Shown piece by piece: positions 1 to 64,000 of a stretch of DNA of 64,000 nt. The stretch spans positions 662 to 64,661 of the forward strand of contig JBMFRA010000008.1 of NCBI GenBank assembly GCA_049968315.1, in the 5' to 3' direction. A program made the translations under genes and the position numbers. Each line of letters begins with the position of its first letter. Position 1 is the stretch's first letter. The notes beneath the pieces are model-generated. The model ran no database searches. It was not told the origin of the DNA and saw nothing but the letters and a program-made list of their open reading frames with translations. This DNA is from Acidobacteriota bacterium. Lineage in GTDB: Bacteria > Acidobacteriota > UBA4820 > DSQY01.

Positions 1-298
1 CCGAACCCCTCGGTGCGCCATTGTTAACCTGTAGGGGACGCTACCACAACTTGCCGCGGCTGTGCAAACCCGCGGGGATGGGCCAACGGGTTAGCCCGCC
101 GGGGAGCGCCGCGTTGAAAGACGGATCGGCCGCCCCTCCCGTTCTTTCTCTGCGCTCTTTGGGCTCTCTGGGGCGAGGAGCGCCCGAAAGGCGGCAAAGC
201 CAGAACTTCTATACCTCAGCGCCGCAGCGGTGAAATCCTTCCGTTTGCCTTCGAAGGGCTGCCTTCACCTTCCTAACTTCCTCACTTCCTCACTTTCC

Positions 299-1096
299 TC
301 ACGCCTCTTCGTTTTCGCTCACGCTGGCCTCCAGCCGGCGGATGGCGAGGCACGCGAGGCCCACGAAGAGCACCCCGTAGAAGACGAGGAAGAGCAGAGC
401 GGCGGTCTTGCTCTCGGTGGAGGCGAGGAGCTGCTGGATGAGCCCCTGGGGCCCGGCCCCGTGGGGAAGCAGGGTGTGCAGGTGGAAGAGGAGGGTGAAG
501 CGCTTGAGGAAGCCGGGGATGTAGCCCACCAGGTTTTCCCAGCCGAAGCCGATGAGCAGTCCGGCGAAGAGGGGCTTCTTGAGGAGCAGGCCCAGGAGGA
601 CGAAGAGGGCCCCGTAGGCCAGGACCCCCAGCAGGAGGACGCCGAGGTCCAGGAGGAGGAAGGGGAACTCCCGGAGGAGGGCCGCGGCGCCGCCCTCCGA
701 GACCCCCAGAAGAAAGGCCCCCGCCGCCGACGCCCCGTTCAGGATCCAGAGAAAGGCCGCCGTCGCGGCGAAGCGCGTGAGGAGGAGCTTGGCGCGGGGG
801 ATGGGCCTTCCCAGGAGGTACGGGAGGGTCCCCCCCTCCCGGTCGTCGGCCAGGAGCCCCACCCCGAAGACCAGCGTGGAGAGGGGAAGGAGGAAGCCGA
901 AGAGGTACACCAGCACCACCGAGGCGTAGAGGGTGACGCCCCCCAGGGGGACGGGAACCCCCTGGAGGACCAGCAGGCGCAGGAGGAGGGTCACGGCCCA
1001 GGGGAAGGCCGCCAGCAGGGCGAAGAGGAGCCCCCGGACCGAAAGGGCCGAACGGCGGAGGGTGTGGCGGAGGAGGGCCCGGGTGGCGGCGTCCAT
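299..1096 (-). CDS. ABC-2 type transporter permease (multi-pass membrane protein)
   Basis: Hydrophobic 265-aa product with about six predicted TM segments. It lies 2 nt downstream of an ABC ATPase gene, as in ABC-2 exporter operons. Confidence 0.7.
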   Translation of the reverse strand: MDAATRALLRHTLRRSALSVRGLLFALLAAFPWAVTLLLRLLVLQGVPVPLGGVTLYASVVLVYLFGFLLPLSTLVFGVGLLADDREGGTLPYLLGRPIPRAKLLLTRFAATAAFLWILNGASAAGAFLLGVSEGGAAALLREFPFLLLDLGVLLLGVLAYGALFVLLGLLLKKPLFAGLLIGFGWENLVGYIPGFLKRFTLLFHLHTLLPHGAGPQGLIQQLLASTESKTAALLFLVFYGVLFVGLACLAIRRLEASVSENEEA

Positions 1097-1097
1097 C

Positions 1098-2012
1098 TCA
1101 GGCCACCAGGTAGGCGAAGACCGCCGAGAGGTTGTCGTCCAGGGGGTTGAGGATCTCCAGTCCCATCTCCCGCTCCGAGAGGAGGATCTTCAGGCGCTCC
1201 CGGAAGTCGGCGGCGTCCGAGACCTCCACGGTGAGGTTCCTCCCGTCTCCTCCGAAGGAGACCGAGGCCACCGACGGCCAGGCGATGAGGGCCGCCGCCA
1301 GGGCCCGGGCATCCCGGGAGCGGACGAAGACCTTGAGGGGCCTGGAGGCGATGGCCTTCCGAACCTGCGGGACCTCCCCCGAGGCCAAGACCCGGCCGTA
1401 GTGGAGGAGCAGGATGCGGCTGGTCATGGCCTCCACCTCGTGGAGCAGGTGGGAGGAGACCAGGACGCACCGGCCCTCCCGCCCCCACCGCTGGATGGTG
1501 GCGACGGCCTGGGCCCGGCTCGGGGGGTCCATCCCGTTGAGGGGCTCGTCCAACAGGAGGATCTCCGGGTCGTGGACCAGCGCCTGGGCCATCTTGACCT
1601 TCTGCCGCATCCCCTTGCTCATGGCGGCGATCTTCCGGGACCGCTCCTCCCCCAGGGAGACCTCGTCGCAGGCCCGTTCGGCGCGCTTCAGGGCCTCCCC
1701 CCGGGGAAAGCCCGAGAGGCCGGCCAGGAAGGCCACGAACTCCACCCCCGCCATCTCCTCCCAGAAGCGGTCCGCCGCGGGGCAATTCCCGATCCGGCGG
1801 AGGGCCCGGGGGTTGCCGAAGACCGGCCGGCCGTCCAGGGTCACCGACCCGGCGGTGGGGCGGAGGAGGCCCGCCAGGAGGTTCAGCAGGGTGCTCTTCC
1901 CCGCCCCGTTGACCCCCAGGAGTCCCGTGACGCCGGGTTCCAGGACCAGGGAGACCCGGTTGACCCCCACCACGAGGCCGTACCAGCGGGAGGCGTTCTC
2001 CGCTCGGATCAC
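1098..2012 (-). CDS. ABC transporter ATP-binding protein
   Basis: Walker A GVNGAGKST, ABC signature MSKGMRQK and Walker B LLLDEPLNGMDP. The start overlaps the upstream permease stop. Confidence 0.88.
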   Translation of the reverse strand: MIRAENASRWYGLVVGVNRVSLVLEPGVTGLLGVNGAGKSTLLNLLAGLLRPTAGSVTLDGRPVFGNPRALRRIGNCPAADRFWEEMAGVEFVAFLAGLSGFPRGEALKRAERACDEVSLGEERSRKIAAMSKGMRQKVKMAQALVHDPEILLLDEPLNGMDPPSRAQAVATIQRWGREGRCVLVSSHLLHEVEAMTSRILLLHYGRVLASGEVPQVRKAIASRPLKVFVRSRDARALAAALIAWPSVASVSFGGDGRNLTVEVSDAADFRERLKILLSEREMGLEILNPLDDNLSAVFAYLVA

Positions 2013-2890
2013 CGCAGCACCCCCTTTCCGCGGAAGCGGACCGCCAGGACCAGGAGGCTCGCCGCCGCCAGGGCCGGGAAGAAGAGGAGGGGTGCGCCCG
2101 GGGGCAGGACCGGCCCGCCCCGGCCGGCGATCTCGGCCCCCAGGCAGACCACCGCCAGGGTCTTCAGCTCCGTGAGGATGGAGGGGTACCAGACCACGGG
2201 CAGGCGGGTGACGGCGTAGAGGACCCCCGACGCGGCGGGGCCGAGGAAGACGATGCCGAAGTAGGTGAGGCCCGTGAGCCGTGGGTTCTTAGAGAGGGAG
2301 GAGAGGGCGAGGAGAAAGAGGACCAGGGGGCCGCACCCCAGGAGGGCGAAGAGGAAGGTGCCCCAGAGGACCCGCCCGTGGGCGAAGAGCCAGCCCAGAT
2401 CCCCCGTGAGCCCAACCTGGAAGAGACAGAGCAGGAGGACCGGAACGACGGAGAAGAGGAGGAGGAAGAGCCCCAGCGCGGCGCCCTTCGCCCAGAGGTA
2501 CGCCGGGGCCGAGAGGGCCCGGCCCAGGAAGACGCCGAGGGTCCCGTCCTTCCGGTCCCGGGCGACGAGTCCCGAGCCCACCCAGATGGTGACGAGGGTC
2601 AGGAGGAAGAGGTTGTAGCCGTTGCCCAGCAGGGTGGACACCAGTGCCTCGTCCACCTCAGGAAGTTCCGCCACGAAGGCCTTGACGCTGGGCGAATCCC
2701 CCAGCTGGGTGTGGAAGAAGGTGAGAAGGATCCCCCAGATCCAGGGCAGGAAGGCCAGGCCCAGGAGAAGGAGGAAGCGGCGTTTGCGGAGGTACGGCAG
2801 GACCTCCTCCCGGAAGAGGGGAATCCACCGCCGGGAGAGGGAAATCCGCTCTCCGCCGTACCCCTGGTACCCCTGATCAAAGACCGGCAC
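2009..2890 (-). CDS. ABC-2 type transporter permease
   Basis: 293-aa polytopic membrane protein sandwiched between two ABC ATPase genes with 4 to 14 nt overlaps. Confidence 0.7.
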   Translation of the reverse strand: MPVFDQGYQGYGGERISLSRRWIPLFREEVLPYLRKRRFLLLLGLAFLPWIWGILLTFFHTQLGDSPSVKAFVAELPEVDEALVSTLLGNGYNLFLLTLVTIWVGSGLVARDRKDGTLGVFLGRALSAPAYLWAKGAALGLFLLLFSVVPVLLLCLFQVGLTGDLGWLFAHGRVLWGTFLFALLGCGPLVLFLLALSSLSKNPRLTGLTYFGIVFLGPAASGVLYAVTRLPVVWYPSILTELKTLAVVCLGAEIAGRGGPVLPPGAPLLFFPALAAASLLVLAVRFRGKGVLR

Positions 2891-3818
2891 GGTGCTCCTC
2901 CCCGTTCTTCTCCAGGACGTCGAGGAAGACCCGCTCCAGGGAGGTGGCCTCCCGGACGAGCCGGGTGATGCCGCCCTCCACCCGCCGGCCCAGGGCGAAG
3001 ACCGCCTGCAGGGTCTCCCCGGGGGGAAGGACCACCCGGAAGAGGCCGCGCCGTCCTTCCTCCACGGTGTACCCGGCCTCCCGGAGGGCCCCCACGAAGG
3101 CGGCCCCGTCGCCCTCCCACTGGACCAGAAAGTGCTGGGCCTCGGCCCGGGTCCAGTCCTCCACGGAGGCGTCCCTCAGGAGTTGGCCTCGGTGGAGGAT
3201 GAGGACCCGCGAGCATACCGCCTCCACGTCCTTCAGGATGTGGGTGCACAGGAGGAGGCTCTTTCCCGCCTCGGCGAGGTCCTTGAGGAGGGCCAGCATC
3301 TCCTCCCGGCCCACCGGGTCCATGCCGGAGGTGGGCTCGTCCAGCAGGAGGAGGTCGGGGTCGTGGACCAGCGCCCCGGCCAGCTTCAGCCGCTGCTGCA
3401 TACCGGTGGAGTAGGTCTCCACGTTCCGGTACCGGATCTCCCCCAGGCCCACGAACTGGAGCACCTCGTGGGCCCGCTCCACCGCCGCGTTCCGCCGAAG
3501 GCCCGAGATCTCCCCCAGGAGGGCCACCCAGGCGACGCCGCTGAGGCCCGGACGGACCCCTTCCCGCTCGGGAACGTACCCCACCCGGTCGCGGAGGGCC
3601 GCCCCAGCCCCCTGGAGGGAGCCCCCCGCCCGGAGGGTCACCGAACCGCCAGCCGGCGGCACGAGGCCCAGTACGGCCCGGATCAGGGTGGACTTGCCCG
3701 CTCCGTTGGGGCCCAAGAGCCCCACCGCACCGCCGTCCAGTGCGAAGGTGACCCCCCGGAGGGCCTCCCGCTTTCCGTACCGGACGCGTAGATCCTGGAC
3801 CTCCAACATCCCGCCCAT
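2877..3818 (-). CDS. ABC transporter ATP-binding protein
   Basis: Walker A GPNGAGKST, signature YSTGMQQR and Walker B LLLDEPTSGMDP. Confidence 0.88.
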   Translation of the reverse strand: MGGMLEVQDLRVRYGKREALRGVTFALDGGAVGLLGPNGAGKSTLIRAVLGLVPPAGGSVTLRAGGSLQGAGAALRDRVGYVPEREGVRPGLSGVAWVALLGEISGLRRNAAVERAHEVLQFVGLGEIRYRNVETYSTGMQQRLKLAGALVHDPDLLLLDEPTSGMDPVGREEMLALLKDLAEAGKSLLLCTHILKDVEAVCSRVLILHRGQLLRDASVEDWTRAEAQHFLVQWEGDGAAFVGALREAGYTVEEGRRGLFRVVLPPGETLQAVFALGRRVEGGITRLVREATSLERVFLDVLEKNGEEHRAGL

Positions 3819-3827
3819 GCCCCTTCC

Positions 3828-5387
3828 TTACGGGGGAGCCGTCCCCGAGGTTTCAGGGGAAGGGGGAGGACTCCGCCGAAGCTTGCGGTAGGCCTTCCGA
3901 AAGCGCCCCAAACGCTCCCCAAGGTCCGCCCGGGCGGCGGCCGCCGACTGCCAGAACCCCTGGAGGAGCGCGCCGGCGGCCAGGAGCTCCCCCTCCGGCG
4001 CCCTCCCCGCCTCCACGGCCCTGCGAAGCCGGACGGCGGCCACCACCGCGTCCTGGTGGGCGCCGAGGGCCTCCTGGAGGTCCACCGCCGCGGCGATGAG
4101 GTCCTCCGCCTCCTGGGGAAGGACCTCTCGAAAGAACTCGGCGGCGTACCGGGCCCGCTTGAAGAGAATGCGCAGGCGGTGGAGGGCTTCGGGGGCGGGG
4201 TCGGGTCCCAGGGCCTCCGCCGCCGCCAGGGCCCGTTTCCCCGTTCGGCGGACCAGCCGGCGGGCGGCCTCCGAGGTCCTCTCCGCCGCCGCCCCCCGCG
4301 GCCTGGAGGGCGGGGGGGAGAGGACCAGCCGGCGGATTCGCTGGAGCAGCCGGTGAAAGCGGCGGCTGGAGAGGCCCTCCCTCAAGGCTTCCAGCGCCCC
4401 GGCCCGCTCCCCCGCCACCACCGCCCGCAGGGTATCGGGCCCCGGGAGCCCGGGGGGGAGCCTTGCCGCCTGCCGGTCCCAGGCCGCAAGGAAGACGTCC
4501 AGGTCCCGCACCTCCCCCAGGAGGCCCGCCGCCCACCGCAGCTCGGCCCTAAGGGACTCGGACCGCCGCGGCCCCAGGGCGGGCCCCAGTAGGCGCAGGA
4601 GGGTGCGGGCCCGCCGGGCGGCCACCCGCGCGTCGTGGACGAACTCGGGGTGAAGGTCCCCCAGGGCCCAGGGGACGTTGGCCTCCAGGCGGGAGAGCTG
4701 GCGTCCCAGGAGCCGCCTTCCGGCGGCGGAGAGGGGCTCCTCCGGCCGGAGGGGGCTCTCCGCCCGCGCCTCCCGGGAGGGATCCCCGGGGCCTTGCCCC
4801 CGCCGCAGCTGGGAAGCGAGGTCCCCCTCCGCCGGCTTGAGGCCGGCGCGGTCCCGGAGCAGGACCTCCAGATGGCCGAGGCTCGCCGCTCCTTCCGCGG
4901 AAGCCGCCGCCACCTGGAGCAGCGACGGAACCCCGCCACCCTCCCGGGGCGCGGGGGCCTGGACCTCCGCCCGAAGGGGCCTTCCCGTGGGGGAGCGGAG
5001 GGTGAAGGAGCGGATCCGGAGGTGCGCCGCCGCCAGGGGGACGAGGGGTTTCGCCCCCAGGAGCCCCCCCCGGCCCGCCGGGACCTCCCAGGAGGCGGGG
5101 TCCAGCACGGGGCCAAAGGGGGCCTTCCCCATCCCCCGGGCCAGATCCTCCTCCCGGCCCGAGGGGTGGACGAGGACGAGGCGCCAGGCCTCCCGCTCCT
5201 CCCACAGGAGCAGGCGCAGGCCTTGCCGGCCCAGCCGGCCGTCGGCGGTGTCCCAGAAGACCGCTCGCCCCGAGACCGACCCCGAGGGCGTGAGGCGGTA
5301 CCCCGCGGCGGCGAGGTGCCTCCGGGCCCGCTTCCACCCGGCCCCGCCGACTTCGAAGCGGAGGGGCGGCGGCTCAGGGGTCGTCAT
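3828..5387 (-). CDS. CYTH-domain plus CHAD-domain protein (inorganic triphosphatase / polyphosphate-granule associated, YgiF-like architecture)
   Basis: The N-terminal about 200 aa resemble the CYTH triphosphate tunnel fold (EVGGAGWK start). The C-terminal half is helical with His/Arg-rich motifs (HDARVAARRARTLLRLL, LHRLRILFKRARYAAEFF) typical of CHAD. Confidence 0.65.
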   Translation of the reverse strand: MTTPEPPPLRFEVGGAGWKRARRHLAAAGYRLTPSGSVSGRAVFWDTADGRLGRQGLRLLLWEEREAWRLVLVHPSGREEDLARGMGKAPFGPVLDPASWEVPAGRGGLLGAKPLVPLAAAHLRIRSFTLRSPTGRPLRAEVQAPAPREGGGVPSLLQVAAASAEGAASLGHLEVLLRDRAGLKPAEGDLASQLRRGQGPGDPSREARAESPLRPEEPLSAAGRRLLGRQLSRLEANVPWALGDLHPEFVHDARVAARRARTLLRLLGPALGPRRSESLRAELRWAAGLLGEVRDLDVFLAAWDRQAARLPPGLPGPDTLRAVVAGERAGALEALREGLSSRRFHRLLQRIRRLVLSPPPSRPRGAAAERTSEAARRLVRRTGKRALAAAEALGPDPAPEALHRLRILFKRARYAAEFFREVLPQEAEDLIAAAVDLQEALGAHQDAVVAAVRLRRAVEAGRAPEGELLAAGALLQGFWQSAAAARADLGERLGRFRKAYRKLRRSPPPSPETSGTAPP

Positions 5388-6108
5388 CGGAGGCTTTCCG
5401 GCCCTCGGCGAAGGCCTCGACCCCCCGGGCCCCCGCCCGCCGTTCCCGGAGGTCCCGCACCACCCGCTCCACGGGGTAGGTGAAGCGGACGATCTGCGCC
5501 CGGGCGCGGCCTCCCTGGAATTGGGCCACGGCGAAGGCTCCCCGGGGGTCGCCGTCCACCGGCTTGCCCACCGACCCGCAGTTCACCACCAGGACCCCCC
5601 CCACGCGGCGGGTGAAGGGGAGGTGGGAGTGGCCGCAGACGAGGACGTCCGGGCGCGCGCCGCCGAGGAACGCCTCCAGGGCCGCCGCCGTGAGGCTCGG
5701 GTAGAGGTAGTCGGTGTCCTTCCGCGGGCTCCCGTGGACCACCAGGACCCGATGCCCCTGGAGGTCCAACTCCAGGCGCTCGGGAAGGCCCTCGAGAAAG
5801 CGCCGCTCCTCCTCCCCGAGCTGGAGGGCTGTCCAGGCCAGGGGGCCGAGGTTCCTCTTCGGAAGAAGCTTTCGGAGTTTCCGGGGGCTCTCGGCCAGGA
5901 GGCCGAGGACCTTCCGCTCCACGTTCCCCCGGATGCAGAGGACGCCCCGCTCCTTCAGGAGCCTCAGCACCTCCACGGGGTGGGGGCCGAAGCCGACCAG
6001 GTCCCCGGCGCAGACCACCCGTTCCGCCCCCCGCCGCCTGGCGGCCTCCAGGGCCCGCCACAGGGCGGGGAAGTTGGCGTGGACGTCGGAGAGGAAGAGG
6101 ACCTTCAC
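5374..6108 (-). CDS. Calcineurin-like metallophosphoesterase (YfcE/MJ0936 family)
   Basis: Motifs LSDVHAN, GDLVGFGP, GNVE and GHSH. ATGA-type start/stop overlap with the upstream gene. Confidence 0.8.
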   Translation of the reverse strand: MKVLFLSDVHANFPALWRALEAARRRGAERVVCAGDLVGFGPHPVEVLRLLKERGVLCIRGNVERKVLGLLAESPRKLRKLLPKRNLGPLAWTALQLGEEERRFLEGLPERLELDLQGHRVLVVHGSPRKDTDYLYPSLTAAALEAFLGGARPDVLVCGHSHLPFTRRVGGVLVVNCGSVGKPVDGDPRGAFAVAQFQGGRARAQIVRFTYPVERVVRDLRERRAGARGVEAFAEGRKASDDDP

Positions 6109-6473
6109 GGCAGCAGGACCTCCTCCAGCGCCTCCAAGAAGGCCTCCAGCCGGGCGAGGTCCTTGACCCGCCCCTTGGAAGGCTTCACCTTGAGGGCCGC
6201 GGCGGCCCGCCGGAGGCGCCTCAGCCGCTCCGCCGGGGGAAGGACGGGGGGCTCGGGGAGCCCTTCTCCGGTGAGGGCCTGGAAGAGGGCCGCGGCCCGT
6301 CCCTCCAGGCGGGCGGAGACCGCTTCCCCCACCTCCCGCACGAGGCCCCGGGCCCGCTCCACCTCCCGGGCCAGGGCCAGGGCCTCCTCCCGCTTCCCAG
6401 GCCGCGCCTTGGGTTTCTTGCCCGGGAGCCCCTTCCCGGTCTCCCGCTTCACCGGGTCGGTTCGTTCGGCCAT
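6105..6473 (-). CDS. Hypothetical protein (122 aa, Lys/Arg-rich N-terminus, helical)
   Basis: ORF packed between the Tmk-like gene (4-nt gap) and the metallophosphoesterase (4-nt overlap). No recognizable domain; coding status supported only by operon packing. Confidence 0.45.
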   Translation of the reverse strand: MAERTDPVKRETGKGLPGKKPKARPGKREEALALAREVERARGLVREVGEAVSARLEGRAAALFQALTGEGLPEPPVLPPAERLRRLRRAAAALKVKPSKGRVKDLARLEAFLEALEEVLLP

Positions 6474-6477
6474 GGCG

Positions 6478-7176
6478 TCACCCCCGTCCGTCGGCCAGCA
6501 CCCGCCGCACCCCCTCCACCAGGTCCCGGTGGATGGCGGGGGCCGTGCGGTTTCCGTTCACCACCGTAAAGCCGTAGGGGCCGGCCATCCGCTGGAACTC
6601 CCGGCGGATCCGGCGCTGGTAGGCGAGAAAGCTCTGGAACCAGTCCCTCCCCAGGCCCAGGTCCATTCCCGATTCCCAGTAGTCCAGTTGGTCCCGGGAC
6701 TCGAAGGTGCGCTCGATGAGGGTGGTCATGGAGACGGAGAGGAAGAAGACCACGTCGGGCACGAGGGCCATGCCGTAGAGGGACCGCAGCCACTCGGCGT
6801 CGGCCCCCCGGACCAGGTCCCGCACCATCAGGGTGTAGATGTACCGGTCCGCCAGCACCACGAAGCCCGCCCGGAGGGAGGGGCAGATGATGTTTTCCAG
6901 CTGGTCGTAGAAGTCGGTGGCGTAGAAGAGGCTCATGGTCCTGGGGCTGAGGACGTTGCCCTGCTTGGCCCGCTCCAGCTCGGGACCCACCAGGGGGGAT
7001 CGCTTGAGGCCCACCTGGGCCACGGCGTACCCCTGCTCCTCCAGCCACTGGGAGAGGAGGGAGACGTGGGTGGACCGGCCGGAGGAGTCGGGGCCCTCCA
7101 CCACCACCAGCCATCCGGACAGCTTGGAGAGGTCCACCCCCGCCGGGGGGTGGGTGTAGCACCGCTTGCCGCTCAT
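6478..7176 (-). CDS. Thymidylate kinase (dTMP kinase)-family P-loop kinase, paralog 2, with degenerate Walker A (GPDSSGRST)
   Basis: Start MSGKRCY at 7176 with ATGA overlap to the upstream paralog stop. Motifs VVVEGPDSSGRST, YATDFYD, LADRYIYT and shared YWESGMDLGL. Confidence 0.6.
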   Translation of the reverse strand: MSGKRCYTHPPAGVDLSKLSGWLVVVEGPDSSGRSTHVSLLSQWLEEQGYAVAQVGLKRSPLVGPELERAKQGNVLSPRTMSLFYATDFYDQLENIICPSLRAGFVVLADRYIYTLMVRDLVRGADAEWLRSLYGMALVPDVVFFLSVSMTTLIERTFESRDQLDYWESGMDLGLGRDWFQSFLAYQRRIRREFQRMAGPYGFTVVNGNRTAPAIHRDLVEGVRRVLADGRG

Positions 7177-7859
7177 CGTGCGTACCTCTTGTGGAAGAAG
7201 GCCAGGTCCACCTTCTCCGCCAGGATCTTCCGGATCCACTTCTGTTGGGCGTGGACGGGGAGGGTGGCGTCCACCTCCGTGAATCCGAACTCCGGCACCA
7301 TGGCGAGGTACTGTTCCAGGACCCGCCCCTGGAAGATCCGGAAGCTCTCCTGGGGGTCCGGGTGGAGGCCCAGGTCCATCCCCGCTTCGAAGTACTTGAG
7401 CTTGGGTCTCCCTTCCAGGATGCGCCCCAGGGCCGTCACCAGGGGCAGGCGGAAGAAGAAGACCACGTCCGGCGGAACGGCGAAGCTGTAGAGGCGGCGC
7501 AGCCAGCCGCCGTCGCAACCCCGCACCGCGTCCCGGGCGAAGGAGGTGTAGATGTACCGGTCGCAGAGGACCAGGTACCCCGCCCGCAGGAGGGGATGGA
7601 TCTGGCGCTCGTACCGGTCGGCGAAGTCGGTGGCGTGGATGAGGCTGAAGGTGGTGGGGGTGAGGAGCTGCCGCTTCTTGCCCTTCCGCGTGGCCTCCCG
7701 CACCAGGACCGAGGAGTTCCACTCGGAGAAGAAGACCCGGTACCCCCGGGCACGGAGCCACTGGTTCAGGAGGTGGATCTGGGTGGACTTTCCCGACCCG
7801 TCCAGCCCCTCCACGGCGATGAGCCGGCCGGGGTAGGCGTGCTCCGGTGTTCCGTTCAT
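7173..7859 (-). CDS. Thymidylate kinase (dTMP kinase)-family P-loop kinase, paralog 1 (canonical Walker A)
   Basis: Start MNGTPEH at 7859 overlapping the ppx stop (ATGA). Motifs IAVEGLDGSGKSTQ, HATDFADRY, LCDRYIYTS and YFEAGMDLGL. Confidence 0.65.
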   Translation of the reverse strand: MNGTPEHAYPGRLIAVEGLDGSGKSTQIHLLNQWLRARGYRVFFSEWNSSVLVREATRKGKKRQLLTPTTFSLIHATDFADRYERQIHPLLRAGYLVLCDRYIYTSFARDAVRGCDGGWLRRLYSFAVPPDVVFFFRLPLVTALGRILEGRPKLKYFEAGMDLGLHPDPQESFRIFQGRVLEQYLAMVPEFGFTEVDATLPVHAQQKWIRKILAEKVDLAFFHKRYAR

Positions 7860-9502
7860 GGGGCTCCCTCCACCACCGAAACCTCCACCGCCGTTCCGAA
7901 GGTCCGCCGGAAGAGGTCGGCCTTTCGCTTCATGGACCAGCCCTCCAGCAGGAGGTCGCCCTCCCCCTCTACCGCCAGGCGAACGTGCCCTTCCTGGAAG
8001 GAGACCTCCACCCGGTGGACCCGCTGGCGGTGCTCCCGGTCCAGGGCGTCGGCCAGCCGAAGGAGGGAAGCGAGGACCCGCACGGTGCGCCTCTCCCGGC
8101 GGTCCAGGAGGGCGAAGGACTCGTGCTGGGGTTTGGGGGGACTCCTCCGGTGGTACCGTGCCACGTTGGCCACCAGGAGGGTCTCCCGGGGCGAGAAACC
8201 GGCCAGCTCGCTGTTGGCGATGAGGTAGAGGCTGTGCTTGTGGTGCCGGTTGTAGCTCACGAAGGTGCCCACGTCGTGGAGAAGGGCCGCCGCCTGCAGG
8301 ACGGCCCGTTCCGGCGGCCCGAGCCGGTGGAGCTCCTTCGTCTGGTCGAAGAGGGAGAGGGCCAGGCGGGAGACGTGGCGGCCGTGGCTCTCGTCGAAGC
8401 CGTACTTCCGCCCCACGGGAAGGGCCGCCGCCTCCACCTCGGCCTCGCTCCGGCCCCCCCCGTCTCCTCCCCCCCAGGCTTCGGCCAGTTCCAGGACCAC
8501 CCCCTCCCGCAGGCCCACGAAGGGGACCCTTATCTCCCGGGCCCCCGCCAGGCGGGCCAGGCGAAGGTACACCAGCGCCGCGGGAAGGATGACGTCCGCC
8601 CGGTCCTCGCGGATGCCCAGGGTCTCGATCCGCTCCCGGTAACCCAGGGCCGCCAGCCGGCCCGTCAGGCGCTCCAGGACGCCGACCCCCAGCCTCGCCA
8701 CACCGCCCTTCTCCCGTGGGCAGAGGGCCAGGGCGGCCAGGGCTTCGGCGTTCCCCCCGGTGGCGATGCAGCCGAGGTTCATTCCCGAGAGGTCCCGGTG
8801 GAGGCGGAGGGTCCCCACGTACTCCGACAGGAGGCGCGGCAGGCGCCCGGCGTCGTCGGCGGCGGCGGCCAGCTCCTCCAGGAGGCGGACGGCCCCCATG
8901 GTATGTGACTCGCTCCAGAGGATCCCCGCCCGGTCGGCGAGGGCCACCTCCACGCTCCCCCCCCCCACGTCCACCAAGAGCCACCGCCGGGTTCCCAGGT
9001 CCATCCGGTGCTTCACCGCCCGGTAGACCAACCGTGCCTCCTCCGATCCGCCGATGGGTTCCAGCCGGATGCCGGCGCGCTCCCGGACCTCGGCGAGGAA
9101 GGCCTCCCCGTTCCGGCTTTCCCGCACCGCACTGGTGGCCACGGCGCGGTAGCGGGCGATGCCCAGGTCCTCCATCCGGCGCCGGTACTCCGAGAGGACC
9201 GCCACCGCCCTGGCGGCGGCCTGGCCATCGAGCTCCCCCCGGACGAAGACCCCGTGCCCCAGCCTCACGGGGCTTCGGCCCGCCTCCAGGACGTCGCAGG
9301 TGCCGCCGGAGAGGAAGCGGGCGGCGAGGAACCGGATGGCGTTGGATCCCACGTCCAGGGCGGCGCACCGAAACTCTCCACCCCCCAAGCCCCCCGCCGG
9401 GGGTGCCTCCGCCGGGATTTTTCCGCCGCTGGCTTTCCGAAGCCTGGCCGCCAAGGATGCCTCCCCCGCCCTTCTGCCCGATCTTCGTTTCTTTTTCAAC
9501 AT
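7856..9502 (-). CDS. ppx: Exopolyphosphatase / guanosine pentaphosphate phosphohydrolase (Ppx/GppA N-terminal domain + HD domain)
   Basis: FRCAALDVGSNAIRF and LLVDVGGGSVEV (ASKHA-fold Ppx/GppA motifs). The C-terminal part has LLHDVG ... HHKHS (HD domain). The start chosen is MLKKKRR at 9502; an upstream in-frame Met at about 9577 is an alternative. Confidence 0.85.
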   Translation of the reverse strand: MLKKKRRSGRRAGEASLAARLRKASGGKIPAEAPPAGGLGGGEFRCAALDVGSNAIRFLAARFLSGGTCDVLEAGRSPVRLGHGVFVRGELDGQAAARAVAVLSEYRRRMEDLGIARYRAVATSAVRESRNGEAFLAEVRERAGIRLEPIGGSEEARLVYRAVKHRMDLGTRRWLLVDVGGGSVEVALADRAGILWSESHTMGAVRLLEELAAAADDAGRLPRLLSEYVGTLRLHRDLSGMNLGCIATGGNAEALAALALCPREKGGVARLGVGVLERLTGRLAALGYRERIETLGIREDRADVILPAALVYLRLARLAGAREIRVPFVGLREGVVLELAEAWGGGDGGGRSEAEVEAAALPVGRKYGFDESHGRHVSRLALSLFDQTKELHRLGPPERAVLQAAALLHDVGTFVSYNRHHKHSLYLIANSELAGFSPRETLLVANVARYHRRSPPKPQHESFALLDRRERRTVRVLASLLRLADALDREHRQRVHRVEVSFQEGHVRLAVEGEGDLLLEGWSMKRKADLFRRTFGTAVEVSVVEGAP

Positions 9503-9598
9503 AGCGGTTTTTCTCTTCCGAAGCAATCGGGGCTCCCCTTTCCACCCCTTTCCTTTCCCGGCGATCGGGCGCATACTGAACCGGATGTGAAGGAAGGG

Positions 9599-9632
9599 AT
9601 ATCCACAACCTGTGGAAATAACTGTGAATAAA
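9599..9632. promoter_or_regulatory. Three DnaA boxes immediately upstream of dnaA start (ATATCCACA; TGTGGAAAT = ATTTCCACA rc; TGTGAATAA = TTATTCACA rc)
   Basis: Direct match to the TTATCCACA consensus with 1 to 2 mismatches each, at 9599-9607, 9611-9619 and 9624-9632. The last box ends 2 nt before the dnaA ATG. Confidence 0.7.
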
Positions 9633-9634
9633 CC

Positions 9635-10975
9635 ATGAGCCACCGCCTGTGGGCCCAGATCCTGGAAAAGGTGAAATCGAGGGTACCGGAGAGCACCTAC
9701 GCCTCCTGGTTCAAGCCTCTCAAGCTCCTTCGTGTGGAGGAGTCCCAGGTGGTTCTCCTGACCCCCAACCCCCTCTTCCGGGAGTGGCTCGAGAGCCACT
9801 ACCGGGGGGTTTTGGAGGAGGCCGCCGCCGACGCCGGCCACCCTGGGCTGGCCATCTCCTTCGAGGACGGCCCCGGGGAGGAACTGGTCCTCCAGCCGGA
9901 GCCCGCCCCCAAGGCCTCCTCCCGGAAGGAGAAGGCCCCTCCCGCCTCCTCCCCTTCCGATCCCCTCTTCAACCCCCAGTACCGCTTCGACACCTTCGTG
10001 GTGGGCCCCTCCAACCGCTTCGCCTTCGCGGCCTGCCTGGCCGTGGCCCAGAATCCCTCCCGCTCCTACAATCCTCTCTACATTTACGGCGGCGTCGGTC
10101 TCGGAAAGACCCACCTCATGCAGTCCATCGGGGCGGAGATCAAGCGGAACAACCCCGATCTGAAGGTCTGCTACCTGTCCACCGAGCGGTTCATGAACGA
10201 GATGATCGCGTCCATCACCCACCGGAAGCAGCACGAGTTCCGGGAGCGCTACCGCCGGGCCGACGTGATCCTCCTCGACGACGTCCAGTTCCTTTCGGGC
10301 AAGGAGGGGACCCAGGAGGAACTCTTCCACACCTTCAACGCCCTCCACGAATCCCAGCGCCAGATCGTCCTCTCCTCTGACTGCCCTCCCCGGGATCTGC
10401 ACAGCATCGAGGAGCGCCTGCGCTCCCGCTTCGAGTGGGGCCTCATCGCCGACATCCAGCCCCCGGAGCTGGAGACCAAGGTGGCCATCCTGTACAAGAA
10501 GGCCGAGGCCTACCGGGTCGCCCTCCCGGAAGAGGTGGCCCTCTTCATCGCCGGGCGCATCAAGAGCAACATCCGGGAGCTGGAGGGTTGCCTCCTCCGG
10601 CTCATCGCCTTCTCCTCCTTCAAGGGCCTTCCCATCACCGTGGACCTGGCACGGGAGACCTTCGAGAGCCTCTTCAAGGAGGACGGCCGGGCCCCCACCA
10701 TCGAGTCCATCCAGCGCCACGTGGCGGCCTACTACAAGATGCGCCTCCAGGACCTCAAGGCCCGTACCAACAAGGCCAGCATCGTGCTGCCGCGCCAGGT
10801 GGCCATGTACCTCTGCAAGGAGCTGACCTCCTGCTCGCTGCCGGAGATCGGCCGGAAGTTCGGGGGCAAGCACCACACCACCGTCCTCCACGCCATCCGG
10901 AAGATCGACGAGCAAGCCAAGAAGGATCCCAACCTTCAACAGGCTATCCACAACCTAGTTCGTTCCATTCGCTGA
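9635..10975 (+). CDS. dnaA: Chromosomal replication initiator protein DnaA
   Basis: Full-length DnaA with AAA+ Walker [11 protein letters not shown], sensor motifs and a C-terminal DNA-binding domain (HTTVLHA). ATG at 9635. Confidence 0.97.
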
Positions 10976-10989
10976 GGAAAGGGACGTTC

Positions 10990-11140
10990 GGTGGAAAAGG
11001 TGCCTTGGAAAAACTGTGGAAAAGCCTGGGGGTGTTTCCAGGGGGGTCTTTTCCTCGCCCTCCACGGAGTTCTCCACAGTACTCCGGCGACCTGCAACTT
11101 CGGCCCGCCGGGACCTCCGGTACTTTTCCACAGATCCACA
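10990..11140. promoter_or_regulatory. DnaA-box cluster in dnaA-dnaN intergenic region (candidate oriC part)
   Basis: Boxes TGTGGAAAA (11016-11024, rc TTTTCCACA), TTCTCCACA (11070-11078), TTTTCCACA (11124-11132) and AGATCCACA (11132-11140), plus weaker GGTGGAAAA (10990-10998). A CTATCCACA also sits at 10944-10952 inside the dnaA 3' end. Confidence 0.6.
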
Positions 11141-11183
11141 GCCCCTACTACGGCTACTGCCTCTATCTAAGGGGAGAGATCCT

Positions 11184-12307
11184 ATGGAGACGAGAATCGA
11201 AGCCCGGAGCCTCCTTTCCGAACTGACGCTGGCCCAGGGGATCGTCGAGTCCAAGGCCACCATTCCCATCCTGGCCAACTTTCTGCTGAGAACCACAGAA
11301 AACGCCTTGGAGATCGCCGCCTCGGACCTGGAGGTGACCCTCCGCTGCCGCTGCCCCGCGGAGATCCTGGAGGAGGGCGGCGTCACCGTTTCGGCGAAGA
11401 AGTTCTCCTCCCTCGTCCGGGCCTTTGCGGGCCTGGAGGGGCGGCTCTCCGTCAAGACGACGGCCCAGGGAAGGCTCTTCCTCCAGCCGGAGGGGGGGCG
11501 CCAGGAGTACCACCTGCAGACCCTTCCGCAAGAAGACTTCCCCACCCTTCTCTCCCCCGACGGGGGCAAGAGCCTGGAGCTCCCCATGGAGGCCCTCAAG
11601 CGGTGCATCTCCGAAGCCCTGGTCTCGGTGGGGGTGGAGGAGAGCCGCTTCTCGGTCCGGGGGGGGCTCCTGCTCCTGGAGAGCGGGCGCCTGGCCCTGG
11701 TTTCCACCGACTCCCACCGCCTGACCTACACCGAGTGGCTGGGCCCCGTGGGGGTGGAGGAGCCCATGCGCCTTCTCGTGCCCCGGAAGACCCTGACGGA
11801 GTTCCTCAAACTGGATGGGGAGGAGAAGGTCCGGGTCTCCTTCCGGGACAGCACCATCTTCCTGGAAACGGGAAACCGCCTTCTCTACAGCCGCCTCATG
11901 GACACCACCTTCCCGGCCTGGGAAAAGGTGATCCCCCAGGGTTCGGACAAGCTGGCGGTGATGAACCGGGCGGAACTCCAGGAGCGCCTGCGGCGGGTTT
12001 CCAACGTGGCGGAGTCCAAGACCCGGGCCGTGATCCTCTCCTTCGACCCGGCGGGGAGCCTCGAGGTCCTGGCGCGGAATGCCGAGACGGGGGACGAGGG
12101 GAGGGAGTACCTCTCCTGCGAGCGGTACGAGGGCGAGGCGGTCCAGCTCCTCTTCAACGCCGACTACATTCTGGACTTCCTGGGGGCCTGCTCCGAGGAG
12201 AAGGTCCGGATGGCCATGAAGGACGGGGAACACCAGGCCCTGCTGCAGCCGGTGCGCCCCGAGGGGGCTCCCCAGCACCAGTACGTCATCATGCCGTTGA
12301 GGTTTGA

Positions 12308-12311
<4 letters not shown>
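11184..12311 (+). CDS. dnaN: DNA polymerase III beta sliding clamp
   Basis: Start METRIEAR at 11184 preceded by AGGGGAGAG; the listed ORF start at 11016 is an upstream extension. Three-domain beta-clamp sequence. Confidence 0.93.
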
Positions 12312-15804
<3,493 letters not shown>

Positions 15805-15853
15805 GCCCCCGGGCACCCCGAGACGGTGCCCCGGGCCACCGAGGAACGCGACG

Positions 15854-18382
15854 ATGAAAGAAGAGCCCCAACTCTTCGACCGCCCCCAGCCGGTGAACCT
15901 CGAGGAAGAGCTCAAGCGCAGCTACCTCGATTACGCCATGAGCGTCATCATCGGGCGGGCCCTTCCCGACGCCCGGGACGGCCTCAAGCCGGTCCACCGG
16001 CGGATCCTGTACGGCATGTACCTGGGGGGCAACCACTGGAACCGCCCCTACAAGAAGTCCGCCCGCATCGTGGGCGACGTCATGGGGAAGTTCCACCCCC
16101 ACGGCGACGCCGCCATCTACGACACCCTGGTCCGGATGGCCCAGGACTTCTCCATGCGCCACCCCCTGGTGGACGGACAGGGCAACTTCGGCTCCATCGA
16201 CGGCGACGCCCCGGCGGCCATGCGGTACACCGAGGTCCGCATGGCCAAGCTGGCCCACGCGCTGGTTTCGGATATCGAGAAGGCCACCGTGGACTTCGTC
16301 CCCAACTACGACGGGGAGGAGACGGAGCCGGTGGTCCTCCCCTGCCTCTTCCCCAACCTGCTGGTCAACGGGTCGGCGGGGATCGCCGTGGGGATGGCCA
16401 CCAACATCCCGCCCCACAACCTGGGGGAGGTGGCCGAGGCGGTGGTGGCCCTGGTGGAACGTCCGGAGATCACCACCCCCGAGCTCATGAAGATCCTGCC
16501 GGGGCCGGACTTCCCCACCGCGGGCCTCATCCTGGGGCGGGAGGGGATCCGCCAGGCGTACGAGACCGGCAAGGGACTGATCAAGGTCCGGGCCCGGGCC
16601 CACGTGGAAGAGCTGAAGAAGGACCGGGAGGCCATCGTCGTCACCGAGGTTCCCTACCAGGTCAACAAGGCGAACCTCATCGAGAAGATCGCCGGCCTGG
16701 TGAAGGAAAAGAAGATCACCGGGATCACCGACATCCGGGACGAGTCGAGCCGGGAGGGGATCCGGGTAGTTCTGGAGCTGGGCCGGGGGGAGATCGGCGA
16801 CATCGTCCTCAAGCAGCTCTACAAGTTCACGGAGATGGAGACGACCTTCGGCGTCCAGCTCCTGGCCATCTCCGGGGGCCAACCCAAAACCTTCACCCTG
16901 AAGGGGCTCCTCTCGGCCTTCGTGGACCACCGGAAGGAGGTCATCGTCCGGCGGACCCGCTTCGACCTGGAGCGGGCCAAGGAGCGGGCCCACGTCCTGG
17001 AAGGCCTCACCGTGGCCCTGGACCACCTGGACGCCGTCATCGCCCTGATCCGCGCCGCCAAGGACCCCGAAGAGGCCCGGGCCGGCCTCATGGAGAAGTT
17101 CTCCCTCTCGGAGATTCAGGCCAAGGCCATCCTGGACATGCGGCTCCAGCGGCTCACCGGACTCGAGCGGGACAAGATCCTGGCCGAGTACCGAGAGGTC
17201 CTCCAGAAGATCGCCGAGCTCTCGGAGATCCTGGGGAGCGAGGCACGGGTCAAGGCGATCCTCTGCGACGAGATGCGGGCCCTCAAGGCCGAGTTCGCCG
17301 ACGGCCGCCGGACCCAGATTGTGGACGACACGGGGGAGATCTCCATCGAAGAACTCATCGCCGACGAGGAGATGGTGATCACCGTCACCCACGGCGGCTA
17401 CATCAAGCGGACGGCGCTGGCCGAGTACCGGAGCCAGCACCGCGGCGGCAAGGGGCGTTCGGGGATGGCGCCCCGGGAGGACGACTTCGTCGAGCACCTC
17501 TTCGTCGCCATGAACCACGACCGCTTCCTCTTCTTCAGCAACCAGGGGAAAGTGTATGGCCTCAAGGTCTACGAGCTCCCCGAGGCGGGGACGGCGGCCC
17601 GGGGCCGGGCCCTGGTGAACCTCCTGGCCCTGGGGGCCGAGGAGAAGATCCTGGGCCTCCTCTCCGCCCGGGGCTGCTTCGACGCCAACCACTTCCTGGT
17701 GCTGGCCACCCGGCAAGGGCTCGTGAAGAAGACCCCCATGGACGAGTTCGAATCCATCCGGGCCAGCGGCAAGATCGCCATGACCTTCCGGGAGGGGGAC
17801 GAGCTGGTGGGGGCCGGCATTTCCGACGGTACCGGCCACATCTTCCTGGCCACCCGGGAAGGGCGGTGCATCACCTTCCCCGAGGAGGAGGTCCGCCCCA
17901 CCGGAAGGACGAGCCAGGGGGTCCAGGGGATCCGGCTCAAGGAGGGCGACGTGGTGGTGGAGATGGAGATCCTCCGGGGCACGGTGGTGGAGGCGGTGGA
18001 CGAAGAGGGTGCCGGCCGAGCCGTCTCGGGGGAGGGCGACATCCTCACCGTCACCGAAAAGGGCTTCGGCAAGCGGACGCCCCTGGCCCACTACCGCATC
18101 CAGCGCCGGGCCGGCACCGGAATCCTGAACCTCCTCATGACCCCCAAGAACGGTCCCGTGGTGGGCGGCCTCCACGTCCGGGAAGAGGACGAGATCGTGC
18201 TGGTCACCGCCCAGGGCCAGCTCATCCGCACCCCCGCCAAGGGCATCTCCCGCATCGGCCGCCGGACCCAGGGCCTCAAGGTCATCCACCTCGACGAGGG
18301 CGACAAGGTGGTGTCGGTGGCGAAGCACGCCCCCGAGGGGTCGGAGAACGGAAACGGAGAAGGCCCGCCGGAGGCCCGCTGA
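15854..18382 (+). CDS. gyrA: DNA gyrase subunit A
   Basis: The ~130-aa N-terminal segment (YAMSVIIGRALPDARDGLKPVHRRIL ... HPHGD ... AMRYTEVRMA) carries the active-site Tyr and QRDR region. C-terminal beta-pinwheel repeats follow. Confidence 0.97.
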   Translation: MKEEPQLFDRPQPVNLEEELKRSYLDYAMSVIIGRALPDARDGLKPVHRRILYGMYLGGNHWNRPYKKSARIVGDVMGKFHPHGDAAIYDTLVRMAQDFSMRHPLVDGQGNFGSIDGDAPAAMRYTEVRMAKLAHALVSDIEKATVDFVPNYDGEETEPVVLPCLFPNLLVNGSAGIAVGMATNIPPHNLGEVAEAVVALVERPEITTPELMKILPGPDFPTAGLILGREGIRQAYETGKGLIKVRARAHVEELKKDREAIVVTEVPYQVNKANLIEKIAGLVKEKKITGITDIRDESSREGIRVVLELGRGEIGDIVLKQLYKFTEMETTFGVQLLAISGGQPKTFTLKGLLSAFVDHRKEVIVRRTRFDLERAKERAHVLEGLTVALDHLDAVIALIRAAKDPEEARAGLMEKFSLSEIQAKAILDMRLQRLTGLERDKILAEYREVLQKIAELSEILGSEARVKAILCDEMRALKAEFADGRRTQIVDDTGEISIEELIADEEMVITVTHGGYIKRTALAEYRSQHRGGKGRSGMAPREDDFVEHLFVAMNHDRFLFFSNQGKVYGLKVYELPEAGTAARGRALVNLLALGAEEKILGLLSARGCFDANHFLVLATRQGLVKKTPMDEFESIRASGKIAMTFREGDELVGAGISDGTGHIFLATREGRCITFPEEEVRPTGRTSQGVQGIRLKEGDVVVEMEILRGTVVEAVDEEGAGRAVSGEGDILTVTEKGFGKRTPLAHYRIQRRAGTGILNLLMTPKNGPVVGGLHVREEDEIVLVTAQGQLIRTPAKGISRIGRRTQGLKVIHLDEGDKVVSVAKHAPEGSENGNGEGPPEAR

Positions 18383-18456
18383 GATTCGACCCGGTGGAAA
18401 GGGGGGCCGTCCCCTTGAGAAGGGGGGGGCGGAGGTGTTATACTAACCTTCTGAGC

Positions 18457-18534
<78 letters not shown>

Positions 18535-18549
18535 GCTCGGAAGGAGAGA

Positions 18550-18587
18550 GGGGAGGGCCCCACCAGCCCTCCCCTCTTCGCTTCTCC
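18550..18587 (+). terminator. Putative intrinsic terminator after tRNA-Asp
   Basis: GC hairpin GGGGAGGGC(loop)GCCCTCCCC followed by the T-rich tract TCTTCGCTTCTCC. Confidence 0.45.
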
Positions 18588-18593
18588 GCTAGA

Positions 18594-20072
18594 ATGGCTC
18601 CAGGAGTGGAGAGACCCATGGAGCGGTACGATGCGGTGATCGTCGGGGGGGGTGCCGCCGGCCAGGCGGCGGCCCGGGGTCTGGGGCGCCTGGGAGCCCG
18701 GGTCCTCCTCGTGGAGCGGGAGAGCCTGGGGGGGGACTGCATGGCCTGGGGGTGCGTCCCCAGCAAGACCTTCCTCCACCTGGCCCGGCTCCTGGTGGAG
18801 GCGCGGAAGGGCCCCGCCCGGGGGATCGGCCTCGGCGAACCCTCCTTCGATTACGCCGCCGCCCGGCGGTACGTGGCGTCCGTCCAGGCCTCCCTGGGGC
18901 GGCGGGATGTGGAGGAGGGGCTCAAGGGGGCGGGGGTGGAGCTCCACCAGGGGGCCCCCCGCTTCTTGGCCCCCGACCTCCTGGATGTGGGCGGAAAGAC
19001 CGTGAAGGCCCGCCACGTCGTCCTGGCCACCGGTGCCCACGCCGTGCCCCCCCCCATCGAAGGCCTGCCGGAGACCGGGTACCTCGACAGCCGGCGGGCC
19101 CTGGCGCTGGAGTCCCTCCCCCGCTCCCTGGTGATCCTGGGGGGCGGGCCCATCGGCGTGGAGTTCGCCCAGATGTACCGCCGGATGGGGGTAGCGGTGA
19201 CCCTGGTGGAGTCCAACCCCCGGCCCCTCCCCCGGGAGGAGCCGGAGGCCGGGGAGTACCTCCTCAAGGTCCTCCGGGACGAGGGTGTCGGCTTTCTGGG
19301 GGAGCGAAGGGCCGTCCGGGCGGTGAAGACCGCCGCGGGGAAGGGGCTGGTTCTGAGGGACGCCGCCGGGGGCGAAACGGTGGCGGAGGCGGAGGAGATC
19401 CTCATCGCCACGGGGCGTTCCCCCAACGTGGAAGGCCTCGACCTCCAGCGGGCCGGGGTGGCCCACGACCGAACGGGAATCCAGGTGGACCGGACCATGG
19501 GGACCACGGCCCCCGGAGTGTGGGCCGTCGGGGACTGCAACGGCCTGTACCAATTCGCCCACATGGCCGAGCACGAGGCGGGGGTCGCCGTCCGGAACAT
19601 CGTCCGGGGCCGCCTGCCCGCACTGTTTCACGAGCGGATGCACTTCCGGGCCGTGGCCTGGGTGACCTATACCGATCCGGAGGTGGCCCACTGCGGCCTG
19701 ACGGAGGGGGAGGCTCGGGAGCGGGGAATCCCCCACCACGTCCTCACCTACGACTTCGACCACCTGGACCGGGCGGTCATCGAGGACCGCCCCGGCGGCC
19801 TGGCCAAGGTTCTCACGGACCGAAGGGGCCGCCTGCTGGGCGCCCACATGGTGGGGGCCCACGCCGGGGAACTCCTCCAGGAGTTGGTCCTGGGGGTCCG
19901 GCTGGGCCTGAGGGTCGCCGACATCTCCCAGACGGTCCACCCCTACCCGGCTTTCGTCCAGATGGCCCGGCGGGCCGCCAACGTCTACTACGCCAGGACC
20001 CTCTACGAGAACCCCCGGCGCATCGCATTTCTGAAGCGCCTCGCCGGCTTCGAAGGCCGGGGAAAAACCTGA
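18594..20072 (+). CDS. Class I pyridine nucleotide-disulfide oxidoreductase (dihydrolipoamide dehydrogenase / glutathione reductase / MerA-like)
   Basis: FAD motif DAVIVGGGAAG, redox-active disulfide GGDCMAWGCVPSK, an NAD-binding GGGPIGVE and a C-terminal dimerization domain with HPYP. The start could also be the Met at 18618. Confidence 0.85.
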   Translation: MAPGVERPMERYDAVIVGGGAAGQAAARGLGRLGARVLLVERESLGGDCMAWGCVPSKTFLHLARLLVEARKGPARGIGLGEPSFDYAAARRYVASVQASLGRRDVEEGLKGAGVELHQGAPRFLAPDLLDVGGKTVKARHVVLATGAHAVPPPIEGLPETGYLDSRRALALESLPRSLVILGGGPIGVEFAQMYRRMGVAVTLVESNPRPLPREEPEAGEYLLKVLRDEGVGFLGERRAVRAVKTAAGKGLVLRDAAGGETVAEAEEILIATGRSPNVEGLDLQRAGVAHDRTGIQVDRTMGTTAPGVWAVGDCNGLYQFAHMAEHEAGVAVRNIVRGRLPALFHERMHFRAVAWVTYTDPEVAHCGLTEGEARERGIPHHVLTYDFDHLDRAVIEDRPGGLAKVLTDRRGRLLGAHMVGAHAGELLQELVLGVRLGLRVADISQTVHPYPAFVQMARRAANVYYARTLYENPRRIAFLKRLAGFEGRGKT

Positions 20073-20542
20073 AGCAGATTCCGCCGGAGGCGAGATCCGT
20101 TTTGCTTCGCCGGGCCTCCTCCGGTGGACCGTCCTTTCCGCCCCCGCGGTGCGGGGGTGGGGAGAGACGGAAACGGGAACCGGCAGCCGATCTCGAGGGG
20201 GCGCCCCGGAGATCCTCCGCCCAGGGGTCCCCGGGAGATCTCAACCAATAAAACTTGCTTAAAAAAGATAACCGCTTCTGGTTTTTCGTTCCGGATTCTT
20301 TCGCAGAAAAAAGTTTGTTCGACACCCGGAAAATCGGGAAGCGGGCCCCCCTTTGGAGGAGGGGCGGCTCTCCGTTTTCCCCGGCCCCCGGGGGCCGGGC
20401 CCCGGCGTTCCCCCGGCGGGACGGCTCGGGAAAGGGCCTGCCATACCCCCTCCCCATTCGCCTCCGAACCGCCTCTCGGGGCAACTGAAGGTTTGGGCCG
20501 ATTCCCGGGGAGGGGAGCCGCCGGGTTTCGAAGGGGGTGGGG

Positions 20543-20569
20543 AAAAAAAGGAGGGCCTTTCGGCCCTCC
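20543..20569 (-). terminator. Rho-independent terminator downstream of cold-shock gene
   Basis: On the minus strand GGAGGGCC-GAAA-GGCCCTCC is followed by TTTTTTT, 30 nt after the csp stop. Confidence 0.8.
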
Positions 20570-20600
20570 TCGGGGTTGTGTCCGTGCGTAGCGCGGGGCG

Positions 20601-20807
20601 TTACTCGCGGACCACCTTCACCTGGTCCGCCTGGGGACCCTTGTTCCCGTCCTTCACTTCGAAGGTGACGCGGTCGCCCTCCTGGAGCTTCCGGAAGCCG
20701 GTCCCCACGATGGCGCTGTAGTGGACGAAGACGTCCTTTCCCTCGTCCATGGTGATGAATCCGTACCCCTTCTTCTCGTCGAACCACTTCACCGTACCGC
20801 TGGCCAT
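20601..20807 (-). CDS. csp: Cold-shock protein (CspA family, S1-like cold-shock domain)
   Basis: 68 aa with the RNP1/RNP2 motifs ([15 protein letters not shown] ... VFVHYSAI). Confidence 0.95.
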
Positions 20808-20986
20808 TGCAACTCCTTGAAAAAGATCTTCCCCGGCAACCCGCTCGCCGAAGGGAAGAACGCTACCACCGGCCGCGCCGGCCTGTCAACCGGCCGCGTT
20901 GACACCCCCCCTTCCCGGAGCCTAAGATGGCTCCTCCCGAGAGGGGTGCGGCCGGGGGCGGCCCCCCGATCTCCACCGCCGAGGGA

Positions 20987-21559
20987 ATGACGATGAAACG
21001 AAAGAAGATCTTCGACGGGGCGGGCATCCAGCGCTCCCTGGGGCGGCTGGCCCTGGAGATCGCCGAGCGCCTCCAGGGTTGCCAGGACGTGGTTCTCATC
21101 GGAATCCACCGGCGGGGGGTGCCCCTGGCCCGCCGCCTGGCGGCACTCCTCCAGAAGGCCGAGGGAATCTCCCTCCCCGTGGGCTCCCTGGACATCAACC
21201 TGTACCGGGACGACTTTTCCTCGGCGGGTACCGCCCCCGTGCTGCGGGGGACCCAGGTGGACTTCTCCCTGGAGGGCAAGACGGTGGTGCTGGTGGACGA
21301 CGTCCTCTTCACCGGCCGTACGGTCCGGGCGGCCCTGGACGCCCTGGTGGACCTGGGGCGGCCGGCGCGGGTCCAGCTGGCGGTCCTGGTGGACCGGGGA
21401 CACCGGGAACTGCCCATCCAGGCCGATTACGTGGGCCTCTCCCTCTCCACCCGGCGGGAGGACCACGTGGAACTCCGGCTCCAGGAAACGGACGGCGAGG
21501 ACGCCCTCTACCTCGAGGGGCCCGAGCCCAAGACCCCCCGGGGGCGCAAGTCCCGGTAG
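20987..21559 (+). CDS. pyrR: Bifunctional pyrimidine operon regulator / uracil phosphoribosyltransferase PyrR
   Basis: PRTase motif VVLVDDVLFTGRTVRAAL. Start set at MTMKRKK (20987) because the listed ORF start at 20927 falls inside a promoter -10, and a PyrR-box-like leader lies upstream. Confidence 0.88.
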   Translation: MTMKRKKIFDGAGIQRSLGRLALEIAERLQGCQDVVLIGIHRRGVPLARRLAALLQKAEGISLPVGSLDINLYRDDFSSAGTAPVLRGTQVDFSLEGKTVVLVDDVLFTGRTVRAALDALVDLGRPARVQLAVLVDRGHRELPIQADYVGLSLSTRREDHVELRLQETDGEDALYLEGPEPKTPRGRKSR

Positions 21560-21568
21560 GAGCGGGCC

Positions 21569-22510
21569 ATGGCCATGCACCACAAGGACCTCGTGGGGAT
21601 CGAGACCCTCTCCCCCGAGGAGATCACCCTGATCCTCGACACCGCCGAGAAGATGGCGGAGGTCTCCCGCCGCCCCCTGAAGAAGGTGCCGGCCCTCCGC
21701 GGAAAGCTGGTGGTCAACCTCTTCTTCGAGAACTCCACCCGGACCCGCTCCTCCTTCGAGATCGCCGAGAAGCGCTTGTCCGCCGATACGCTGAACTTCT
21801 CCGCCTCCGCCTCCTCCCTCTCCAAGGGGGAAAGCCTGGTGGACACCGTACTGAACCTGGAGCGGATGCAGCCCGACGCCTACGTGATGCGCCACTCCAG
21901 CCCCGGGGCCTGCCAGCTCATCCGCCCGTTCACCAAGGCGGTTCTCATCAACGCCGGCGACGGTGCCCACGAGCACCCCACCCAGGCGCTGCTGGACGCC
22001 CTGACCATCCGGCAGAAAAAGGGGGACTTCCGGGGCCTCAAGGTCCTCATCGCGGGGGACATCGCCCACTCCCGGGTGGTCCGTTCCAACGTCTTTCTTT
22101 TGAAGAAGATGGGCGCCGACGTGACCCTCTGCGGGCCGGCCACCCTCCTCCCCCCCCACTTGGAGAGCCTGGGGGTGAAGGTCACCACCGACTTCGACCG
22201 GGCCCTGGAGGGCCGGGACGTGGTGATGATGCTGCGGATCCAGTTGGAGCGCCAGAAGAAGGGCCTCTTTCCTTCGCTGCTCGAGTACTACAAGTACTAC
22301 GGCCTCACCGAGGAGCGGCTCCGGAAGGCCGACCGGGAGGTCATCGTCATGCACCCCGGTCCCATCAACCGCGGGGTGGAAATCGCCTCGGAGGTGGCCG
22401 ACGGCCCCTACTCGGTGATCCTGGACCAGGTGGAAAACGGCGTTTCGGTGCGCATGGCCATCCTGTACCTCCTTCTGGGCGGGGGCGACGATGAAGCGTC
22501 TCATTCTTAA
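21569..22510 (+). CDS. pyrB: Aspartate carbamoyltransferase catalytic subunit
   Basis: [11 protein letters not shown] carbamoyl-phosphate binding motif, HPTQALLD and HPGP motifs. Confidence 0.95.
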
Positions 22511-23771
22511 GAACGGCCGGGTGGTGGACCCCGCCGGGGGGGTGGACGAGACCCTGGACCTCCTCCTGGAGGAGGGCCGCATCGCCGGGGTGGACAAGAA
22601 GATCTCCCTCAAGGGGGTGGAGGTCTTCGACGCCTCGGGCCTCGTCGTGGCGCCGGGGTTCATCGACCTGCACGTGCACCTCCGGGAGCCGGGGTACGAG
22701 CGGAAGGAGACCATCGCCACGGGGCTCCGGGCGGCGCTGGCCGGGGGCTTCACCGGCGTCTGCTGCATGCCCAACACCGACCCGGTGAACGACTGCGCCT
22801 CCGTCACCCGCTATATCCTGGAGCGTGCCCGGTCGGTCAGCCCCGTGGCCGTCTATCCCATCGGGGCCGTGACCAAGGGCTCCAAGGGGGAGGAACTGGC
22901 CCCCCTCTACGAGCTGAAGGAGGCGGGAGTCCGGGCGATCTCCGACGACGGGCAGCCCGTCCGCCGGGCCTCCATCCTCCGCCGTGCCTTGGAGTATGGG
23001 GGGTCCCTGGGCCTCCGGGTCATCGACCACTGCGAGGACCCCGATCTGGCCGAGGGGGGGGTGATGCACGAAGGGGAGGTCTCCACCCGCCTGGGGCTCA
23101 AAGGCATCCCCGCCGAGGCCGAGTCCATCCCGGTGCTCAGGGACATCGCCCTGGCCGCCATGACGGGGTACCCCGTCCACATCGCCCACGTGAGCACCCG
23201 CCTCGCCGTGGAGGCCATCCGGGCGGCCAAGAAGAAGCGGATCCCCGTCACGGCGGAAGCCACCCCCCACCACTTCACCCTGACCCACGAGGCGGTGGCC
23301 TCCTTCGACACCCGGTACAAGATGAACCCGCCCCTGAGAACCCCCGAGGACGTGGACGCCGTCATCGAGGGCCTGGCCGACGGGACCCTGGACGCCATTG
23401 CCACCGACCACGCCCCCCACACCTACGAGGAGAAGCTCCAGGAGTTCGACCGGGCCCCCAACGGGATCATCGGCCTGCAGACGGCGGTGCCCCTCGCGCT
23501 GGACCGGCTCGTGCGGACGGACCGGATCTCCCTCAAGCGGATGGTGGACGCCTTCTCCACGGCCCCCGCGCGGATCCTGGGCCTCGAGGGCAAGGGCCGC
23601 CTCGTCCCCGGCTACGACGCCGACCTGACCCTTCTCAACCTCAGGAAGGAATTCGTCTTCGAGGAGAAGGACGTCCTCAGCCTCAGCCGCAACAGCCCCT
23701 TCTTCGGCATGCGCCTCAAGGGGGCGGTGGCGGGGGTCTTCATCGCCGGGACCTTCTACGGCGCCCCGTGA
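22491..23771 (+). CDS. pyrC: Dihydroorotase (amidohydrolase superfamily, ATCase-associated type)
   Basis: [10 protein letters not shown] metal-binding motif and the MPNTDP and ATDHAPH motifs. The start overlaps the pyrB end. Confidence 0.9.
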
Positions 23772-23805
23772 GGCCGCCCCTTCCGCCGGTTTTCGAGGGG
23801 CGCGC

Positions 23806-25155
23806 ATGAGGCCGGCCACCGTCTTCGTCTGCCAGGCCTGCGGCGCCCAGAGCCCCAAGTGGCTGGGAAGGTGCCCCGAGTGCGGGGCCTGGAACAGCTT
23901 CGTGGAGGAGCGGCCGACGCCGGCCCGGGGCCCCGGCGGGACCGCCCCCGCCGCCCGCTCCGTGGGGCTCGGGGAGGTGAGTCCTTCGCCTACGGAGCGG
24001 CTCGGGACGGGAAACCCGGAGGTGGACCGCGTCCTGGGGGGCGGCCTGGTGGCCGGCGGGGTGGTCCTTCTGGGGGGGGACCCGGGGGTGGGGAAGACCA
24101 CCCTCGTCCTCCAGGTGTTGGGCCACGTGGCGCGGTCGGCGACGGTCCTCTATGCCACGGGGGAAGAGTCGCTGGAACAGGTGGCGGCGAGGGCCCGGCG
24201 TCTCGGCGTCGGCGCACCGGGGCTCCGGCTCCTGGCGGAGACGTCGGTGGAGGCGGTCCTGGAGGAGGTGGAACGGCTCTCCCCCAAGGTTCTGGCCGTG
24301 GACTCCATCCAGACATCGGCCTCGGGAGCCCTGGCGTCGGCCCCCGGCTCCCTTTCGCAGGTGCGGGAGTGCGCCGCCCGGTGGATCGAAGCGGCCAAGG
24401 GCCGGGCCATGGCCGCCCTCCTCGTGGGCCACATCACCAAGGAGGGGCTCATCGCCGGCCCCAAGGCCCTGGAGCACATGGTGGACACGGTCCTCTACCT
24501 GGAGGGGGAGCGGTACCGGCACCTCAAGGCCCTGCGGGCCCAGAAGAACCGCTTCGGGGCCACCTCGGAGCTGGCCCTCCTCGAAATGACCGCAGGGGGG
24601 CTCCTGCCGGTGGAGAACCCGTCGGCGGCCCTCCTGAAGGACCGCCCCCGGGGGGTTCCGGGCACGGTCATCGGCGTGGCGGTGCAAGGCACGCGCCCCC
24701 TTCTGGTGGAGATCCAAGCCCTCACCTCCCCCTCGGCCTTCGGCGTGGCCAAGCGCATGAGCGCCGGCCTGGACCGAAACCGGGTCCAGCTCCTCTCCGC
24801 CGTCCTGGAGCGGGCCCTCCGCGTCACCCTGGGCGACAAGGACCTCTTCGTCAACGTGGTGGGCGGCGTGGAGCTGGAGGAGCCGGCCCTGGACCTCCCC
24901 CTCTGCCTGGCGGTGGCCTCCACCTACTACGGGAAGCCGCTTCCGCCGGACCTGGCCGCCTTCGGCGAGGTGGGCCTGGCGGGGGAGGTTCGGGGGGTGG
25001 GCTCCGTGGGGGAGCGGGTCCGGGAGGCTTCGGCCCTGGGGTTCACCCGGGGGATCCTCCCCGCCTCGGACTTGGAACGGCTGGAGGACCCCCCCGCCGG
25101 CGGAGCCTGGCGGGGGGTCCGGAGCCTGGCGGAGGTGGCGGACCTCCTCTTCTGA
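23806..25155 (+). CDS. radA: DNA repair protein RadA/Sms
   Basis: N-terminal C4 zinc finger (CQACGAQSPKWLGRCPECGAW), RecA-like Walker A GGDPGVGKTTL, KNRFG motif and a Lon-like C-terminal domain. Confidence 0.95.
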   Translation: MRPATVFVCQACGAQSPKWLGRCPECGAWNSFVEERPTPARGPGGTAPAARSVGLGEVSPSPTERLGTGNPEVDRVLGGGLVAGGVVLLGGDPGVGKTTLVLQVLGHVARSATVLYATGEESLEQVAARARRLGVGAPGLRLLAETSVEAVLEEVERLSPKVLAVDSIQTSASGALASAPGSLSQVRECAARWIEAAKGRAMAALLVGHITKEGLIAGPKALEHMVDTVLYLEGERYRHLKALRAQKNRFGATSELALLEMTAGGLLPVENPSAALLKDRPRGVPGTVIGVAVQGTRPLLVEIQALTSPSAFGVAKRMSAGLDRNRVQLLSAVLERALRVTLGDKDLFVNVVGGVELEEPALDLPLCLAVASTYYGKPLPPDLAAFGEVGLAGEVRGVGSVGERVREASALGFTRGILPASDLERLEDPPAGGAWRGVRSLAEVADLLF

Positions 25156-25167
25156 CCGAGGGGGACC

Positions 25168-25653
25168 TCAGTGGGCCGAAGCCCCGTGGCCCGGCTGGGT
25201 GGCGCCCCCTTCCACGGGGGGATGGCCCGCCGGCAGGTCCGGAGAGGCCGCCCCGTGGGGGGAGGTGGTACCGGAGGGGGGCATCCCGTGGGCCTCACCG
25301 GCGGCGGGCCGCGAGGAGGCCACCGTCCAGACGCCGTCCTTCCGGACCAACTCGTAGGTGAAGGCCATGGGGGCGGCCCCGGGCATCTCCCGGAGCCCCA
25401 CCGCCACGGTACAGGTGCCCTTGTCGGCCGAGAGGTCCGCCTCCCGGATCTCCAGGGTCATCTTCTCCACGTCCATCTGCTTGGCGTCCTTAAGGTAGGC
25501 ACGGACGGCCTGAAGCGCCTCGGCGCGGGGACCCTGGGCCTCGGCGGCCGGGGCCTTCCGGGTCAGGGGGGGCGGAGGAAGGTCGGCGGTCTTCTCCGAG
25601 GAGCAGGAGGCGAAGACGAGGGCGGCGGCGGCCAAGACGATGGCGGTGCGCAT
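25168..25653 (-). CDS. Lipoprotein, hypothetical (signal peptide + lipobox FASC)
   Basis: N-terminal MRTAIVLAAAALVFASCSS; no recognizable domain in the remainder. Confidence 0.6.
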   Translation of the reverse strand: MRTAIVLAAAALVFASCSSEKTADLPPPPLTRKAPAAEAQGPRAEALQAVRAYLKDAKQMDVEKMTLEIREADLSADKGTCTVAVGLREMPGAAPMAFTYELVRKDGVWTVASSRPAAGEAHGMPPSGTTSPHGAASPDLPAGHPPVEGGATQPGHGASAH

Positions 25654-25679
25654 GGATGCTCCTTTCGGGCGGCGGGGGC

Positions 25680-26189
25680 TCAGGCCCGCAACGTCGCCAC
25701 AAGCCGGTCAGGATACAGGAAAAGCTCGAGGCCCGAAAGCGGGTCGGGAACCACGAGGCGGGCCGCCTCCCAGGCCGGCCGGGCGAGCCCCTCCGGCCCC
25801 AGGACGGCGATGCCCAGGGCGGCGGCCGCCAGCATGGGCCCGTCGTTGACGCCGTTCCCCATGGCGGCCACCCGGCCGGCCCCCAGGGCCCTCACCACCG
25901 CCTCCTTGGCGGGGCCGCCGGGCTCTCCCCGGGGAAGCGGTTCCACCGGGACGCCGGCGGCGGCGGCCACCTGGGCCGAGGTGCCGAAGGTGTCGGCGGT
26001 GAGGATCCGGACGGAGAGGATCCGAGAGACCTCCCGCAGGGCGGGGAGGACACCGGGGAGGGGCCGGCCGTCGAGGGCCAGCGTCCCGTTGAGGTCCAGG
26101 AGCAGGTACCGGAGGTCCAGGAGGGGACCTCCGGGGACGGCGATGCGCAGACCCGGCGTCTCGGCCACGGTGTGCCTCCTCCCCCCCAT
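25680..26189 (-). CDS. Soluble P-type-ATPase-like HAD-family hydrolase (COG4087-like, about 169 aa)
   Basis: HAD motif I LLDLNGTL and motif IV GNGVNDGPML. Start ATG at 26189 preceded by a G-rich RBS; the listed 357-aa ORF is an over-extension. Confidence 0.65.
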   Translation of the reverse strand: MGGRRHTVAETPGLRIAVPGGPLLDLRYLLLDLNGTLALDGRPLPGVLPALREVSRILSVRILTADTFGTSAQVAAAAGVPVEPLPRGEPGGPAKEAVVRALGAGRVAAMGNGVNDGPMLAAAALGIAVLGPEGLARPAWEAARLVVPDPLSGLELFLYPDRLVATLRA

Positions 26190-26270
26190 TGTACCCGCCG
26201 GGACCGGGGGAGGTGAAACTCTTCTGGGGCACCCTTCGTTGAAGAGGCAGGGGAACCAAGGAGGCCGACC

Positions 26271-27104
26271 ATGGACCGCCGCACCGCCCTTGCCGCCGCC
26301 CTTCTCTTCGCCTTCGCCGGCTGCACCCCGTCCATTCTGGGTTCCGCCGCGACGGAGCGGGTGGAGAAAACCTTTTCCCTGGAACCGGCCGGCGCCTTTC
26401 GGCTGGAAAACACCAACGGAGCCGTCCGGATCTCCCAGGGCGCCGAGGGCCGGGTCGTGGTCGTGGCGGAAAAGGAAGCCCGGGCCACCGACGGCGAAGC
26501 CGCCCGCCGCCTCCTCGAGGAGGTGAAGGTGGAGTCGGAGGCCGCCCCGGGGGAGGTGCACGTCTGGACGGTCCTGCCCCGGACCCGCCTCTCCGGGTTC
26601 CTTTCCAGGGGCATTGCCCTGACCGTCTCCTACCGGGTGGAGGTTCCCCGGGGGACGCGGGTGGAGGTTAAGACCGTCAACGGCGCCGTGGAGGTCCGGG
26701 TTCCCCAGGCGGACGTGCGGTGCGAGACCACCAACGGCGGCGTGGAGGTTCACGGAGCCGCCCTCCTCAACGCCACGGCGGTGAACGGGTCCATCACCTT
26801 CGACGCCGGTGAGGTGGGGGAGGTGACCACCACCAACGGCGCGGTGGAGGGCCGCATCCGCTCCACGGCGCCCCGCGGCGGGCGGGTGGAGACGGTCAAC
26901 GGAGGGGTGGAGATCTTCCTCGACCCCCGGGCCCGCCTGCGGGTGGAGGCGGAGAACGTCAACGGCGGCATCCGGTGCGAGCTGCCGGGCCTAAGGCCCG
27001 CCAAGCACGCCCTTCGGGGGGACCTCAACGGAGGGGGGGCGGCGCTGGTGGTGGAGACCGTCAACGGCGCCGTGGCCCTCAAGGCCTTGCCCGCCGAAGG
27101 TTGA
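26271..27104 (+). CDS. Lipoprotein with DUF4097/toastrack-type repeats (putative adhesin-like beta-helix)
   Basis: Signal peptide plus lipobox FAGC. At least seven repeats of TxNGxVEV / VNGGI spaced about 20 aa apart. Confidence 0.7.
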   Translation: MDRRTALAAALLFAFAGCTPSILGSAATERVEKTFSLEPAGAFRLENTNGAVRISQGAEGRVVVVAEKEARATDGEAARRLLEEVKVESEAAPGEVHVWTVLPRTRLSGFLSRGIALTVSYRVEVPRGTRVEVKTVNGAVEVRVPQADVRCETTNGGVEVHGAALLNATAVNGSITFDAGEVGEVTTTNGAVEGRIRSTAPRGGRVETVNGGVEIFLDPRARLRVEAENVNGGIRCELPGLRPAKHALRGDLNGGGAALVVETVNGAVALKALPAEG

Positions 27105-27259
27105 AGCGGCCGCCCCCGGGAGGGGGGCTCCTTTCCCGAAGGCGCCCGAAGCATCCGAGGGGGGGCCATCGGCCCCCCGGCCCCGGCGGCACGCCTGAAA
27201 AGGTCCCCTGGCGAAAAAGCCCAAATCGTGGTAGATAAGGAAGTTCGGAGTGCGCCGCG

Positions 27260-30106
27260 ATGGACGAGATCCGCATCCGGGGGGCCAGGGAGCACAACCT
27301 CAAGAACCTGAACCTCTCCCTGCCGAAAAACCGCCTGGTGGTCATCACCGGCCTCTCCGGCTCGGGGAAGTCTTCCCTGGCCTTCGACACCCTTTACGCC
27401 GAGGGCCAGCGGCGGTACGTCGAATCCCTCTCCGCCTACGCCCGCCAGTTTCTCGACCTCATGCAGAAGCCGGACGTGGACGCCATCGAGGGGCTCTCCC
27501 CCGCCATCTCCATCGAGCAGAAGTCCTCCTCCCACAACCCTCGGTCCACCGTGGGTACCGTCACGGAGATCTACGACTACCTCCGGGTCCTCTTCGCCCG
27601 GGTGGGCAGGCCTTACTGCCCCTCCTGCGGGCGTCCCATCGCCAGCCAGACCGTCCAGCAGATGGTGGACCAGATCCTGGCCCTTCCCGAGGGGGAGAAG
27701 GTCCTCATCCTCGCCCCCGTCATCCGGGGCCGGAAGGGGGAGTACCGGAAGCTCCTCCAGGACCTGTTGAAGGAGGGTTTTGTGCGGGCCCGGGTGGACG
27801 GAAAGGTCGTGGAGCTCCAGGCGGGGCTTCCTCTGGAACGGTACCGGGCCCACACCCTGGAGGTGGTGGTGGACCGCATCGCCGTGCGCGCCGGGGCCAA
27901 GGAGCGGATCACCGAATCGGTGGAGCTGGCCCTGGCCAAGGGAGAGGGGCTTCTCGTCGTCCACCGCCTTTCCGACGGGAGTGACCAGCTCTTCTCCGAG
28001 CACCTCTCCTGCCCCGCCTGCGGAACGGCCCTGCCGGAGATGGAGCCCCGGCTCTTCTCCTTCAACAGTCCCCACGGGGCCTGTCCGGAATGCGCGGGCC
28101 TGGGCGTCAAGATGGAGCCCGACCCCGCCAAGATCGTCCCCAACCCCTCCCTGAGCCTCAACCGGGGTGCCCTGGCCCCCTGGCCGGCGGAGGGGGGGTT
28201 CTGGTACCGGGAGATGCTCCAGGGCCTCGCCAAGGAGATGGGCTTCTCCATGGACGAACCCTTCGCCCGCCTTCCGGAGGAGGCGAGGCGGGCCATCCTG
28301 TACGGTACCAACGGCCGGCGCATCGCCTACGACGTGAGGCGGGACCGGAGCCGCTACCAGTTCGAGCACGCCTTCGAAGGGGTCATCCCCAACCTGATGC
28401 GGCGGTACCGGGAGACCAAGTCCGAATCCTCCCGGCAGGAGATCGAAGCCTTCATGTCCACGGCCCCCTGCCCCGCCTGCCAGGGCAGGCGGCTCAAGCC
28501 CGAGGCGCTGGCGGTGAAGGTGGGAGACTACTCCATCGCCGCCTTCACGGACCTCTCGGTACGGGAGGCCATGGGGGCCCTGGACCGCCTGGAGCTCACC
28601 CCCAAGGAACGGGAGATCGCAAAGCTTCCCCTGCGGGAGATCCGGAGCCGGCTCCACTTCCTGGACAACGTGGGCCTCGGGTACCTCACCCTCTCCCGGA
28701 CGGCCACCACCCTCTCCGGCGGGGAGAGCCAGCGGATCCGCCTGGCCACGCAGGTGGGAAGCCAGCTCACCGGGGTCCTCTACGTTCTGGACGAGCCCTC
28801 CATCGGCCTGCACCAGAAGGACAACCGGCGGCTGTTGGACACCCTCCGGGCCATGCGGGACCTCGGCAACACGGTGGTGGTGGTGGAGCACGACGAGGAG
28901 ACCATCCGGAGCGCCGACCACGTGGTGGACCTGGGGCCCGGCGCCGGCATCCACGGAGGGGAGGTGGTGGCCCAGGGGACGGTGGCGGACCTCTGCGCCG
29001 AGCCCCGTTCCCTGACCGGCGCCTACCTTTCGGGGCGGCGGGCCATCGAGGTCCCGCGGAGGCGGCGGAAGCCCAAGGGGACGCTGTGGATCCGGGGAGC
29101 GGCGGAGAACAACCTCCGCTCCATCGACGTGCCGGTTCCCCTGGGCGTCCTCACCGTCGTCGCCGGCGTCTCCGGGTCGGGGAAATCGACCCTGGTCCAC
29201 GAGGTGCTCTACAAGGGGCTGATGGCCAAGATCTACCACAGCCTGGAGCGGCCCGGAAAGCATCGGGGCCTGGAGGGGTGGGAGCGGCTGGACAAGGTGA
29301 TCGAAATCGACCAATCCCCCATCGGCAGGACGCCCCGCAGCAACCCCGCCACCTACACCGGCCTCTTCACCCCCATCCGGGACCTCTTCGCCGAAGTTCC
29401 GGAGGCCAGGGCCCGGGGCTACCGGCCCGGCCGCTTCTCCTTCAACGTGAAGGGGGGGCGGTGCGAGGCCTGCCAGGGCGACGGGGTCCTGAAGATCGAG
29501 ATGCATTTCCTCCCCGACGTGTACGTCACCTGCGACACCTGCAAGGGGAAGCGGTACAACCGGGAAACCCTGGAGGTGCGGTTCAAGGGCAGGACCATCG
29601 CCGAGGTCCTGGACATGACCGTCCGGGAGGCCCTGGAGTTCTTCGAGCGGGTGCCGCAGGTGCGGCGTAAGCTGGAACTCCTGGCGGACGTGGGGCTCGA
29701 CTACATCCACCTCGGCCAGCAGGCCACCACCCTCTCCGGGGGCGAAGCCCAGAGGATCAAGCTGGCCCGGGAACTCAGCCGCCGGGCCACCGGACAGACC
29801 CTCTACGTCCTGGACGAGCCCACGACGGGGCTGCACTTCGAAGACGTCCGCCACCTCCTGGCCGTCCTGAACCGGCTGGTGGACCAGGGGAACACCGTGG
29901 TGGTCATCGAACACAACCTGGACGTGGTGAAGTGCGCCGACGTCGTGCTGGAACTGGGACCGGAGGGCGGAGAGGGGGGCGGCCTCCTCATCGCCGCAGG
30001 GACGCCGGAGGAGGTGGCGGGGGTGGCGGACTCGCCCACCGGGGCCTACCTTCGGAACATTCTAGGGGGTTCCCATGAAGACCAGGCCCGAGCCGTACCG
30101 GATTAA
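27260..30106 (+). CDS. uvrA: Excinuclease ABC subunit A
   Basis: Two ABC ATPase modules ([14 protein letters not shown]; [11 protein letters not shown]), zinc-finger cysteines and two LSGGE signatures; 948 aa. Confidence 0.97.
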
Positions 30107-31448
30107 GATGGTGGAAGCGATCCGCCTGCCCGACCGGGCGGAGCGGGAGGAGCACCTCCAGCGGGCGGGGTACAACCTCTTCCGCGTGCCGGCAGAGGCG
30201 GTCTACGTGGACCTGCTGACCGATTCGGGAACGGGGGCCATGAGCGACCGGCAGTGGGCCTCCCTCCTCCGGGGGGACGAGTCCTACGCCCAGGCCCGCT
30301 CCTGGTTCCGCTTCTACGACGTGGTCCGCCGGCTCACCGGCATGGAGCACGTGCTTCCCACCCACCAGGGCCGGGCGGCGGAGAACATCCTCTTCTCCGA
30401 ACTCTCCGGTCCCGGCAAGGTCATCCCCAGCAACAACCACTTCGATACCACGAGGGCCAACATCGAATACTTCGGGGGGACGGCACTGGACCTGGTGATT
30501 CCCGAGGGCCGGGACGTGGCGGCCCAGCACCCCTTCAAGGGCAACATGGACCTCGGCGCCCTGGAGCGGACCCTCACGGAGTACGGCCGGGACCGGGTCC
30601 CGCTCTGCATGATGACCATCACCAACAACACCGGCGGCGGCCAGCCCGTTTCCCTGGAGAACATCCGGGGGGCCTCGGAGATCTGCCACCGCCACGGCGT
30701 ACCTTTCTTTCTCGATTGTTGCCGCTTCGCCGAGAACGCCTACTTCATCAAGAAGCGGGAGGCCGGCTGCGGGTCCATGGCCATCCCCGAGATCGCCTCC
30801 GCCATGTTCGCCTGCGCCGACGGGGCCACCATGAGCGCCAAGAAGGACGGCCTGGGGAACATCGGGGGCTTCCTGGCGCTGCGGGACGGCGCCCTGGCGG
30901 CCCGCCTCCAGAACCACCTGATCCTGAGGGAGGGCTTTCCCACCTACGGCGGCCTGGCGGGAAGGGACCTGGAGGCCCTGGCCACGGGGCTGGAGGAGGT
31001 CCAGGACGAGGCCTACCTCGAATGGCGCATCGGCCAGGTCCAGCGCTTCGGCAAGGCCCTGGCGGCGGAGGGGGTCCCCCTGTTGGAGCCGGTGGGCGGC
31101 CACGCCGTCTACCTCGACGCCCGGAGGGCCCTCCCCCACATCCCCGCCGAGGCCCTCCCCGCCCAGAGCCTGGCGGTGGAACTCTACCGGGAGGGGGCGG
31201 TACGGGGGGTGGAGATCGGATCCCTCATGTTCGGGCGGCGGGACGAGGGGGGGCGGTTCGTCCCCGCCGCCCTGGAGTTGGTCCGGCTGGCGGTGCCCCG
31301 GCGGGTCTATACCGACGCCCACCTGAGGTACGCCGCCGAGGTGGCGGGGGAGGTCCTCCGCCGGCGGGAGCGGCTCCGGGGCTTCCGCATCGTGGAAGAA
31401 CCCCCCTTTCTCCGGCACTTCACGGCGAAACTGGAGCCGCTGGCCTAG
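30075..31448 (+). CDS. Beta-eliminating lyase, tryptophanase / tyrosine phenol-lyase family (PLP-dependent)
   Basis: The N-terminal 110 aa ([13 protein letters not shown] ... [33 protein letters not shown] ... [15 protein letters not shown]) align closely to TnaA/Tpl. Confidence 0.85.
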
Positions 31449-31508
31449 GCGGAGGTCCTTGAGCGGAAGGGGCAGGTAGGCTAAGGTGGAACGGGAGAGC
31501 GCGGGCCC

Positions 31509-32159
31509 ATGATCACCGGTTTCAACCAGGACGTCACCTACCGGGGGAAGGTCTACCACGTGCAGACCGAGGACCGGGGTCTCGGGAACCCCGTCATCGA
31601 GACGCTGATCTACGTGGGCGGCGAGATCCTCGCCTCCCTCAAGACCCCCTACGGGGAACTCCTCAAGGACGGCTACGACGAAAGCAAGGTGGCGGCCCTC
31701 CTGGAACAGCAGCACAAGAGGGTGGTGGTGGACGTCCGCCTGGGAAAGTACGCCAAGGAGAAGGCCCCCCAGGCCTTCGGGGAGGGGATCATCACCTCCC
31801 GGAGCCTGGACGAGGTCATCCTGGAGTACCTGACCAGCGAATCGGAGGGAGAGAAGCTCCAGGTGGAGATCCTGGACCAGTCGCCGCTGGTGGAGGGGGA
31901 GCGGGGCTGGTTCAACCTGCGGGCCACCACCCACATCTCCGCCTCTCCCCTGGAAGGGGCTGCGGTGGAGGTGTCTCTCGTGGGCAGTGACGGCCGCAGG
32001 GCCCTCCTGTTCTCCGGGAAAACGGGGCCGCAGGGCCTCTGCTCGGCGGCCTTCTCCCTCCCGCCGGGCTCCGGCGGATCCGTCGTGCTCCTCGAGGTGG
32101 CCCACCAACGGGGAACCTTCAGCCAGAAGGCCCTGGTGACCCGGGGAGGGACGCCGTGA
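31509..32159 (+). CDS. Hypothetical protein (216 aa), translationally coupled to thiS
   Basis: No recognizable motif. Its stop overlaps the thiS GTG start (GTGA). Confidence 0.5.
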
Positions 32160-32356
32160 AGGTCCGCCTCAACGGCCAGGAGCGAGATCTCCCGGAGGGA
32201 ACGCCCCTTTTGGAGCTGATCCGGAGCCTCGGCCTCGAGGCCTCCCGGGTCGCCGTGGAGCGCAACGGCCGGGTGGTGCCCAGGACCGACTACGCCGAAG
32301 AAATTCTTCGGGAGGGGGACCGCCTGGAGATCGTCCACTTCGTGGGCGGCGGGTGA
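32156..32356 (+). CDS. thiS: Sulfur carrier protein ThiS (ubiquitin-like beta-grasp, C-terminal GG)
   Basis: 66 aa ending EIVHFVGGG, nearly identical to the Bacillus ThiS C-terminus. GTG start. Confidence 0.8.
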
Positions 32357-32394
32357 GGGGCGGCGGCGGGGGGAGCGCGGGGCGGGACGGTTCC

Positions 32395-32469
32395 TGGTGG
32401 GCGGTGGGGGATTCGAACCCGCGCCATCCTGCGTGTAAGGCAGGCGCTCTTCCGCTGAGCTAACCGCCC
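32395..32469 (-). tRNA. tRNA-Val (anticodon TAC)
   Basis: Reverse complement folds as acceptor GGGCGGT/ACCGCCC, D-arm GCTC..GAGC, anticodon stem CCTGC/GCAGG with loop CTTACAC, T-loop TTCGAAT and an encoded CCA. The T-stem has one C-C mismatch. Confidence 0.8.
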
Positions 32470-32479
32470 GGGGAGGGGC

Positions 32480-32508
32480 AGTGTATCGAATTGGTGCGCT
32501 TTCGTCAA
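32480..32508 (-). promoter_or_regulatory. Putative sigma-70 promoter for tRNA-Val
   Basis: Minus strand TTGACG, 17-nt spacer, TACACT, with the -10 ending 10 nt before the mature tRNA 5' end. Confidence 0.5.
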
Positions 32509-32538
32509 AGGGCCTTTCACCCTGTCCGGCGCCGCACC

Positions 32539-32568
32539 TTGACCCTTTCCTTGGAACCTTGATATTCT
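32539..32568 (+). promoter_or_regulatory. Putative sigma-70 promoter for the atp operon
   Basis: TTGACC, 18-nt spacer, TG-n-TATTCT (extended -10), about 45 nt upstream of the atpF' start. Confidence 0.45.
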
Positions 32569-32614
32569 TGGCCTTCTCGAGCGAGCGGCCCGAATCCTCT
32601 CTGGGGGGGAACAG

Positions 32615-33058
32615 GTGCTGGAACAGATCGCGACGTCCTGGTGGCACATCCCTATTCTCATGGGGATGATCTTCGTCTACGGGATTCTCCTCAATCTCTT
32701 CCTTTTCAAGCCGGTGCAGGCGGTGATGGCCGAGCGGAAGCGGCGGATCGAGGAGTCCTCCACCCTTTCGGTCTCCTCCCGGGAGACCCTCCAGCGGCGC
32801 CTCGAAGAGTACGAGCAGGCGGTGCTGGAAGCGCACCGGAGGGCCACCCGGGTAAAAGAGGAAGCCCGGAGCCAGGCCACGGCCCACCGGGCTGAGGTCC
32901 TGGCCGCCGCCAAGGACGAGGTGGACCGGGAGCGGCGGCGGAAGGAGGCCGACCTGCAGGCCAACGTCGCCGAGGTGAAACGGGCGCTGGAGCAGGAGAT
33001 CCCCTCCATGGCCCGCCTGCTGGCCCAGAAGATCCTGGGGAGGGAGGTGGCGGTTTGA
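32615..33058 (+). CDS. atpF': F0F1 ATP synthase subunit b' (second b-type stator subunit)
   Basis: Single N-terminal TM helix followed by a long charged coiled coil; first gene of the atp cluster. Confidence 0.75.
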   Translation: MLEQIATSWWHIPILMGMIFVYGILLNLFLFKPVQAVMAERKRRIEESSTLSVSSRETLQRRLEEYEQAVLEAHRRATRVKEEARSQATAHRAEVLAAAKDEVDRERRRKEADLQANVAEVKRALEQEIPSMARLLAQKILGREVAV

Positions 33059-33657
33059 GAGAGAAGATCCTTTCCCTCCTGCTGACCCTGGGGCCCTCCG
33101 TGGTCCTCCTCGCCGGCGAGGCCGCCGAGGGGCACGGGGAAGAGGGTGGGTGGATGGCCCCCATCTGGGGCGTGCCCACCCTCGTCTGGCAGATCGCCAA
33201 CCTCCTGCTGGTGGTGGTCCTTTTCGTCTACCTTCTGAGGCGCCCGGCGCCGGAATTCTTCGCCGGCCGGGCCAAGGAGATCCAGGAGCTCCTGGAACGG
33301 GCCCTCCGGGACAAGGAAGAGGCCCTGCTCCGCCTGAAGGAGGTGGACGAAAAGATGGCCCGCCTTTCCGGCGAGGTGGAGGCCATCGAGAAGGCCGCCA
33401 GGGAAGCGGCGGAGGCCGACCGGGCAAAGGTGGCGGAGGAGGCCGAGGCGGCGAAGGTCCGGATCCGGGAAGAGGCCGTGCAGGAGATGGAGCGGCAACT
33501 TGTCCAGGCCCGGCGGGAACTGAAGGCCTACGCGGCGGACCTGGCCATCCAGGCCGCCCGGGAGATCCTGGCCAAGAACCTGAGCCCCGAAGACGAAGCC
33601 CGGATCCAGGACCGGTTCCTCTCCCTGATGGAGGAAAGCCATGGGCGGCGTGGGTAA
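33055..33657 (+). CDS. atpF: F0F1 ATP synthase subunit b
   Basis: N-terminal TM helix plus an EEAxxxR-rich helix; the start overlaps the atpF' stop. Confidence 0.8.
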   Translation: MREKILSLLLTLGPSVVLLAGEAAEGHGEEGGWMAPIWGVPTLVWQIANLLLVVVLFVYLLRRPAPEFFAGRAKEIQELLERALRDKEEALLRLKEVDEKMARLSGEVEAIEKAAREAAEADRAKVAEEAEAAKVRIREEAVQEMERQLVQARRELKAYAADLAIQAAREILAKNLSPEDEARIQDRFLSLMEESHGRRG

Positions 33658-34174
33658 GCGGTACGCCGAGGCCCTCCTGGACGTCCTCCAAGGCGCCCCG
33701 GAAGAGGCGGTCCTCTCGGACGTGAAGGCCTTTGCGGGCTGGCTCCGGGAGGTTCCGGGGCTGCGGAAGGCGCTGGAGAACCCCGGCGTTCCCGCGGCGG
33801 TGAAAGAGAAGGTCGTCCGGGAGCTGGCCGCCCGGGGCGGTTTCCAGGAGGCCACCACCCGGTTCGTCCTGCTGGTGGTGGCCCACCGGCGGATCCGCCA
33901 GTGGGACGAGATCGTGGCGGCCTTCCAGACCCTGCTGGACGACCGCCACGGGATCCTCCGGGGCCAGGTGGTGACGGCCCGTCCCCTGGAGGGGGCGCGC
34001 CTGGCGGCCCTGGCCGCCCGCCTGGAGAAGGTCTTCGGAAAGCCCGTGCGGCTGGACGCGCGGGTGGCCCCCGAAGTGCTGGGGGGCATCCAGCTCCAGA
34101 TCGGTTCGACGGTGTACGACGGCTCCGTGGCGGGGGCCCTTCGCTCCCTCCGCGACGTCCTCGTGAAGGGGTAG
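33641..34174 (+). CDS. atpH: F0F1 ATP synthase subunit delta (OSCP)
   Basis: Typical delta N-terminus (YAEALLDV) and C-terminal LDGSVAG-type motif. Confidence 0.88.
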   Translation: MGGVGKRYAEALLDVLQGAPEEAVLSDVKAFAGWLREVPGLRKALENPGVPAAVKEKVVRELAARGGFQEATTRFVLLVVAHRRIRQWDEIVAAFQTLLDDRHGILRGQVVTARPLEGARLAALAARLEKVFGKPVRLDARVAPEVLGGIQLQIGSTVYDGSVAGALRSLRDVLVKG

Positions 34175-34180
34175 GCGAGC

Positions 34181-35701
<1,521 letters not shown>

Positions 35702-35704
35702 GCC

Positions 35705-36568
35705 ATGCCGAACCTGAGGGATATCCGGCGGCGGATCCGGTCGGTCCAGAGCACCCAGCAGATCACCAAGGCCATGAAGATGGTGGCCGCGGCGAGGCTG
35801 CGGCGGGCCCAAGACCGGATGCTCTCCGCCCGCCCGTACGCCGACAAGATGCTGGAGGTGCTCAACTCCCTGGCCTCCAGAACCGATCCCCAGGTCCATC
35901 CCCTGTTGGCCCTCCGGGAGGAGAAGCGGGTTCGGCTGGTGGTCTACACCGGCGACCGGGGGCTCTGCGGCGCCTTCAACACCAACATCCTGAGGTTCAC
36001 CCTCAAGCAGGTGGCCGAACTCCAGGCCGCCGGGCGGGAGGTGACCCTCGACTTCGTGGGCCGCAAGGGGCGGGACTTCTTCCGGCGCCGGTCCTACGAG
36101 ATGGGCGGACAGTGGGTGGGGAAGTTCACCAAGGTCCGCTACGAAGACGCCGAGGAGATCGCCGGCGTCCTCACCGGCCACTTCGTGGAAGGCCGGTGCG
36201 ACGCGGTGTACCTCATCTACAACCACTTCAAGAGCGTCATCGCCCAGAAGGTCGTGGTGGAGCGGCTCCTCCCCATCCCGCGTCTGGAGCCGGAGGAGAA
36301 GGCCCCCTTCCTGGACTACCTCTACGAGCCGACCCCCGAGGAGCTGTTCGGAACGCTCCTTCCTCGGCACGTCACCTTCCAGGTGTATCGGGCCATGCTG
36401 GAGTCGGCGGCGGCGGAGCACGCTGCCCGCATGACGGCGATGGAGAGCGCCACCAACAACGCCCGGGACATGATCGACCGCTTGACCCTCTACGCCAACC
36501 GGGTGCGTCAGGCGGCGATCACCAAGGAGATCATCGAAGTCGTGAGCGGTGCCCAGGCGCTGGGCTGA
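35705..36568 (+). CDS. atpG: F0F1 ATP synthase subunit gamma
   Basis: Conserved N-terminus IRRRIRSVQSTQQITKAMKMVAAARLRRAQ and the C-terminal helix. Confidence 0.95.
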   Translation: MPNLRDIRRRIRSVQSTQQITKAMKMVAAARLRRAQDRMLSARPYADKMLEVLNSLASRTDPQVHPLLALREEKRVRLVVYTGDRGLCGAFNTNILRFTLKQVAELQAAGREVTLDFVGRKGRDFFRRRSYEMGGQWVGKFTKVRYEDAEEIAGVLTGHFVEGRCDAVYLIYNHFKSVIAQKVVVERLLPIPRLEPEEKAPFLDYLYEPTPEELFGTLLPRHVTFQVYRAMLESAAAEHAARMTAMESATNNARDMIDRLTLYANRVRQAAITKEIIEVVSGAQALG

Positions 36569-38104
<1,536 letters not shown>

Positions 38105-38107
38105 GCC

Positions 38108-38536
38108 ATGGCGACCTTCGAGATCCCGAAGAAGCTCCTCCTGACCATCGTCACCCCCGAGAGGCACCTCGTCCACGAGAGCGTGGACGAGGTGGTCCTT
38201 CCGGGGGTGGAGGGGTACCTCGGAGCCCTCCCCGGACACACCGAACTCTTGACGTCCCTCCGGATTGGTGAGATAAAATACAGGGTCGGGAAAGAGTGGC
38301 GGTACCTCGCCGTGTCCTGGGGCTTCGTCGAGATCCTCCCGGACCGGGTGACGGTGCTGGCCGACCTGGCGGAAAAGGCCGAGGAGATCGACCTCGAGCA
38401 GGCCAGAGTGGAAGCCGAATCGGCCCGGGCGCGCCTGAAGCACCCCGACGCCGATTTCATGAAGGCCCAGATCGCCCTGGAGCAGGCGCTGGTGCGGATG
38501 CAGGTGGCCGCCAAGGCGGCTCCCCTGCCGCGGTGA
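38108..38536 (+). CDS. atpC: F0F1 ATP synthase subunit epsilon
   Basis: Beta-sandwich N-terminus and a C-terminal helical hairpin. Confidence 0.9.
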   Translation: MATFEIPKKLLLTIVTPERHLVHESVDEVVLPGVEGYLGALPGHTELLTSLRIGEIKYRVGKEWRYLAVSWGFVEILPDRVTVLADLAEKAEEIDLEQARVEAESARARLKHPDADFMKAQIALEQALVRMQVAAKAAPLPR

Positions 38537-38563
38537 TCCCGGGGCCAGTCAGGAAGTGAAGGC

Positions 38564-38701
38564 ATGAAACGAACCTACCAGCCGAACCGGCACCGTCGCG
38601 CGAAAACCCACGGGTTCCGGGCCCGTATGGCCACCCGGGGAGGCCGAGAGGTGCTCGCCCGGCGGCGGGCGAAGGGGCGCTGGCGCCTGACGCCGGCGTG
38701 A
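38564..38701 (+). CDS. rpmH: 50S ribosomal protein L34
   Basis: 45-aa [48 protein letters not shown]. It is below the ORF-track size cut-off and was found by reading the sequence directly upstream of rnpA. Confidence 0.9.
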
Positions 38702-39054
38702 CCCTCCCGACGGGACCCTTCCGCAAAGAAGACCGGATCCGCTCCCGCGCCGAATACCGGGCCATCTATGCCGAGAGCCGTCCCCTCCACGTGGGGCGTC
38801 TGGTGGTGTACGCCGCACCGGGCGAAGGTCCCGTGCGGTTGGGGGTGACCGTTCCCCGGAAGGTGGGCGGGTCGGTGGTGCGAAACCGGGTCAAGCGGCT
38901 GATTCGGGAGGCCTTTCGGTTGGAGCGGGGGGCCTTCCCCCAGGGGACGCGGGTGGTGGTGAACGCCCGCCACTCCGCCGGGGCCCTGACCTTGGAAGAG
39001 GCACGGGAAAGCCTGCGCCGGGCGGCGGGGCTGCTCCAGGGGGGTTCGCCATGA
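38698..39054 (+). CDS. rnpA: Ribonuclease P protein component
   Basis: RNR motif region [26 protein letters not shown] start overlapping the rpmH stop. Confidence 0.92.
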
Positions 39055-39302
39055 GGAGGCTTGCCCTGTGGGCCATCCGGGCCTACCAGTGGACCCTCTC
39101 GCCCTATCTCGGGGGGGCCTGCCGGTACGTCCCCTCCTGCTCCCAGTACACCTACGAGGCGGTGGCCCGCTTCGGGCTGCTGCGGGGCCTCTGGCTGGGG
39201 CTGCGGCGCCTCAGCCGGTGCCACCCCTTCGCCGAAGGGGGGTACGACCCCTGTCCCGGCGGCCCCGGTCCTTCCGCTGGAACGGGAGGGGTCCTGGAGT
39301 AA
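39051..39302 (+). CDS. yidD: Membrane protein insertion efficiency factor YidD
   Basis: DUF37 signature with conserved Cys residues ([13 protein letters not shown] ... [11 protein letters not shown]). Confidence 0.9.
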
Positions 39303-39440
39303 GGGGGAAGGCCCCGCCGGCGCCGGGGGGAGACCGGGGAGGGGATGGGCCCTTCCCGGAGGAGAAGAGGAAGCGGGATGGCAGGTTGGCGGCGGGGCCC
39401 CCGCCGCCCACAGGGGCGCAGGAAAAGGCAGGAGGAAGCC

Positions 39441-41189
39441 ATGGAACAACTGGGACAGGAAGACCCGAAGAGCACCCAGCGCTTTCTGCTGGCCATGGTG
39501 GCCATGATGGCCGTCTTGGGCCTCTGGTCCCTCTTCATGGGGGGGCCCGCCGCGCCGCCCCCCGCGGCCCCCGAACCCCGCACCGCCGCCCCGGCGGAGA
39601 AGCCCGCCGCCGTGGAGCCGGCGCCGGCGCCCGGCGCCGGCGAGGCGGCGGTGGCCGATACGGAGGAGCGGCGGGTGATCCTGGAGAACGACGATCTCCT
39701 GGTGGAGGTGTCCAACCGGGGCGCCGTCCTGACCCGGGTGGTGCTGAAGAAGTACCGCATGCCCGGGGCCGACCCCGACGACCTCGTCTCGCCCCTGGCC
39801 CGGATCACCGGCCGCTACCCCCTGGCGGTGGAGACGGGGGATCCGGCCTTCGACCAGGCCGTGTCCAAGGCGCTGTTCCACGTGGAACGCAAAACGGGTC
39901 CCGCGGGGGAGCAGGTGGTGGAGCTGGCGTGGGCCGACGGGGCGGGCAACGCCCTTCGGAAGGTCCTGACGCTCCCCGCCGCGGGGTACCTCGCGGGCCT
40001 GGAGACCAGCGGCCGGAAGGGCGGCACCGTCCTCTCCCCCATTCCGCTGCGCTGGGGTCCCGGTTTCGGAACCCTCCAGAAGAGCCAGGCCAAGAACCGG
40101 TACTACCAGCAGGAGTACGTGGGACTCTTGGAGGGGACCTCCTTCCGTAAGGTCAAGCGGGCGGGGAAGGTGACGGGGGACCGCCCCCGGGAGGTGGAGG
40201 GCTTCGGGGAGAAGGCTCCGGTGGCCTGGGCCGCCATCAGCAACAACTACTTCGCCGCCGCCTTTTTGCCCGAGGGGACCCTGCCGCGGGTGAAGGTGGT
40301 GACGGAGGCCCTCTCTCCCGAGCTGCAGAAGGTGCACCCCGCCGAAAACGACGTGACCCTGGTGGTGGCCTTCCCCGGCCGGGGGCGTCTCTTCATGGGA
40401 CCCAAGCAGTGGGGCCTCCTGGCGGGCGTGGCGCCCCAGTTCAACCGCCTCACCGACTGGGGGTGGCTCACCCCCATCTGCGGCGCCCTCCTCTGGGGCC
40501 TGAAGTCCCTGTACCGGTGGGTGGGCAACTACGGCATCGCCATCATCCTCATCACGCTGGTCATCAAGCTGGCCTTCTACCCCCTCACCCAGGGCAGCAT
40601 GGTGAAGATGAAGCAGATGGGCGACGCCATGAAGCGGCTCAAGCCCCAGATCGACCGGATCAAGGCCAAGTACAAGAAGATGGGCCTGGACATGGCCACC
40701 CGCCAAAAGATGAACGAGGAGATGATGGCCCTCTACCAGAAGGAGGGCATCAACCCCCTGGGCCAGATGAGCGGGTGCCTCCCCCTCCTCCTCCAGATGC
40801 CCATCTTCTTCGCCCTCTTCGAGCTCCTGCCGCGGGCCATCGAGCTCCGGGGAGCGCCCTTCTTCGGCTGGATCCAGGACCTCTCGGTTCCGGACCCCTA
40901 CTACATCACCCCCATCCTCATGGGGGTCTCCATGATCGCCTCCACCCGCATGACCGGCTCCCAGGGACTGGAGGGGGCGCAGAAGGTCATGCTCTGGTTC
41001 ATGCCCCTCATGTTCACCTGGTTCTGCCTCTGGGCCCCGGCGGGGCTCACCCTCTACTGGCTCGCCAACAACCTGCTGACCATGGGCCAGCAGGCCCTCA
41101 TCAACCGGCAGGCGGCGGCCAGGGCGGCCGAAGCCGAGAAGGGGCGGCGGTCCACCCCCAAGGGCCCTTCCCGGCCTTCCCGTGGTTGA
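39441..41189 (+). CDS. yidC: Membrane protein insertase YidC
   Basis: Start MEQLGQE at 39441 with an AGGAGG RBS. N-terminal TM, periplasmic domain and the conserved C-terminal 5-TM core (GCLPLLLQMPIFFALF). Confidence 0.93.
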   Translation: MEQLGQEDPKSTQRFLLAMVAMMAVLGLWSLFMGGPAAPPPAAPEPRTAAPAEKPAAVEPAPAPGAGEAAVADTEERRVILENDDLLVEVSNRGAVLTRVVLKKYRMPGADPDDLVSPLARITGRYPLAVETGDPAFDQAVSKALFHVERKTGPAGEQVVELAWADGAGNALRKVLTLPAAGYLAGLETSGRKGGTVLSPIPLRWGPGFGTLQKSQAKNRYYQQEYVGLLEGTSFRKVKRAGKVTGDRPREVEGFGEKAPVAWAAISNNYFAAAFLPEGTLPRVKVVTEALSPELQKVHPAENDVTLVVAFPGRGRLFMGPKQWGLLAGVAPQFNRLTDWGWLTPICGALLWGLKSLYRWVGNYGIAIILITLVIKLAFYPLTQGSMVKMKQMGDAMKRLKPQIDRIKAKYKKMGLDMATRQKMNEEMMALYQKEGINPLGQMSGCLPLLLQMPIFFALFELLPRAIELRGAPFFGWIQDLSVPDPYYITPILMGVSMIASTRMTGSQGLEGAQKVMLWFMPLMFTWFCLWAPAGLTLYWLANNLLTMGQQALINRQAAARAAEAEKGRRSTPKGPSRPSRG

Positions 41190-42534
41190 AGCCGGAGGAA
41201 CCCTGGTGGCGGAGGCCACCCCGCCCGGTCGGGGCGGCCTCCGGGTGGTTCGGGTGAGCGGCCCCCTGGCCGCCCCCATCCTCCAGCGGCACTTCCGCCC
41301 CGCGGGGCCCCGCTCCCCCTGGGAGGCTCCCCGCAGGTTGTGCGCCGGGGACGTTCTGTCGGCGGACGGCCGGCTCCTGGACCGGGCGCTGGCGGTCTTC
41401 CTGCGGGCACCCCGCTCCTTTACGGGGGAGGACACGGCGGAGTTCCACCTCCACGGCTCCGGCGGCGTCGTGGAGGCGGTGGTCGCCCTGTGCCTCGAAG
41501 CGGGGTGCCGGCGGGCGGCCCCCGGAGAGTTCTCCTGGCGGGCCTTCCTCAACGGCAAGCTGGGCCTCCTGGAAGCCGAGGCCCTGGACGGATTGGCCGC
41601 CGCCTCCACCCGGGAGGCGGCCCAGCGGGCCGCCGCCGTCCTGGCCGGTGACCTGAGGCGCAAGCTCGAGGGCCTTCGGGAGGGGATTCTGGACCTCCAG
41701 GCACGGTGGGAGGCCCAGGTGGACTTCCCGGAGGACGCCGGGGAGGGGGCCCCCGAAGAGGAGCGGGCGCTCCTGGGCCGCCTCGTCGCGGAAGCCGATG
41801 CCCTGGACCGGTCGGGGCAGGCCCTTCCGCGCCTGCGGGAGGGCTGGTCCGTGGCCCTGGCGGGCCCCCCCAACTCGGGAAAGTCTTCCCTCTTCAACGC
41901 CCTCTTGAACCGCGAGCGCGCCCTGGTCAGCCCCCACCCGGGGACCACCCGGGACGTGTTGGAGGAGACCCTGGAGGTGGACGGCCTTCCCCTGGTGCTC
42001 CGGGACACGGCGGGCCTTCGGCAGGAGCCGGGGGAGGAGGTGGAGGCCCTGGGTATGGAGGTGGGGCTGCGGGCCGCCGCCACCGCCGATGCCGTCCTTT
42101 TCGTCTACGACGGGGCCCGGGGGTGGGACGGCGAGGCCCAACGGGCCCTCCGGATCCTCCCGGCCCCGCCCCGCTGGATCGCCGGCAACAAGGGCGACCT
42201 CTTTGTGGGTCCGGTCCCTCCGGGGCACCTTCGGCTCAGCGCCCGGACGGGGGAGGGGCTCGCCGCGCTGGTCCGGGAGATGGGGCGCTGGCTCCGGGGG
42301 CAGCTCCCTCGGGTGGAGGCGGGACCGGTCTCCCTGCGGCAGGCGGAGGCGGTAGGGCGCCTTCGGCGGGCCCTCGGGGAGGCGGAGGGCGACCTGGCGG
42401 GGGGGGCGGGGATCGAGGTGGCCGCCGACGCGTTGGCCCGCGCCCGGCGGGCCGTGGAGGAGGCCCTCTTCGGGGAGGGAAGACCCGACGACCTCTACGG
42501 GCGGATCTTTTCCCGCTTCTGCATTGGAAAGTGA
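41182..42534 (+). CDS. mnmE: tRNA modification GTPase MnmE (TrmE)
   Basis: G-domain GPPNSGKSSLFNALL ... DTAGLR and the C-terminal CIGK motif. Confidence 0.93.
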   Translation: MVEAGGTLVAEATPPGRGGLRVVRVSGPLAAPILQRHFRPAGPRSPWEAPRRLCAGDVLSADGRLLDRALAVFLRAPRSFTGEDTAEFHLHGSGGVVEAVVALCLEAGCRRAAPGEFSWRAFLNGKLGLLEAEALDGLAAASTREAAQRAAAVLAGDLRRKLEGLREGILDLQARWEAQVDFPEDAGEGAPEEERALLGRLVAEADALDRSGQALPRLREGWSVALAGPPNSGKSSLFNALLNRERALVSPHPGTTRDVLEETLEVDGLPLVLRDTAGLRQEPGEEVEALGMEVGLRAAATADAVLFVYDGARGWDGEAQRALRILPAPPRWIAGNKGDLFVGPVPPGHLRLSARTGEGLAALVREMGRWLRGQLPRVEAGPVSLRQAEAVGRLRRALGEAEGDLAGGAGIEVAADALARARRAVEEALFGEGRPDDLYGRIFSRFCIGK

Positions 42535-42618
42535 CCGCCGCCGCGCCGCAGGCCCCGGGCCTGCAGGGGGCGGGGGCGGGCTTTCCCCGGCCCGTATCCC
42601 CTGTGGTTCAATGGTGCC

Positions 42619-44451
42619 ATGGCGAAGGAGACCTGCGACGCGGTGGTGGTGGGCGGCGGGCACGCGGGGGCGGAGGCGGCCCGCGTGCTGGCCCTCAAGG
42701 GCCTCGATACCGTCCTGGTCACCGATTCCCTGAAGGCCGTGGGGCGCATGTCCTGCAACCCCTCCATCGGCGGGCTGGGGAAGGGGCACCTCGTGCGGGA
42801 GCTGGACGCCCTGGGGGGCCTCATGGCCCGGGCGGCCGACGGGACCGGCATCCACTTCCGGCTGCTGAACGCCAGCAAGGGGCCGGCGGTCCAGGGGCTG
42901 CGAAGCCAGAACGACCGGGAGGCCTACGCCCGGGCGGTGGCGGAGGCCCTTGAGAAGACGGCGGGGCTCAGGCTCCGGGAGGGCCGGGTCCGGGACCTCC
43001 TCCTGTCGGGGGGGAGGGTTCACGGCGTGGGCCTGGAAGACGGCACGGAGCTCCGGGCCCGGGTGGTGGTGGTCACGGCGGGGACCTTTCTGGGCGGCCT
43101 GCTCCACGTGGGGGAAGAGCGGACCGCCGGGGGCCGCGTGGGGGAGTTCGCCGCCGAAGACCTCTCCCGTTCCCTCCGGGCGGCGGGGCTTCCCCTGATT
43201 CGGCTCAAGACGGGAACTCCCCCCCGGCTCCACCGCCGCTCCATCCAATGGGAGCGCACCCTCCCCCAGCCGGGGGACCCGGCCCCCGAGCCCTTTTCCC
43301 TCCTCTCCGAGCCCTTTCCGGCGCTCCCGCAGGTTCCCTGCCACCTGACCCGGACCACGGAGGAGACGCGCCGCATCATCCTGGCCAACCTCCACCGGTC
43401 GCCCCTCTTCTCTGGGGCCATCCAGGGGCGGGGCCCCCGGTACTGCCCCTCCATCGAGGACAAGGTGGTGCGCTTTCCCCACAACGAGAGCCACCAGGTC
43501 TTCCTGGAGCCCGACGGCCTCGGCAGCGAGGAGGTCTACCCCAACGGAATCTCCACGTCCCTCCCGCGGGACGTCCAGGAGGCGGTGGTCCGCTCCATCC
43601 CCGGCCTGGAGGAGGCCCGCATCGTCCGGTACGGCTACGCCGTGGAGTACGACGCGGTGGATCCGACGGCGCTCCGGCTGACCCTGGAAGCCAAGGGCGT
43701 GGCGGGCCTCTACCTGGCGGGGCAGGTGGTGGGGACCACGGGGTACGAGGAGGCGGCGGCGCTGGGGTTCTGGGCGGGCCTCAACGCCGCCAGGGCCCTC
43801 CGGGGGGAGGAGCCCTTCGTGCTGGGGCGGGAGGAGGCCTACCTGGGGGTGATGGTGGACGACCTGGTGACCCGGGGCGTTACCGAGCCTTACCGCATGC
43901 TCACCTCCCGGGCGGAGTACCGGCTCCTCCTGGACCGCCACAGCGCCTACCGGCGGCTCCTGCCCCGTACCGCCGCCGACGGCCTTTGCCCTCCCGGGGA
44001 CCGGAAGCGCCTCCAGGAACGGGAGCGGCGGGTGGCGGCGGCGCGGCGCACCCTGGAGGAGACCCGGGTGGAGGTGGGGGGGGAGGTCCTTTCCCTGGCC
44101 CGGATCCTCTCCCGTCCCCAAGTCGGGATGGAGGACCTGCCGGTCCACCCGCCGGAGCTTCGGGCCCTCGACCGGTGGGAGGTCCTCTACGTGGAGTCGG
44201 AGGTGAAGGGGGAGGGCTACCGGGAGCGGGCCCGGGCCGAGGCCCGGCGCCTCCTGGCGGCGCGGCGGACCCGCATCCCCCCCGGTTTCGACTTCGGGGC
44301 CCTGCCGGGCCTCAGCCGGGAGGTGCGGGAAGTGCTGCAGCGGGTGGCCCCCGCCAACCTGGACCAGGCCTCGCGGATCCCGGGGATGACGCCGGCGGCG
44401 CTCCTCCGGCTCCACTACGCCCTGGACCGCGGAGGCTCCCATGGAGAATGA
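42619..44451 (+). CDS. mnmG: tRNA uridine 5-carboxymethylaminomethyl modification enzyme MnmG (GidA)
   Basis: FAD-binding [15 protein letters not shown] and the PSIGG motif; 610 aa. Confidence 0.96.
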
Positions 44452-45019
44452 CCCGCGCCTCGAGGCCTACCTGGATCTCCTCTTCGCCTGGAACCGCGCG
44501 GCGGGCCTCACCGCCTTCCGCAGCCGCCGGGAGGTCCTGGAGCGGGGGGTCGCCCCCTCGCGGCTGGCCCTTCCCTTTCTCCCGGAGGAAGGGCGGGTCC
44601 TGGACGTCGGATCGGGGGGCGGCATCCCCGCCCTCCCCCTCGCCCTGGCCCGCCCGCGCCTTTCGTGGGTGCTGGCCGAACCGGCGCCGGCCAAGGCGGT
44701 CTTCCTGGAGGAGGTGGCCCGGCGGCTGAACCTGGCCTGGGAGGTCCGGGCCCGTCCGGCGGAGGAGGTCCTCCGGAGCGGGGAGCGCTGGCGTGCGGCG
44801 ACCCTCCGCGGGATCTTCCCCCGAAAGGGGACCTTCCGGCGGCTGGCCTCGGCGCTGGAGCCGGGGGGGGTCCTGCTGGTGTGGACCGGCGGGGCGCGCC
44901 TCGAAGCCTGCCGGGAAATCTTCGGCGGATTGGGCCTTGCGGCGGAGGAGCACCCCTGCCCGGGGGCCGGGGTGGTCCTTTTGGCCGGCCGTGTTCCACG
45001 TGGAACATCCGGAGGCTGA
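44441..45019 (+). CDS. rsmG: 16S rRNA (guanine527-N7)-methyltransferase RsmG (GidB)
   Basis: SAM motif [15 protein letters not shown] and the typical N-terminus ([12 protein letters not shown]). Confidence 0.9.
44992..45007. other. parS: parS centromere-like site (TGTTCCACGTGGAACA, perfect 16-bp palindrome)
   Basis: Matches the parS consensus tGTTnCACGTGaAACa at 15 of 16 positions. It lies inside the last codons of rsmG, 100 nt upstream of parA. Confidence 0.8.
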
Positions 45020-45107
45020 GAGCCCGGCGGGAGGGCCGGGGCGGGATTCGACCCCGGCGTCTTTCCCTCGGCCTTCCGGTATGGCACAATGCGCCGGGAG
45101 GAGCGCC

Positions 45108-45869
45108 GTGGGAACCATCATCGCCGTCGCCAACCAAAAGGGCGGGGTCGGAAAGACCACCACCGTCATCAACTTGGGAGCCTCCTTGGCCGCCGCGGAA
45201 AAGCGGATCCTTCTGGTGGACTTCGACCCCCAATCCAACTGTACGTCGGGGCTGGGGGTGTCCTCCCCCGACGGCCGGAACGTCTACGGGTGCCTCTCGG
45301 GCTCCGCCGGCCCGGAGGAAGTGCTAGTGTCCTGCGGCCTGCCCAACCTCCAGCTCCTTCCCGGAGCCGTCTCCCTGGCGGGGGCCGAGGTAGAACTGGC
45401 CGGGGTTCCCCAGCGGGAGTTCGTCCTCCGGAACCTCCTGGGGCCCCTCAAGGACCGCTACGACTACATCCTGGTGGACTGCCCCCCCTCCCTGGGCCTG
45501 CTCACCCTCAACGCCCTGGTGGCGGCGGACGGGGTGCTCATCCCCATCCAGGCGGAGTTCTTCGCCATGGAGGGGGTTTCGCTCCTCCTGCGTACCCTGG
45601 AACGGGTCCGCGAGTCCCTCAACCCCGAGCTGGCCGTCACCGGCGTCCTCCTCACCATGGTGGACGAGCGGACCAACCTCGCCCGCCAGGTCTCCGCCGA
45701 GGTCCAGCGCTTCTTCGGGGGGCGGGTCTTCCGGGCCTCCATCCCCCGCAACGTCAAGCTCGCCGAGGCCCCCTCCTTCGGAAAGCCGGCCCTCCTGTAC
45801 GATGTGGCCTCCCGGGGGGCCCAGGCCTACCTGCACGTGGCCAAGGAGTTCCTCTCCCATGAACCCTAA
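45108..45869 (+). CDS. parA: Chromosome partitioning ATPase ParA (Soj)
   Basis: Deviant Walker A ANQKGGVGKTTT. GTG start at 45108, 5 nt after AGGAGG; an upstream in-frame ATG at 45081 is an alternative. Confidence 0.93.
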   Translation: MGTIIAVANQKGGVGKTTTVINLGASLAAAEKRILLVDFDPQSNCTSGLGVSSPDGRNVYGCLSGSAGPEEVLVSCGLPNLQLLPGAVSLAGAEVELAGVPQREFVLRNLLGPLKDRYDYILVDCPPSLGLLTLNALVAADGVLIPIQAEFFAMEGVSLLLRTLERVRESLNPELAVTGVLLTMVDERTNLARQVSAEVQRFFGGRVFRASIPRNVKLAEAPSFGKPALLYDVASRGAQAYLHVAKEFLSHEP

Positions 45870-46704
45870 GAACGTCCTGGGACGGGGCCTGGACGCCCTC
45901 ATCGGCGCGCCGGGTCCCGAAGCCAAGCGGGTCCTCGAGGTGGAGATCCACCGCCTGAAGCCCAACCCCCGGCAGCCCCGCACCGCCTTCGATTCGGAGG
46001 CCCTGGACGAGCTGGCGCGCTCCATCGCCGAGAACGGGATCCTCCAGCCCATCCTGGTGCGCCCCGCCGACGGGGGCTACGAGATCATCGCCGGGGAGCG
46101 CCGGTGGCGGGCGGCCCAGCAGGCCGGCCTCCACCGTGTCCCTGTCCTGGTCCGGGAGGCCGCCGATCCCCAGTTGCTGGAACTGGCGCTGGTGGAAAAC
46201 CTCCAGAGGGCGGACCTCAACCCCGTGGAGGAGGCCCGGGCCTACCGGCTCCTGGTGGAGGATCTGGGGCTGACCCAGGAGGAGGTGGCCCGAAAGGTGG
46301 GGAAGGACCGGGCTACGGTGGCCAACGTGCTTCGGCTCCTCCACCTCCCCGAGCCGGCCCTCCGGGCCCTGGAGGAAGGGCGCCTCACCGTGGGCCACGC
46401 CAAGGCCCTCCTCTCCCGGCGGCGCCGGGAGGAGCAGGCCGCCCTCCTGGAGGCCATCCTTCGCAGGGGCCTTTCGGTCCGGGAGGCGGAGGCCTTCCAG
46501 CTCCCCGCCAAGGCGGCCGCCCCTGAGCGGAGAAGCGACCCGGACACCGCCGCGGCGGAGAAGACCCTGAGCCGCCACCTGGGGCTTCCCGTCACCATCC
46601 GGCGCCGGGGGAAGGGCGGGCGCCTGGAGGTGGCCTTCCGCAACGAAGAGGAGTTGCAGGGGCTCTACGAGCGGCTTCTCGGCGAGAGGAGGAGGACCCC
46701 ATGA
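45859..46704 (+). CDS. parB: Chromosome partitioning protein ParB (Spo0J)
   Basis: ParB box [10 protein letters not shown] and an HTH region. ATG at 45859 overlapping the parA end. Confidence 0.93.
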
Positions 46705-47108
46705 TGGGAAAGAAGGTCTCCGACGCCGTCCAGGTGGGCGGCATGCTGGGAGAAGGGGTAACGGTGGAGGGGACGCTGACCTTCACCCAGACCTTCCGCG
46801 TGGACGGAGAGTTCAAAGGGAAGATCCTCCGCTCCGACCGCCTGGTGGTGGGGGAGAAGGGCAAGGTCTCCGGGGAGGTGGAGGTCAATTCCCTGGTGGT
46901 CTACGGCCGCCTGGAGGGCAAGGCCCTGGTGAAGGGGCCGGTGGAGGTCCACCCCAAAGGCCGGGTGGTGGGCGAGCTGACCCTCACGGCGCCCCTCCTG
47001 ACGGTGATGGACGGAGGGTTCCTCGAGGGGACCCTGCGGCTCCAGGAGAAGGGTGCTCCGCCGCCGGAGAAGCCCGAGAAGAAGGCCGCCGGGGAGGAAC
47101 CCCGGTGA
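46701..47108 (+). CDS. Bactofilin (DUF583 polymer-forming cytoskeletal protein)
   Basis: Repetitive beta-helical G-x-V/L pattern typical of the bactofilin domain. Start overlaps the parB stop. Confidence 0.8.
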   Translation: MMGKKVSDAVQVGGMLGEGVTVEGTLTFTQTFRVDGEFKGKILRSDRLVVGEKGKVSGEVEVNSLVVYGRLEGKALVKGPVEVHPKGRVVGELTLTAPLLTVMDGGFLEGTLRLQEKGAPPPEKPEKKAAGEEPR

Positions 47109-48394
47109 GGGCCCCGGCCGCACGGGGGATCGGTCCCCGGGTGTCGCCGGCGGTGCTGGCCCGGCGCCGGGAGGCCTTCCGGAAGAAGCTCCTGGAACGG
47201 GCCGCCGGCAGGCCGGGGATCGCCGCCCTCTTCGCCGGCGAAGAGGCGGGCCTGGACGGCTTCCGGGTCTCCCCCAACTTCTACTACCTCACCGGTCTGG
47301 TGGTGGAGGGGGCGGCCCTCCTCGTGGCCTTGGGTGGGGACCGGGCGGAGGAGATCCTCCTCTTGCCCCTGCCCGACCCCGCCAAGGACCGGTGGAAGGG
47401 GCCTGGCCCCGACCCCGGCGGCCTCACCCCCGAGGCGGCACCCGACGCCCGCCGCCGGCGGCTCCAGAAGGCCACGGGGTTCGACCGGATCCTCTACGCC
47501 CACCAGGCGGAGGAGGCGCTGGCCCGTCCCCTCCGGCAGGCGGAACTGCTTTTTCTGGACTTTCCCATGGACGCCCCCGATCCCCGGCCCGACCACCCCC
47601 TGGCCCGCCGGCTCCTGGAGCGCCACCCCTACCTGGAGGTCCACCACGCGGGCCGGCTCCTGGGCGAGCTTCGGCGGGTGAAGGACCCGGCGGAGATCGC
47701 CGCCATGGAGCGTGCGGCGGCGGTGACCGACGCCGCCCACGAAGCCCTCCTCCGCCACCTCCGGCCCGGCATGGCGGAGTACGAGGCCCAGGCCCTGGCG
47801 GAGTACGTCTTCACCGCATCGGGCGCCCGGGACCGGGCCTTCGCCACCATCGTGGGTTCCGGCCCCAACAGCTGCCTGCTTCACTACGGCCGCAACGACC
47901 GGCGGATGGAGGAGGGGGACCTGGTGGTCTGCGACATGGGGGCCAGGGTGGACCAGTACTGCGCCGACGAGACGCGGACCTTCCCCGTCTCCGGGCGTTT
48001 CACCCGCCGCCAGGCGGAGATCTACGACCTGGTCCTCGAGGCCCACGACGCCGCCCTGGCCGCGGCCAAGCCGGGGGCCACCACGCGGGAGGTCCACGAA
48101 GCGGCCGCATCGGTCATCCGAAAGGGTGGCCACGAGGCCCACTTCTTCCACGGAACCAGCCATTACCTGGGTCTGGAGGCCCACGACCCTGGTCCCTACG
48201 ACCGGCCCCTGGAACCGGGGGTCGTCATCACCGTGGAGCCGGGGGTCTACATCGCCCGGGAGGCCCTGGGCGTACGGATCGAGGACGACGTGCTGGTCAC
48301 GGAGACGGGGTGCCGCCTCCTGACCCGGGCCCCCCGGACCCGGCGGGAGATCGAGCGCCGCATGGCGGCGAAGCGCCGGCGCCTCGTCGTCTGA
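47105..48394 (+). CDS. Xaa-Pro aminopeptidase (M24B family metallopeptidase)
   Basis: Pita-bread fold metal ligands (DMGARVDQYCAD, HGTSHYLGLEAHD, EPGVY, IEDDVLVT). GTG start. Confidence 0.88.
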   Translation: MRAPAARGIGPRVSPAVLARRREAFRKKLLERAAGRPGIAALFAGEEAGLDGFRVSPNFYYLTGLVVEGAALLVALGGDRAEEILLLPLPDPAKDRWKGPGPDPGGLTPEAAPDARRRRLQKATGFDRILYAHQAEEALARPLRQAELLFLDFPMDAPDPRPDHPLARRLLERHPYLEVHHAGRLLGELRRVKDPAEIAAMERAAAVTDAAHEALLRHLRPGMAEYEAQALAEYVFTASGARDRAFATIVGSGPNSCLLHYGRNDRRMEEGDLVVCDMGARVDQYCADETRTFPVSGRFTRRQAEIYDLVLEAHDAALAAAKPGATTREVHEAAASVIRKGGHEAHFFHGTSHYLGLEAHDPGPYDRPLEPGVVITVEPGVYIAREALGVRIEDDVLVTETGCRLLTRAPRTRREIERRMAAKRRRLVV

Positions 48395-48400
48395 GGGCCT

Positions 48401-50227
48401 TCACTCCACCGTCACGCTCTTGGCCAGGTTGCGGGGTTGGTCCACGTCGGCTCCCCGCGTGACCGCCACGTGGTAGGCCAGCAACTGCAGCGGGACGACC
48501 GTCAGGATGGGCATGAAGAGCGGGTCGGTCTCCGGCACCAGGAAGACCTCGTCGGCCAGGGTCCTCAGGCGGGCGTCGGCCTCGTTGCAGACGGCCAGGA
48601 CCTTGCCCTCCCGGGCCTTCACCTCCTCCAGGTTGGAGAGCAGCTTCCCGTAGACCTCGTCCCGGGGGGCCACGGCCACCACGGGGAGGTTTTCGTCGAT
48701 GAGGGCGATGGGGCCGTGCTTCATCTCCCCCGAGGGGTACCCCTCGGCGTGGATGTAGGAGATCTCCTTGAGCTTGAGGGCCCCCTCCAGGGCGATGGGG
48801 TACTGGATGCCCCGCCCAAGGTAGAGAAAGTCCTTGTACCGGTGGTATTTGCGGGCGGCCTCCTCCACCTGGGGTTCCAGGGCCAGGGCCTGCTCCATGA
48901 GGGAGGAGATCTGGTTCAGGGACGCCAGGCGCCGGCGCAGGGCCTCGGCGGAGAGGGTCCCCCGGACCTCCCCCAGGTGGAGGGCCAGAAGGGCCAGGGC
49001 GGTGAGCTGGGTGGTGAAGGCCTTGGTGGAGGCCACGCTGATCTCCGGTCCCGCGTGGGTGTAGAGGGTCCCCTCCGCCTCCCGGGTGAGCATGCTCCCC
49101 ACCACGTTGCAGACGGCCAGCGTGTGGGCCCCCTTGGCCTTGGCCTCCCGCAGGGCGGCGAGGGTGTCCGCCGTCTCCCCCGACTGGGAGATGAAGATGC
49201 AGAGCGTCCGGGAATCCACCAGGGGGTCCCGGTAGCGGAACTCCGATCCGTAGTCCACCTCGGCGTGGAGGCGGGCCAGTCCCTCGATCATGTACCGGGC
49301 GCAGAGGGCGGCGTGCCAGGAGGTGCCGCAGGCCACCAGGACCACCCGCTCCACCGAAGCGAGGACCTCCCGGCCGACCTCCACCTCCTCCAGGCAGACC
49401 TGGCCGCGGTCCAGGGAGATCCTTCCCACCAAGGTGTCGGCCACCGCCCGCGGCTGCTCGAAGATCTCCTTCTGCATGAAGTGCTTGAACCCCGCCTTCT
49501 CCGCCTGGATCGGGTCCCAGGTGATGCGGGTGGGGGCCTTGGTCCTCGGGCGGCCGGAGAAGTCGGTGAAGCGGGCGGAGCCGGCCTCCACCACCGCCAT
49601 CTCGCCGTCGTCCAGAAAGACCATCTCCCGGGTGTGGGCCAGGATGGCGGGGATGTCGCTGGCCACGAAGTTCTCCCCGTTCCCCAGCCCCACCACCAGC
49701 GGGGGGCCCTGGCGGGCGGCCACGATGCGGAAGGGGTTCCGGGTGCTCACGGCGGCGAGGGCGAAGATTCCCGTCAGCCGGCGGGCCACGGCCCCCATGG
49801 CCGCCTCCAGGTCGTCCCCCTGCTCTTCCAGGAGGTGGGCCACCACCTCCGTGTCGGTCTCCGTTCGGAAGCGGTGGCCGCGGGCCAGGAGTTCTTCCTT
49901 GAGCGCGAGGTAGTTCTCGATGATCCCGTTGTGGACCACCACCACCTCCCCCTTGCAGTCGGTGTGGGGGTGGGCGTTCTCCTCGGTGGGGCGCCCGTGG
50001 GTGGCCCACCGGGTGTGGCCCAGGCCGTAGACGCCCTTGAGGGGGTTGAGGCGCAGCTTCTCTTCCAGGTGGAGGATCTTCCCGGCGGCCCGCTCCGTCC
50101 GCAGGGCCGAACCGTCGAAGACCGCCAGCCCCGCCGAATCGTACCCCCGGTACTCCAGCCTTCTGAGCCCCTCCATCAGGATGGGGACGGGGTCCTTGGG
50201 CCCGATGTAACCCACGATGCCGCACAT
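48401..50227 (-). CDS. glmS: Glutamine--fructose-6-phosphate aminotransferase (isomerizing)
   Basis: N-terminal nucleophile MCGIVGY, two SIS domains, C-terminal VTVE; 608 aa. Confidence 0.97.
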   Translation of the reverse strand: MCGIVGYIGPKDPVPILMEGLRRLEYRGYDSAGLAVFDGSALRTERAAGKILHLEEKLRLNPLKGVYGLGHTRWATHGRPTEENAHPHTDCKGEVVVVHNGIIENYLALKEELLARGHRFRTETDTEVVAHLLEEQGDDLEAAMGAVARRLTGIFALAAVSTRNPFRIVAARQGPPLVVGLGNGENFVASDIPAILAHTREMVFLDDGEMAVVEAGSARFTDFSGRPRTKAPTRITWDPIQAEKAGFKHFMQKEIFEQPRAVADTLVGRISLDRGQVCLEEVEVGREVLASVERVVLVACGTSWHAALCARYMIEGLARLHAEVDYGSEFRYRDPLVDSRTLCIFISQSGETADTLAALREAKAKGAHTLAVCNVVGSMLTREAEGTLYTHAGPEISVASTKAFTTQLTALALLALHLGEVRGTLSAEALRRRLASLNQISSLMEQALALEPQVEEAARKYHRYKDFLYLGRGIQYPIALEGALKLKEISYIHAEGYPSGEMKHGPIALIDENLPVVAVAPRDEVYGKLLSNLEEVKAREGKVLAVCNEADARLRTLADEVFLVPETDPLFMPILTVVPLQLLAYHVAVTRGADVDQPRNLAKSVTVE

Positions 50228-50239
50228 GGTTCCCTCCCG

Positions 50240-51661
50240 TCAGCTCCCCGGGTTCCCCTCCGGAGGGGAAGAGGCCTCCGGCCCCTTGGGGCCCTTCTTC
50301 TTCCGGGCCACCCACCCTTCGATGTTGCGCTGGGGAACCCGGGAAACCGCCAGGGCCCCCGGCGGGACCGCATGGGTCACCGTGGTTCCCGCGCCGATGT
50401 AGGCCCCGTCGCCCACGGTGACGGGGGCGACGAGCTGGGTATCGCTGCCCACGAAGACCCGTTCCCCCAGGACGGTCCGGTGTTTCTTCTCGCCGTCGTA
50501 GTTGCAGGTGATGGTTCCGGCGCCGATGTTGGATCCGGCGCCCACGGTGGCATCCCCCAGGTAGGAGAGGTGGTTGGCCTTGACCCCGCGCCCCAGGGCC
50601 GCCTTCTTGGTCTCGACGAAGTTCCCCAGGTGGACGCCCTCCCCCAGGACGGTCCCCTCCCGGGTCCGGCTGAAGGGGCCCACGATGCACCGGGGCCCCA
50701 CGGCGGTCTTTTCAAGGACGCAGTGTTCCTTCACGAGGGTCCCCGCGCCCACTTCCGTATCGGAGAGGACGGAGAAACTCCGCACCTCCACGCCCTCATC
50801 CAGGCGGGTCGTCCCCTGAAGGCGGACGAAGGGGTGGAGCAGAACCCCCGGCGCCAGGCGCACGGCGGGCTCGATCCAGGTGGTGCCGGGGTCCAGGACG
50901 GTGACGCCGGCGTCCATCCAGGCCTCCACCAGGGAGGCCCGCAGGCGGGCGTTGGCCCGGGCCAGTTCCCGCTGGCTGTTGATGCCCAGAAAGGCCTCGG
51001 GATCGGAGGTCCGGAAGAGGACCGCCGGCCTTCCCTCTCGGTGGAGCAGGGCGAAGAGGTCGGTGAGGTAGTACTCCCGTTGGGCGTTGTTCCGGCCGAT
51101 GGCCGAGAGGAGGGAAAAAACCTCGGGGGACCGGAGGAAGTACACGCCGGTGTTGACCTCGGGGATGGCGCGCTCCTCCGGGGAGCAGTCCTTGGCCTCC
51201 CGGATGGCCCGGAGGCGTTCCCCTTCCCGCAGCACGCGCCCGTAGGTCCCCGGCTCCGGAAGGACCATGGAGACCACCGCCGCCGGAAGCCGGGAGGCGG
51301 TGAAGCCACCCCAGAACCCTGCCAACTCGTCCATGGGCAGCAGCGGGGCGTCCCCCGGAACCACCAGCACCTCCGCCTCCCCCTCGGCCTCCAGCGGTTC
51401 GCGGCAGAGGGAGAGGGCGTGTCCGGTCCCGAGCTGGGGCTCCTGGATCACGGGCACGGCGCCGAAGGCCTCCGCCAGGGGGACCACCTCGTCGCGCTGG
51501 TGGCCGGCCACGACGAAGATCCTCGAGGGCTCCAGCCGGGAGAGGGCCTCCAGCAGGTGGGCCAGCAGGGGGCGCCCCAGGAGCGGGTGGAGGACCTTGG
51601 CCCGGGGGGACTTCATGCGGGTGCCGAGACCGGCGGCGAGGACGACGGCGAGGCGCTTCAT
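50240..51661 (-). CDS. glmU: Bifunctional UDP-N-acetylglucosamine pyrophosphorylase / glucosamine-1-phosphate N-acetyltransferase
   Basis: N-terminal LAAGLGTRMKS nucleotidyltransferase motif and C-terminal left-handed beta-helix hexapeptide repeats. Confidence 0.95.
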   Translation of the reverse strand: MKRLAVVLAAGLGTRMKSPRAKVLHPLLGRPLLAHLLEALSRLEPSRIFVVAGHQRDEVVPLAEAFGAVPVIQEPQLGTGHALSLCREPLEAEGEAEVLVVPGDAPLLPMDELAGFWGGFTASRLPAAVVSMVLPEPGTYGRVLREGERLRAIREAKDCSPEERAIPEVNTGVYFLRSPEVFSLLSAIGRNNAQREYYLTDLFALLHREGRPAVLFRTSDPEAFLGINSQRELARANARLRASLVEAWMDAGVTVLDPGTTWIEPAVRLAPGVLLHPFVRLQGTTRLDEGVEVRSFSVLSDTEVGAGTLVKEHCVLEKTAVGPRCIVGPFSRTREGTVLGEGVHLGNFVETKKAALGRGVKANHLSYLGDATVGAGSNIGAGTITCNYDGEKKHRTVLGERVFVGSDTQLVAPVTVGDGAYIGAGTTVTHAVPPGALAVSRVPQRNIEGWVARKKKGPKGPEASSPPEGNPGS

Positions 51662-51677
51662 GAACGCTGTCTCCTTC

Positions 51678-52928
51678 TCAGGGGGCCGTCCAGGCGGGGA
51701 CGCCCCCGATGTAGACCGCCCGGAGGCCGCCTTCGCCGTAAGGGTAGAAGAGGTGCAGGTAATCGGGGCGGTCCCAGAGGGTGAAGTCGGCCCGCTTGCC
51801 CTCCTCGAGGGAGCCGGCCTCGCCGTGGATCCGAAGGGCGTAGGCGGCGTTGAGGGTCACCCCCCAGATGGCCTCCTCCGGGAGGAGCCCCATGCCGAAG
51901 ACGGCGAGGGTCACGGCTTCCCAGAGGTTGGTGGTGTAGGACGAGCCGGGGTTGCAGTCGGTGGAGAGGGCCACGGCGCACCCGCCCTCCAGGAGGGCCC
52001 GGGCCGGCGCGAAGGCCTTGCGGAGGTAGAAGGAGGTTCCAGGCAGGAGGGTGGCCACGACCCCCTCCCGGGCCAGGGCGGCGATTCCCTCGGGGGAAAC
52101 GGCCATGAGGTGGTCGGCGCTCACGGCCCCCACCTCCGCCGCCAGGGCCGCCCCGCCGGTGTCCACGATCTCGTCGGCGTGGAGGCGGGGGAGGAGGCCG
52201 AGGGCCTTTGCCTCCAGGAGGATGCGGCGGGACTGCTCCGGCGTAAAGGCCCCCTCCTCGCAGAAGACGTCGCAGAAGCGGGCGAGCCCCAGGGCCGCCA
52301 CCTCCGGCAGGATCTCCCCGCAGAGAAGGTCCACGTAGGCCTCCGGGGAATGGCGGAACTCCGGCGGCACGAAGTGGGCGCCCAGGAAGGTGGCCACCAC
52401 CCGCTGGGGGCCCCGGCGATCCAGAGCGGCGATCACCCGGAGCTGTTTGAGTTCCGCCTCGCGGCAGAGGCCGTATCCGCTCTTGGCCTCGAAGGCCGTG
52501 ACGCCGTGCCGGAGGAAGCGCCGGGCCAGGTCCCCCCCGGCCCCCAGGAGCTCCTCTTCCGGAGCCGCCCGCACCGCCTCCATGGTGGAGAGAATTCCGC
52601 CACCGGCCCGGGCGATCTCCATGTAGGTGGCGCCCTTCAGGCGTAGGGCCAGCTCGTGGGCGCGGTCGCCGAGGAAGGGAACGTGGGTGTGGGGGTCCAC
52701 CAGGCCCGGAAGGACCGTTGCCCGGGGAGCCTCCAGGCGGTGGGCGGCGGAGGCGCCGCGGACCTCCCTCCAGGGCCCCGCGAAGGCCACCCGCCCGTTT
52801 CGGATCCCCAGGGCCCCCTCCCCGAGGGCCGGCAGCTCCGAAGCGGCGGGCCCGCGCCGGGGCGCTTCCCCAGCGCAGGTCACCAGGCACCCGATGGGGC
52901 CCACCAAGAGGTCGAAGTCGGCGCCCAT
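51678..52928 (-). CDS. Imidazolonepropionase-like amidohydrolase (HutI family)
   Basis: Start MGADFDLL at 52928; the listed 766-aa ORF is an extension. Motifs GLVDPHTHVPF, FEAKSGYGL and RLHADE. Confidence 0.65.
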   Translation of the reverse strand: MGADFDLLVGPIGCLVTCAGEAPRRGPAASELPALGEGALGIRNGRVAFAGPWREVRGASAAHRLEAPRATVLPGLVDPHTHVPFLGDRAHELALRLKGATYMEIARAGGGILSTMEAVRAAPEEELLGAGGDLARRFLRHGVTAFEAKSGYGLCREAELKQLRVIAALDRRGPQRVVATFLGAHFVPPEFRHSPEAYVDLLCGEILPEVAALGLARFCDVFCEEGAFTPEQSRRILLEAKALGLLPRLHADEIVDTGGAALAAEVGAVSADHLMAVSPEGIAALAREGVVATLLPGTSFYLRKAFAPARALLEGGCAVALSTDCNPGSSYTTNLWEAVTLAVFGMGLLPEEAIWGVTLNAAYALRIHGEAGSLEEGKRADFTLWDRPDYLHLFYPYGEGGLRAVYIGGVPAWTAP

Positions 52929-53428
52929 CAGGATTCCCGGCCCAGCGTGGCCACGTTCTCCCGCTTCTCCTCCTCCGAGAGGGCCTCCACCAGGGCCGAA
53001 AGGCGGGAGACCAGATCCTGGAGGCCCTGGACCAGCGCCCGGCGCTCGGTGCGCAGGTCCAGGATCTGGCGTTCGATGGCGGTGGCCCGGAGCTGGGCCT
53101 GCTGGATCAGGGCCTGGCCCTTGATTTCCGCCTCCTGGACGGTGCTCTGGGCCTCCCGCAAGGCCTGGGCCTTCAGGTCGTCGGAAACCTTCTGGGCGGT
53201 GTAGAGGGCCTCCCGCAGGAGCCCCTCCCGGTGGCGGAACTCCTCCAGGGCGGCCTCCAGGTGTTCCTTGTCCTTGAGGAGCCGCTGGTTCTCCAAGGTG
53301 AGGGCCTGGTAGGACTCGGCGGCGGCCTGGAGGAAGAGCTGGACCTCGTCGGGGTCGAAACCCCGGAAGACCCGGCGGAAGGTGGCCGACTGGACCTCGA
53401 TGGGGGACAGGGGTTTGCGCGTGGTCAT
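52928..53428 (-). CDS. divIVA: Cell division protein DivIVA (coiled-coil)
   Basis: N-terminal DivIVA signature PIEVQSATFRRVFRGFDPDEVQLFL followed by a coiled coil. Confidence 0.85.
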   Translation of the reverse strand: MTTRKPLSPIEVQSATFRRVFRGFDPDEVQLFLQAAAESYQALTLENQRLLKDKEHLEAALEEFRHREGLLREALYTAQKVSDDLKAQALREAQSTVQEAEIKGQALIQQAQLRATAIERQILDLRTERRALVQGLQDLVSRLSALVEALSEEEKRENVATLGRES

Positions 53429-54145
53429 TCAAGCCTCCCGGGGGCCGAAGAGGGACGTACCCAGGCGCACCAGGGTTGCGCCCTCCTCCACGGCCACCTC
53501 GAAGTCGTGGCTCATCCCCATGGAGAGCCATCGGAAGGCCTCCCGTTGGGGGTGAAGGCCGAGGATCTCCTCGAAAAGGGACCGAAGGCGGCGGAAGTGG
53601 GGGCGGGAGGCTTCCGGATCGGGATCGTAGGGGGGGACTCCCAGAAGCCCCGTCAGGCTCAGGTTGGGGAGGGAAAGGACCAACCGGGCCAAGGAGACGG
53701 CCTCCCCGGGGGCGACGCCCCCCTTCTGGGACTCCTCGCCGAGGTTCACCTCCAGCATGACCTCCCGCTGGAGCCGCTCCTCGCCGGCGATCCGGGAGAG
53801 CCGGAGGGCCAGCTCCTCCGAATCCACGGTGTCCAGGCTGTGGAAGAGGCGCAGCGCCCGGCGGGCCTTGTTGGCCTGCAGGCGCCCGATGAAGTGGAAG
53901 CGTCGGGAACGGAAGAAGTCCGGCCCCAGGGCCCGGGCGTGGCCCTCCCCCTCCTGGACCCGGTTTTCTCCGAAACAATCGACCCCCGCCCGGGCGGCCG
54001 CCTCCACTTGGGCGGCGGTCCGTCCCTTCACGGCGGCCATGAGGACCACCTCTCCGGGGGCCCTCCCGGCCCGGCGGGCCGCCGCCTCCAGGGCCGCCTT
54101 CGCATCCCCGACCCGCTCCTCGATGGAGTTTCCGCCGCGAACCAT
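53429..54145 (-). CDS. yggS: PLP homeostasis protein YggS/YlmE (alanine-racemase-fold PLP enzyme)
   Basis: Motifs KGRTAAQVEAA, FGENRVQE, HFIGRLQANK and SMGMSHDFEVA. Confidence 0.88.
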   Translation of the reverse strand: MVRGGNSIEERVGDAKAALEAAARRAGRAPGEVVLMAAVKGRTAAQVEAAARAGVDCFGENRVQEGEGHARALGPDFFRSRRFHFIGRLQANKARRALRLFHSLDTVDSEELALRLSRIAGEERLQREVMLEVNLGEESQKGGVAPGEAVSLARLVLSLPNLSLTGLLGVPPYDPDPEASRPHFRRLRSLFEEILGLHPQREAFRWLSMGMSHDFEVAVEEGATLVRLGTSLFGPREA

Positions 54146-54214
54146 GGCCCTACGGTAGGCAAGGCCCCGCCGGTTGTCAAGGAAGGGGGTTGGAGGGGGG
54201 TCCCGGGCGGGGGT

Positions 54215-55030
54215 ATGCTGGAACGGGAGGCGACGTTGGCCGAAGGTTCCACCCTGCGCTACGAGGGAATTCCCCTGGCGGACTTTCTGGCGGCCCTGGG
54301 CCTCCGGGAGAGGCCCGGCCTTCTCCCCGCACCGTCCGCCCTTAAGGAGGCCCTCCTCTCGGCCTCCTGGAGCCCCGTCCCCGGCGAGGCCTCGCCCCTG
54401 TCCCTCTACCTCTTGGAGGAACGGGACGCCCTGACCCAGACGCGGGAGGCCTACCTCCTGGTGAAGGGGGAGGGGCGCTACGCCCGCCCGCTCAGGGAGT
54501 TGGTCCTCCGCCTCGGCCGCTTTTTCCGGGGCCGGAACCTTCCCGTCCTCTTCCGGATCGATCCCCGCTACGGCCTCCTGGTGGGAAGCGCCCTGGAACC
54601 GCTGGACCCCGCCGTCAAATGGGACCGCCCCAGGGTCTACGCCGCCCTGGCCTTCACCGCCGACCCCGCCTCTCCCTCCCTCGCCCTCCTGGAGTACGTT
54701 CCCGCCTCCCAGCAGGCGGCCTACCGGGCGCTCTTCGTCAAGTACAACGGGGTGGAACCGGCCCGCCCGGGGCTTCTGACCCAGGTCTTTCGGCGGTGGA
54801 AGGGTTCCCGGGCCGAAGGAGAGGCAGGTCCCGGAGGGCTCACCTACGGGATGTTGGCCACCCTGGGGGCCTTTCTCCAGCGGGAGAGCGTGGAGAAGGC
54901 TTCCCTTTCGCTGATCTTCAAGGGGATTTCCCCGTCGGAGGCCGCCGGCTTCGTCCTGGACCCCGGACGGGCCACCTTCTACCCCTCCGGCTACGACCGT
55001 TTCTTCGCCTCCCTGGGGGAGCTGGCGTGA
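54215..55030 (+). CDS. Hypothetical protein (271 aa)
   Basis: In-frame C-terminal portion of a long ORF; ATG at 54215 sits 70 nt from the divergent yggS start. No recognizable domain. Confidence 0.45.
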   Translation: MLEREATLAEGSTLRYEGIPLADFLAALGLRERPGLLPAPSALKEALLSASWSPVPGEASPLSLYLLEERDALTQTREAYLLVKGEGRYARPLRELVLRLGRFFRGRNLPVLFRIDPRYGLLVGSALEPLDPAVKWDRPRVYAALAFTADPASPSLALLEYVPASQQAAYRALFVKYNGVEPARPGLLTQVFRRWKGSRAEGEAGPGGLTYGMLATLGAFLQRESVEKASLSLIFKGISPSEAAGFVLDPGRATFYPSGYDRFFASLGELA

Positions 55031-55659
55031 GGACCGCCCGCCTCGTGACGGCCCTCGGCCTGCTGGTGGCCTCCGCCGCCGCCCACGGCATGGAGCTGGT
55101 GGTCTTCCGGTCGGAGCGCTCCCTGGTGGTGGAACGGGTGGAACGGGACGAGGGGCTCCTGGTTCTCGTCCTTCCCGGCGGCGGAAGGCTTGGGGTCCCG
55201 GAGGAAGAGATCCTCCAGCGCTTCGAGGGGTACGTCCCCCCGCCCGAGGAGCGGGAACCGGAGAAGCCCCTCCCGCCCTCCCTGCCCTACCGGGAGATCA
55301 TCGCCCGGGCCTGCCAGGAAAACCAGGTGGACTGGAAGCTGGTGGCGGCCCTCATCCGGGTGGAATCCAACTTCAACCCCCGGGCCGTCTCCCCCAAGGG
55401 CGCCCAGGGGCTCATGCAGCTCATGCCTTCCACCCAGGCCGACCTGGGGGTGAAGGACCCCTTCTCGCCGGAGGAGAACATCCAGGGCGGCGTCCGCTAC
55501 CTGAGGTGGCTCCTCGATGCCTTTCAGGGAGACCTGGAGCTCACCCTGGCGGCCTACAACGCCGGAATCCGCAGGGTCCAGGCGATCCAGGCCGTACCAC
55601 CCATCCCCGAGACCCAGCGCTACGTCGCCCGGATCCTGGCGCTCTACCCCACCCTCTGA
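55027..55659 (+). CDS. Lytic transglycosylase (SLT domain), secreted
   Basis: GTG start with a signal-like RTARLVTALGLLVASAAAHG. SLT motifs ESNFNPRAVSPKGAQGLMQLMPST and AYNAG. Confidence 0.8.
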   Translation: MRTARLVTALGLLVASAAAHGMELVVFRSERSLVVERVERDEGLLVLVLPGGGRLGVPEEEILQRFEGYVPPPEEREPEKPLPPSLPYREIIARACQENQVDWKLVAALIRVESNFNPRAVSPKGAQGLMQLMPSTQADLGVKDPFSPEENIQGGVRYLRWLLDAFQGDLELTLAAYNAGIRRVQAIQAVPPIPETQRYVARILALYPTL

Positions 55660-55665
55660 CCGCCC

Positions 55666-56850
55666 ATGGCCCCAAGCCCCCCCCGGGTTCTCCACCTCAA
55701 CACGGAGCGGTCCTACCGGGGGGGGGAGGTACAGACCCTGGGCCTCCTCCGGGAGCTGGCCCGCCGGGGTTACGCACCGCTCCTCGCCGCCCCCCCGGGG
55801 GCGCCCCTGGCCCGGCTGGCGGCGGAGGGGGGGATCCCCGTCCTCCCCTGGTCCCTCCGGGGGGAGGCCGACCCCGTTGCCGCCTTCAGGATCCTCCGGT
55901 GGGCCCGGCGGGAGGGGGTGGCCCTCCTCCACGCCCACACGGCCCACGCCCTCACCCCGGCCCTGGTGGCGGGGTTTTGGGGGGGCCTTCCGGTGGTGGC
56001 CACCCGCCGGGTCTCCTTCCCCCTCCGGGGCCCCCTCTCCCGCTGGAAGTACCGGAGGGCCTCGGCGGTGGTGGCGGTGAGCGGCGCCATCGCCGGGCAA
56101 CTGGCGGCGGCGGGGGTCCCGGCGGACCGCCTTCGGGTGATCCACAGCGCGGTGGATCTCGGGCGGCTCCTCCCGCTGCCGTCCCGGGAGGAGGCGCGCC
56201 GGCGCCTGGGACTCTCGGGGGGGGACCGGGTCTTGGGGGTGGCGGCGGCCCTGGCCCCCCACAAGGGCCACGCCGTCCTCTTCGAGGCCCTGGCCGGCCT
56301 GTCGGAGGTGCAACCGCACCTGGTGGTCCTGCTGGCGGGAGAGGGCTCCCTGCGGCGGGAGCTGGAGGAACAGGCGCGGCGGCGGGGCCTGCCGGTCCGC
56401 TTTCTCGGCCACCTCCAAGACCTTCGAGACTTCTTCGCCTCCCTGGACCTCCTGGTCCTGCCCTCCCTTTCCGGCGAGGGGTCCCCCGGGGCGGTCAAGG
56501 AGGCGGCGGCCTCGGGGGTGCCGGTGGTGGCCACCCGGGTGGGGGGCACGGAGGAGGTCCTTCGGGAGGGCCGGGAGGCCCTCCTCGTCCCCCCTGGGGA
56601 CTCCCGGGCCCTGGCCCGGGCCATCCTCCGCCTCCTCGAGGACCGGGAGCTGGCCGTGAGCCTCGCGGCCCGGGCCCGGGAGCGCTCCCTGGACTTCGGA
56701 ATGGACCGGATGGCCGAGGCCTACCTCCTCCTCTACGGCCGCCTTACGGGGCAGGGGGCCCGTTCCGCCGCCGTTGGGGCCTCCACCGACAGTGGGGGAA
56801 GAGCTTCCGCAGGTAGCGGCGGAGAAGGGCCGGTTCCACCGGAAGGGTGA
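55666..56850 (+). CDS. Glycosyltransferase family 4 (GT-B, group 1)
   Basis: The C-terminal domain carries an EGSPGAVKEAAASGVPVVAT-type motif. The 3' end overlaps the convergent regulator by about 100 nt, so the true stop may be earlier. Confidence 0.75.
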   Translation: MAPSPPRVLHLNTERSYRGGEVQTLGLLRELARRGYAPLLAAPPGAPLARLAAEGGIPVLPWSLRGEADPVAAFRILRWARREGVALLHAHTAHALTPALVAGFWGGLPVVATRRVSFPLRGPLSRWKYRRASAVVAVSGAIAGQLAAAGVPADRLRVIHSAVDLGRLLPLPSREEARRRLGLSGGDRVLGVAAALAPHKGHAVLFEALAGLSEVQPHLVVLLAGEGSLRRELEEQARRRGLPVRFLGHLQDLRDFFASLDLLVLPSLSGEGSPGAVKEAAASGVPVVATRVGGTEEVLREGREALLVPPGDSRALARAILRLLEDRELAVSLAARARERSLDFGMDRMAEAYLLLYGRLTGQGARSAAVGASTDSGGRASAGSGGEGPVPPEG

Positions 56851-57358
56851 AGTGGCCCTGCACCCCCGATTCCTCCAAGGCTTCCAGCGTCTCGGCGTCC
56901 TCCGAGGGGAGGAGGACGGCCACTCGGACGCTCGCCGTCTCCGCCGAGCGGTAGAGCCGGCGGCAGACCTCCAGGCCGTCCCACCGGCGGTCCGAGAGGT
57001 CCACCAGGACGAAGTGGGGGCGGAAGGCCAGGAAGGCGAAGCCCGCCTCGAAGGCCGAGGAGGGGACCTCCACCTCGAAGTCGGGGCTCCACCGGGCCGC
57101 CGCCTCCGCCAGGCCCCGCTGCCCCGGGGCCACCAGGAAGAGGAGGCGGCGTCCCCCCGCCCGGAATTCGGCGGGCAGGGGCATGGCGTGGGCCTCCAGG
57201 AAGGCGTCCAGATCCTGCCGCCGGATCCGCCGGTGGCCTCCGGGGGTCCGGAAGGCACGAAGGCGCCCGCTGTTCACCCAGTTTCGGACGGTGTAGGGGC
57301 TCACGCCGCAGTAGCGGGCGGCCTGCCAGGTGGTGAGGAGGTGCGGGCCCTCCGCCAT
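56744..57358 (-). CDS. Excisionase/MerR-family HTH DNA-binding domain fused to a receiver-like (pseudo-receiver) domain
   Basis: HTH LTTWQAARYCGVSPYTVRNWVNSGRL, then a CheY-like fold with VLVDLSDRRWDGLEV but lacking the N-terminal acidic pair (LFLVAPGQ). Start MAEGPHLL at 57358. Confidence 0.6.
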   Translation of the reverse strand: MAEGPHLLTTWQAARYCGVSPYTVRNWVNSGRLRAFRTPGGHRRIRRQDLDAFLEAHAMPLPAEFRAGGRRLLFLVAPGQRGLAEAAARWSPDFEVEVPSSAFEAGFAFLAFRPHFVLVDLSDRRWDGLEVCRRLYRSAETASVRVAVLLPSEDAETLEALEESGVQGHFTLPVEPALLRRYLRKLFPHCRWRPQRRRNGPPAP

Positions 57359-57359
57359 C

Positions 57360-57707
57360 TCAGCGCCCCCCGCCGGAGGTCTCCCCCGCGAGGACCCGCC
57401 CCTGGACCACGGCGCCGTCCTCCACGAGGATATGGCCGGCCCGGATGTCCCCCGCCACCCGCCCGCCGCTCCGAATGGCCACCCACCCGGTGGCGGTGAC
57501 GGGACCTTCCACCGTCCCCCCCACCTCCACATCCCGGGCGGAGAGGGGCCCCTCCAGCCGTGCCCCCCGGGCGATGACGACCCGGGCCGTGGAGCGGACC
57601 TCCCCCACGAGGACACCCTCCAGAAGGAGATCGTCGGCGGTCTCGAGGGTTCCCTTCAGGCGGGATCCGGCGTCGATTCGCGTCTCCAACGAAGCCTCCC
57701 CCTCCAT
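57360..57707 (-). CDS. Bactofilin family protein
   Basis: Start MEGEASLE at 57707; beta-helical repeats (GTLETADDLLLEGVLVGEV ... GPLSARDVEVGGTVEG ... GDIRAGHILVEDGAVVQG). One nt upstream of the HTH-receiver gene. Confidence 0.75.
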   Translation of the reverse strand: MEGEASLETRIDAGSRLKGTLETADDLLLEGVLVGEVRSTARVVIARGARLEGPLSARDVEVGGTVEGPVTATGWVAIRSGGRVAGDIRAGHILVEDGAVVQGRVLAGETSGGGR

Positions 57708-57774
57708 GATACGGCCAACGGGGAAGGCTGGGGAGGGGCTTCGCCCGCCGCGGCGGGGTGGGTATACTGGGCCC

Positions 57775-58215
57775 ATGCGACGCGCCCTCTCTCCGGTCCT
57801 CTCGGCCTTCCTGCTGGCAGCCGTCCCAGCGGTTCCCCCATGGAGCCAGGAGACGCCGCCGCCGGCGGCGGCCCGGGAGGGGTCCTCCGGCCTGGCCCTC
57901 CAGTGGGAGAAGGACTTCGACCTGCTCTACGACCTAGAGGGCGCCGACCCGGTACGGGAGGCGGCGGAGACCCGCCGGAAGGCCCTGGAGCTGGAACGGC
58001 AGGGGCTCGACGTCCGTATCGGAGAGCTCCGGGAGCGGCTCCGCTCCCTGGAGGGAAGCTACAGCACCGAACTCCTCCTCCGGGAGATGCTGGCCCTCGA
58101 CGTGGGGACCCTCCAGGAGGTCCAGGCGGTGCTCCGGAGGGAGCTGGCCGCCGCGGAAGGGCGCCGGAAAGAGGTGGAGGAGGCCCTACGCCGGCTGCCG
58201 GGGGGCAGGCCGTGA
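57775..58215 (+). CDS. Secreted coiled-coil protein, hypothetical (146 aa)
   Basis: Signal peptide MRRALSPVLSAFLLAAVPAVPPWS, then charged helical sequence. A TATACT -10 lies 6 nt upstream of the ATG, possibly a leaderless transcript. The stop overlaps the downstream GTG. Confidence 0.55.
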   Translation: MRRALSPVLSAFLLAAVPAVPPWSQETPPPAAAREGSSGLALQWEKDFDLLYDLEGADPVREAAETRRKALELERQGLDVRIGELRERLRSLEGSYSTELLLREMLALDVGTLQEVQAVLRRELAAAEGRRKEVEEALRRLPGGRP

Positions 58216-59576
58216 GGGGGCGCCTCCTGCTGGCGGAGGACCGGGCGGGCCTCCGCAGGGCCCTTTCGGAAGTCCTGGCCCGCGAGGGCTACGAGGTCCT
58301 GGAGGCACCCGACGGGCGGGCGGGCCTCCAACGGGTCGAGGCCGGGGGGTACGACCTGGGGCTCTTCGACCTGAAGCTCCCCCACCACGACGGCCTGGAA
58401 CTGCTGAAGGCCAGCCGGGAGCGGTGGCCCCTGGTGCCGGTGGTGCTCCTCACCGCCTACGGTTCGGTGGAGTCGGCGGTGGCCGCCATGAAGGGGGGGG
58501 CCGCCGATTTCCTCCAGAAGCCGGTGGACCCCGGGCACCTCCTCCTGGTGGTCCAGCGGGTCCTCCAGGCTTCCCGGCGGGACCGCCTGGAAGAGGTCCG
58601 GGCCATGGACGCCGAGCGCCTCGCCGCCTTCCGCCCGATCCTCGGCCGAAGCGCCGTCCTTCGGGCCGCGCAGGAGCAGGCCGCCCGGGTGGCGCCCACC
58701 TCCGCCACCTGCCTCCTTCTCGGCGAGACGGGGGTGGGCAAGGAACTCTTCGCCCGGGCCATCCACGCGGCGGGCCCCCGCCGGGACCACCCCTTCGTGG
58801 CCGTCAACTGCGCCGCCATCCCCGAAAGCCTTCTGGAGAACGAGCTCTTCGGCCACGAGAAGGGGGCCTTCACCGGGGCGCACGCCGCCGCCGTGGGAAA
58901 GGTGGAGTACGCCCACGGGGGGACCCTGTTCCTCGACGAGATCGGCGAGATGGGGCCCGCCCTCCAGGCCAAGCTCCTCCGCGTCATCGAGGAGAAGACC
59001 TTCACCCGGGTGGGCTCCGCCCGCCCCATCCAGGTGGACGTGCGGGTCATCTGCGCCACCCACCGGGACCTCTCCGCCATGGTCCGGGAGGGGGCCTTCC
59101 GGGAGGACCTCTACTACCGCCTCGGCGCCTTTCCCATCCGAATTCCGCCGCTTCGGGAGCGCCCCGAGGACATCCCCCTCTTGGCGGAGCACTTCCTCGG
59201 CCTCTTCCGAAAGGAAACCGGGAGGCCGGAGCTGACCCTTTCGGAGGAGGCCCACAGGGCCCTGGCGGCGTACCGGTGGCCCGGCAACGTGCGGGAACTC
59301 ATGAACCGTCTGGAGCGGGCCGCCATCCTGGCCCCCCCCGACGGGCGGGTGGGCCCAGCCCTGTTGGCTCTGGAGGCGTCGCCCTCCTCCGAAAGCCCGC
59401 CGCCGGCGCCCGAGTCCACCCCCGACCCCGAACGGTGGCTCCAGGAGGAGGAACGGTGGCGCGCCCGGGAACTCCTGCGCCTCTGCGGGGGGGACCGCCG
59501 CCGGACCGCCCGTCTGCTGGAGTGGCCCCTCTCCCGGCTGGAGGCCGCCCTGAAGGGGGGAGGTCCGAAACTTTGA
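58212..59576 (+). CDS. Sigma-54-dependent response regulator (NtrC family: REC + AAA+ + Fis HTH)
   Basis: Receiver LLAEDRAGLR ... DLGLFDLKLP, sigma-54 activator GETGVGKE, GAFTGA-type ELFGHEKGAFTGA and C-terminal RTARLLEWPLSRL. GTG start. Confidence 0.9.
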   Translation: MRGRLLLAEDRAGLRRALSEVLAREGYEVLEAPDGRAGLQRVEAGGYDLGLFDLKLPHHDGLELLKASRERWPLVPVVLLTAYGSVESAVAAMKGGAADFLQKPVDPGHLLLVVQRVLQASRRDRLEEVRAMDAERLAAFRPILGRSAVLRAAQEQAARVAPTSATCLLLGETGVGKELFARAIHAAGPRRDHPFVAVNCAAIPESLLENELFGHEKGAFTGAHAAAVGKVEYAHGGTLFLDEIGEMGPALQAKLLRVIEEKTFTRVGSARPIQVDVRVICATHRDLSAMVREGAFREDLYYRLGAFPIRIPPLRERPEDIPLLAEHFLGLFRKETGRPELTLSEEAHRALAAYRWPGNVRELMNRLERAAILAPPDGRVGPALLALEASPSSESPPPAPESTPDPERWLQEEERWRARELLRLCGGDRRRTARLLEWPLSRLEAALKGGGPKL

Positions 59577-59619
59577 GGGGCCCGCTTTCGTTTCACCTTC
59601 GTTGGAGAGGAGCGCGTCC

Positions 59620-61437
59620 ATGAACGAGCCCGTCAACGTCCCGCCGCCCCGCCGCGTCCGCTGGGGCCTCATCGCCCTCCTGGTTGTCCTGGCCGCCCTG
59701 GTCCTCGGAGTCCTGCTGGTGGCGGCGGGCCTCTCGTCCCTGATGAAGGGTCCCGCCGTCGCCGTCAAGCCCGACAGCACCCTGGTGGTGAGCTTCGACC
59801 GGCCCCTCCAGGAGCTGTCCCCCGACCCGCTGATGACCCAGCTCTTCCACGTGAAGGTCTACTCGGTCTACGAGGTGGAGGAGGCCCTCGACCGGGCGGC
59901 CCAGGACGACCGGATCAAATCGGTGCTGGTCGAGGTCGGGTCCGTTCCGGCGGGCTTCGGCAAGATTCAGGAGATGGCCGATGCCCTGCGCCGCTTCAAG
60001 AAGAGCGGCAAACCCGTCTGGGCCTACTTCGAGAGCGCCGGAAACGGGGGCTACTACCTGGCGGCCTCGGCGGACCGGGTTCTCGCCCCCCCGTCCGGGA
60101 GCCTGATGCTCACCGGGCTTCTGGCGGAGGTGCCCTTCTACCGGGGCGTTCTGGACAAGCTCAAGGTAGAGCCCCAGCTCTACCACATCGGCGCCTACAA
60201 GTCCTACTCCGACAGCTTCATGCGCAAGGAGATGTCCGAGGCCCACCGCGAGGCCATGAACGCGGTGCTCGACAGCCTGTACGGCCAGATGGTCGAGGGG
60301 GTGGCACAGGGACGGAAGCTCTCCCCGGAGGCCGTCCGGGGCCTGGTGGACCGCGGCTTCTTCTGGGGGCCCGAGTTGAAGGCCAAGGGGCTGGTGGACG
60401 ACCTCCTCTACAGGGACCAGGTGGAAGCGGAACTCCGCAAGGCCAACGGCAACGGGGAGAAGTGGAACCACGTCTCCCTGGAGGCCTACCTCAAGGACCG
60501 CCGGGTGGACCCCTCCCGGGGGGCCCGGAAGACCATCGCCCTGGTGATCGCCAGCGGGGGCATCGTCTCCGGCGAGGGGGACGGTACCCAGGCGGCCTCC
60601 GGCGGCAACATCGGCTCCGACACGGTGGTGAAGTGGCTCCGGAAGGCGGGGGAGGACCGGGACGTGTCGGCGGTGGTGCTGCGGGTGGACAGCCCCGGAG
60701 GCTCAGGCCTGGCCTCCGACGTCATCTGGCGCCAGGTCCAGGTGCTCCGCAAGAGCAAGCCGGTGGTCGTATCCATGTCCGACGTGGCGGCCTCCGGCGG
60801 GTACTACATCTCCATGGGGGCCGACGGCATCGTGGCCCAGCCAGGGACCATCACCGGCTCCATCGGGGTCGTCACCGGAAAATTCGTCCTCAGGGGCCTC
60901 TACGACTGGATCGACTACCGGGAGGAGGTGATGAAGCGGGGAGCCAACGCCGACATGCTCAGCGCCTCGGTCCGCTTCTCCCCCGAACAGGAGGCCCTCC
61001 TGATGGAGCACATGGGCGCCTTCTACCGCGATTTCGTCGCCAAGGCCGCCGAGGGGCGGCACCTCTCCTTCGACGAGGTTGACCGGGTGGCCCAGGGCCG
61101 CATCTGGACCGGCGAGGACGCCCGGAAGCTCGGCCTGGTGGACCGGCTCGGCGGGATTTCCGAAGCCCTGGACCTCGCCCGGGAGAAGGCCGGCATTCCC
61201 AAGGACCAGCGGGTGAAGGTCCGCGTCCTGCCCCGGCCCAAGAACTTCCTGGAGGCCTTCCTGCAGAGCGACGCCGACAGCCTGGCCCGGCTCCGCCAGA
61301 CGGCGGCCCTCCCGCCAGAGCTGGCGCGCCTCTACGCGGAGTACGAGTACCTCCGGCCCCTGGCCTCCGAGCCCTTCGTCCTGGTGGCTCCGGAGGTCCT
61401 GCCGGGGGGGGCGGCCCGCTTCGCCGCCGGGCCCTGA
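59620..61437 (+). CDS. sppA: Signal peptide peptidase SppA (protease IV, 67K type, two S49 domains)
   Basis: N-terminal TM anchor and duplicated ClpP/crotonase-like S49 domains with SDVAASGGYYIS. ATG at 59620 after GGAGAGGAG. Confidence 0.88.
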   Translation: MNEPVNVPPPRRVRWGLIALLVVLAALVLGVLLVAAGLSSLMKGPAVAVKPDSTLVVSFDRPLQELSPDPLMTQLFHVKVYSVYEVEEALDRAAQDDRIKSVLVEVGSVPAGFGKIQEMADALRRFKKSGKPVWAYFESAGNGGYYLAASADRVLAPPSGSLMLTGLLAEVPFYRGVLDKLKVEPQLYHIGAYKSYSDSFMRKEMSEAHREAMNAVLDSLYGQMVEGVAQGRKLSPEAVRGLVDRGFFWGPELKAKGLVDDLLYRDQVEAELRKANGNGEKWNHVSLEAYLKDRRVDPSRGARKTIALVIASGGIVSGEGDGTQAASGGNIGSDTVVKWLRKAGEDRDVSAVVLRVDSPGGSGLASDVIWRQVQVLRKSKPVVVSMSDVAASGGYYISMGADGIVAQPGTITGSIGVVTGKFVLRGLYDWIDYREEVMKRGANADMLSASVRFSPEQEALLMEHMGAFYRDFVAKAAEGRHLSFDEVDRVAQGRIWTGEDARKLGLVDRLGGISEALDLAREKAGIPKDQRVKVRVLPRPKNFLEAFLQSDADSLARLRQTAALPPELARLYAEYEYLRPLASEPFVLVAPEVLPGGAARFAAGP

Positions 61438-61448
61438 AGGCCTCCGCC

Positions 61449-61477
61449 TTGACCGTCCGAGGGGGCTGTGGTAAGCT
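61449..61477 (+). promoter_or_regulatory. Putative sigma-70 promoter giving a leaderless transcript for the SLT gene at 61484
   Basis: TTGACC, 17-nt spacer, TAAGCT, then 6 nt to the ATG with no SD. Confidence 0.45.
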
Positions 61478-61483
61478 AACTCC

Positions 61484-62125
61484 ATGATCGGACGGAAGAA
61501 AGGCTTTCTGGAACATGTCGCGGCCCTCTCTGCGGCCGCCGCGGGCCTCTTCCTCGTCAACGTGTGGAGCAAGCCCGCCCAATGGGCCGCCCAATCGGCC
61601 CAGCCGTCACCCAAGGCGTACCTTTGCCGGGGGAACCTCTTCCCGGCGGAGATCCTTCTGACCAAGGCCCTGGCCGACTGCCGCCAGCGGTGGCCCCGCC
61701 CCCTCTTCGACCGGACGGTGGCGGCCATCGAGGAGGTGCGGGCCCGGTACGGCTACGACCCCGCTTTCATCGTGAGCCTCATCGAGCGCGAGAGCGCCTT
61801 CGAGGTGGGGGCCGTCTCCCCCCAGGGGGCGGTGGGCCTCATGCAGATCCTGCCGGCCACCGCCCGCCGGGTGGCGGCCCAGGAGGGGGTGTCCCTGCAG
61901 GGGGCCAGCCTCTTCGACCCGGAGGTCAACCTCCGGTTGGGCTTTGCCTACCTGGCGGACCTCCAACGCCGGTACGGCGGGCTCGAGGAGGCACTGGTGG
62001 TGTACAACGCCGGCCCGCAGGCTCTCCGCTCCCAGCAGAAGGGCGAGGTGCTGCGGCGAAGGATCTACCGCCGGGGGATCCGGGAGGCCCAGGCCCGCTA
62101 CGACCGCTGGTTGAAAAGCCGCTGA
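61484..62125 (+). CDS. Lytic transglycosylase (SLT domain)
   Basis: ERESAFEVGAVSPQGAVGLMQILPATA and VYNAG motifs; hydrophobic N-terminus. Confidence 0.8.
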   Translation: MIGRKKGFLEHVAALSAAAAGLFLVNVWSKPAQWAAQSAQPSPKAYLCRGNLFPAEILLTKALADCRQRWPRPLFDRTVAAIEEVRARYGYDPAFIVSLIERESAFEVGAVSPQGAVGLMQILPATARRVAAQEGVSLQGASLFDPEVNLRLGFAYLADLQRRYGGLEEALVVYNAGPQALRSQQKGEVLRRRIYRRGIREAQARYDRWLKSR

Positions 62126-62202
62126 CCCTCCCCCCGGAACCGGGGGGGCTCTCCCCTCCGGCCCCCTTCGGCGCTATGCTGGCCCCTGGAGGAGGAACAC
62201 CC

Positions 62203-62433
62203 ATGGCCGAAAGTTTCGAGACCCGCGTCCGGGAGGTCATCGCCCGCATCCGTCCGGCCCTGCAGATGGACGGCGGGGACATCGAGATCGTGGAGATCGC
62301 CGAGCCCAACCTGAAGGTCCGCCTGGTGGGGGCCTGCCACGGCTGCCCCAGCGCCGTGTACACGCTCTACCAGGGGGTCTACGGCGAATTGAAGCGGACC
62401 ATCCCCGAGTTCGGTGAGCTCATTGCCGTCTGA
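62203..62433 (+). CDS. NifU C-terminal-like / Nfu-type Fe-S cluster assembly scaffold (76 aa)
   Basis: GACHGCPS CxxC motif with flanking DGGDIE. ATG at 62203 after GGAGGAGG; the listed 289-aa ORF is an extension. Confidence 0.75.
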   Translation: MAESFETRVREVIARIRPALQMDGGDIEIVEIAEPNLKVRLVGACHGCPSAVYTLYQGVYGELKRTIPEFGELIAV

Positions 62434-62995
62434 GGGCGCCGGAGCCATCCCGGCGGAGGTCCGCCGGGAGCTCCTGGCCCTGGCCCGCCGCTCTGTGGAG
62501 ACCTTCCTCGGGGAAGGGCGCCGGCTCCGCAAGGGCAAGGACTACCCCGATCTGGCCCCCGAACCCCGGGGGGCTTTCGTCACCCTAAAAACGGGGGAGG
62601 GAGACCTGCGGGGCTGCATCGGCACGATCCTTCCGGCGGGCCCCCTGGACGAGACGGTGGTCCGCATGGCCGTGGCGGCGGCGGTGGAGGACCCCCGCTT
62701 TCCGGCGGTGCGCCTTTCGGAACTACCCCGCCTCCGTTTCGAAATCTCCGCCCTCACCGTCCCCGAGCCCGTTCCCGACCTCCGCCGGATCGAGGTGGGC
62801 CGCCACGGCCTCATCGTGACCCGGGGGAGCCGCAAGGGGCTCCTCCTCCCCCAGGTGGCCCCCGAGTGGGGGTGGGACCGGGAGGAGTTCCTACGCCACA
62901 CGTGCCTCAAGGCCGGCCTCCCGGAGGAGGCCTGGCGGGACCCTGGCACCCGGGTGGAGTGGTTCGAGGCGGAGGTCTGGGGGGAGGAGCCGTAG
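62414..62995 (+). CDS. AMMECR1 domain protein (AmmeMemoRadiSam system protein A-like)
   Basis: Signature GAFVTLK ... LRGCIGT. Confidence 0.8.
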   Translation: MSSLPSEGAGAIPAEVRRELLALARRSVETFLGEGRRLRKGKDYPDLAPEPRGAFVTLKTGEGDLRGCIGTILPAGPLDETVVRMAVAAAVEDPRFPAVRLSELPRLRFEISALTVPEPVPDLRRIEVGRHGLIVTRGSRKGLLLPQVAPEWGWDREEFLRHTCLKAGLPEEAWRDPGTRVEWFEAEVWGEEP

Positions 62996-63001
62996 GGCCC
63001 C

Positions 63002-63898
63002 CTACCGGATCTCCACCTGCACGGTGAGCGTCTCCTTGCTCTTGATGTCCACGGACTTGCCGTCCCCCGAGAGGATCTTTCCCCACAGGTCCGTCACCGT
63101 CGTAGTGGTTCGCCGGGAGCGGTGGGAGGCACGGTCGGCGGCGATCCAGAGATCCTCAGTGACCTCGACGCCGAAGGTTCCCACGAACTTGGGAATCTTG
63201 AGTTCGCTGGCCTTCACCCTCGTGCGGAGGACGAGGCCGGGCTGGCCCTCCCAGGCCTCTTCGCCGACGTAGGTGGCCGTACCCTCCAGGCGGGCCGACT
63301 TGGCCATCTCCTCCTGATCCTTGGGAAAGATCGCTTGGGCCAGCCTCTCGGGGGAGAGGCTCCAGCTCTCGCCGGGGGCCACCGGCCGGCCGGGGCCCAA
63401 CAGGGCGTCCTCGTCCAACGCATCGGGGGCGGGGAAGGCCTGGGGTAGGAGGCCGAGAAGTTCCTTGGGAAGCTCCTTGCCGTCCCGGCGGACGAAGCGG
63501 GGCTTGCCGCCGGGGAAGGAGATGCCCAGCTCCGCGCCGTCGAGGTCCAGGGCCCTCTCCTTGTCCTCCTGCCAAAGGCGGGCGGTGGCCACCTGGAAGA
63601 GCATGAGGGAGGGCTCGCCGCGGTCGGTCACCGAAAGGACCCGGGCCTTGCCCTGGAGGTGGAAGGAGACCTTGTGGCTGGAGCCCGAGGTCGCCTCGCC
63701 GATGCCGAAGGTGCCCTTCCCCGAACCCTGGAGGTCGAAGACCATCTCGAAGGCCTCCCCTCGGGCAAAGGGCTGGTGGAGCACAATCTCCCGGGCCGCA
63801 CCTTCCCGGGGGACGGGCGGTGCCTCCTGCCCCAACGCCGTAAGCGCCACCGCTACAACCAAGACCACAAGTCCGGCGCGCCGTGCTGCCTTTTCCAT
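63002..63898 (-). CDS. Secreted hypothetical protein (298 aa, signal peptide)
   Basis: N-terminal MEKAARRAGLVVLVVAVALTALGQEAP signal. No recognizable domain. Confidence 0.5.
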   Translation of the reverse strand: MEKAARRAGLVVLVVAVALTALGQEAPPVPREGAAREIVLHQPFARGEAFEMVFDLQGSGKGTFGIGEATSGSSHKVSFHLQGKARVLSVTDRGEPSLMLFQVATARLWQEDKERALDLDGAELGISFPGGKPRFVRRDGKELPKELLGLLPQAFPAPDALDEDALLGPGRPVAPGESWSLSPERLAQAIFPKDQEEMAKSARLEGTATYVGEEAWEGQPGLVLRTRVKASELKIPKFVGTFGVEVTEDLWIAADRASHRSRRTTTTVTDLWGKILSGDGKSVDIKSKETLTVQVEIR

Positions 63899-64000
63899 GT
63901 CTCCCTCCTCTCTCCCCCATTTTGACCGTCCCCAATGCGAGCGGCAAGGGCGCCGGAGCCACGGCCTTGGAAGCCGGGAAAGCGGCCGGGAACCCTGGGC

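Follow-up and report, generated by a model that had tools for sequence, protein, structure and literature searches.

A romY-like gene overlapping thiS: a conserved gene pair in Acidobacteriota

Two overlapping genes in the oriC region of an acidobacterial genome encode a 216-aa protein that its match to a curated family model places in the RomY family, and a 66-aa sulfur carrier that scores as a canonical ThiS. The linkage between the romY-like gene and thiS is real and old across Acidobacteriota. We favor, at a probability of roughly 0.6, the reading that these are two functionally separate genes, co-transcribed and translationally coupled, with no direct biochemical interplay of their products; the locus would be the remnant of an older acidobacterial cluster of romY-like gene, thiS and thiG.

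The RomY family (described in 2022) and the ThiS family were known already. New, and not found in the searchable literature, are the architecture that joins the RomY N-terminal domain (RomY-N) to an MG-like sandwich, the linkage to thiS or thiS-thiG in several classes, and a RomY-N::ThiS fusion. No paper in that literature combines RomY with thi terms, and the romY-thiS linkage goes unmentioned in a 2006 survey of prokaryotic Ubl neighbourhoods. If the tie is one of expression only, it would show unrelated genes being kept together by translational coupling for longer than true partners in a pathway. A functional tie would link a ubiquitin-like sulfur carrier to a Ras-like GTPase polarity module. 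The RomY assignment also gives a name to a large set of acidobacterial ‘hypothetical proteins’.

Anatomy of the locus and the ThiS carrier

The window is the whole stretch of DNA that was analysed, 64,000 nucleotides long, with a G+C content of 70.5%. It is an oriC region, in which dnaA, dnaN, recF, gyrB, gyrA, pyr genes, radA, uvrA and a tnaA-like gene are followed by the pair, and the order continues past the pair with tRNA-Val, the atp operon, yidC, mnmE, mnmG, parA and parB. Genes for bactofilin, GlmS, GlmU and DivIVA also lie in the window. The features of the locus are as follows.

27260-30106, plus strand: uvrA, upstream of the pair
30075-31448, plus strand: tnaA-like beta-eliminating lyase gene, upstream of the pair
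31509..32159, plus strand: romY-like gene, 216 aa, ATG start
31509..31751, plus strand: RomY N-terminal domain of the romY-like gene, residues 1-81
31857..32141, plus strand: predicted C-terminal seven-strand beta-sandwich of the romY-like gene, residues 117-211
32145..32149, plus strand: GGAGG, Shine-Dalgarno-like, for thiS, 6 nt ahead of the GTG and still inside the romY-like gene, at its 3′ end
32156..32159, plus strand: GTGA, overlap of the thiS start (GTG, 32156-32158) and the romY-like stop (TGA, 32157-32159)
32156..32356, plus strand: thiS, 66 aa, GTG start, C-terminal GGG
32395..32469, minus strand: tRNA-Val(tac), convergent, found by ARAGORN and by Rfam RF00005 (66.3 bits)

Translational coupling of the romY-like gene and thiS is shown by the sequence, through the GTGA overlap and the internal GGAGG. 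Composition is of the coding type for both genes, with GC3 of 0.92 (romY-like) and 0.88 (thiS). An earlier note on this DNA, made from its letters, had described a thiS coupled by GTGA to an upstream 216-aa reading frame and followed by a convergent tRNA-Val; the coordinates and the family score of the carrier bear out the first point, and ARAGORN and RF00005 the second.

The tRNA-Val(tac) gene forms the 3′ boundary of the unit, 38 bp past the thiS stop, and has a promoter-like site of its own on the minus strand (32508-32480). On the plus strand no sigma70-like site was found ahead of the romY-like gene or of thiS. The tnaA-like gene ends 60 bp before the romY-like gene, and neither a promoter-like nor a terminator-like site was found in this gap; uvrA and the tnaA-like gene may be co-transcribed with the pair.

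Family-library scans found no thiG, thiF, thiO, thiH, thiC, thiE or thiD in the 64-kb window, leaving out ~6473-9635, 51661-52928 and 54145-59602, where gene calls were unclear. For ThiG, tblastn of the window with seven ThiG queries went no lower than E = 0.011, the level of noise. The earlier note's remark that thiF, thiG and thiO are missing nearby therefore stands for the scanned 64 kb. A TPP riboswitch was considered as the cause of the romY-thiS linkage and rejected, since neither the window nor any of 11 related loci yielded one; the search turned up no riboswitches other than Moco riboswitches ahead of a divergent moaA. As no promoter or riboswitch was detected for thiS, its expression would depend on the romY-like gene upstream.

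The 66-aa protein begins MKVRLNGQ and ends EIVHFVGGG, an ending that we take to be the B. subtilis type of ThiS C-terminus. It matches the thiS equivalog model TIGR01683 at 80.8 bits (cutoff 37.45, E 7e-23) and PF02597 at 62.6 bits (cutoff 22.5), and has 4645 homologs. By these family scores it is a canonical ThiS. MoaD was rejected as its identity, the MoaD/SAMP1 models giving E ~0.03 against 7e-23 for ThiS.

The carrier falls under the same family model as the bacterial ThiS proteins of the thiazole pathway (B. subtilis, 1TYG with ThiG; E. coli, 1ZUD with ThiF; G. metallireducens, 3CWI), and its orthologs in relatives likewise precede thiG. It differs from them in its setting: thiF, thiG, thiH and thiO are all missing from the 64 kb, as is a TPP riboswitch, and its expression is coupled to the gene of a putative polarity regulator. 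The TtuB/TtuC/TtuA system of Thermus, the SAMPs/UbaA of Haloferax and CysO/Mec+ likewise rely on a small beta-grasp carrier that ends in GG, and in such systems an orphan carrier gene can use an E1 encoded elsewhere; here, in contrast, there is no nearby E1, JAMM protease, TtuA-type transferase or cysteine synthase. Judging from family membership and orthology, a ThiF/MoeB-type enzyme would adenylate and thiocarboxylate this ThiS, which would then pass sulfur on to ThiG; both the activating enzyme and ThiG are presumably encoded outside the window.

A RomY N-terminal domain and a predicted beta-sandwich

The earlier note saw no recognizable motif in the 216-aa protein. However, NCBIfam model NF053858 (RomY_Nterm) matches residues 1-81 at 101.3 bits, above its curated cutoff of 50 (E=2.9e-29), in an alignment that covers positions 1-81 of the 83 in the model. 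With the same model, representatives of the Holophagae, Polarisedimenticolia and Thermoanaerobaculia clades reach 103-114 bits. On this match the 216-aa protein is a RomY-family member.

The founding member of the family, RomY of M. xanthus (MXAN_5749, 188 aa), is an experimentally characterised co-GAP for MglB/MglA, the GTPase switch of cell polarity, that stimulates the GAP activity of MglB on MglA-GTP, and the co-GAP activity maps largely to the conserved N-terminal domain (PMC9481161). It came to light by its phylogenomic co-occurrence with MglA, MglB, RomR and RomX in a set that included Acidobacteria; S1 Table there lists the acidobacterial homologs Cabther_A0581 (Chloracidobacterium) and Acid345_1316 (Koribacter), both found together with MglA, RomR and RomX, to which Chloracidobacterium adds MglB (PMC9481161). 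A 2026 paper still treats RomY as an activator of the MglB GAP (PMC13408092). In our window mglA, mglB, romR and romX were not detected among the scanned proteins. For MglA, tblastn gave no match in the window or in 92 loci, a weak negative only.

The 216-aa protein has 1068 homologs of about 212-219 aa, conserved over their full length, which disposes of the possibility, raised in the earlier note against its own proposal, that the reading frame is non-conserved. Among the homologs, P0001, from an Acidobacteriota MAG, is 100% identical and bears the locus tag ACP5VN_03080; an exact-match search of a contig collection did not find the protein. About a thousand acidobacterial proteins share the RomY-N plus sandwich architecture along their whole length. 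The N-domain carries the invariant motif M-x-TG-x-N-x-DV...HVQTED-G..NP-IETLIY-GGE and 28 invariant positions in our alignment A2, and is conserved with or without an adjacent thiS. Beyond these proteins the RomY-N domain family comprises 2627 clusters at 50% identity, with variable C-terminal parts; the domain is N-terminal in all 150 representatives listed.

An AF2 model of the protein, built from an alignment of 58 homologs, has a mean pLDDT of 86.5. It consists of an alpha/beta N-domain (residues 1-77), a disordered segment (86-95), a helix (100-112) and a seven-strand beta-sandwich (117-211). The N-domain has strands at 5-11, 14-22, 29-36 and 39-47 and helices at 49-53 and 58-77; pLDDT exceeds 88 in most of its 10-residue blocks, and it is modelled as a compact globular unit at the extreme N-terminus. 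In the sandwich strands pLDDT is mostly 84-97 per 10-residue block.

For the N-domain Foldseek found no PDB relative. The C-terminal sandwich matched 2p9r, the MG2 domain of human alpha2-macroglobulin (E=7e-5, TM(target)=0.62), among generic Ig/MG-like matches only, and PF11974 is precomputed on several homologs of the protein. The C-terminal half is thus predicted, from the model, to be an alpha2-macroglobulin MG-type beta-sandwich. Pfam gave no significant match for the whole protein or for the C-terminal half alone, a PDB sequence search with the 58-sequence profile gave none either, and no enzymatic Pfam or NCBIfam domain was found. No Cys or Lys column is invariant in alignment A2, although K207 comes close, and the alignment shows no nucleotide-binding motif. 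The earlier note had proposed structure prediction as a check on its idea of a novel acceptor or adaptor, and the outcome, a RomY-type N-domain plus an MG-like sandwich, lends that role no support.

The protein shares with M. xanthus RomY a domain of ~80 residues at the extreme N-terminus, predicted to be compact and globular as are RomY residues 7-90 (PMC9481161). The two differ in length (216 against 188 aa), in the C-terminal part (a predicted MG/Ig-like sandwich here, a low-confidence tail with a short, partly conserved motif there) and in the coupling of the present gene to thiS, whereas no flanking gene is reported as functionally relevant for M. xanthus romY. From family membership, the RomY domain would bind MglA-GTP and the MglB dimer and boost MglB GAP activity, and the MG-type sandwich would act in partner binding or localisation, replacing the disordered tail of Myxococcus RomY.

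The romY-thiS pair among relatives

Related loci were sampled with one genome per species, taking the best 80; all are acidobacterial, at 32-91% identity, and 76 have enough downstream sequence to be evaluated. In 31 of the 76, thiS adjoins the romY-like gene, immediately downstream in 30 (spacing from overlap to 110 bp) and immediately upstream in one (L037). This answers the earlier note's suggestion that the 216-aa family be checked for co-occurrence with ThiS-like genes. The overlapping or abutting geometry recurs in 12 loci (L001-L006, L008, L009, L011, L012, L027 and L064), and also in L083. The adjacent ThiS proteins score as TIGR01683, and the GG motif is kept in 30/30 listed RomY-adjacent orthologs; the orthologs at L037 and L067 have extensions past the GG. 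In the remaining 45 loci thiS is not adjacent, and tblastn found no thiS remnants in them.

Within the species sample, thiG is missing from 24 of the 31 adjacent pairs. It directly follows thiS in seven Polarisedimenticolia loci (L013, L014, L017, L019, L021, L027 and L064), and also in the Pyrinomonadaceae loci L083-L085, the overlap of the pair in L083 being 4 bp; PF05690 (361 bits) identifies it in the Polarisedimenticolia. The thiS-thiG tandem of these relatives is that of thiSGH and thiFSGH operons, with the difference that a romY-like gene precedes, and often overlaps, the tandem; the window lineage keeps only the romY-thiS front. Because thiS heads a thiS-thiG pair after the romY-like gene in relatives, the thiG-less state of the window is a derived rearrangement. 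The earlier note had itself allowed that thiS might belong to a conventional thi operon in relatives, its own arrangement being an artefact of rearrangement. Half of this holds: the order in the window is derived, but the pair persists without thiG in several contexts.

Loci L001-L009 share the order uvrA, tnaA, romY-like gene, thiS. At least six flanking contexts of romY-thiS (R-S) were seen, the fifth and sixth in look-ups of other protein matches beyond the species sample.

Context 1: uvrA-tnaA, R-S, tRNA-atp (window group)
Context 2: dgcN-like<, R-S-thiG (Polarisedimenticolia, seven loci)
Context 3: moaA< with Moco riboswitch, R-S, tRNAs-tig-clpP-clpX-lon
Context 4: sirB1-like>, R-S
Context 5: nuoA<, R-S-thiG (Pyrinomonadaceae)
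Context 6: nuoA<, R-S (divergent RomY-like subgroup, HVQSE replacing HVQTED)

A neighbour-joining tree of the RomY-like proteins makes the R-S state paraphyletic, with at least four independent nested losses, and no locus of the Holophagae clade has the pair. The most economical history begins with an old cluster of romY-like gene, thiS and thiG, which thiG left in Thermoanaerobaculia-like lineages, including that of the window, and thiS in others. The nested losses, the 45 of 76 loci without an adjacent thiS, and locus L089 of the divergent HVQSE subgroup, where a DUF5675 gene is inserted between the romY-like gene and thiS, all speak for the separability of the two genes.

In Holophagae the gene upstream of the romY-like gene encodes a receiver-domain, Pro/Glu-rich protein, whose architecture appears to resemble that of RomR.

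These comparisons bear on the earlier note's proposal that the 216-aa protein serves ThiS as an acceptor or adaptor, and on its extension to a dedicated activator; with ThiS as a ubiquitin-like modifier or sulfur donor, the protein would either replace ThiF/ThiG functions or be a conjugation target of the TtuB/SAMP type. Adjacency with translational coupling, the lack of an E1 and ThiG in the 64 kb, the nearly invariant K207 and the L037 and L067 extensions past GG, which would need processing, can be cited for it. Against these stand the RomY membership of the protein; the lack of an invariant Cys, a P-loop/Rossmann motif, a rhodanese or a JAMM/E1 partner; its predicted fold, in which an Ig-like sandwich follows a small alpha/beta domain that matches nothing in the PDB; the absence of an adjacent thiS from more than half of the family members; and the presence in relatives of ThiG, the conventional acceptor, directly after thiS. 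The conserved flanks of related loci likewise hold no E1, JAMM or dedicated transferase. With the partner drawn from a known family and thiS canonical, the idea largely dissolves, and we find it hardly credible.

There is also a small chance that acidobacterial RomY-N proteins have no part in polarity, the domain having an older role in thiamin or sulfur metabolism and Myxococcus RomY being a later co-option. The size of the domain family with its variable C-terminal parts, the wide thiS(-thiG) linkage in Acidobacteriota and the failure to find mglA or mglB near any locus (for MglA, by tblastn) would fit such a history. It sits poorly with the way RomY was found, by co-occurrence with MglA, MglB, RomR and RomX in a set that takes in Acidobacteria (PMC9481161), with the RomR-like architecture of the protein encoded ahead of the romY-like gene in Holophagae, and with the high conservation of the N-domain regardless of thiS adjacency.

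A RomY-N::ThiS fusion and the question of partnership

In one lineage the two genes are joined. Protein P0228, 186 aa long, begins with RomY-N, continues through a linker rich in Lys and closes with an entire ThiS, whose last residues are VIHFVGGG; four clusters that are 89-95% identical and come from three data sources share this architecture. Contigs ERZ25067874 contig_100 and SRR27437743_9266 represent the fusion lineage. The variants differ by in-frame indels, including a 9-residue duplication, and the reading frame is kept across four independent datasets; no convincing SD precedes the internal ATG of the fusion gene, whose context is nuoA<. The fusion is taken to be real. In an AF2 model from an unpaired alignment both domains reach pLDDT ~80-90, the linker is disordered (~30), pTM is 0.46 and no confident docking of RomY-N on ThiS is seen. 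The ThiS domain of the model fits 3cwi, 1tyg_B and 1zud_2 with TM(target) of 0.83-0.89 (0.83 for 3cwi and 1tyg_B). TtuB structures fit it less well (0.61-0.66), and a TtuB identity was rejected for the carrier.

Three observations tell against functionally separate genes. The pair persists, in at least six contexts, more than would be expected of unrelated neighbours; when the cluster broke up, thiS kept company with the romY-like gene and not with thiG, its biochemical partner; and one lineage carries the fusion. Neither MglA nor MglB was found in the window or in any fetched locus (the tblastn search being for MglA only), which also weighs on the polarity role assumed for the RomY domain. 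We propose that dependence on the upstream gene for its expression kept thiS beside the romY-like gene once thiG had left.

Together, persistence in many contexts, a linkage that outlasted that of thiS with thiG, and the fusion keep alive a direct partnership, unlikely as we hold it to be. In such a partnership acidobacterial RomY-N would bind ThiS, and either ThiS would serve as an extra subunit of the MglA/MglB/RomY assembly or the contact would tie control of polarity or motility to sulfur or thiamin status. Its case draws on conservation of the pair over Thermoanaerobaculia-like, Polarisedimenticolia and Blastocatellia lineages and the HVQSE subgroup; on the 24 of 31 pairs in which thiS remains with the romY-like gene after the departure of thiG; on the conserved start/stop overlap; and on a natural fusion whose frame is maintained and whose C-terminal domain has a bona fide ThiS fold. 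But the pair has been lost repeatedly, and throughout Holophagae, and AF2 leaves the fused domains undocked across a disordered linker. ThiS keeps every canonical sulfur-carrier feature, with thiG following in two classes; the loss of a single stop codon can fuse overlapping neighbours; and a tie between RomY and thi genes appears in no paper of the searchable literature.

Ras-binding domains read GTP-bound Ras with a beta-grasp fold, which ThiS shares. By analogy, ThiS could be a physical partner of RomY-N that doubles as a component of, or an input to, the MglA/MglB switch, a prokaryotic counterpart of the beta-grasp Ras-binding domains; this more specific version is more doubtful again.

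A second candidate fusion, P0273 (308 aa), was rejected. In it a truncated sandwich is followed by no more than the final ~28 residues of ThiS, and the frame runs on past the GGG; it looks like a deletion or an assembly chimera.

Fused and possibly extended forms of ThiS

A natural fusion of the RomY N-terminal domain to ThiS is encoded at two related loci, L081 and L086, and is represented by the homologous proteins P0228, P0270, P0271 and P0272. Each of these proteins, the product of a single ORF, joins the RomY N-terminal domain to an entire ThiS through a Lys-rich linker and has no beta-sandwich domain. Across four datasets the indels are in frame, and the reading frame is preserved. The lineage has a low GC content (about 0.40), and at L081 and L086 its context, with nuoA on the opposite strand, is Blastocatellia-like.

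L081 5549-6109, RomY-N::ThiS fusion
L086 8001-8561, RomY-N::ThiS fusion
L082 2032-2958, 308-aa ORF (P0273), annotated at NCBI as ThiS
L037 5549-5875, ThiS ortholog beside the RomY-like gene, extended past Gly-Gly
L067 about 4621-4866, ThiS ortholog beside the RomY-like gene, extended past Gly-Gly
L089 4495-4956, DUF5675 gene (153 aa) that separates thiS from a divergent RomY-like gene

In the apparent fusion P0273, a RomY-like protein with a shortened beta-sandwich leads into the final ~28 residues of ThiS, and the sequence extends beyond GGG; thiG lies 4 kb downstream of the ORF. This protein is probably the product of a deletion or an assembly chimera.

The two extended orthologs read QGGSPRLR and QGGRPARGEFPETAAG where the chain runs past Gly-Gly. 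If real, such an extension would have to be removed by a protease to allow activation of the carrier; alternatively, it could reflect a sequencing or assembly error. The pair formed by the romY-like gene and thiS can also be interrupted, since in L089 the DUF5675 gene is inserted within it.

Genes and riboswitches beside the romY-like gene

In Holophagae, which lack thiS beside the romY-like gene, a conserved gene (cluster c1) is found directly upstream of romY-like (L029, L043, L046, L052, L054, L056, L065, L066, L077, L080 and other Holophagae loci). Its product carries a receiver domain at the N-terminus, and a long Pro/Glu/Asp-rich region comes after it; this architecture resembles that of RomR. 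The c1 gene is preceded in these loci by the c3 gene, whose conserved product of about 440 aa gave no family match.

Riboswitches for molybdenum cofactor (Moco) are found at three loci, where they precede moaA and are divergent from the romY-like/thiS pair. The pair is outside their control; the riboswitches sit on the opposite strand.

L061 5723-5846 (-), Moco riboswitch
L070 5841-5965 (-), Moco riboswitch
L072 5741-5877 (-), Moco riboswitch

Wider neighbourhood in the window

30075-31448, beta-eliminating lyase
32615-38536, putative atp operon, after tRNA-Val

The chromosomal origin neighbourhood falls within the window, at 9635-18382 and 39345-47108: one side carries dnaA, dnaN, recF, gyrB and gyrA, and the other yidC, mnmE, mnmG, parA, parB and a bactofilin gene. 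Judged only by the order and sizes of its ORFs (147, 200, 177, 506, 287, 506 and 142 aa), the putative atp operon seems to begin with two b-type subunit genes, followed by delta, alpha, gamma, beta and epsilon. By the same evidence, genes for the a and c subunits are missing ahead of it and would therefore lie elsewhere.

Composition-based gene calling was ambiguous at about 6473-9635, 51661-52928 and 54145-59602, where second-position GC is high and long ORFs overlap on both strands. The family-library scan of these stretches covered two ORFs, identifying 55666-56850 as a glycosyltransferase and finding no match for 57445-58215.

The lyase scores high against the tryptophanase subfamily model (643 bits) but does not reach the equivalog cutoff for tryptophanase or that for tyrosine phenol-lyase. 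The first 32 bp of the gene overlap the 3' end of uvrA, and the gene order uvrA-lyase-romY-thiS is kept in the closest relatives.

Follow-up and report, generated by a model that had tools for sequence, protein, structure and literature searches.

A palindrome in the tail of rsmG

What is a perfect 16-bp palindrome doing in the last codons of rsmG, just in front of the partition genes parA and parB? The palindrome, TGTTCCACGTGGAACA, lies at exactly 44992-45007 of the stretch of Acidobacteriota DNA analyzed here (64,000 nucleotides, hereafter the window). An earlier note on this DNA took it to be a parS site onto which ParB is loaded, and its account of the position is accurate. The palindrome lies within the final codons of rsmG (44441-45019, + strand), where it occupies codons 184-189 of 192 and is read R-VPRGT-S. 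The palindrome stops 12 nt short of the final base of the rsmG stop codon, and the gap between the palindrome and the GTG of parA at 45108 is exactly 100 nt.

The host gene matches the Pfam family PF02527 (GidB) with 82.7 bits against a gathering score of 27, and its product is what we take to be the 16S rRNA m7G527 methyltransferase. With the NCBIfam model TIGR00138 (E=8.6e-21) it scores 74 bits, which is below the equivalog cutoff of 99.5. This sub-cutoff score touches the naming of the host gene and not the parS site. The profile match to RsmG stops at residue 152, and the palindrome is therefore located in an unaligned C-terminal tail.

How close is this sequence to a parS site? As the earlier note stated, TGTTCCACGTGGAACA differs from TGTTTCACGTGAAACA at two symmetric positions, 5 (T>C) and 12 (A>G). 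The 14/16 match behind the description "near-consensus" is therefore real. However, the label should be toned down because positions 5 and 12 are N in the published consensus, TGTTNCACGTGAAACA, and the variant is unremarkable: parS sites with C/G at these positions are known to function. The general consensus is written with position 5 already recognized as variable (PMC7022226). TGTTCCACGTGGAACA is the sequence of parS2 and parS3 of Pseudomonas aeruginosa, described there as a "perfect palindrome," and in that species segregation both requires and can rely on one site from the origin-proximal cluster (PMC4368675). The table of a review lists TGTTCCACGTGGAACA for P. putida parS, and TGTTCCACGTGGAACG for Myxococcus xanthus, which has 22 sites (PMC7022226).

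Could such a match arise by chance? The window has a G+C content of 70% (A 0.154, C 0.351, G 0.354, T 0.141). With this base composition about 3e-6 exact copies of TGTTCCACGTGGAACA are expected in 64 kb (3.4e-6), and a first-order Markov model gives 2.5e-6. The expectation rises to 2e-4 in 64 kb when one mismatch is allowed. With up to three mismatches there are two matches in the 64 kb against 0.13 expected, and none of 100 shuffles had that many. According to the earlier note, numerous matches of the same quality at a distance from the origin would count against a ParB loading site. What is found within 64 kb is just these two sites at up to three mismatches, and both fall within 5.2 kb upstream of parA.

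It is worth being clear about which property of the palindrome is non-random. Palindromy alone is not significant because the window carries eight perfect 16-bp palindromes, against roughly 3.4 estimated from composition. Nor is the CACGTG core special on its own, because its 18 occurrences in the window are close to the composition-based estimate of roughly 20. The non-random signal is the identity to parS together with its recurrence and its conservation.

The set of eight contains one other recurring pattern. The palindromes at 23162-23177 (GACGGGGTACCCCGTC) and 48731-48746 (CGAGGGGTACCCCTCG) have a common core, GGGGTACCCC. Palindromes with this core number two against 0.23 expected, two copies being reached in 3/100 shuffles, and both lie in coding regions.

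A second site inside yidC

The second match went unmentioned in the earlier note. It lies at 39874-39889 inside yidC (39345-41189, + strand; NCBIfam YidC models, E=2e-87), where it is read L-FHVE-R. Its sequence, TGTTCCACGTGGAACG, is a 15/16 match and equals the M. xanthus consensus. It is 5.1 kb upstream of the first site (5,118 bp apart). In what follows the palindrome in rsmG is called site 1 and the one in yidC site 2.

The closest relative of this bacterium in our sample, L001, has its yidC site at homologous codons (ALFHVEQ), and there the site is a perfect palindrome. The YidC proteins of other Acidobacteriota have LFVASRE, LFLASTE, FFQVRRH or LFASRRE at the same position, and their genes have no site there. 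FHVE is thus variable among acidobacterial YidC proteins, and therefore it is the DNA that is conserved at site 2, not the peptide.

Gene order and distance to the origin

The earlier note placed the palindrome near the replication origin, and the gene map of the window bears this out. dnaA, the origin marker, is at 9635-10975 on the + strand (TIGR00362, 548 bits, above cutoff). Profile searches place dnaN (to 12311), then recF, gyrB (13405-15804) and gyrA (15854-18382) after it, so that dnaA-dnaN-recF-gyrB-gyrA spans 9.6-18.4 kb of the same window. The distance from the dnaA start is 30.2 kb for site 2 and 35.4 kb for site 1.

The sites themselves lie in a second group of genes. Upstream of it is an ATP synthase operon, recognized by profile searches, which ends at 38536. 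It is followed by rpmH (about 38564-38701, + strand), an unlisted open reading frame of 45 codons that was found by translation and is directly upstream of rnpA, the GTG start of which it overlaps. The remaining genes, again from profile searches, are rnpA (38698-39054), yidD (39051-39302), yidC, mnmE (41182-42534) and mnmG (42619-44451). With rpmH the classic array rpmH-rnpA-yidD-yidC-mnmE-mnmG-rsmG-parAB is complete. The array from rpmH to parAB is 28 kb from dnaA here, and the ATP synthase operon lies between.

Some features of the dnaA region deserve mention in their own right. The window contains seven DnaA-box-like 9-mers with at most one mismatch to TTATCCACA, against 1.7 expected. They cluster at 9599-9631, just upstream of dnaA, and at 10944-11132, at the dnaA/dnaN junction. 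The coding signal, measured as third-codon-position G+C, is lost at about 9300-9635, just upstream of dnaA. The clusters are candidate oriC or dnaA-promoter regions.

On the other side of the sites, parB is followed by a bactofilin gene (46701-47108, + strand; Pfam PF04519, E=4e-22) that starts at the parB stop codon. A bactofilin homologue comes right after parB in most of the Acidobacteriota relatives (L001, L003, L004, L013, L018, L019, L023, and L030); the one in L001, at 10891-11235, is 73% identical to that of the window. M. xanthus has the same synteny of parAB and a bactofilin gene (bacM), and BacM is reported not to act on ParABS (PMC5703909).

ParA and ParB

A ParB loading site calls for a ParB protein. 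The gene parA (45108-45869, + strand) encodes a Soj-type deviant Walker A ATPase of 253 aa with the motif KGGVGKTT. Its most likely start is the GTG at 45108, with a Shine-Dalgarno sequence, GGGAGGAG, at 45096-45103. The protein matches Pfam AAA_31 (E=3e-60) and CbiA, and its best NCBIfam match is ParA_partition. The 3' end of parA overlaps the start of parB (45859-46704, + strand). The likely start codon of parB is the ATG at 45859, within a reading frame that opens at 45802.

All three expected domains of ParB (ParB_N, HTH_ParB, and ParB_C) score above their Pfam cutoffs, and the protein passes the NCBIfam ParB domain model TIGR00180 with 193.9 bits. Its best matches among solved structures, over about 220 residues, are Thermus Spo0J (1VZ0, E=4e-63) and M. 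xanthus ParB (7BNK, E=3e-54); it also aligns to Caulobacter ParB (6T1F) and Helicobacter pylori ParB (4UMK). The CTPase motif GERRWRA and the ENLQR motif are intact and can be aligned with those of Thermus and Myxococcus ParB. At the level of motifs, ParB has the CTP-binding site and arginine patch with which it would be predicted to close as a clamp and spread.

The DNA specificity of ParB can be read from a few residues. Two of them, R173 and G201 (Caulobacter numbering), make contact with parS and do not vary among ParB orthologues, and the corresponding specificity set of the related protein Noc is Q173/K179/K184/R201 (Jalal et al., PMC7383237). By register with the Caulobacter motif, the window ParB has R173/V179/H184/G201, and the ParB orthologues of the related loci are RxxG wherever scoring was possible. 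A Noc/NBS system was considered and rejected. The residues of the window ParB are R/V/H/G, its 228.8 bits with the NCBIfam Noc model are below the cutoff of 315, and the DNA has the parS core CACGTG and not the CCCGGG of the NBS site, ATTTCCCGGGAAAT.

One DNA-contacting position departs from the usual pattern. At position 204 (Caulobacter numbering) the window ParB has K (GHAKAL) in place of the usual R (GHARAL). K204 is common to L001 and to two Thermoanaerobaculia metagenome-assembled genomes (MAGs), L018 and L023. The change from R to K is conservative and probably harmless. As a separate observation, the locus of L018 has no site at up to one mismatch, and L023 has none just upstream of parA and one on the 5' side of rsmG.

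Conservation in relatives

Is the palindrome kept in other genomes and, if so, is it kept as DNA or as the peptide it encodes? Relatives were collected by a ParB scan with one genome per species, which gave 80 loci. The closest, L001, from the 414-kb contig CAVYWK010000022.1, is an uncultured Acidobacteriota MAG with a ParB that is 71% identical. The next are Acidobacteriota, Thermoanaerobaculia and Vicinamibacteria MAGs, with ParB identities of about 50%. Each locus was scanned for TGTTYCACGTGRAACA with at most one mismatch, and the sites were placed relative to rsmG and parA.

In 10 of the 14 Acidobacteriota-type loci there is a site no more than 320 nt upstream of parA, nearly always of the C/G variant. 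The exact 16-mer just upstream of parA is found again in the Acidobacteriota L002, L008, L011, L013, L019, and L058, and also in L074, which is labelled a Proteobacteria MAG in its record. The relation of these sites to the reading frame differs from locus to locus. In L001, L013, and L019, as well as in the Rokubacteria MAGs L012, L015, and L032, the site belongs to the rsmG tail and is read as VPRGT. Fully intergenic sites are present in L002, L008, L011, L019, L058, L030, and L074. In the Acidobacteriota MAG L003 the parS sequence TGTTCCACGTGAAACG (9228-9243) straddles the end of rsmG and supplies its TGA stop. The site is thus found inside the rsmG tail, over the stop codon or between genes, and therefore selection acts on the DNA.

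The sites of the Alphaproteobacteria in the sample are of the T/A form and lie at the 5' rather than the 3' end of rsmG. One locus labelled as belonging to this class is different. The 4-kb contig of L014 (CAXMOH010000134.1, labelled uncultured Hyphomicrobium) departs from the other Alphaproteobacteria in that its parS is of the C/G form and is read as VPRGT. On either side of this parS the sequence is almost the same as in L013, a Vicinamibacteria locus, and the short contig has probably been mis-binned.

Alignment of the sites leads to the same point. When 18 relatives are anchored on the site upstream of parA, the columns conserved in at least 80% of them are TGTT.CACGTG.AACA and nothing else; the flanks contribute none. 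A direct comparison with L001 shows site 1 to be 100% conserved and inside a 25-nt identical island, with 90-nt flanks that are 40 and 26% identical (ungapped). The RsmG proteins of the window and L001 are only 52% identical. L001 nevertheless retains both sites at homologous places. Because the flanks are unconserved and the YidC position is variable, selection is on the DNA sequence and not on the peptides.

Comparison with known parS systems

Among the systems most like the present one are those of P. aeruginosa and P. putida. They share with it the identical 16 bp, the origin-proximal position close to parAB and, as far as the 64 kb of the window show, a small number of high-affinity sites. 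However, their hosts are Gammaproteobacteria rather than Acidobacteriota, and here the sites are inside the rsmG tail and yidC. M. xanthus resembles the window in other ways: the yidC site is its consensus, its G+C content is high, its ParB (7BNK) is similar and a bactofilin gene directly follows parAB. In contrast, it has about 22 clustered sites and there are two here, within 64 kb. The canonical parS of Bacillus subtilis, Thermus thermophilus, Caulobacter crescentus and Corynebacterium is TGTTNCACGTGAAACA. These systems have the 16-bp inverted repeat with its invariant CACGTG core and the TGTT/AACA arms in common with the window, as well as the same ParB family and origin-proximal sites that are frequently within coding sequences. 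They differ at positions 5 and 12, a symmetric pair that is T/A in these systems and C/G in the window.

P. aeruginosa additionally uses many GTTCCAC half-sites. Does the window have these as well? At first glance it seems so, with 21 GTTCCAC heptamers in the window against 6.7 in dinucleotide shuffles. However, this excess disappears under a codon-preserving shuffle. The copies outside parS number 10 against 8.2 ± 2.8 after codons were shuffled within called genes, and 156 of 500 shuffles had at least as many. GTTCCAC also ranks only 27th of 420 heptamers with the same composition. The excess is an artefact of codon usage (TTC-CAC, GTG-GAA), and enrichment of half-sites was rejected. One further pair of such words is at 55129-55144 (GTGGAACGGGTGGAACGGG), where two GTGGAAC half-site words form a direct repeat 9 bp apart within 54145-55666, a region without a confidently called gene. 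This is probably a chance or coding repeat.

What else could the palindrome be?

The simplest alternative is that the palindrome has no function as DNA and is there by coding chance, or because VPRGT in RsmG and FHVE in YidC are constrained as peptides. The eight perfect 16-bp palindromes of the window and the constant VPRGT frame of the sites within rsmG could be taken in this way. However, the expectation for an exact match is about 3e-6, the same 16-mer is intergenic or across a stop codon in other Acidobacteriota, and the 16-mer is invariant while its flanks are unconserved. The peptide in RsmG is part of the C-terminal tail, which the profile alignment does not reach, and peptide constraint on the yidC site fails because YidC homologues do not conserve FHVE. 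This explanation is highly improbable and has effectively already been refuted. Even harder to credit is an RNA element, that is, a hairpin that terminates or stabilizes the rsmG mRNA at its 3' end. In the minimum free energy fold of 44975-45110 the two arms of the palindrome do pair, as a 6-bp stem with a 4-nt loop that forms part of a longer stem, but the energy of this fold is unexceptional (z = -1.45), with 21/200 shuffles folding at least as well. No T-run comes after the palindrome, and the sole terminator-like match (44956-44975) is upstream of it. Furthermore, site 2 lies mid-gene in yidC, and across relatives the exact parS letters alone are conserved, with no compensatory variation.

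Might the site instead be mainly a transcriptional operator, with which ParB or another regulator autoregulates parAB and which has no role as a centromere? Binding and spreading of chromosomal ParB affects neighboring genes in P. aeruginosa and other species. Site 1 is also well placed for this role, between the tail of rsmG and the start of parA, where a parAB promoter could be, and many relatives have theirs 10-100 nt away from the start of parA. Nevertheless, an operator of this kind is very unlikely. There is no sigma-70-like promoter match at 44700-45300, which is weak evidence at 70% G+C. More tellingly, the yidC site is 5.1 kb upstream and the alphaproteobacterial sites are at the 5' end of rsmG, in both cases away from the parA promoter, and elsewhere the same 16 bp have been proven to be a centromere (PMC4368675). 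Any regulation would most plausibly be an extra to the centromere role.

A probable chromosomal centromere

Both palindromes are best explained as parS centromere sites, of which this chromosome would very probably have at least two. The sequence of the palindrome, its non-randomness, the cognate parA and parB genes with the right motifs, the proximity of dnaA and the conservation at the level of DNA are all observed. The proposal that the palindrome is a ParB loading site is supported in that every computational test that could be made with the window and the related loci was positive, and binding by the window ParB is predicted from homology. As a feature, the palindrome is already known: a textbook parS in a standard genomic position, with a sequence identical to that of an experimentally characterized site.

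How would the sites work? From homology and established ParABS biology we infer ParB binding, spreading, segregation and SMC loading at this locus. The helix-turn-helix domain of a ParB dimer would recognize each 16-bp site, with R173 and G201 among the parS contacts. Once bound to parS, ParB would take up CTP, which would close its N-terminal gate, and the closed clamp would then slide onto the flanking DNA. Nucleation, CTP-gated clamp closure and sliding have been described as a mechanism (PMC8367383). Since the clamps would slide off parS, a few sites could load many of them over roughly 10-20 kb around rsmG-parAB-yidC. The resulting partition complex would stimulate the ATPase activity of nucleoid-bound ParA, and newly replicated origin regions would be pulled apart. 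The partition complex would probably load SMC as well.

Loading of ParB may also modulate parAB transcription, because site 1 is 100 nt upstream of parA. Such regulation would be an addition to the centromere role and not an alternative to it. A more elaborate scenario has three parts: in this acidobacterial lineage the whole centromere may consist of just two coding-embedded parS sites 5.1 kb apart, the position in the rsmG tail may be old, with parS dictating the C-terminal peptide of RsmG, and ParB loading may couple parAB expression to the occupancy of the centromere. The parS sites inside rsmG are always read VPRGT, in Acidobacteriota and Rokubacteria MAGs. The combination stays within known ParABS principles, and as a package it is a doubtful if conceivable one.

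The identification has little significance beyond annotation, and it opens no unresolved question. It might be of some practical use, for example as a target for ParB-based locus tagging or to anchor MAG assemblies at the origin. For the organism itself, the site would mark the centromere and, with dnaA 30-35 kb off, the origin region of the chromosome of an uncultured Acidobacteriota bacterium. For the phylum, it shows that Acidobacteriota use the same C/G variant of parS as Pseudomonas and Myxococcus.

Follow-up and report, generated by a model that had tools for sequence, protein, structure and literature searches.

A conserved four-gene unit with a bactofilin, an HTH-pseudo-receiver protein and an NtrC-type activator near the chromosome origin of an Acidobacteriota clade

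In the BacNOP-PadC-ParABS system of Myxococcus xanthus, bactofilins are linked by genome position and by function to the origin-proximal partition locus and to a partner that binds DNA; BacP of this system has long tails. Bactofilins polymerize into filaments independently of nucleotides, and an N-terminal membrane-targeting peptide is typical of them but not universal. BldC of Streptomyces (PDB 6AMA/6AMK), founder of the BldC family of winged-HTH, MerR-like regulators, binds DNA head-to-tail on direct repeats. In receiver domains the acidic pair after beta1 (D12/D13 of CheY) binds Mg2+. Myxococcota commonly encode orphan NtrC-like activators. A bactofilin and an M23 peptidase also make up the morphogenetic module BacA-LmdC (PMC10945521).

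Here we analyzed a four-gene unit in a window of 64,000 nucleotides (the whole stretch of DNA under study), which represents the oriC/parABS region of an Acidobacteriota metagenome-assembled genome (MAG). The unit lies ~46 kb from the DnaA-box cluster and 12 kb from parS (44992-45007 in the window). All coordinates and features of the four-gene layout given in the initial annotation held on re-examination (Table 1), including the description of its bactofilin as the second one in the region, since bactofilin 1 is encoded right behind parB.

Table 1. Features of the four-gene unit and the partition-linked bactofilin (window coordinates)
Feature	Coordinates	Strand	Description
Bactofilin 1	46701..47108	+	PF04519 E=1e-21; immediately 3' of parA-parB
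HTH-pseudo-receiver gene	56744..57358	-	204 aa; ATG 57358; HTH_17 E=8e-17; AF2 pLDDT 89
Bactofilin 2	57707..57360	-	PF04519 E=3e-22; beta-helix core without tails; ATG 57707 gives 115 aa
Divergent promoter region	57708..57774		67 bp; TATACT -10 box and a weaker minus-strand TATCAT
Coiled-coil gene	57775..58215	+	146 aa; ATG 57775, TGA 58215; signal-peptide-like N-terminus
NtrC-family activator gene	58212..59576	+	454 aa; GTG start; Response_reg, Sigma54_activat, AAA_lid_14

The same four genes were found in the same order on genome and metagenome contigs with enough sequence, and as this arrangement recurs in about a dozen distinct lineages it is not due to chance. The unit sits within a collinear block of ~16 kb of cell-envelope genes, 17 genes being collinear across the clade (GlmS identity 79-84%); envelope and division genes around it include glmS, glmU, divIVA, yggS, two SLT lytic transglycosylases, a GT4 glycosyltransferase and sppA. 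Because base composition is even across the region and the block is vertically inherited, the unit is not an island, as it had been labeled. The collinearity of the block also means that adjacency within the clade may be inherited rather than selected. In one nested sub-lineage (L096, L097, L099 and L112, type III loci) the bactofilin alone is gone and the rest of the unit is retained; the HTH protein therefore has no strict need for a bactofilin in cis.

Bactofilin 2 scored 79 bits against PF04519 (gathering cutoff 27.9 bits), covering profile positions 1-97 of 98. Its orthologs begin with M-E-T-x-L/I-D right at the core and stop 1-5 residues past the domain, and their alignment revealed no N-terminal membrane-targeting peptide and essentially no C-terminal tail. 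Translation of bactofilin 2 may in fact start at an in-frame TTG (57689), which is preceded by the Shine-Dalgarno-like run GGGGGAGG and would yield a product six codons shorter (109 aa) beginning M-E-T-R-I-D, matching its relatives. The stop codon at 57362-57360 leaves the 1-nt gap to the HTH-pseudo-receiver gene that had been described, and across the window and loci L001, L003 and L005 this distance ranges over 1-10 nt. The initial annotation had also placed a GTGA overlap between the coiled-coil and activator genes, and the activator GTG does overlap the coiled-coil stop codon. Such close packing, 1 nt in one operon and 4 nt in the other, indicates co-translation.

Comparison with BacNOP-PadC-ParABS revealed a parA-parB-bactofilin 1 arrangement in the window and, in a sister clade, a parA-parB-M23-bactofilin arrangement beside the HTH-pseudo-receiver gene. 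In contrast to the Myxococcus system, a PadC-like protein is absent, the candidate partner being the HTH-pseudo-receiver protein, and bactofilin 2 is encoded 10 kb away from parAB, with none of the long tails of BacP. The sister-clade loci resemble BacA-LmdC in holding a bactofilin-M23 pair, and bactofilin 2 is closer in sequence to the bactofilin of this pair (34% identity, against 26% for bactofilin 1). Unlike BacA-LmdC, however, bactofilin 2 has no N-terminal tail and no adjacent M23 gene in the window, its neighbors being the SLT lytic transglycosylases, GT4 glycosyltransferase and SppA.

The HTH-pseudo-receiver protein combines a BldC/excisionase-type winged HTH (residues 1-57) with a (beta-alpha)5 receiver fold (residues 70-186). 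The excisionase-type assignment made earlier was borne out by HTH_17 (61.7 bits, cutoff 27) and by the excisionase-family DNA-binding domain model TIGR01764 (54.6 bits, cutoff 28.8). The top PDB sequence matches of the HTH were the BldC structures 6AMK and 6AMA; the N-terminal 55 residues align across the full BldC HTH, including T-x-GGHRR, and as in BldC the MerR coiled-coil dimerization helix is absent. BldC is a single domain of 68 residues, whereas the protein in the window joins its HTH to a C-terminal receiver fold, and the match to the BldC subfamily model NF033787 (HTH_BldC, E=1.7e-13) was 50.2 bits, under the cutoff of 77. In the AF2 model of the C-terminal domain five strands and five helices alternate (pLDDT >90), and its best Foldseek matches were receiver domains (TM 0.84-0.88, normalized to target length), among them 3CNB, the receiver of a MerR-type response regulator. 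The Response_reg (PF00072) score of this domain was 18.7 bits, under the gathering cutoff of 30.2.

Alignment to CheY bore out the reported loss of the N-terminal acidic residues and decided the question of an intact pocket in the window protein, which is degenerate. V76-A77-P78 replaces the D12/D13 pair (V/A-A/P at these positions), L150 replaces Thr87 and L172, followed by P173, replaces Lys109, so that only the acceptor Asp remains (D120, equivalent to CheY D57 at the end of beta3). In keeping its receiver fold and losing pocket residues the protein resembles the atypical Streptomyces regulators WhiI and BldM, and it would likewise be presumed to act independently of phosphorylation. Unlike in WhiI/BldM and the MerR-type regulators, the domain order is reversed, with the HTH N-terminal and the receiver C-terminal; the protein belongs to the HTH_17-REC family. 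Pocket decay is uneven among orthologs; some retain E-E/D/S/K, including the S/T and K positions, and these near-complete pockets might still be phosphorylated. The clade-specific C-terminal tail motif LFP[YHN]C.W was considered as a bactofilin-binding peptide and ruled out because it is retained in loci from which the bactofilin has gone; it tracks adjacency to the coiled-coil/ntrC pair.

For the HTH_17-REC family, in which we identified no characterized member, 85 genome loci were surveyed. Most loci encode a canonical DD-D-T/S-K pocket. Degenerate pockets occur in the window clade (L001-L009), in a sister group (L020, L043 and L060) and in a separate, smaller "NGD" group, whose degenerate receivers have no bactofilin nearby. 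In neighbor-joining trees the first two of these groups were sisters and formed one degenerate clade; these are distance trees, in which long-branch attraction could exaggerate the relationship. Wherever the flanking sequence was long enough, all members of the two groups adjoin a bactofilin, the nested sub-lineage excepted, and none of the family genome loci outside them has a bactofilin within 8 kb. The linkage takes two forms, in lineages labeled as different phyla: in the window clade the bactofilin is directly upstream in the same operon, and in the sister group the HTH-pseudo-receiver gene is divergent from parA-parB-M23 peptidase-bactofilin. No NtrC-type activator was found near the sister-group orthologs, and no parS close to the HTH-pseudo-receiver gene in either locus type.

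Examination of the divergent promoter region revealed TATACT on the plus strand at 57763-57768, 6 nt ahead of the coiled-coil ATG, and a weaker TATCAT on the minus strand upstream of bactofilin 2. TATACT was present 6-8 nt from the start codon in 15 of 15 distinct orthologous loci examined; the two strands of the 64 kb together contain just one further TATA[ACG]T hexamer, 12 nt before a tRNA gene. This near-invariant box so close to the start suggests that the coiled-coil/ntrC mRNA is probably leaderless and sigma-70-driven, with leaderless translation predicted from its position. No other conserved motif in the region, operator-like ones included, rose above shuffled controls, and local autoregulation is thus unsupported.

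The signal-like N-terminal segment of the divergent coiled-coil protein, as noted in the initial annotation, is conserved in orthologs, which suggests that the protein may be exported. It matched no Pfam or NCBIfam model, is 100% identical to NCBI ACP5VN_03235 (Acidobacteriota MAG), and is the fastest-evolving product of the unit (34-54% identity to its orthologs), with the conserved motifs W[DE][KR]DFDL and EG[ST]Y[ST][ST]E.LL.EML. A ZraP/CpxP/Spy-type accessory protein was rejected because neither the protein nor its orthologs carry an LTXXQ motif and no family model matched.

The activator shares with NtrC, AtoC and ZraR the order REC-AAA+ (GAFTGA), followed by a putative HTH, and an intact phospho-pocket. 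It scored 86.6 bits for Response_reg (PF00072) and 237 bits for Sigma54_activat (PF00158), carries the GAFTGA loop (...GHEKGAFTGAHAA...), and has the pocket residues E9-D10, D53, T81 and K103, invariant in 13 orthologs, in agreement with the intact receiver claimed for it. In contrast to these activators, it fell under every NCBIfam equivalog cutoff, it is translationally coupled to a putative exported coiled-coil protein without resemblance to ZraP/CpxP, and its putative C-terminal HTH is divergent: HTH_8 (PF02954) gave no match at E<=0.01, and a Fis-like scaffold was recognized by alignment to the NtrC C-terminus. The C-terminal helix GGDRRRAARLLG is conserved in orthologs, and in the recognition helix the basic residues usual at these positions are replaced. 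An adjacent kinase is also absent, as had been noted. No histidine kinase was identified in the 64 kb by Pfam search of called genes (HATPase_c occurred only in GyrB) or by a motif scan of all six-frame ORFs, nor in the annotated +/-8 kb around orthologs. The local -24/-12 promoter for which a search had been proposed was not found in the 64 kb: consensus matches were not above chance (11 observed, 13 expected), PWM matches were weak and inside genes, and no site was positionally conserved among 13 orthologous loci.

The reading that we favor, at a probability of roughly 45%, is that two back-to-back sigma-70-type operons form a conserved unit of one Acidobacteriota clade, in which a regulator is encoded alongside a bactofilin, together with a distally controlled activator. 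By analogy with the PadC/ParB-BacNOP logic, the pseudo-receiver might instead dock on the bactofilin 2 polymer while the HTH anchors or organizes origin-proximal DNA. Bactofilin 2 has neither targeting peptide nor tail and would, on such a model, need a partner for its positioning or clients. Tight operon coupling to the HTH-pseudo-receiver gene, the sister-group ortholog adjoining parAB-M23-bactofilin, the position relative to parS and the DnaA boxes, the coincidence of pocket decay with bactofilin linkage, and the multimerization of BldC-type HTHs on DNA (PMC5859096) are all consistent with tethering to the scaffold. However, type III loci hold the HTH protein and its LFP[YHN]C.W tail without a bactofilin, and the HTH-pseudo-receiver gene has no parS nearby, and we consider such tethering unlikely.

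Similarly doubtful is that the four genes act independently and owe their adjacency solely to a lack of rearrangement of the origin-proximal block in this lineage. The 17-gene collinearity, the loss of the bactofilin alone, and the failure to find a shared regulatory motif or a local sigma-54 promoter would fit mere neighborhood, but bactofilin linkage appears in two gene contexts, in lineages labeled as different phyla, with no bactofilin within 8 kb at any other genome locus of the family, and the intergenic spacings point to co-translation. Very unlikely is a heterodimer of the pseudo-receiver with the NtrC-type receiver, for which the BldM-WhiI heterodimer is a precedent, heterodimers of atypical response regulators being described in PMC4125116: the pseudo-receiver would supply or modulate DNA targeting, since the HTH of the activator itself is degenerate (no HTH_8 match, expected basic residues missing), and the coiled-coil/ntrC operon is the one neighbor kept in both type II and type III loci and tracked by the tail motif, but a Fis-like helix-turn-helix scaffold is still recognizable and conserved in the activator, sister-group orthologs have no such activator nearby and the adjacency may be mere synteny.

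Taken together, these data are best accommodated by the two-operon reading, in which we infer DNA binding, phosphorylation independence, functional coupling to the bactofilin and all regulatory targets from genomic context. The second operon would produce, probably from a leaderless mRNA, an exported coiled-coil protein whose translation is coupled to that of a canonical, phosphorylatable NtrC-type activator; the kinase and the sigma-54 promoters of this activator would both be located elsewhere. The first would express a core-only bactofilin, devoid of tails, together with a BldC-like DNA-binding protein, the pseudo-receiver of which would derive from genuine HTH_17-REC response regulators through loss of the Mg2+/phosphate-binding residues and would serve as an oligomerization or partner-binding module rather than a switch. 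On this reading, the HTH-pseudo-receiver protein would regulate by binding DNA, independently of phosphorylation, within the cell-envelope/morphogenesis pathway to which the bactofilin belongs.

Sequence and ORF reading confirmed each coordinate and the gene order that the initial annotation had given for the unit, in which the gene for bactofilin 2 and, 1 nt after it, the HTH-pseudo-receiver gene lie divergent from a coiled-coil gene and an NtrC-type sigma-54 activator gene. The GTG of the activator shares GTGA with the coiled-coil stop codon. The label 'second bactofilin' was also accurate, because bactofilin 1 lies directly 3' of parB. Analysis with Pfam gave a sub-threshold Response_reg score for the 204-aa HTH-pseudo-receiver protein (18.7 bits vs a cutoff of 30.2), no match in the coiled-coil protein and no HTH_8 in the activator. 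Our confidence in this anatomy is much higher than in the mechanism. Look-ups of the identical sequence gave no record for bactofilin 2 or the HTH protein; the source lineage was placed through the coiled-coil protein and a relative at 98%. At its 3' end the HTH gene overlaps a convergent GT4 glycosyltransferase gene; the overlap is ~101-107 nt in L001 and L005 (loci of the same HTH_17-REC family) and only 8 nt in L003.

Features of the window discussed in the text
Feature	Coordinates	Strand	Remarks
DnaA-box-like 9-mers, two	9599-9631		just 5' of dnaA
Probable oriC	9599-11132
dnaA	9632-10975
DnaA-box-like 9-mers, four	10944-11132		1 mismatch each; between dnaA and dnaN domain start
Second TATACT and tRNA gene	18439-18531		tRNA gene 18457-18531
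parS-like copy	39874-39889		inside yidC; 3 mismatches
parS-like palindrome	44992-45007		rsmG/parA junction; 2 mismatches to consensus (near-perfect)
parA-parB-bactofilin 1 operon	45100-47108		bactofilin 1 start overlaps parB stop by 4 nt
bactofilin 1	46701-47108
divIVA	52928-53428
SLT lytic transglycosylase gene	55030-55659
GT4 glycosyltransferase gene	55666-56850	+
GT4/HTH gene overlap	56744-56850		107 nt, convergent
HTH-pseudo-receiver gene	57358-56744	-	204 aa; HTH_17 E=8e-17
bactofilin 2	ATG 57707 to TGA 57360	-	Pfam Bactofilin E=3e-22
TATACT box	57763-57768
Coiled-coil gene	ATG 57775 to TGA 58215	+	146 aa; sequence and ORF reading
NtrC-type activator gene	GTG 58212 to 59576	+	454 aa; Pfam Response_reg, Sigma54_activat, AAA_lid_14
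Paralogous SLT gene	61484-62125

A search of a 5.8-billion-protein collection identified 582 relatives of the HTH/receiver protein, nearly all of ~200 aa with an N-terminal HTH_17 and a C-terminal receiver. Alignment of 85 genome loci to CheY revealed the full DD-D-T/S-K pocket (acidic pair, acceptor Asp, Thr87 and Lys109 positions) in most lineages, among them Polarisedimenticolaceae, Desulfobacterales, Myxococcota, Elusimicrobia and Planctomycetia. In the window protein the acceptor Asp was the sole pocket residue kept (D120 for CheY D57), with V76-A77-P78 at D12/D13, L150 at T87 and L172 at K109, which justifies calling it a 'pseudo-receiver'. Decay was uneven across its orthologues, some of which, such as the L003 type, keep E-E/D/S/K. 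An AlphaFold2 model (121 sequences) reached a mean pLDDT of 89 and showed a clear (beta-alpha)5 topology, and Foldseek with this model returned receiver domains at target-normalised TM-scores of 0.84-0.88, including that of the MerR-type response regulator 3CNB; the C-terminal domain is thus modelled as a well-folded receiver despite the lost pocket. Judged by sequence, the N-terminal HTH is BldC-like: its top PDB sequence matches were the BldC structures 6AMK and 6AMA, in an alignment spanning the T-x-GGHRR motif, and NCBIfam HTH_BldC matched at E=1.7e-13, under the subfamily cutoff. A separate 'NGD' group (L036, L039, L049, L050, L055, L062 and L066; Nitrospinota and unclassified MAGs) carries N-G-D where the acidic pair would be and G or D at the Thr position, with no bactofilin found within 8 kb; its receivers seem to have decayed independently.

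We ran local HMMs of bactofilin, ParA, ParB, M23, the activator and the coiled-coil protein against genome and metagenome contigs. This analysis revealed that one clade of degenerate-receiver proteins occupies three locus arrangements. In type II (the window, L001-L009 and the bactofilin-bearing contigs among L098-L114), bactofilin and, after it, the HTH-pseudo-receiver gene are transcribed away from the coiled-coil gene and ntrC; type III (L096, L097, L099 and L112) is the same minus bactofilin. In type I (L020, L043, L060 and L086-L093, from genome records labelled Gemmatimonadales), the HTH-pseudo-receiver gene is divergent from a bactofilin, M23 peptidase, parB and parA set, and mnmA lies downstream. 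Neighbour-joining trees placed type I and types II/III as sister groups, and type III loci nest inside type II, so the absence of bactofilin there is a secondary loss. This loss was precise, with the coiled-coil/ntrC operon, the HTH-pseudo-receiver gene and every flanking gene kept in order. A C-terminal tail motif, LFP[YHN]C.W, was common to types II and III and missing from type I; it follows the coiled-coil/ntrC neighbour, not bactofilin. None of the family's genome loci outside types I and II had a bactofilin within 8 kb, and clustering of flanking ORFs identified no neighbour universal to the HTH_17-REC family, neighbourhoods being lineage-specific (for example pyrG/kdsC in Myxococcota). 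Thus, on a distance tree, receiver decay and proximity to bactofilin go together in one branch of the family, in two gene contexts, a pattern also consistent with a single ancestral event. This coincidence is the most interesting result of the analysis.

Our tentative reading, to which we give a probability of about 0.45, is that the HTH-pseudo-receiver protein would act as a BldC-like, DNA-binding regulator independent of phosphorylation, expressed together with a tail-less bactofilin among cell-envelope genes, and that the adjoining sigma-54 activator would be phosphorylated normally, with its kinase and targets located elsewhere.

The bactofilins of the two contexts were compared. Those of type II are bare cores, with no N-terminal extension and 1-5 residues after the domain; those of type I begin M-[AS]-D-K and carry tails 40-67 residues long. 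Bactofilin 2 was 34% identical to a type I bactofilin and 26% identical to bactofilin 1, which, unlike bactofilin 2, begins MMGKK and bears a tail rich in Pro, Lys and Glu. Because type II orthologues begin M-E-T-x-L/I-D, matched in the window by an in-frame TTG at 57689 that follows GGGGGAGG, the true start of bactofilin 2 may lie at this TTG, 6 codons downstream of the ATG. In Myxococcus, parAB/PadC are bactofilin neighbours. Known partners of bactofilins are few (PbpC, LmdC-type M23 peptidases, PadC/ParB, SpmX and Csd proteins). M23 peptidases are known bactofilin neighbours (PMC10945521). Some bactofilins carry an N-terminal membrane-targeting peptide (PMC12448750), which type II bactofilins, having no N-terminal extension, lack. 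A physical complex of bactofilin and pseudo-receiver that tethers DNA is unlikely in our estimate. The two genes adjoin in type II and share a locus in type I; the loss in type III indicates that the HTH protein does not strictly need bactofilin in cis, and neither locus type had a parS close to the HTH gene.

Pfam annotation identified the window as a replication-origin region, with dnaA, dnaN, recF, gyrB, gyrA, the atp operon, rnpA, yidC, mnmE, mnmG, rsmG, parA, parB, bactofilin 1, M24 peptidase, glmS, glmU, amidohydrolase, divIVA, yggS, hypothetical, SLT transglycosylase and GT4 glycosyltransferase genes, then the four-gene unit, sppA, the second SLT, nifU and an AMMECR1-family gene. DnaA-box-like 9-mers numbered 7 in the whole window vs 1.7 expected, and two parS-like copies were found, the better one being TGTTCCACGTGGAACA (0.02 matches expected in shuffled controls). 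Rfam identified two tRNAs and nothing else. The two paralogous SLT genes and divIVA flank the unit, and the block containing these genes, glmS, glmU, the GT4 gene and sppA is of cell-envelope or cell-division character. A ~16 kb block, from hyp298 and AMMECR1 to glmS, was collinear throughout the type II/III clade, and identity to the window orthologue was 79-84% for GlmS, 59-72% for the activator, 42-60% for the HTH-pseudo-receiver, 44-56% for bactofilin 2 and 34-54% for the coiled-coil protein. This collinearity and the uniform base composition of the window (about 70% GC; ~0.70-0.75) led us to reject a horizontally acquired 'island'; the initial annotation had spoken of a small regulatory/cytoskeletal island. 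Since the whole block is collinear, conservation of the unit in this clade is inseparable from general synteny. That the four genes form no functional unit whatever is unlikely in our view; bactofilin also accompanies the degenerate receiver in the type I context.

The activator receiver, described initially as apparently intact, conserves E9-D10, D53, T81 and K103, and the GAFTGA loop is likewise intact and conserved. Its C-terminus keeps a Fis-like scaffold (..GGDRRRAARLLG..), with a recognition helix that lacks the basic residues of NtrC (set against an NtrC sequence), and its score was below all NCBIfam equivalog cutoffs. No histidine kinase was detected in the window, either by regular expressions for the H-box and the G1/G2 boxes in all six-frame ORFs or by Pfam scans of the called genes, in which HATPase_c occurred solely in GyrB; the earlier remark that none is nearby thus extends across the window, and within these 64 kb the activator is an orphan. 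Heterodimerisation of the pseudo-receiver with this NtrC receiver is very unlikely in our estimate, although their genes stay together in types II and III; type I loci have the pseudo-receiver gene beside parA. At L001 (1-1082) there is a second sigma-54 activator of 467 aa, without a receiver domain, with a weak HTH_8 match and divergent from hyp298; its source-contig equivalent would fall just beyond position 64000. The coiled-coil protein, 100% identical to NCBI ACP5VN_03235 (Acidobacteriota MAG), had been assigned a signal peptide, and its orthologues conserve an N-terminus of this kind (positive charge, hydrophobic stretch and small-residue cleavage-like site, then conserved motifs), so that it is probably exported. 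A ZraP/CpxP-like sensor accessory role was rejected, motif and family match both being absent.

A search for -24/-12 promoters had been suggested as a route to the activator's targets. The consensus with <=2 mismatches occurred 11 times in the window vs 13 expected, an approximate, self-made PWM gave weak matches only, inside genes, and no site held a conserved position across 13 orthologous loci; this route therefore fails locally. A TATACT hexamer (rarely TATAGT-like) ended 6-8 nt upstream of the coiled-coil start codon in 15/15 distinct type II/III loci. Only two TATA[ACG]T hexamers were found in the 64 kb on both strands, the other lying 12 nt upstream of a tRNA gene, which points to promoters dependent mainly on the -10 box, and to very short or absent leaders, as a feature of the source genome. 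In most loci a -10 box also preceded the bactofilin gene (the HTH gene in type III), with a weaker version in the window (TATCAT). The coiled-coil/ntrC transcript is predicted to be sigma-70-type and leaderless, and hence the operon is apparently not driven by the activator that it encodes. Strict scanning for sigma-70 promoters and terminators gave zero sites between 56.5 and 59.8 kb, and the -10 box seems to be the main element of the promoters. In the intergenic region nothing except the two -10 boxes stood out; an operator search of the 67-bp divergent promoter region (57708-57774) gave top 6-mers in 8/15 sequences, compared with shuffles in which the maximum averaged 7.0 and reached 10. 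Visual inspection showed GC-rich palindromes in the window and in L001, which were not conserved.

All domains of the unit belong to known families; what is new is the degenerate-receiver subfamily and its bactofilin linkage. Literature searches identified no link of bactofilins to HTH or response-regulator partners, no characterised HTH_17-REC protein and no bactofilin study in Acidobacteriota. Beyond our preferred reading of a phosphorylation-independent regulator, it is conceivable, if rather doubtful, that the degenerate-receiver branch is an unrecognised bactofilin-client class, in which a BldC-like, DNA-binding pseudo-response regulator would dock on a tail-less bactofilin polymer and so connect DNA near the origin, or transcription, with a cytoskeletal scaffold, having arisen once and been kept in two phyla, either next to parAB-M23-bactofilin or co-operonic with a dedicated bactofilin. 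Compared with the bactofilin linkage, the orphan NtrC-type activator and leaderless operon are ordinary. The locus gives bactofilin biologists a concrete hypothesis, in Acidobacteriota, and offers a clean evolutionary case in which a genuine response-regulator family lost its phospho-pocket in the branch that gained a new genomic partner. Among candidate partners, a pseudo-response regulator that binds DNA and accompanies bactofilin genes in two separate gene contexts would be of a new kind.
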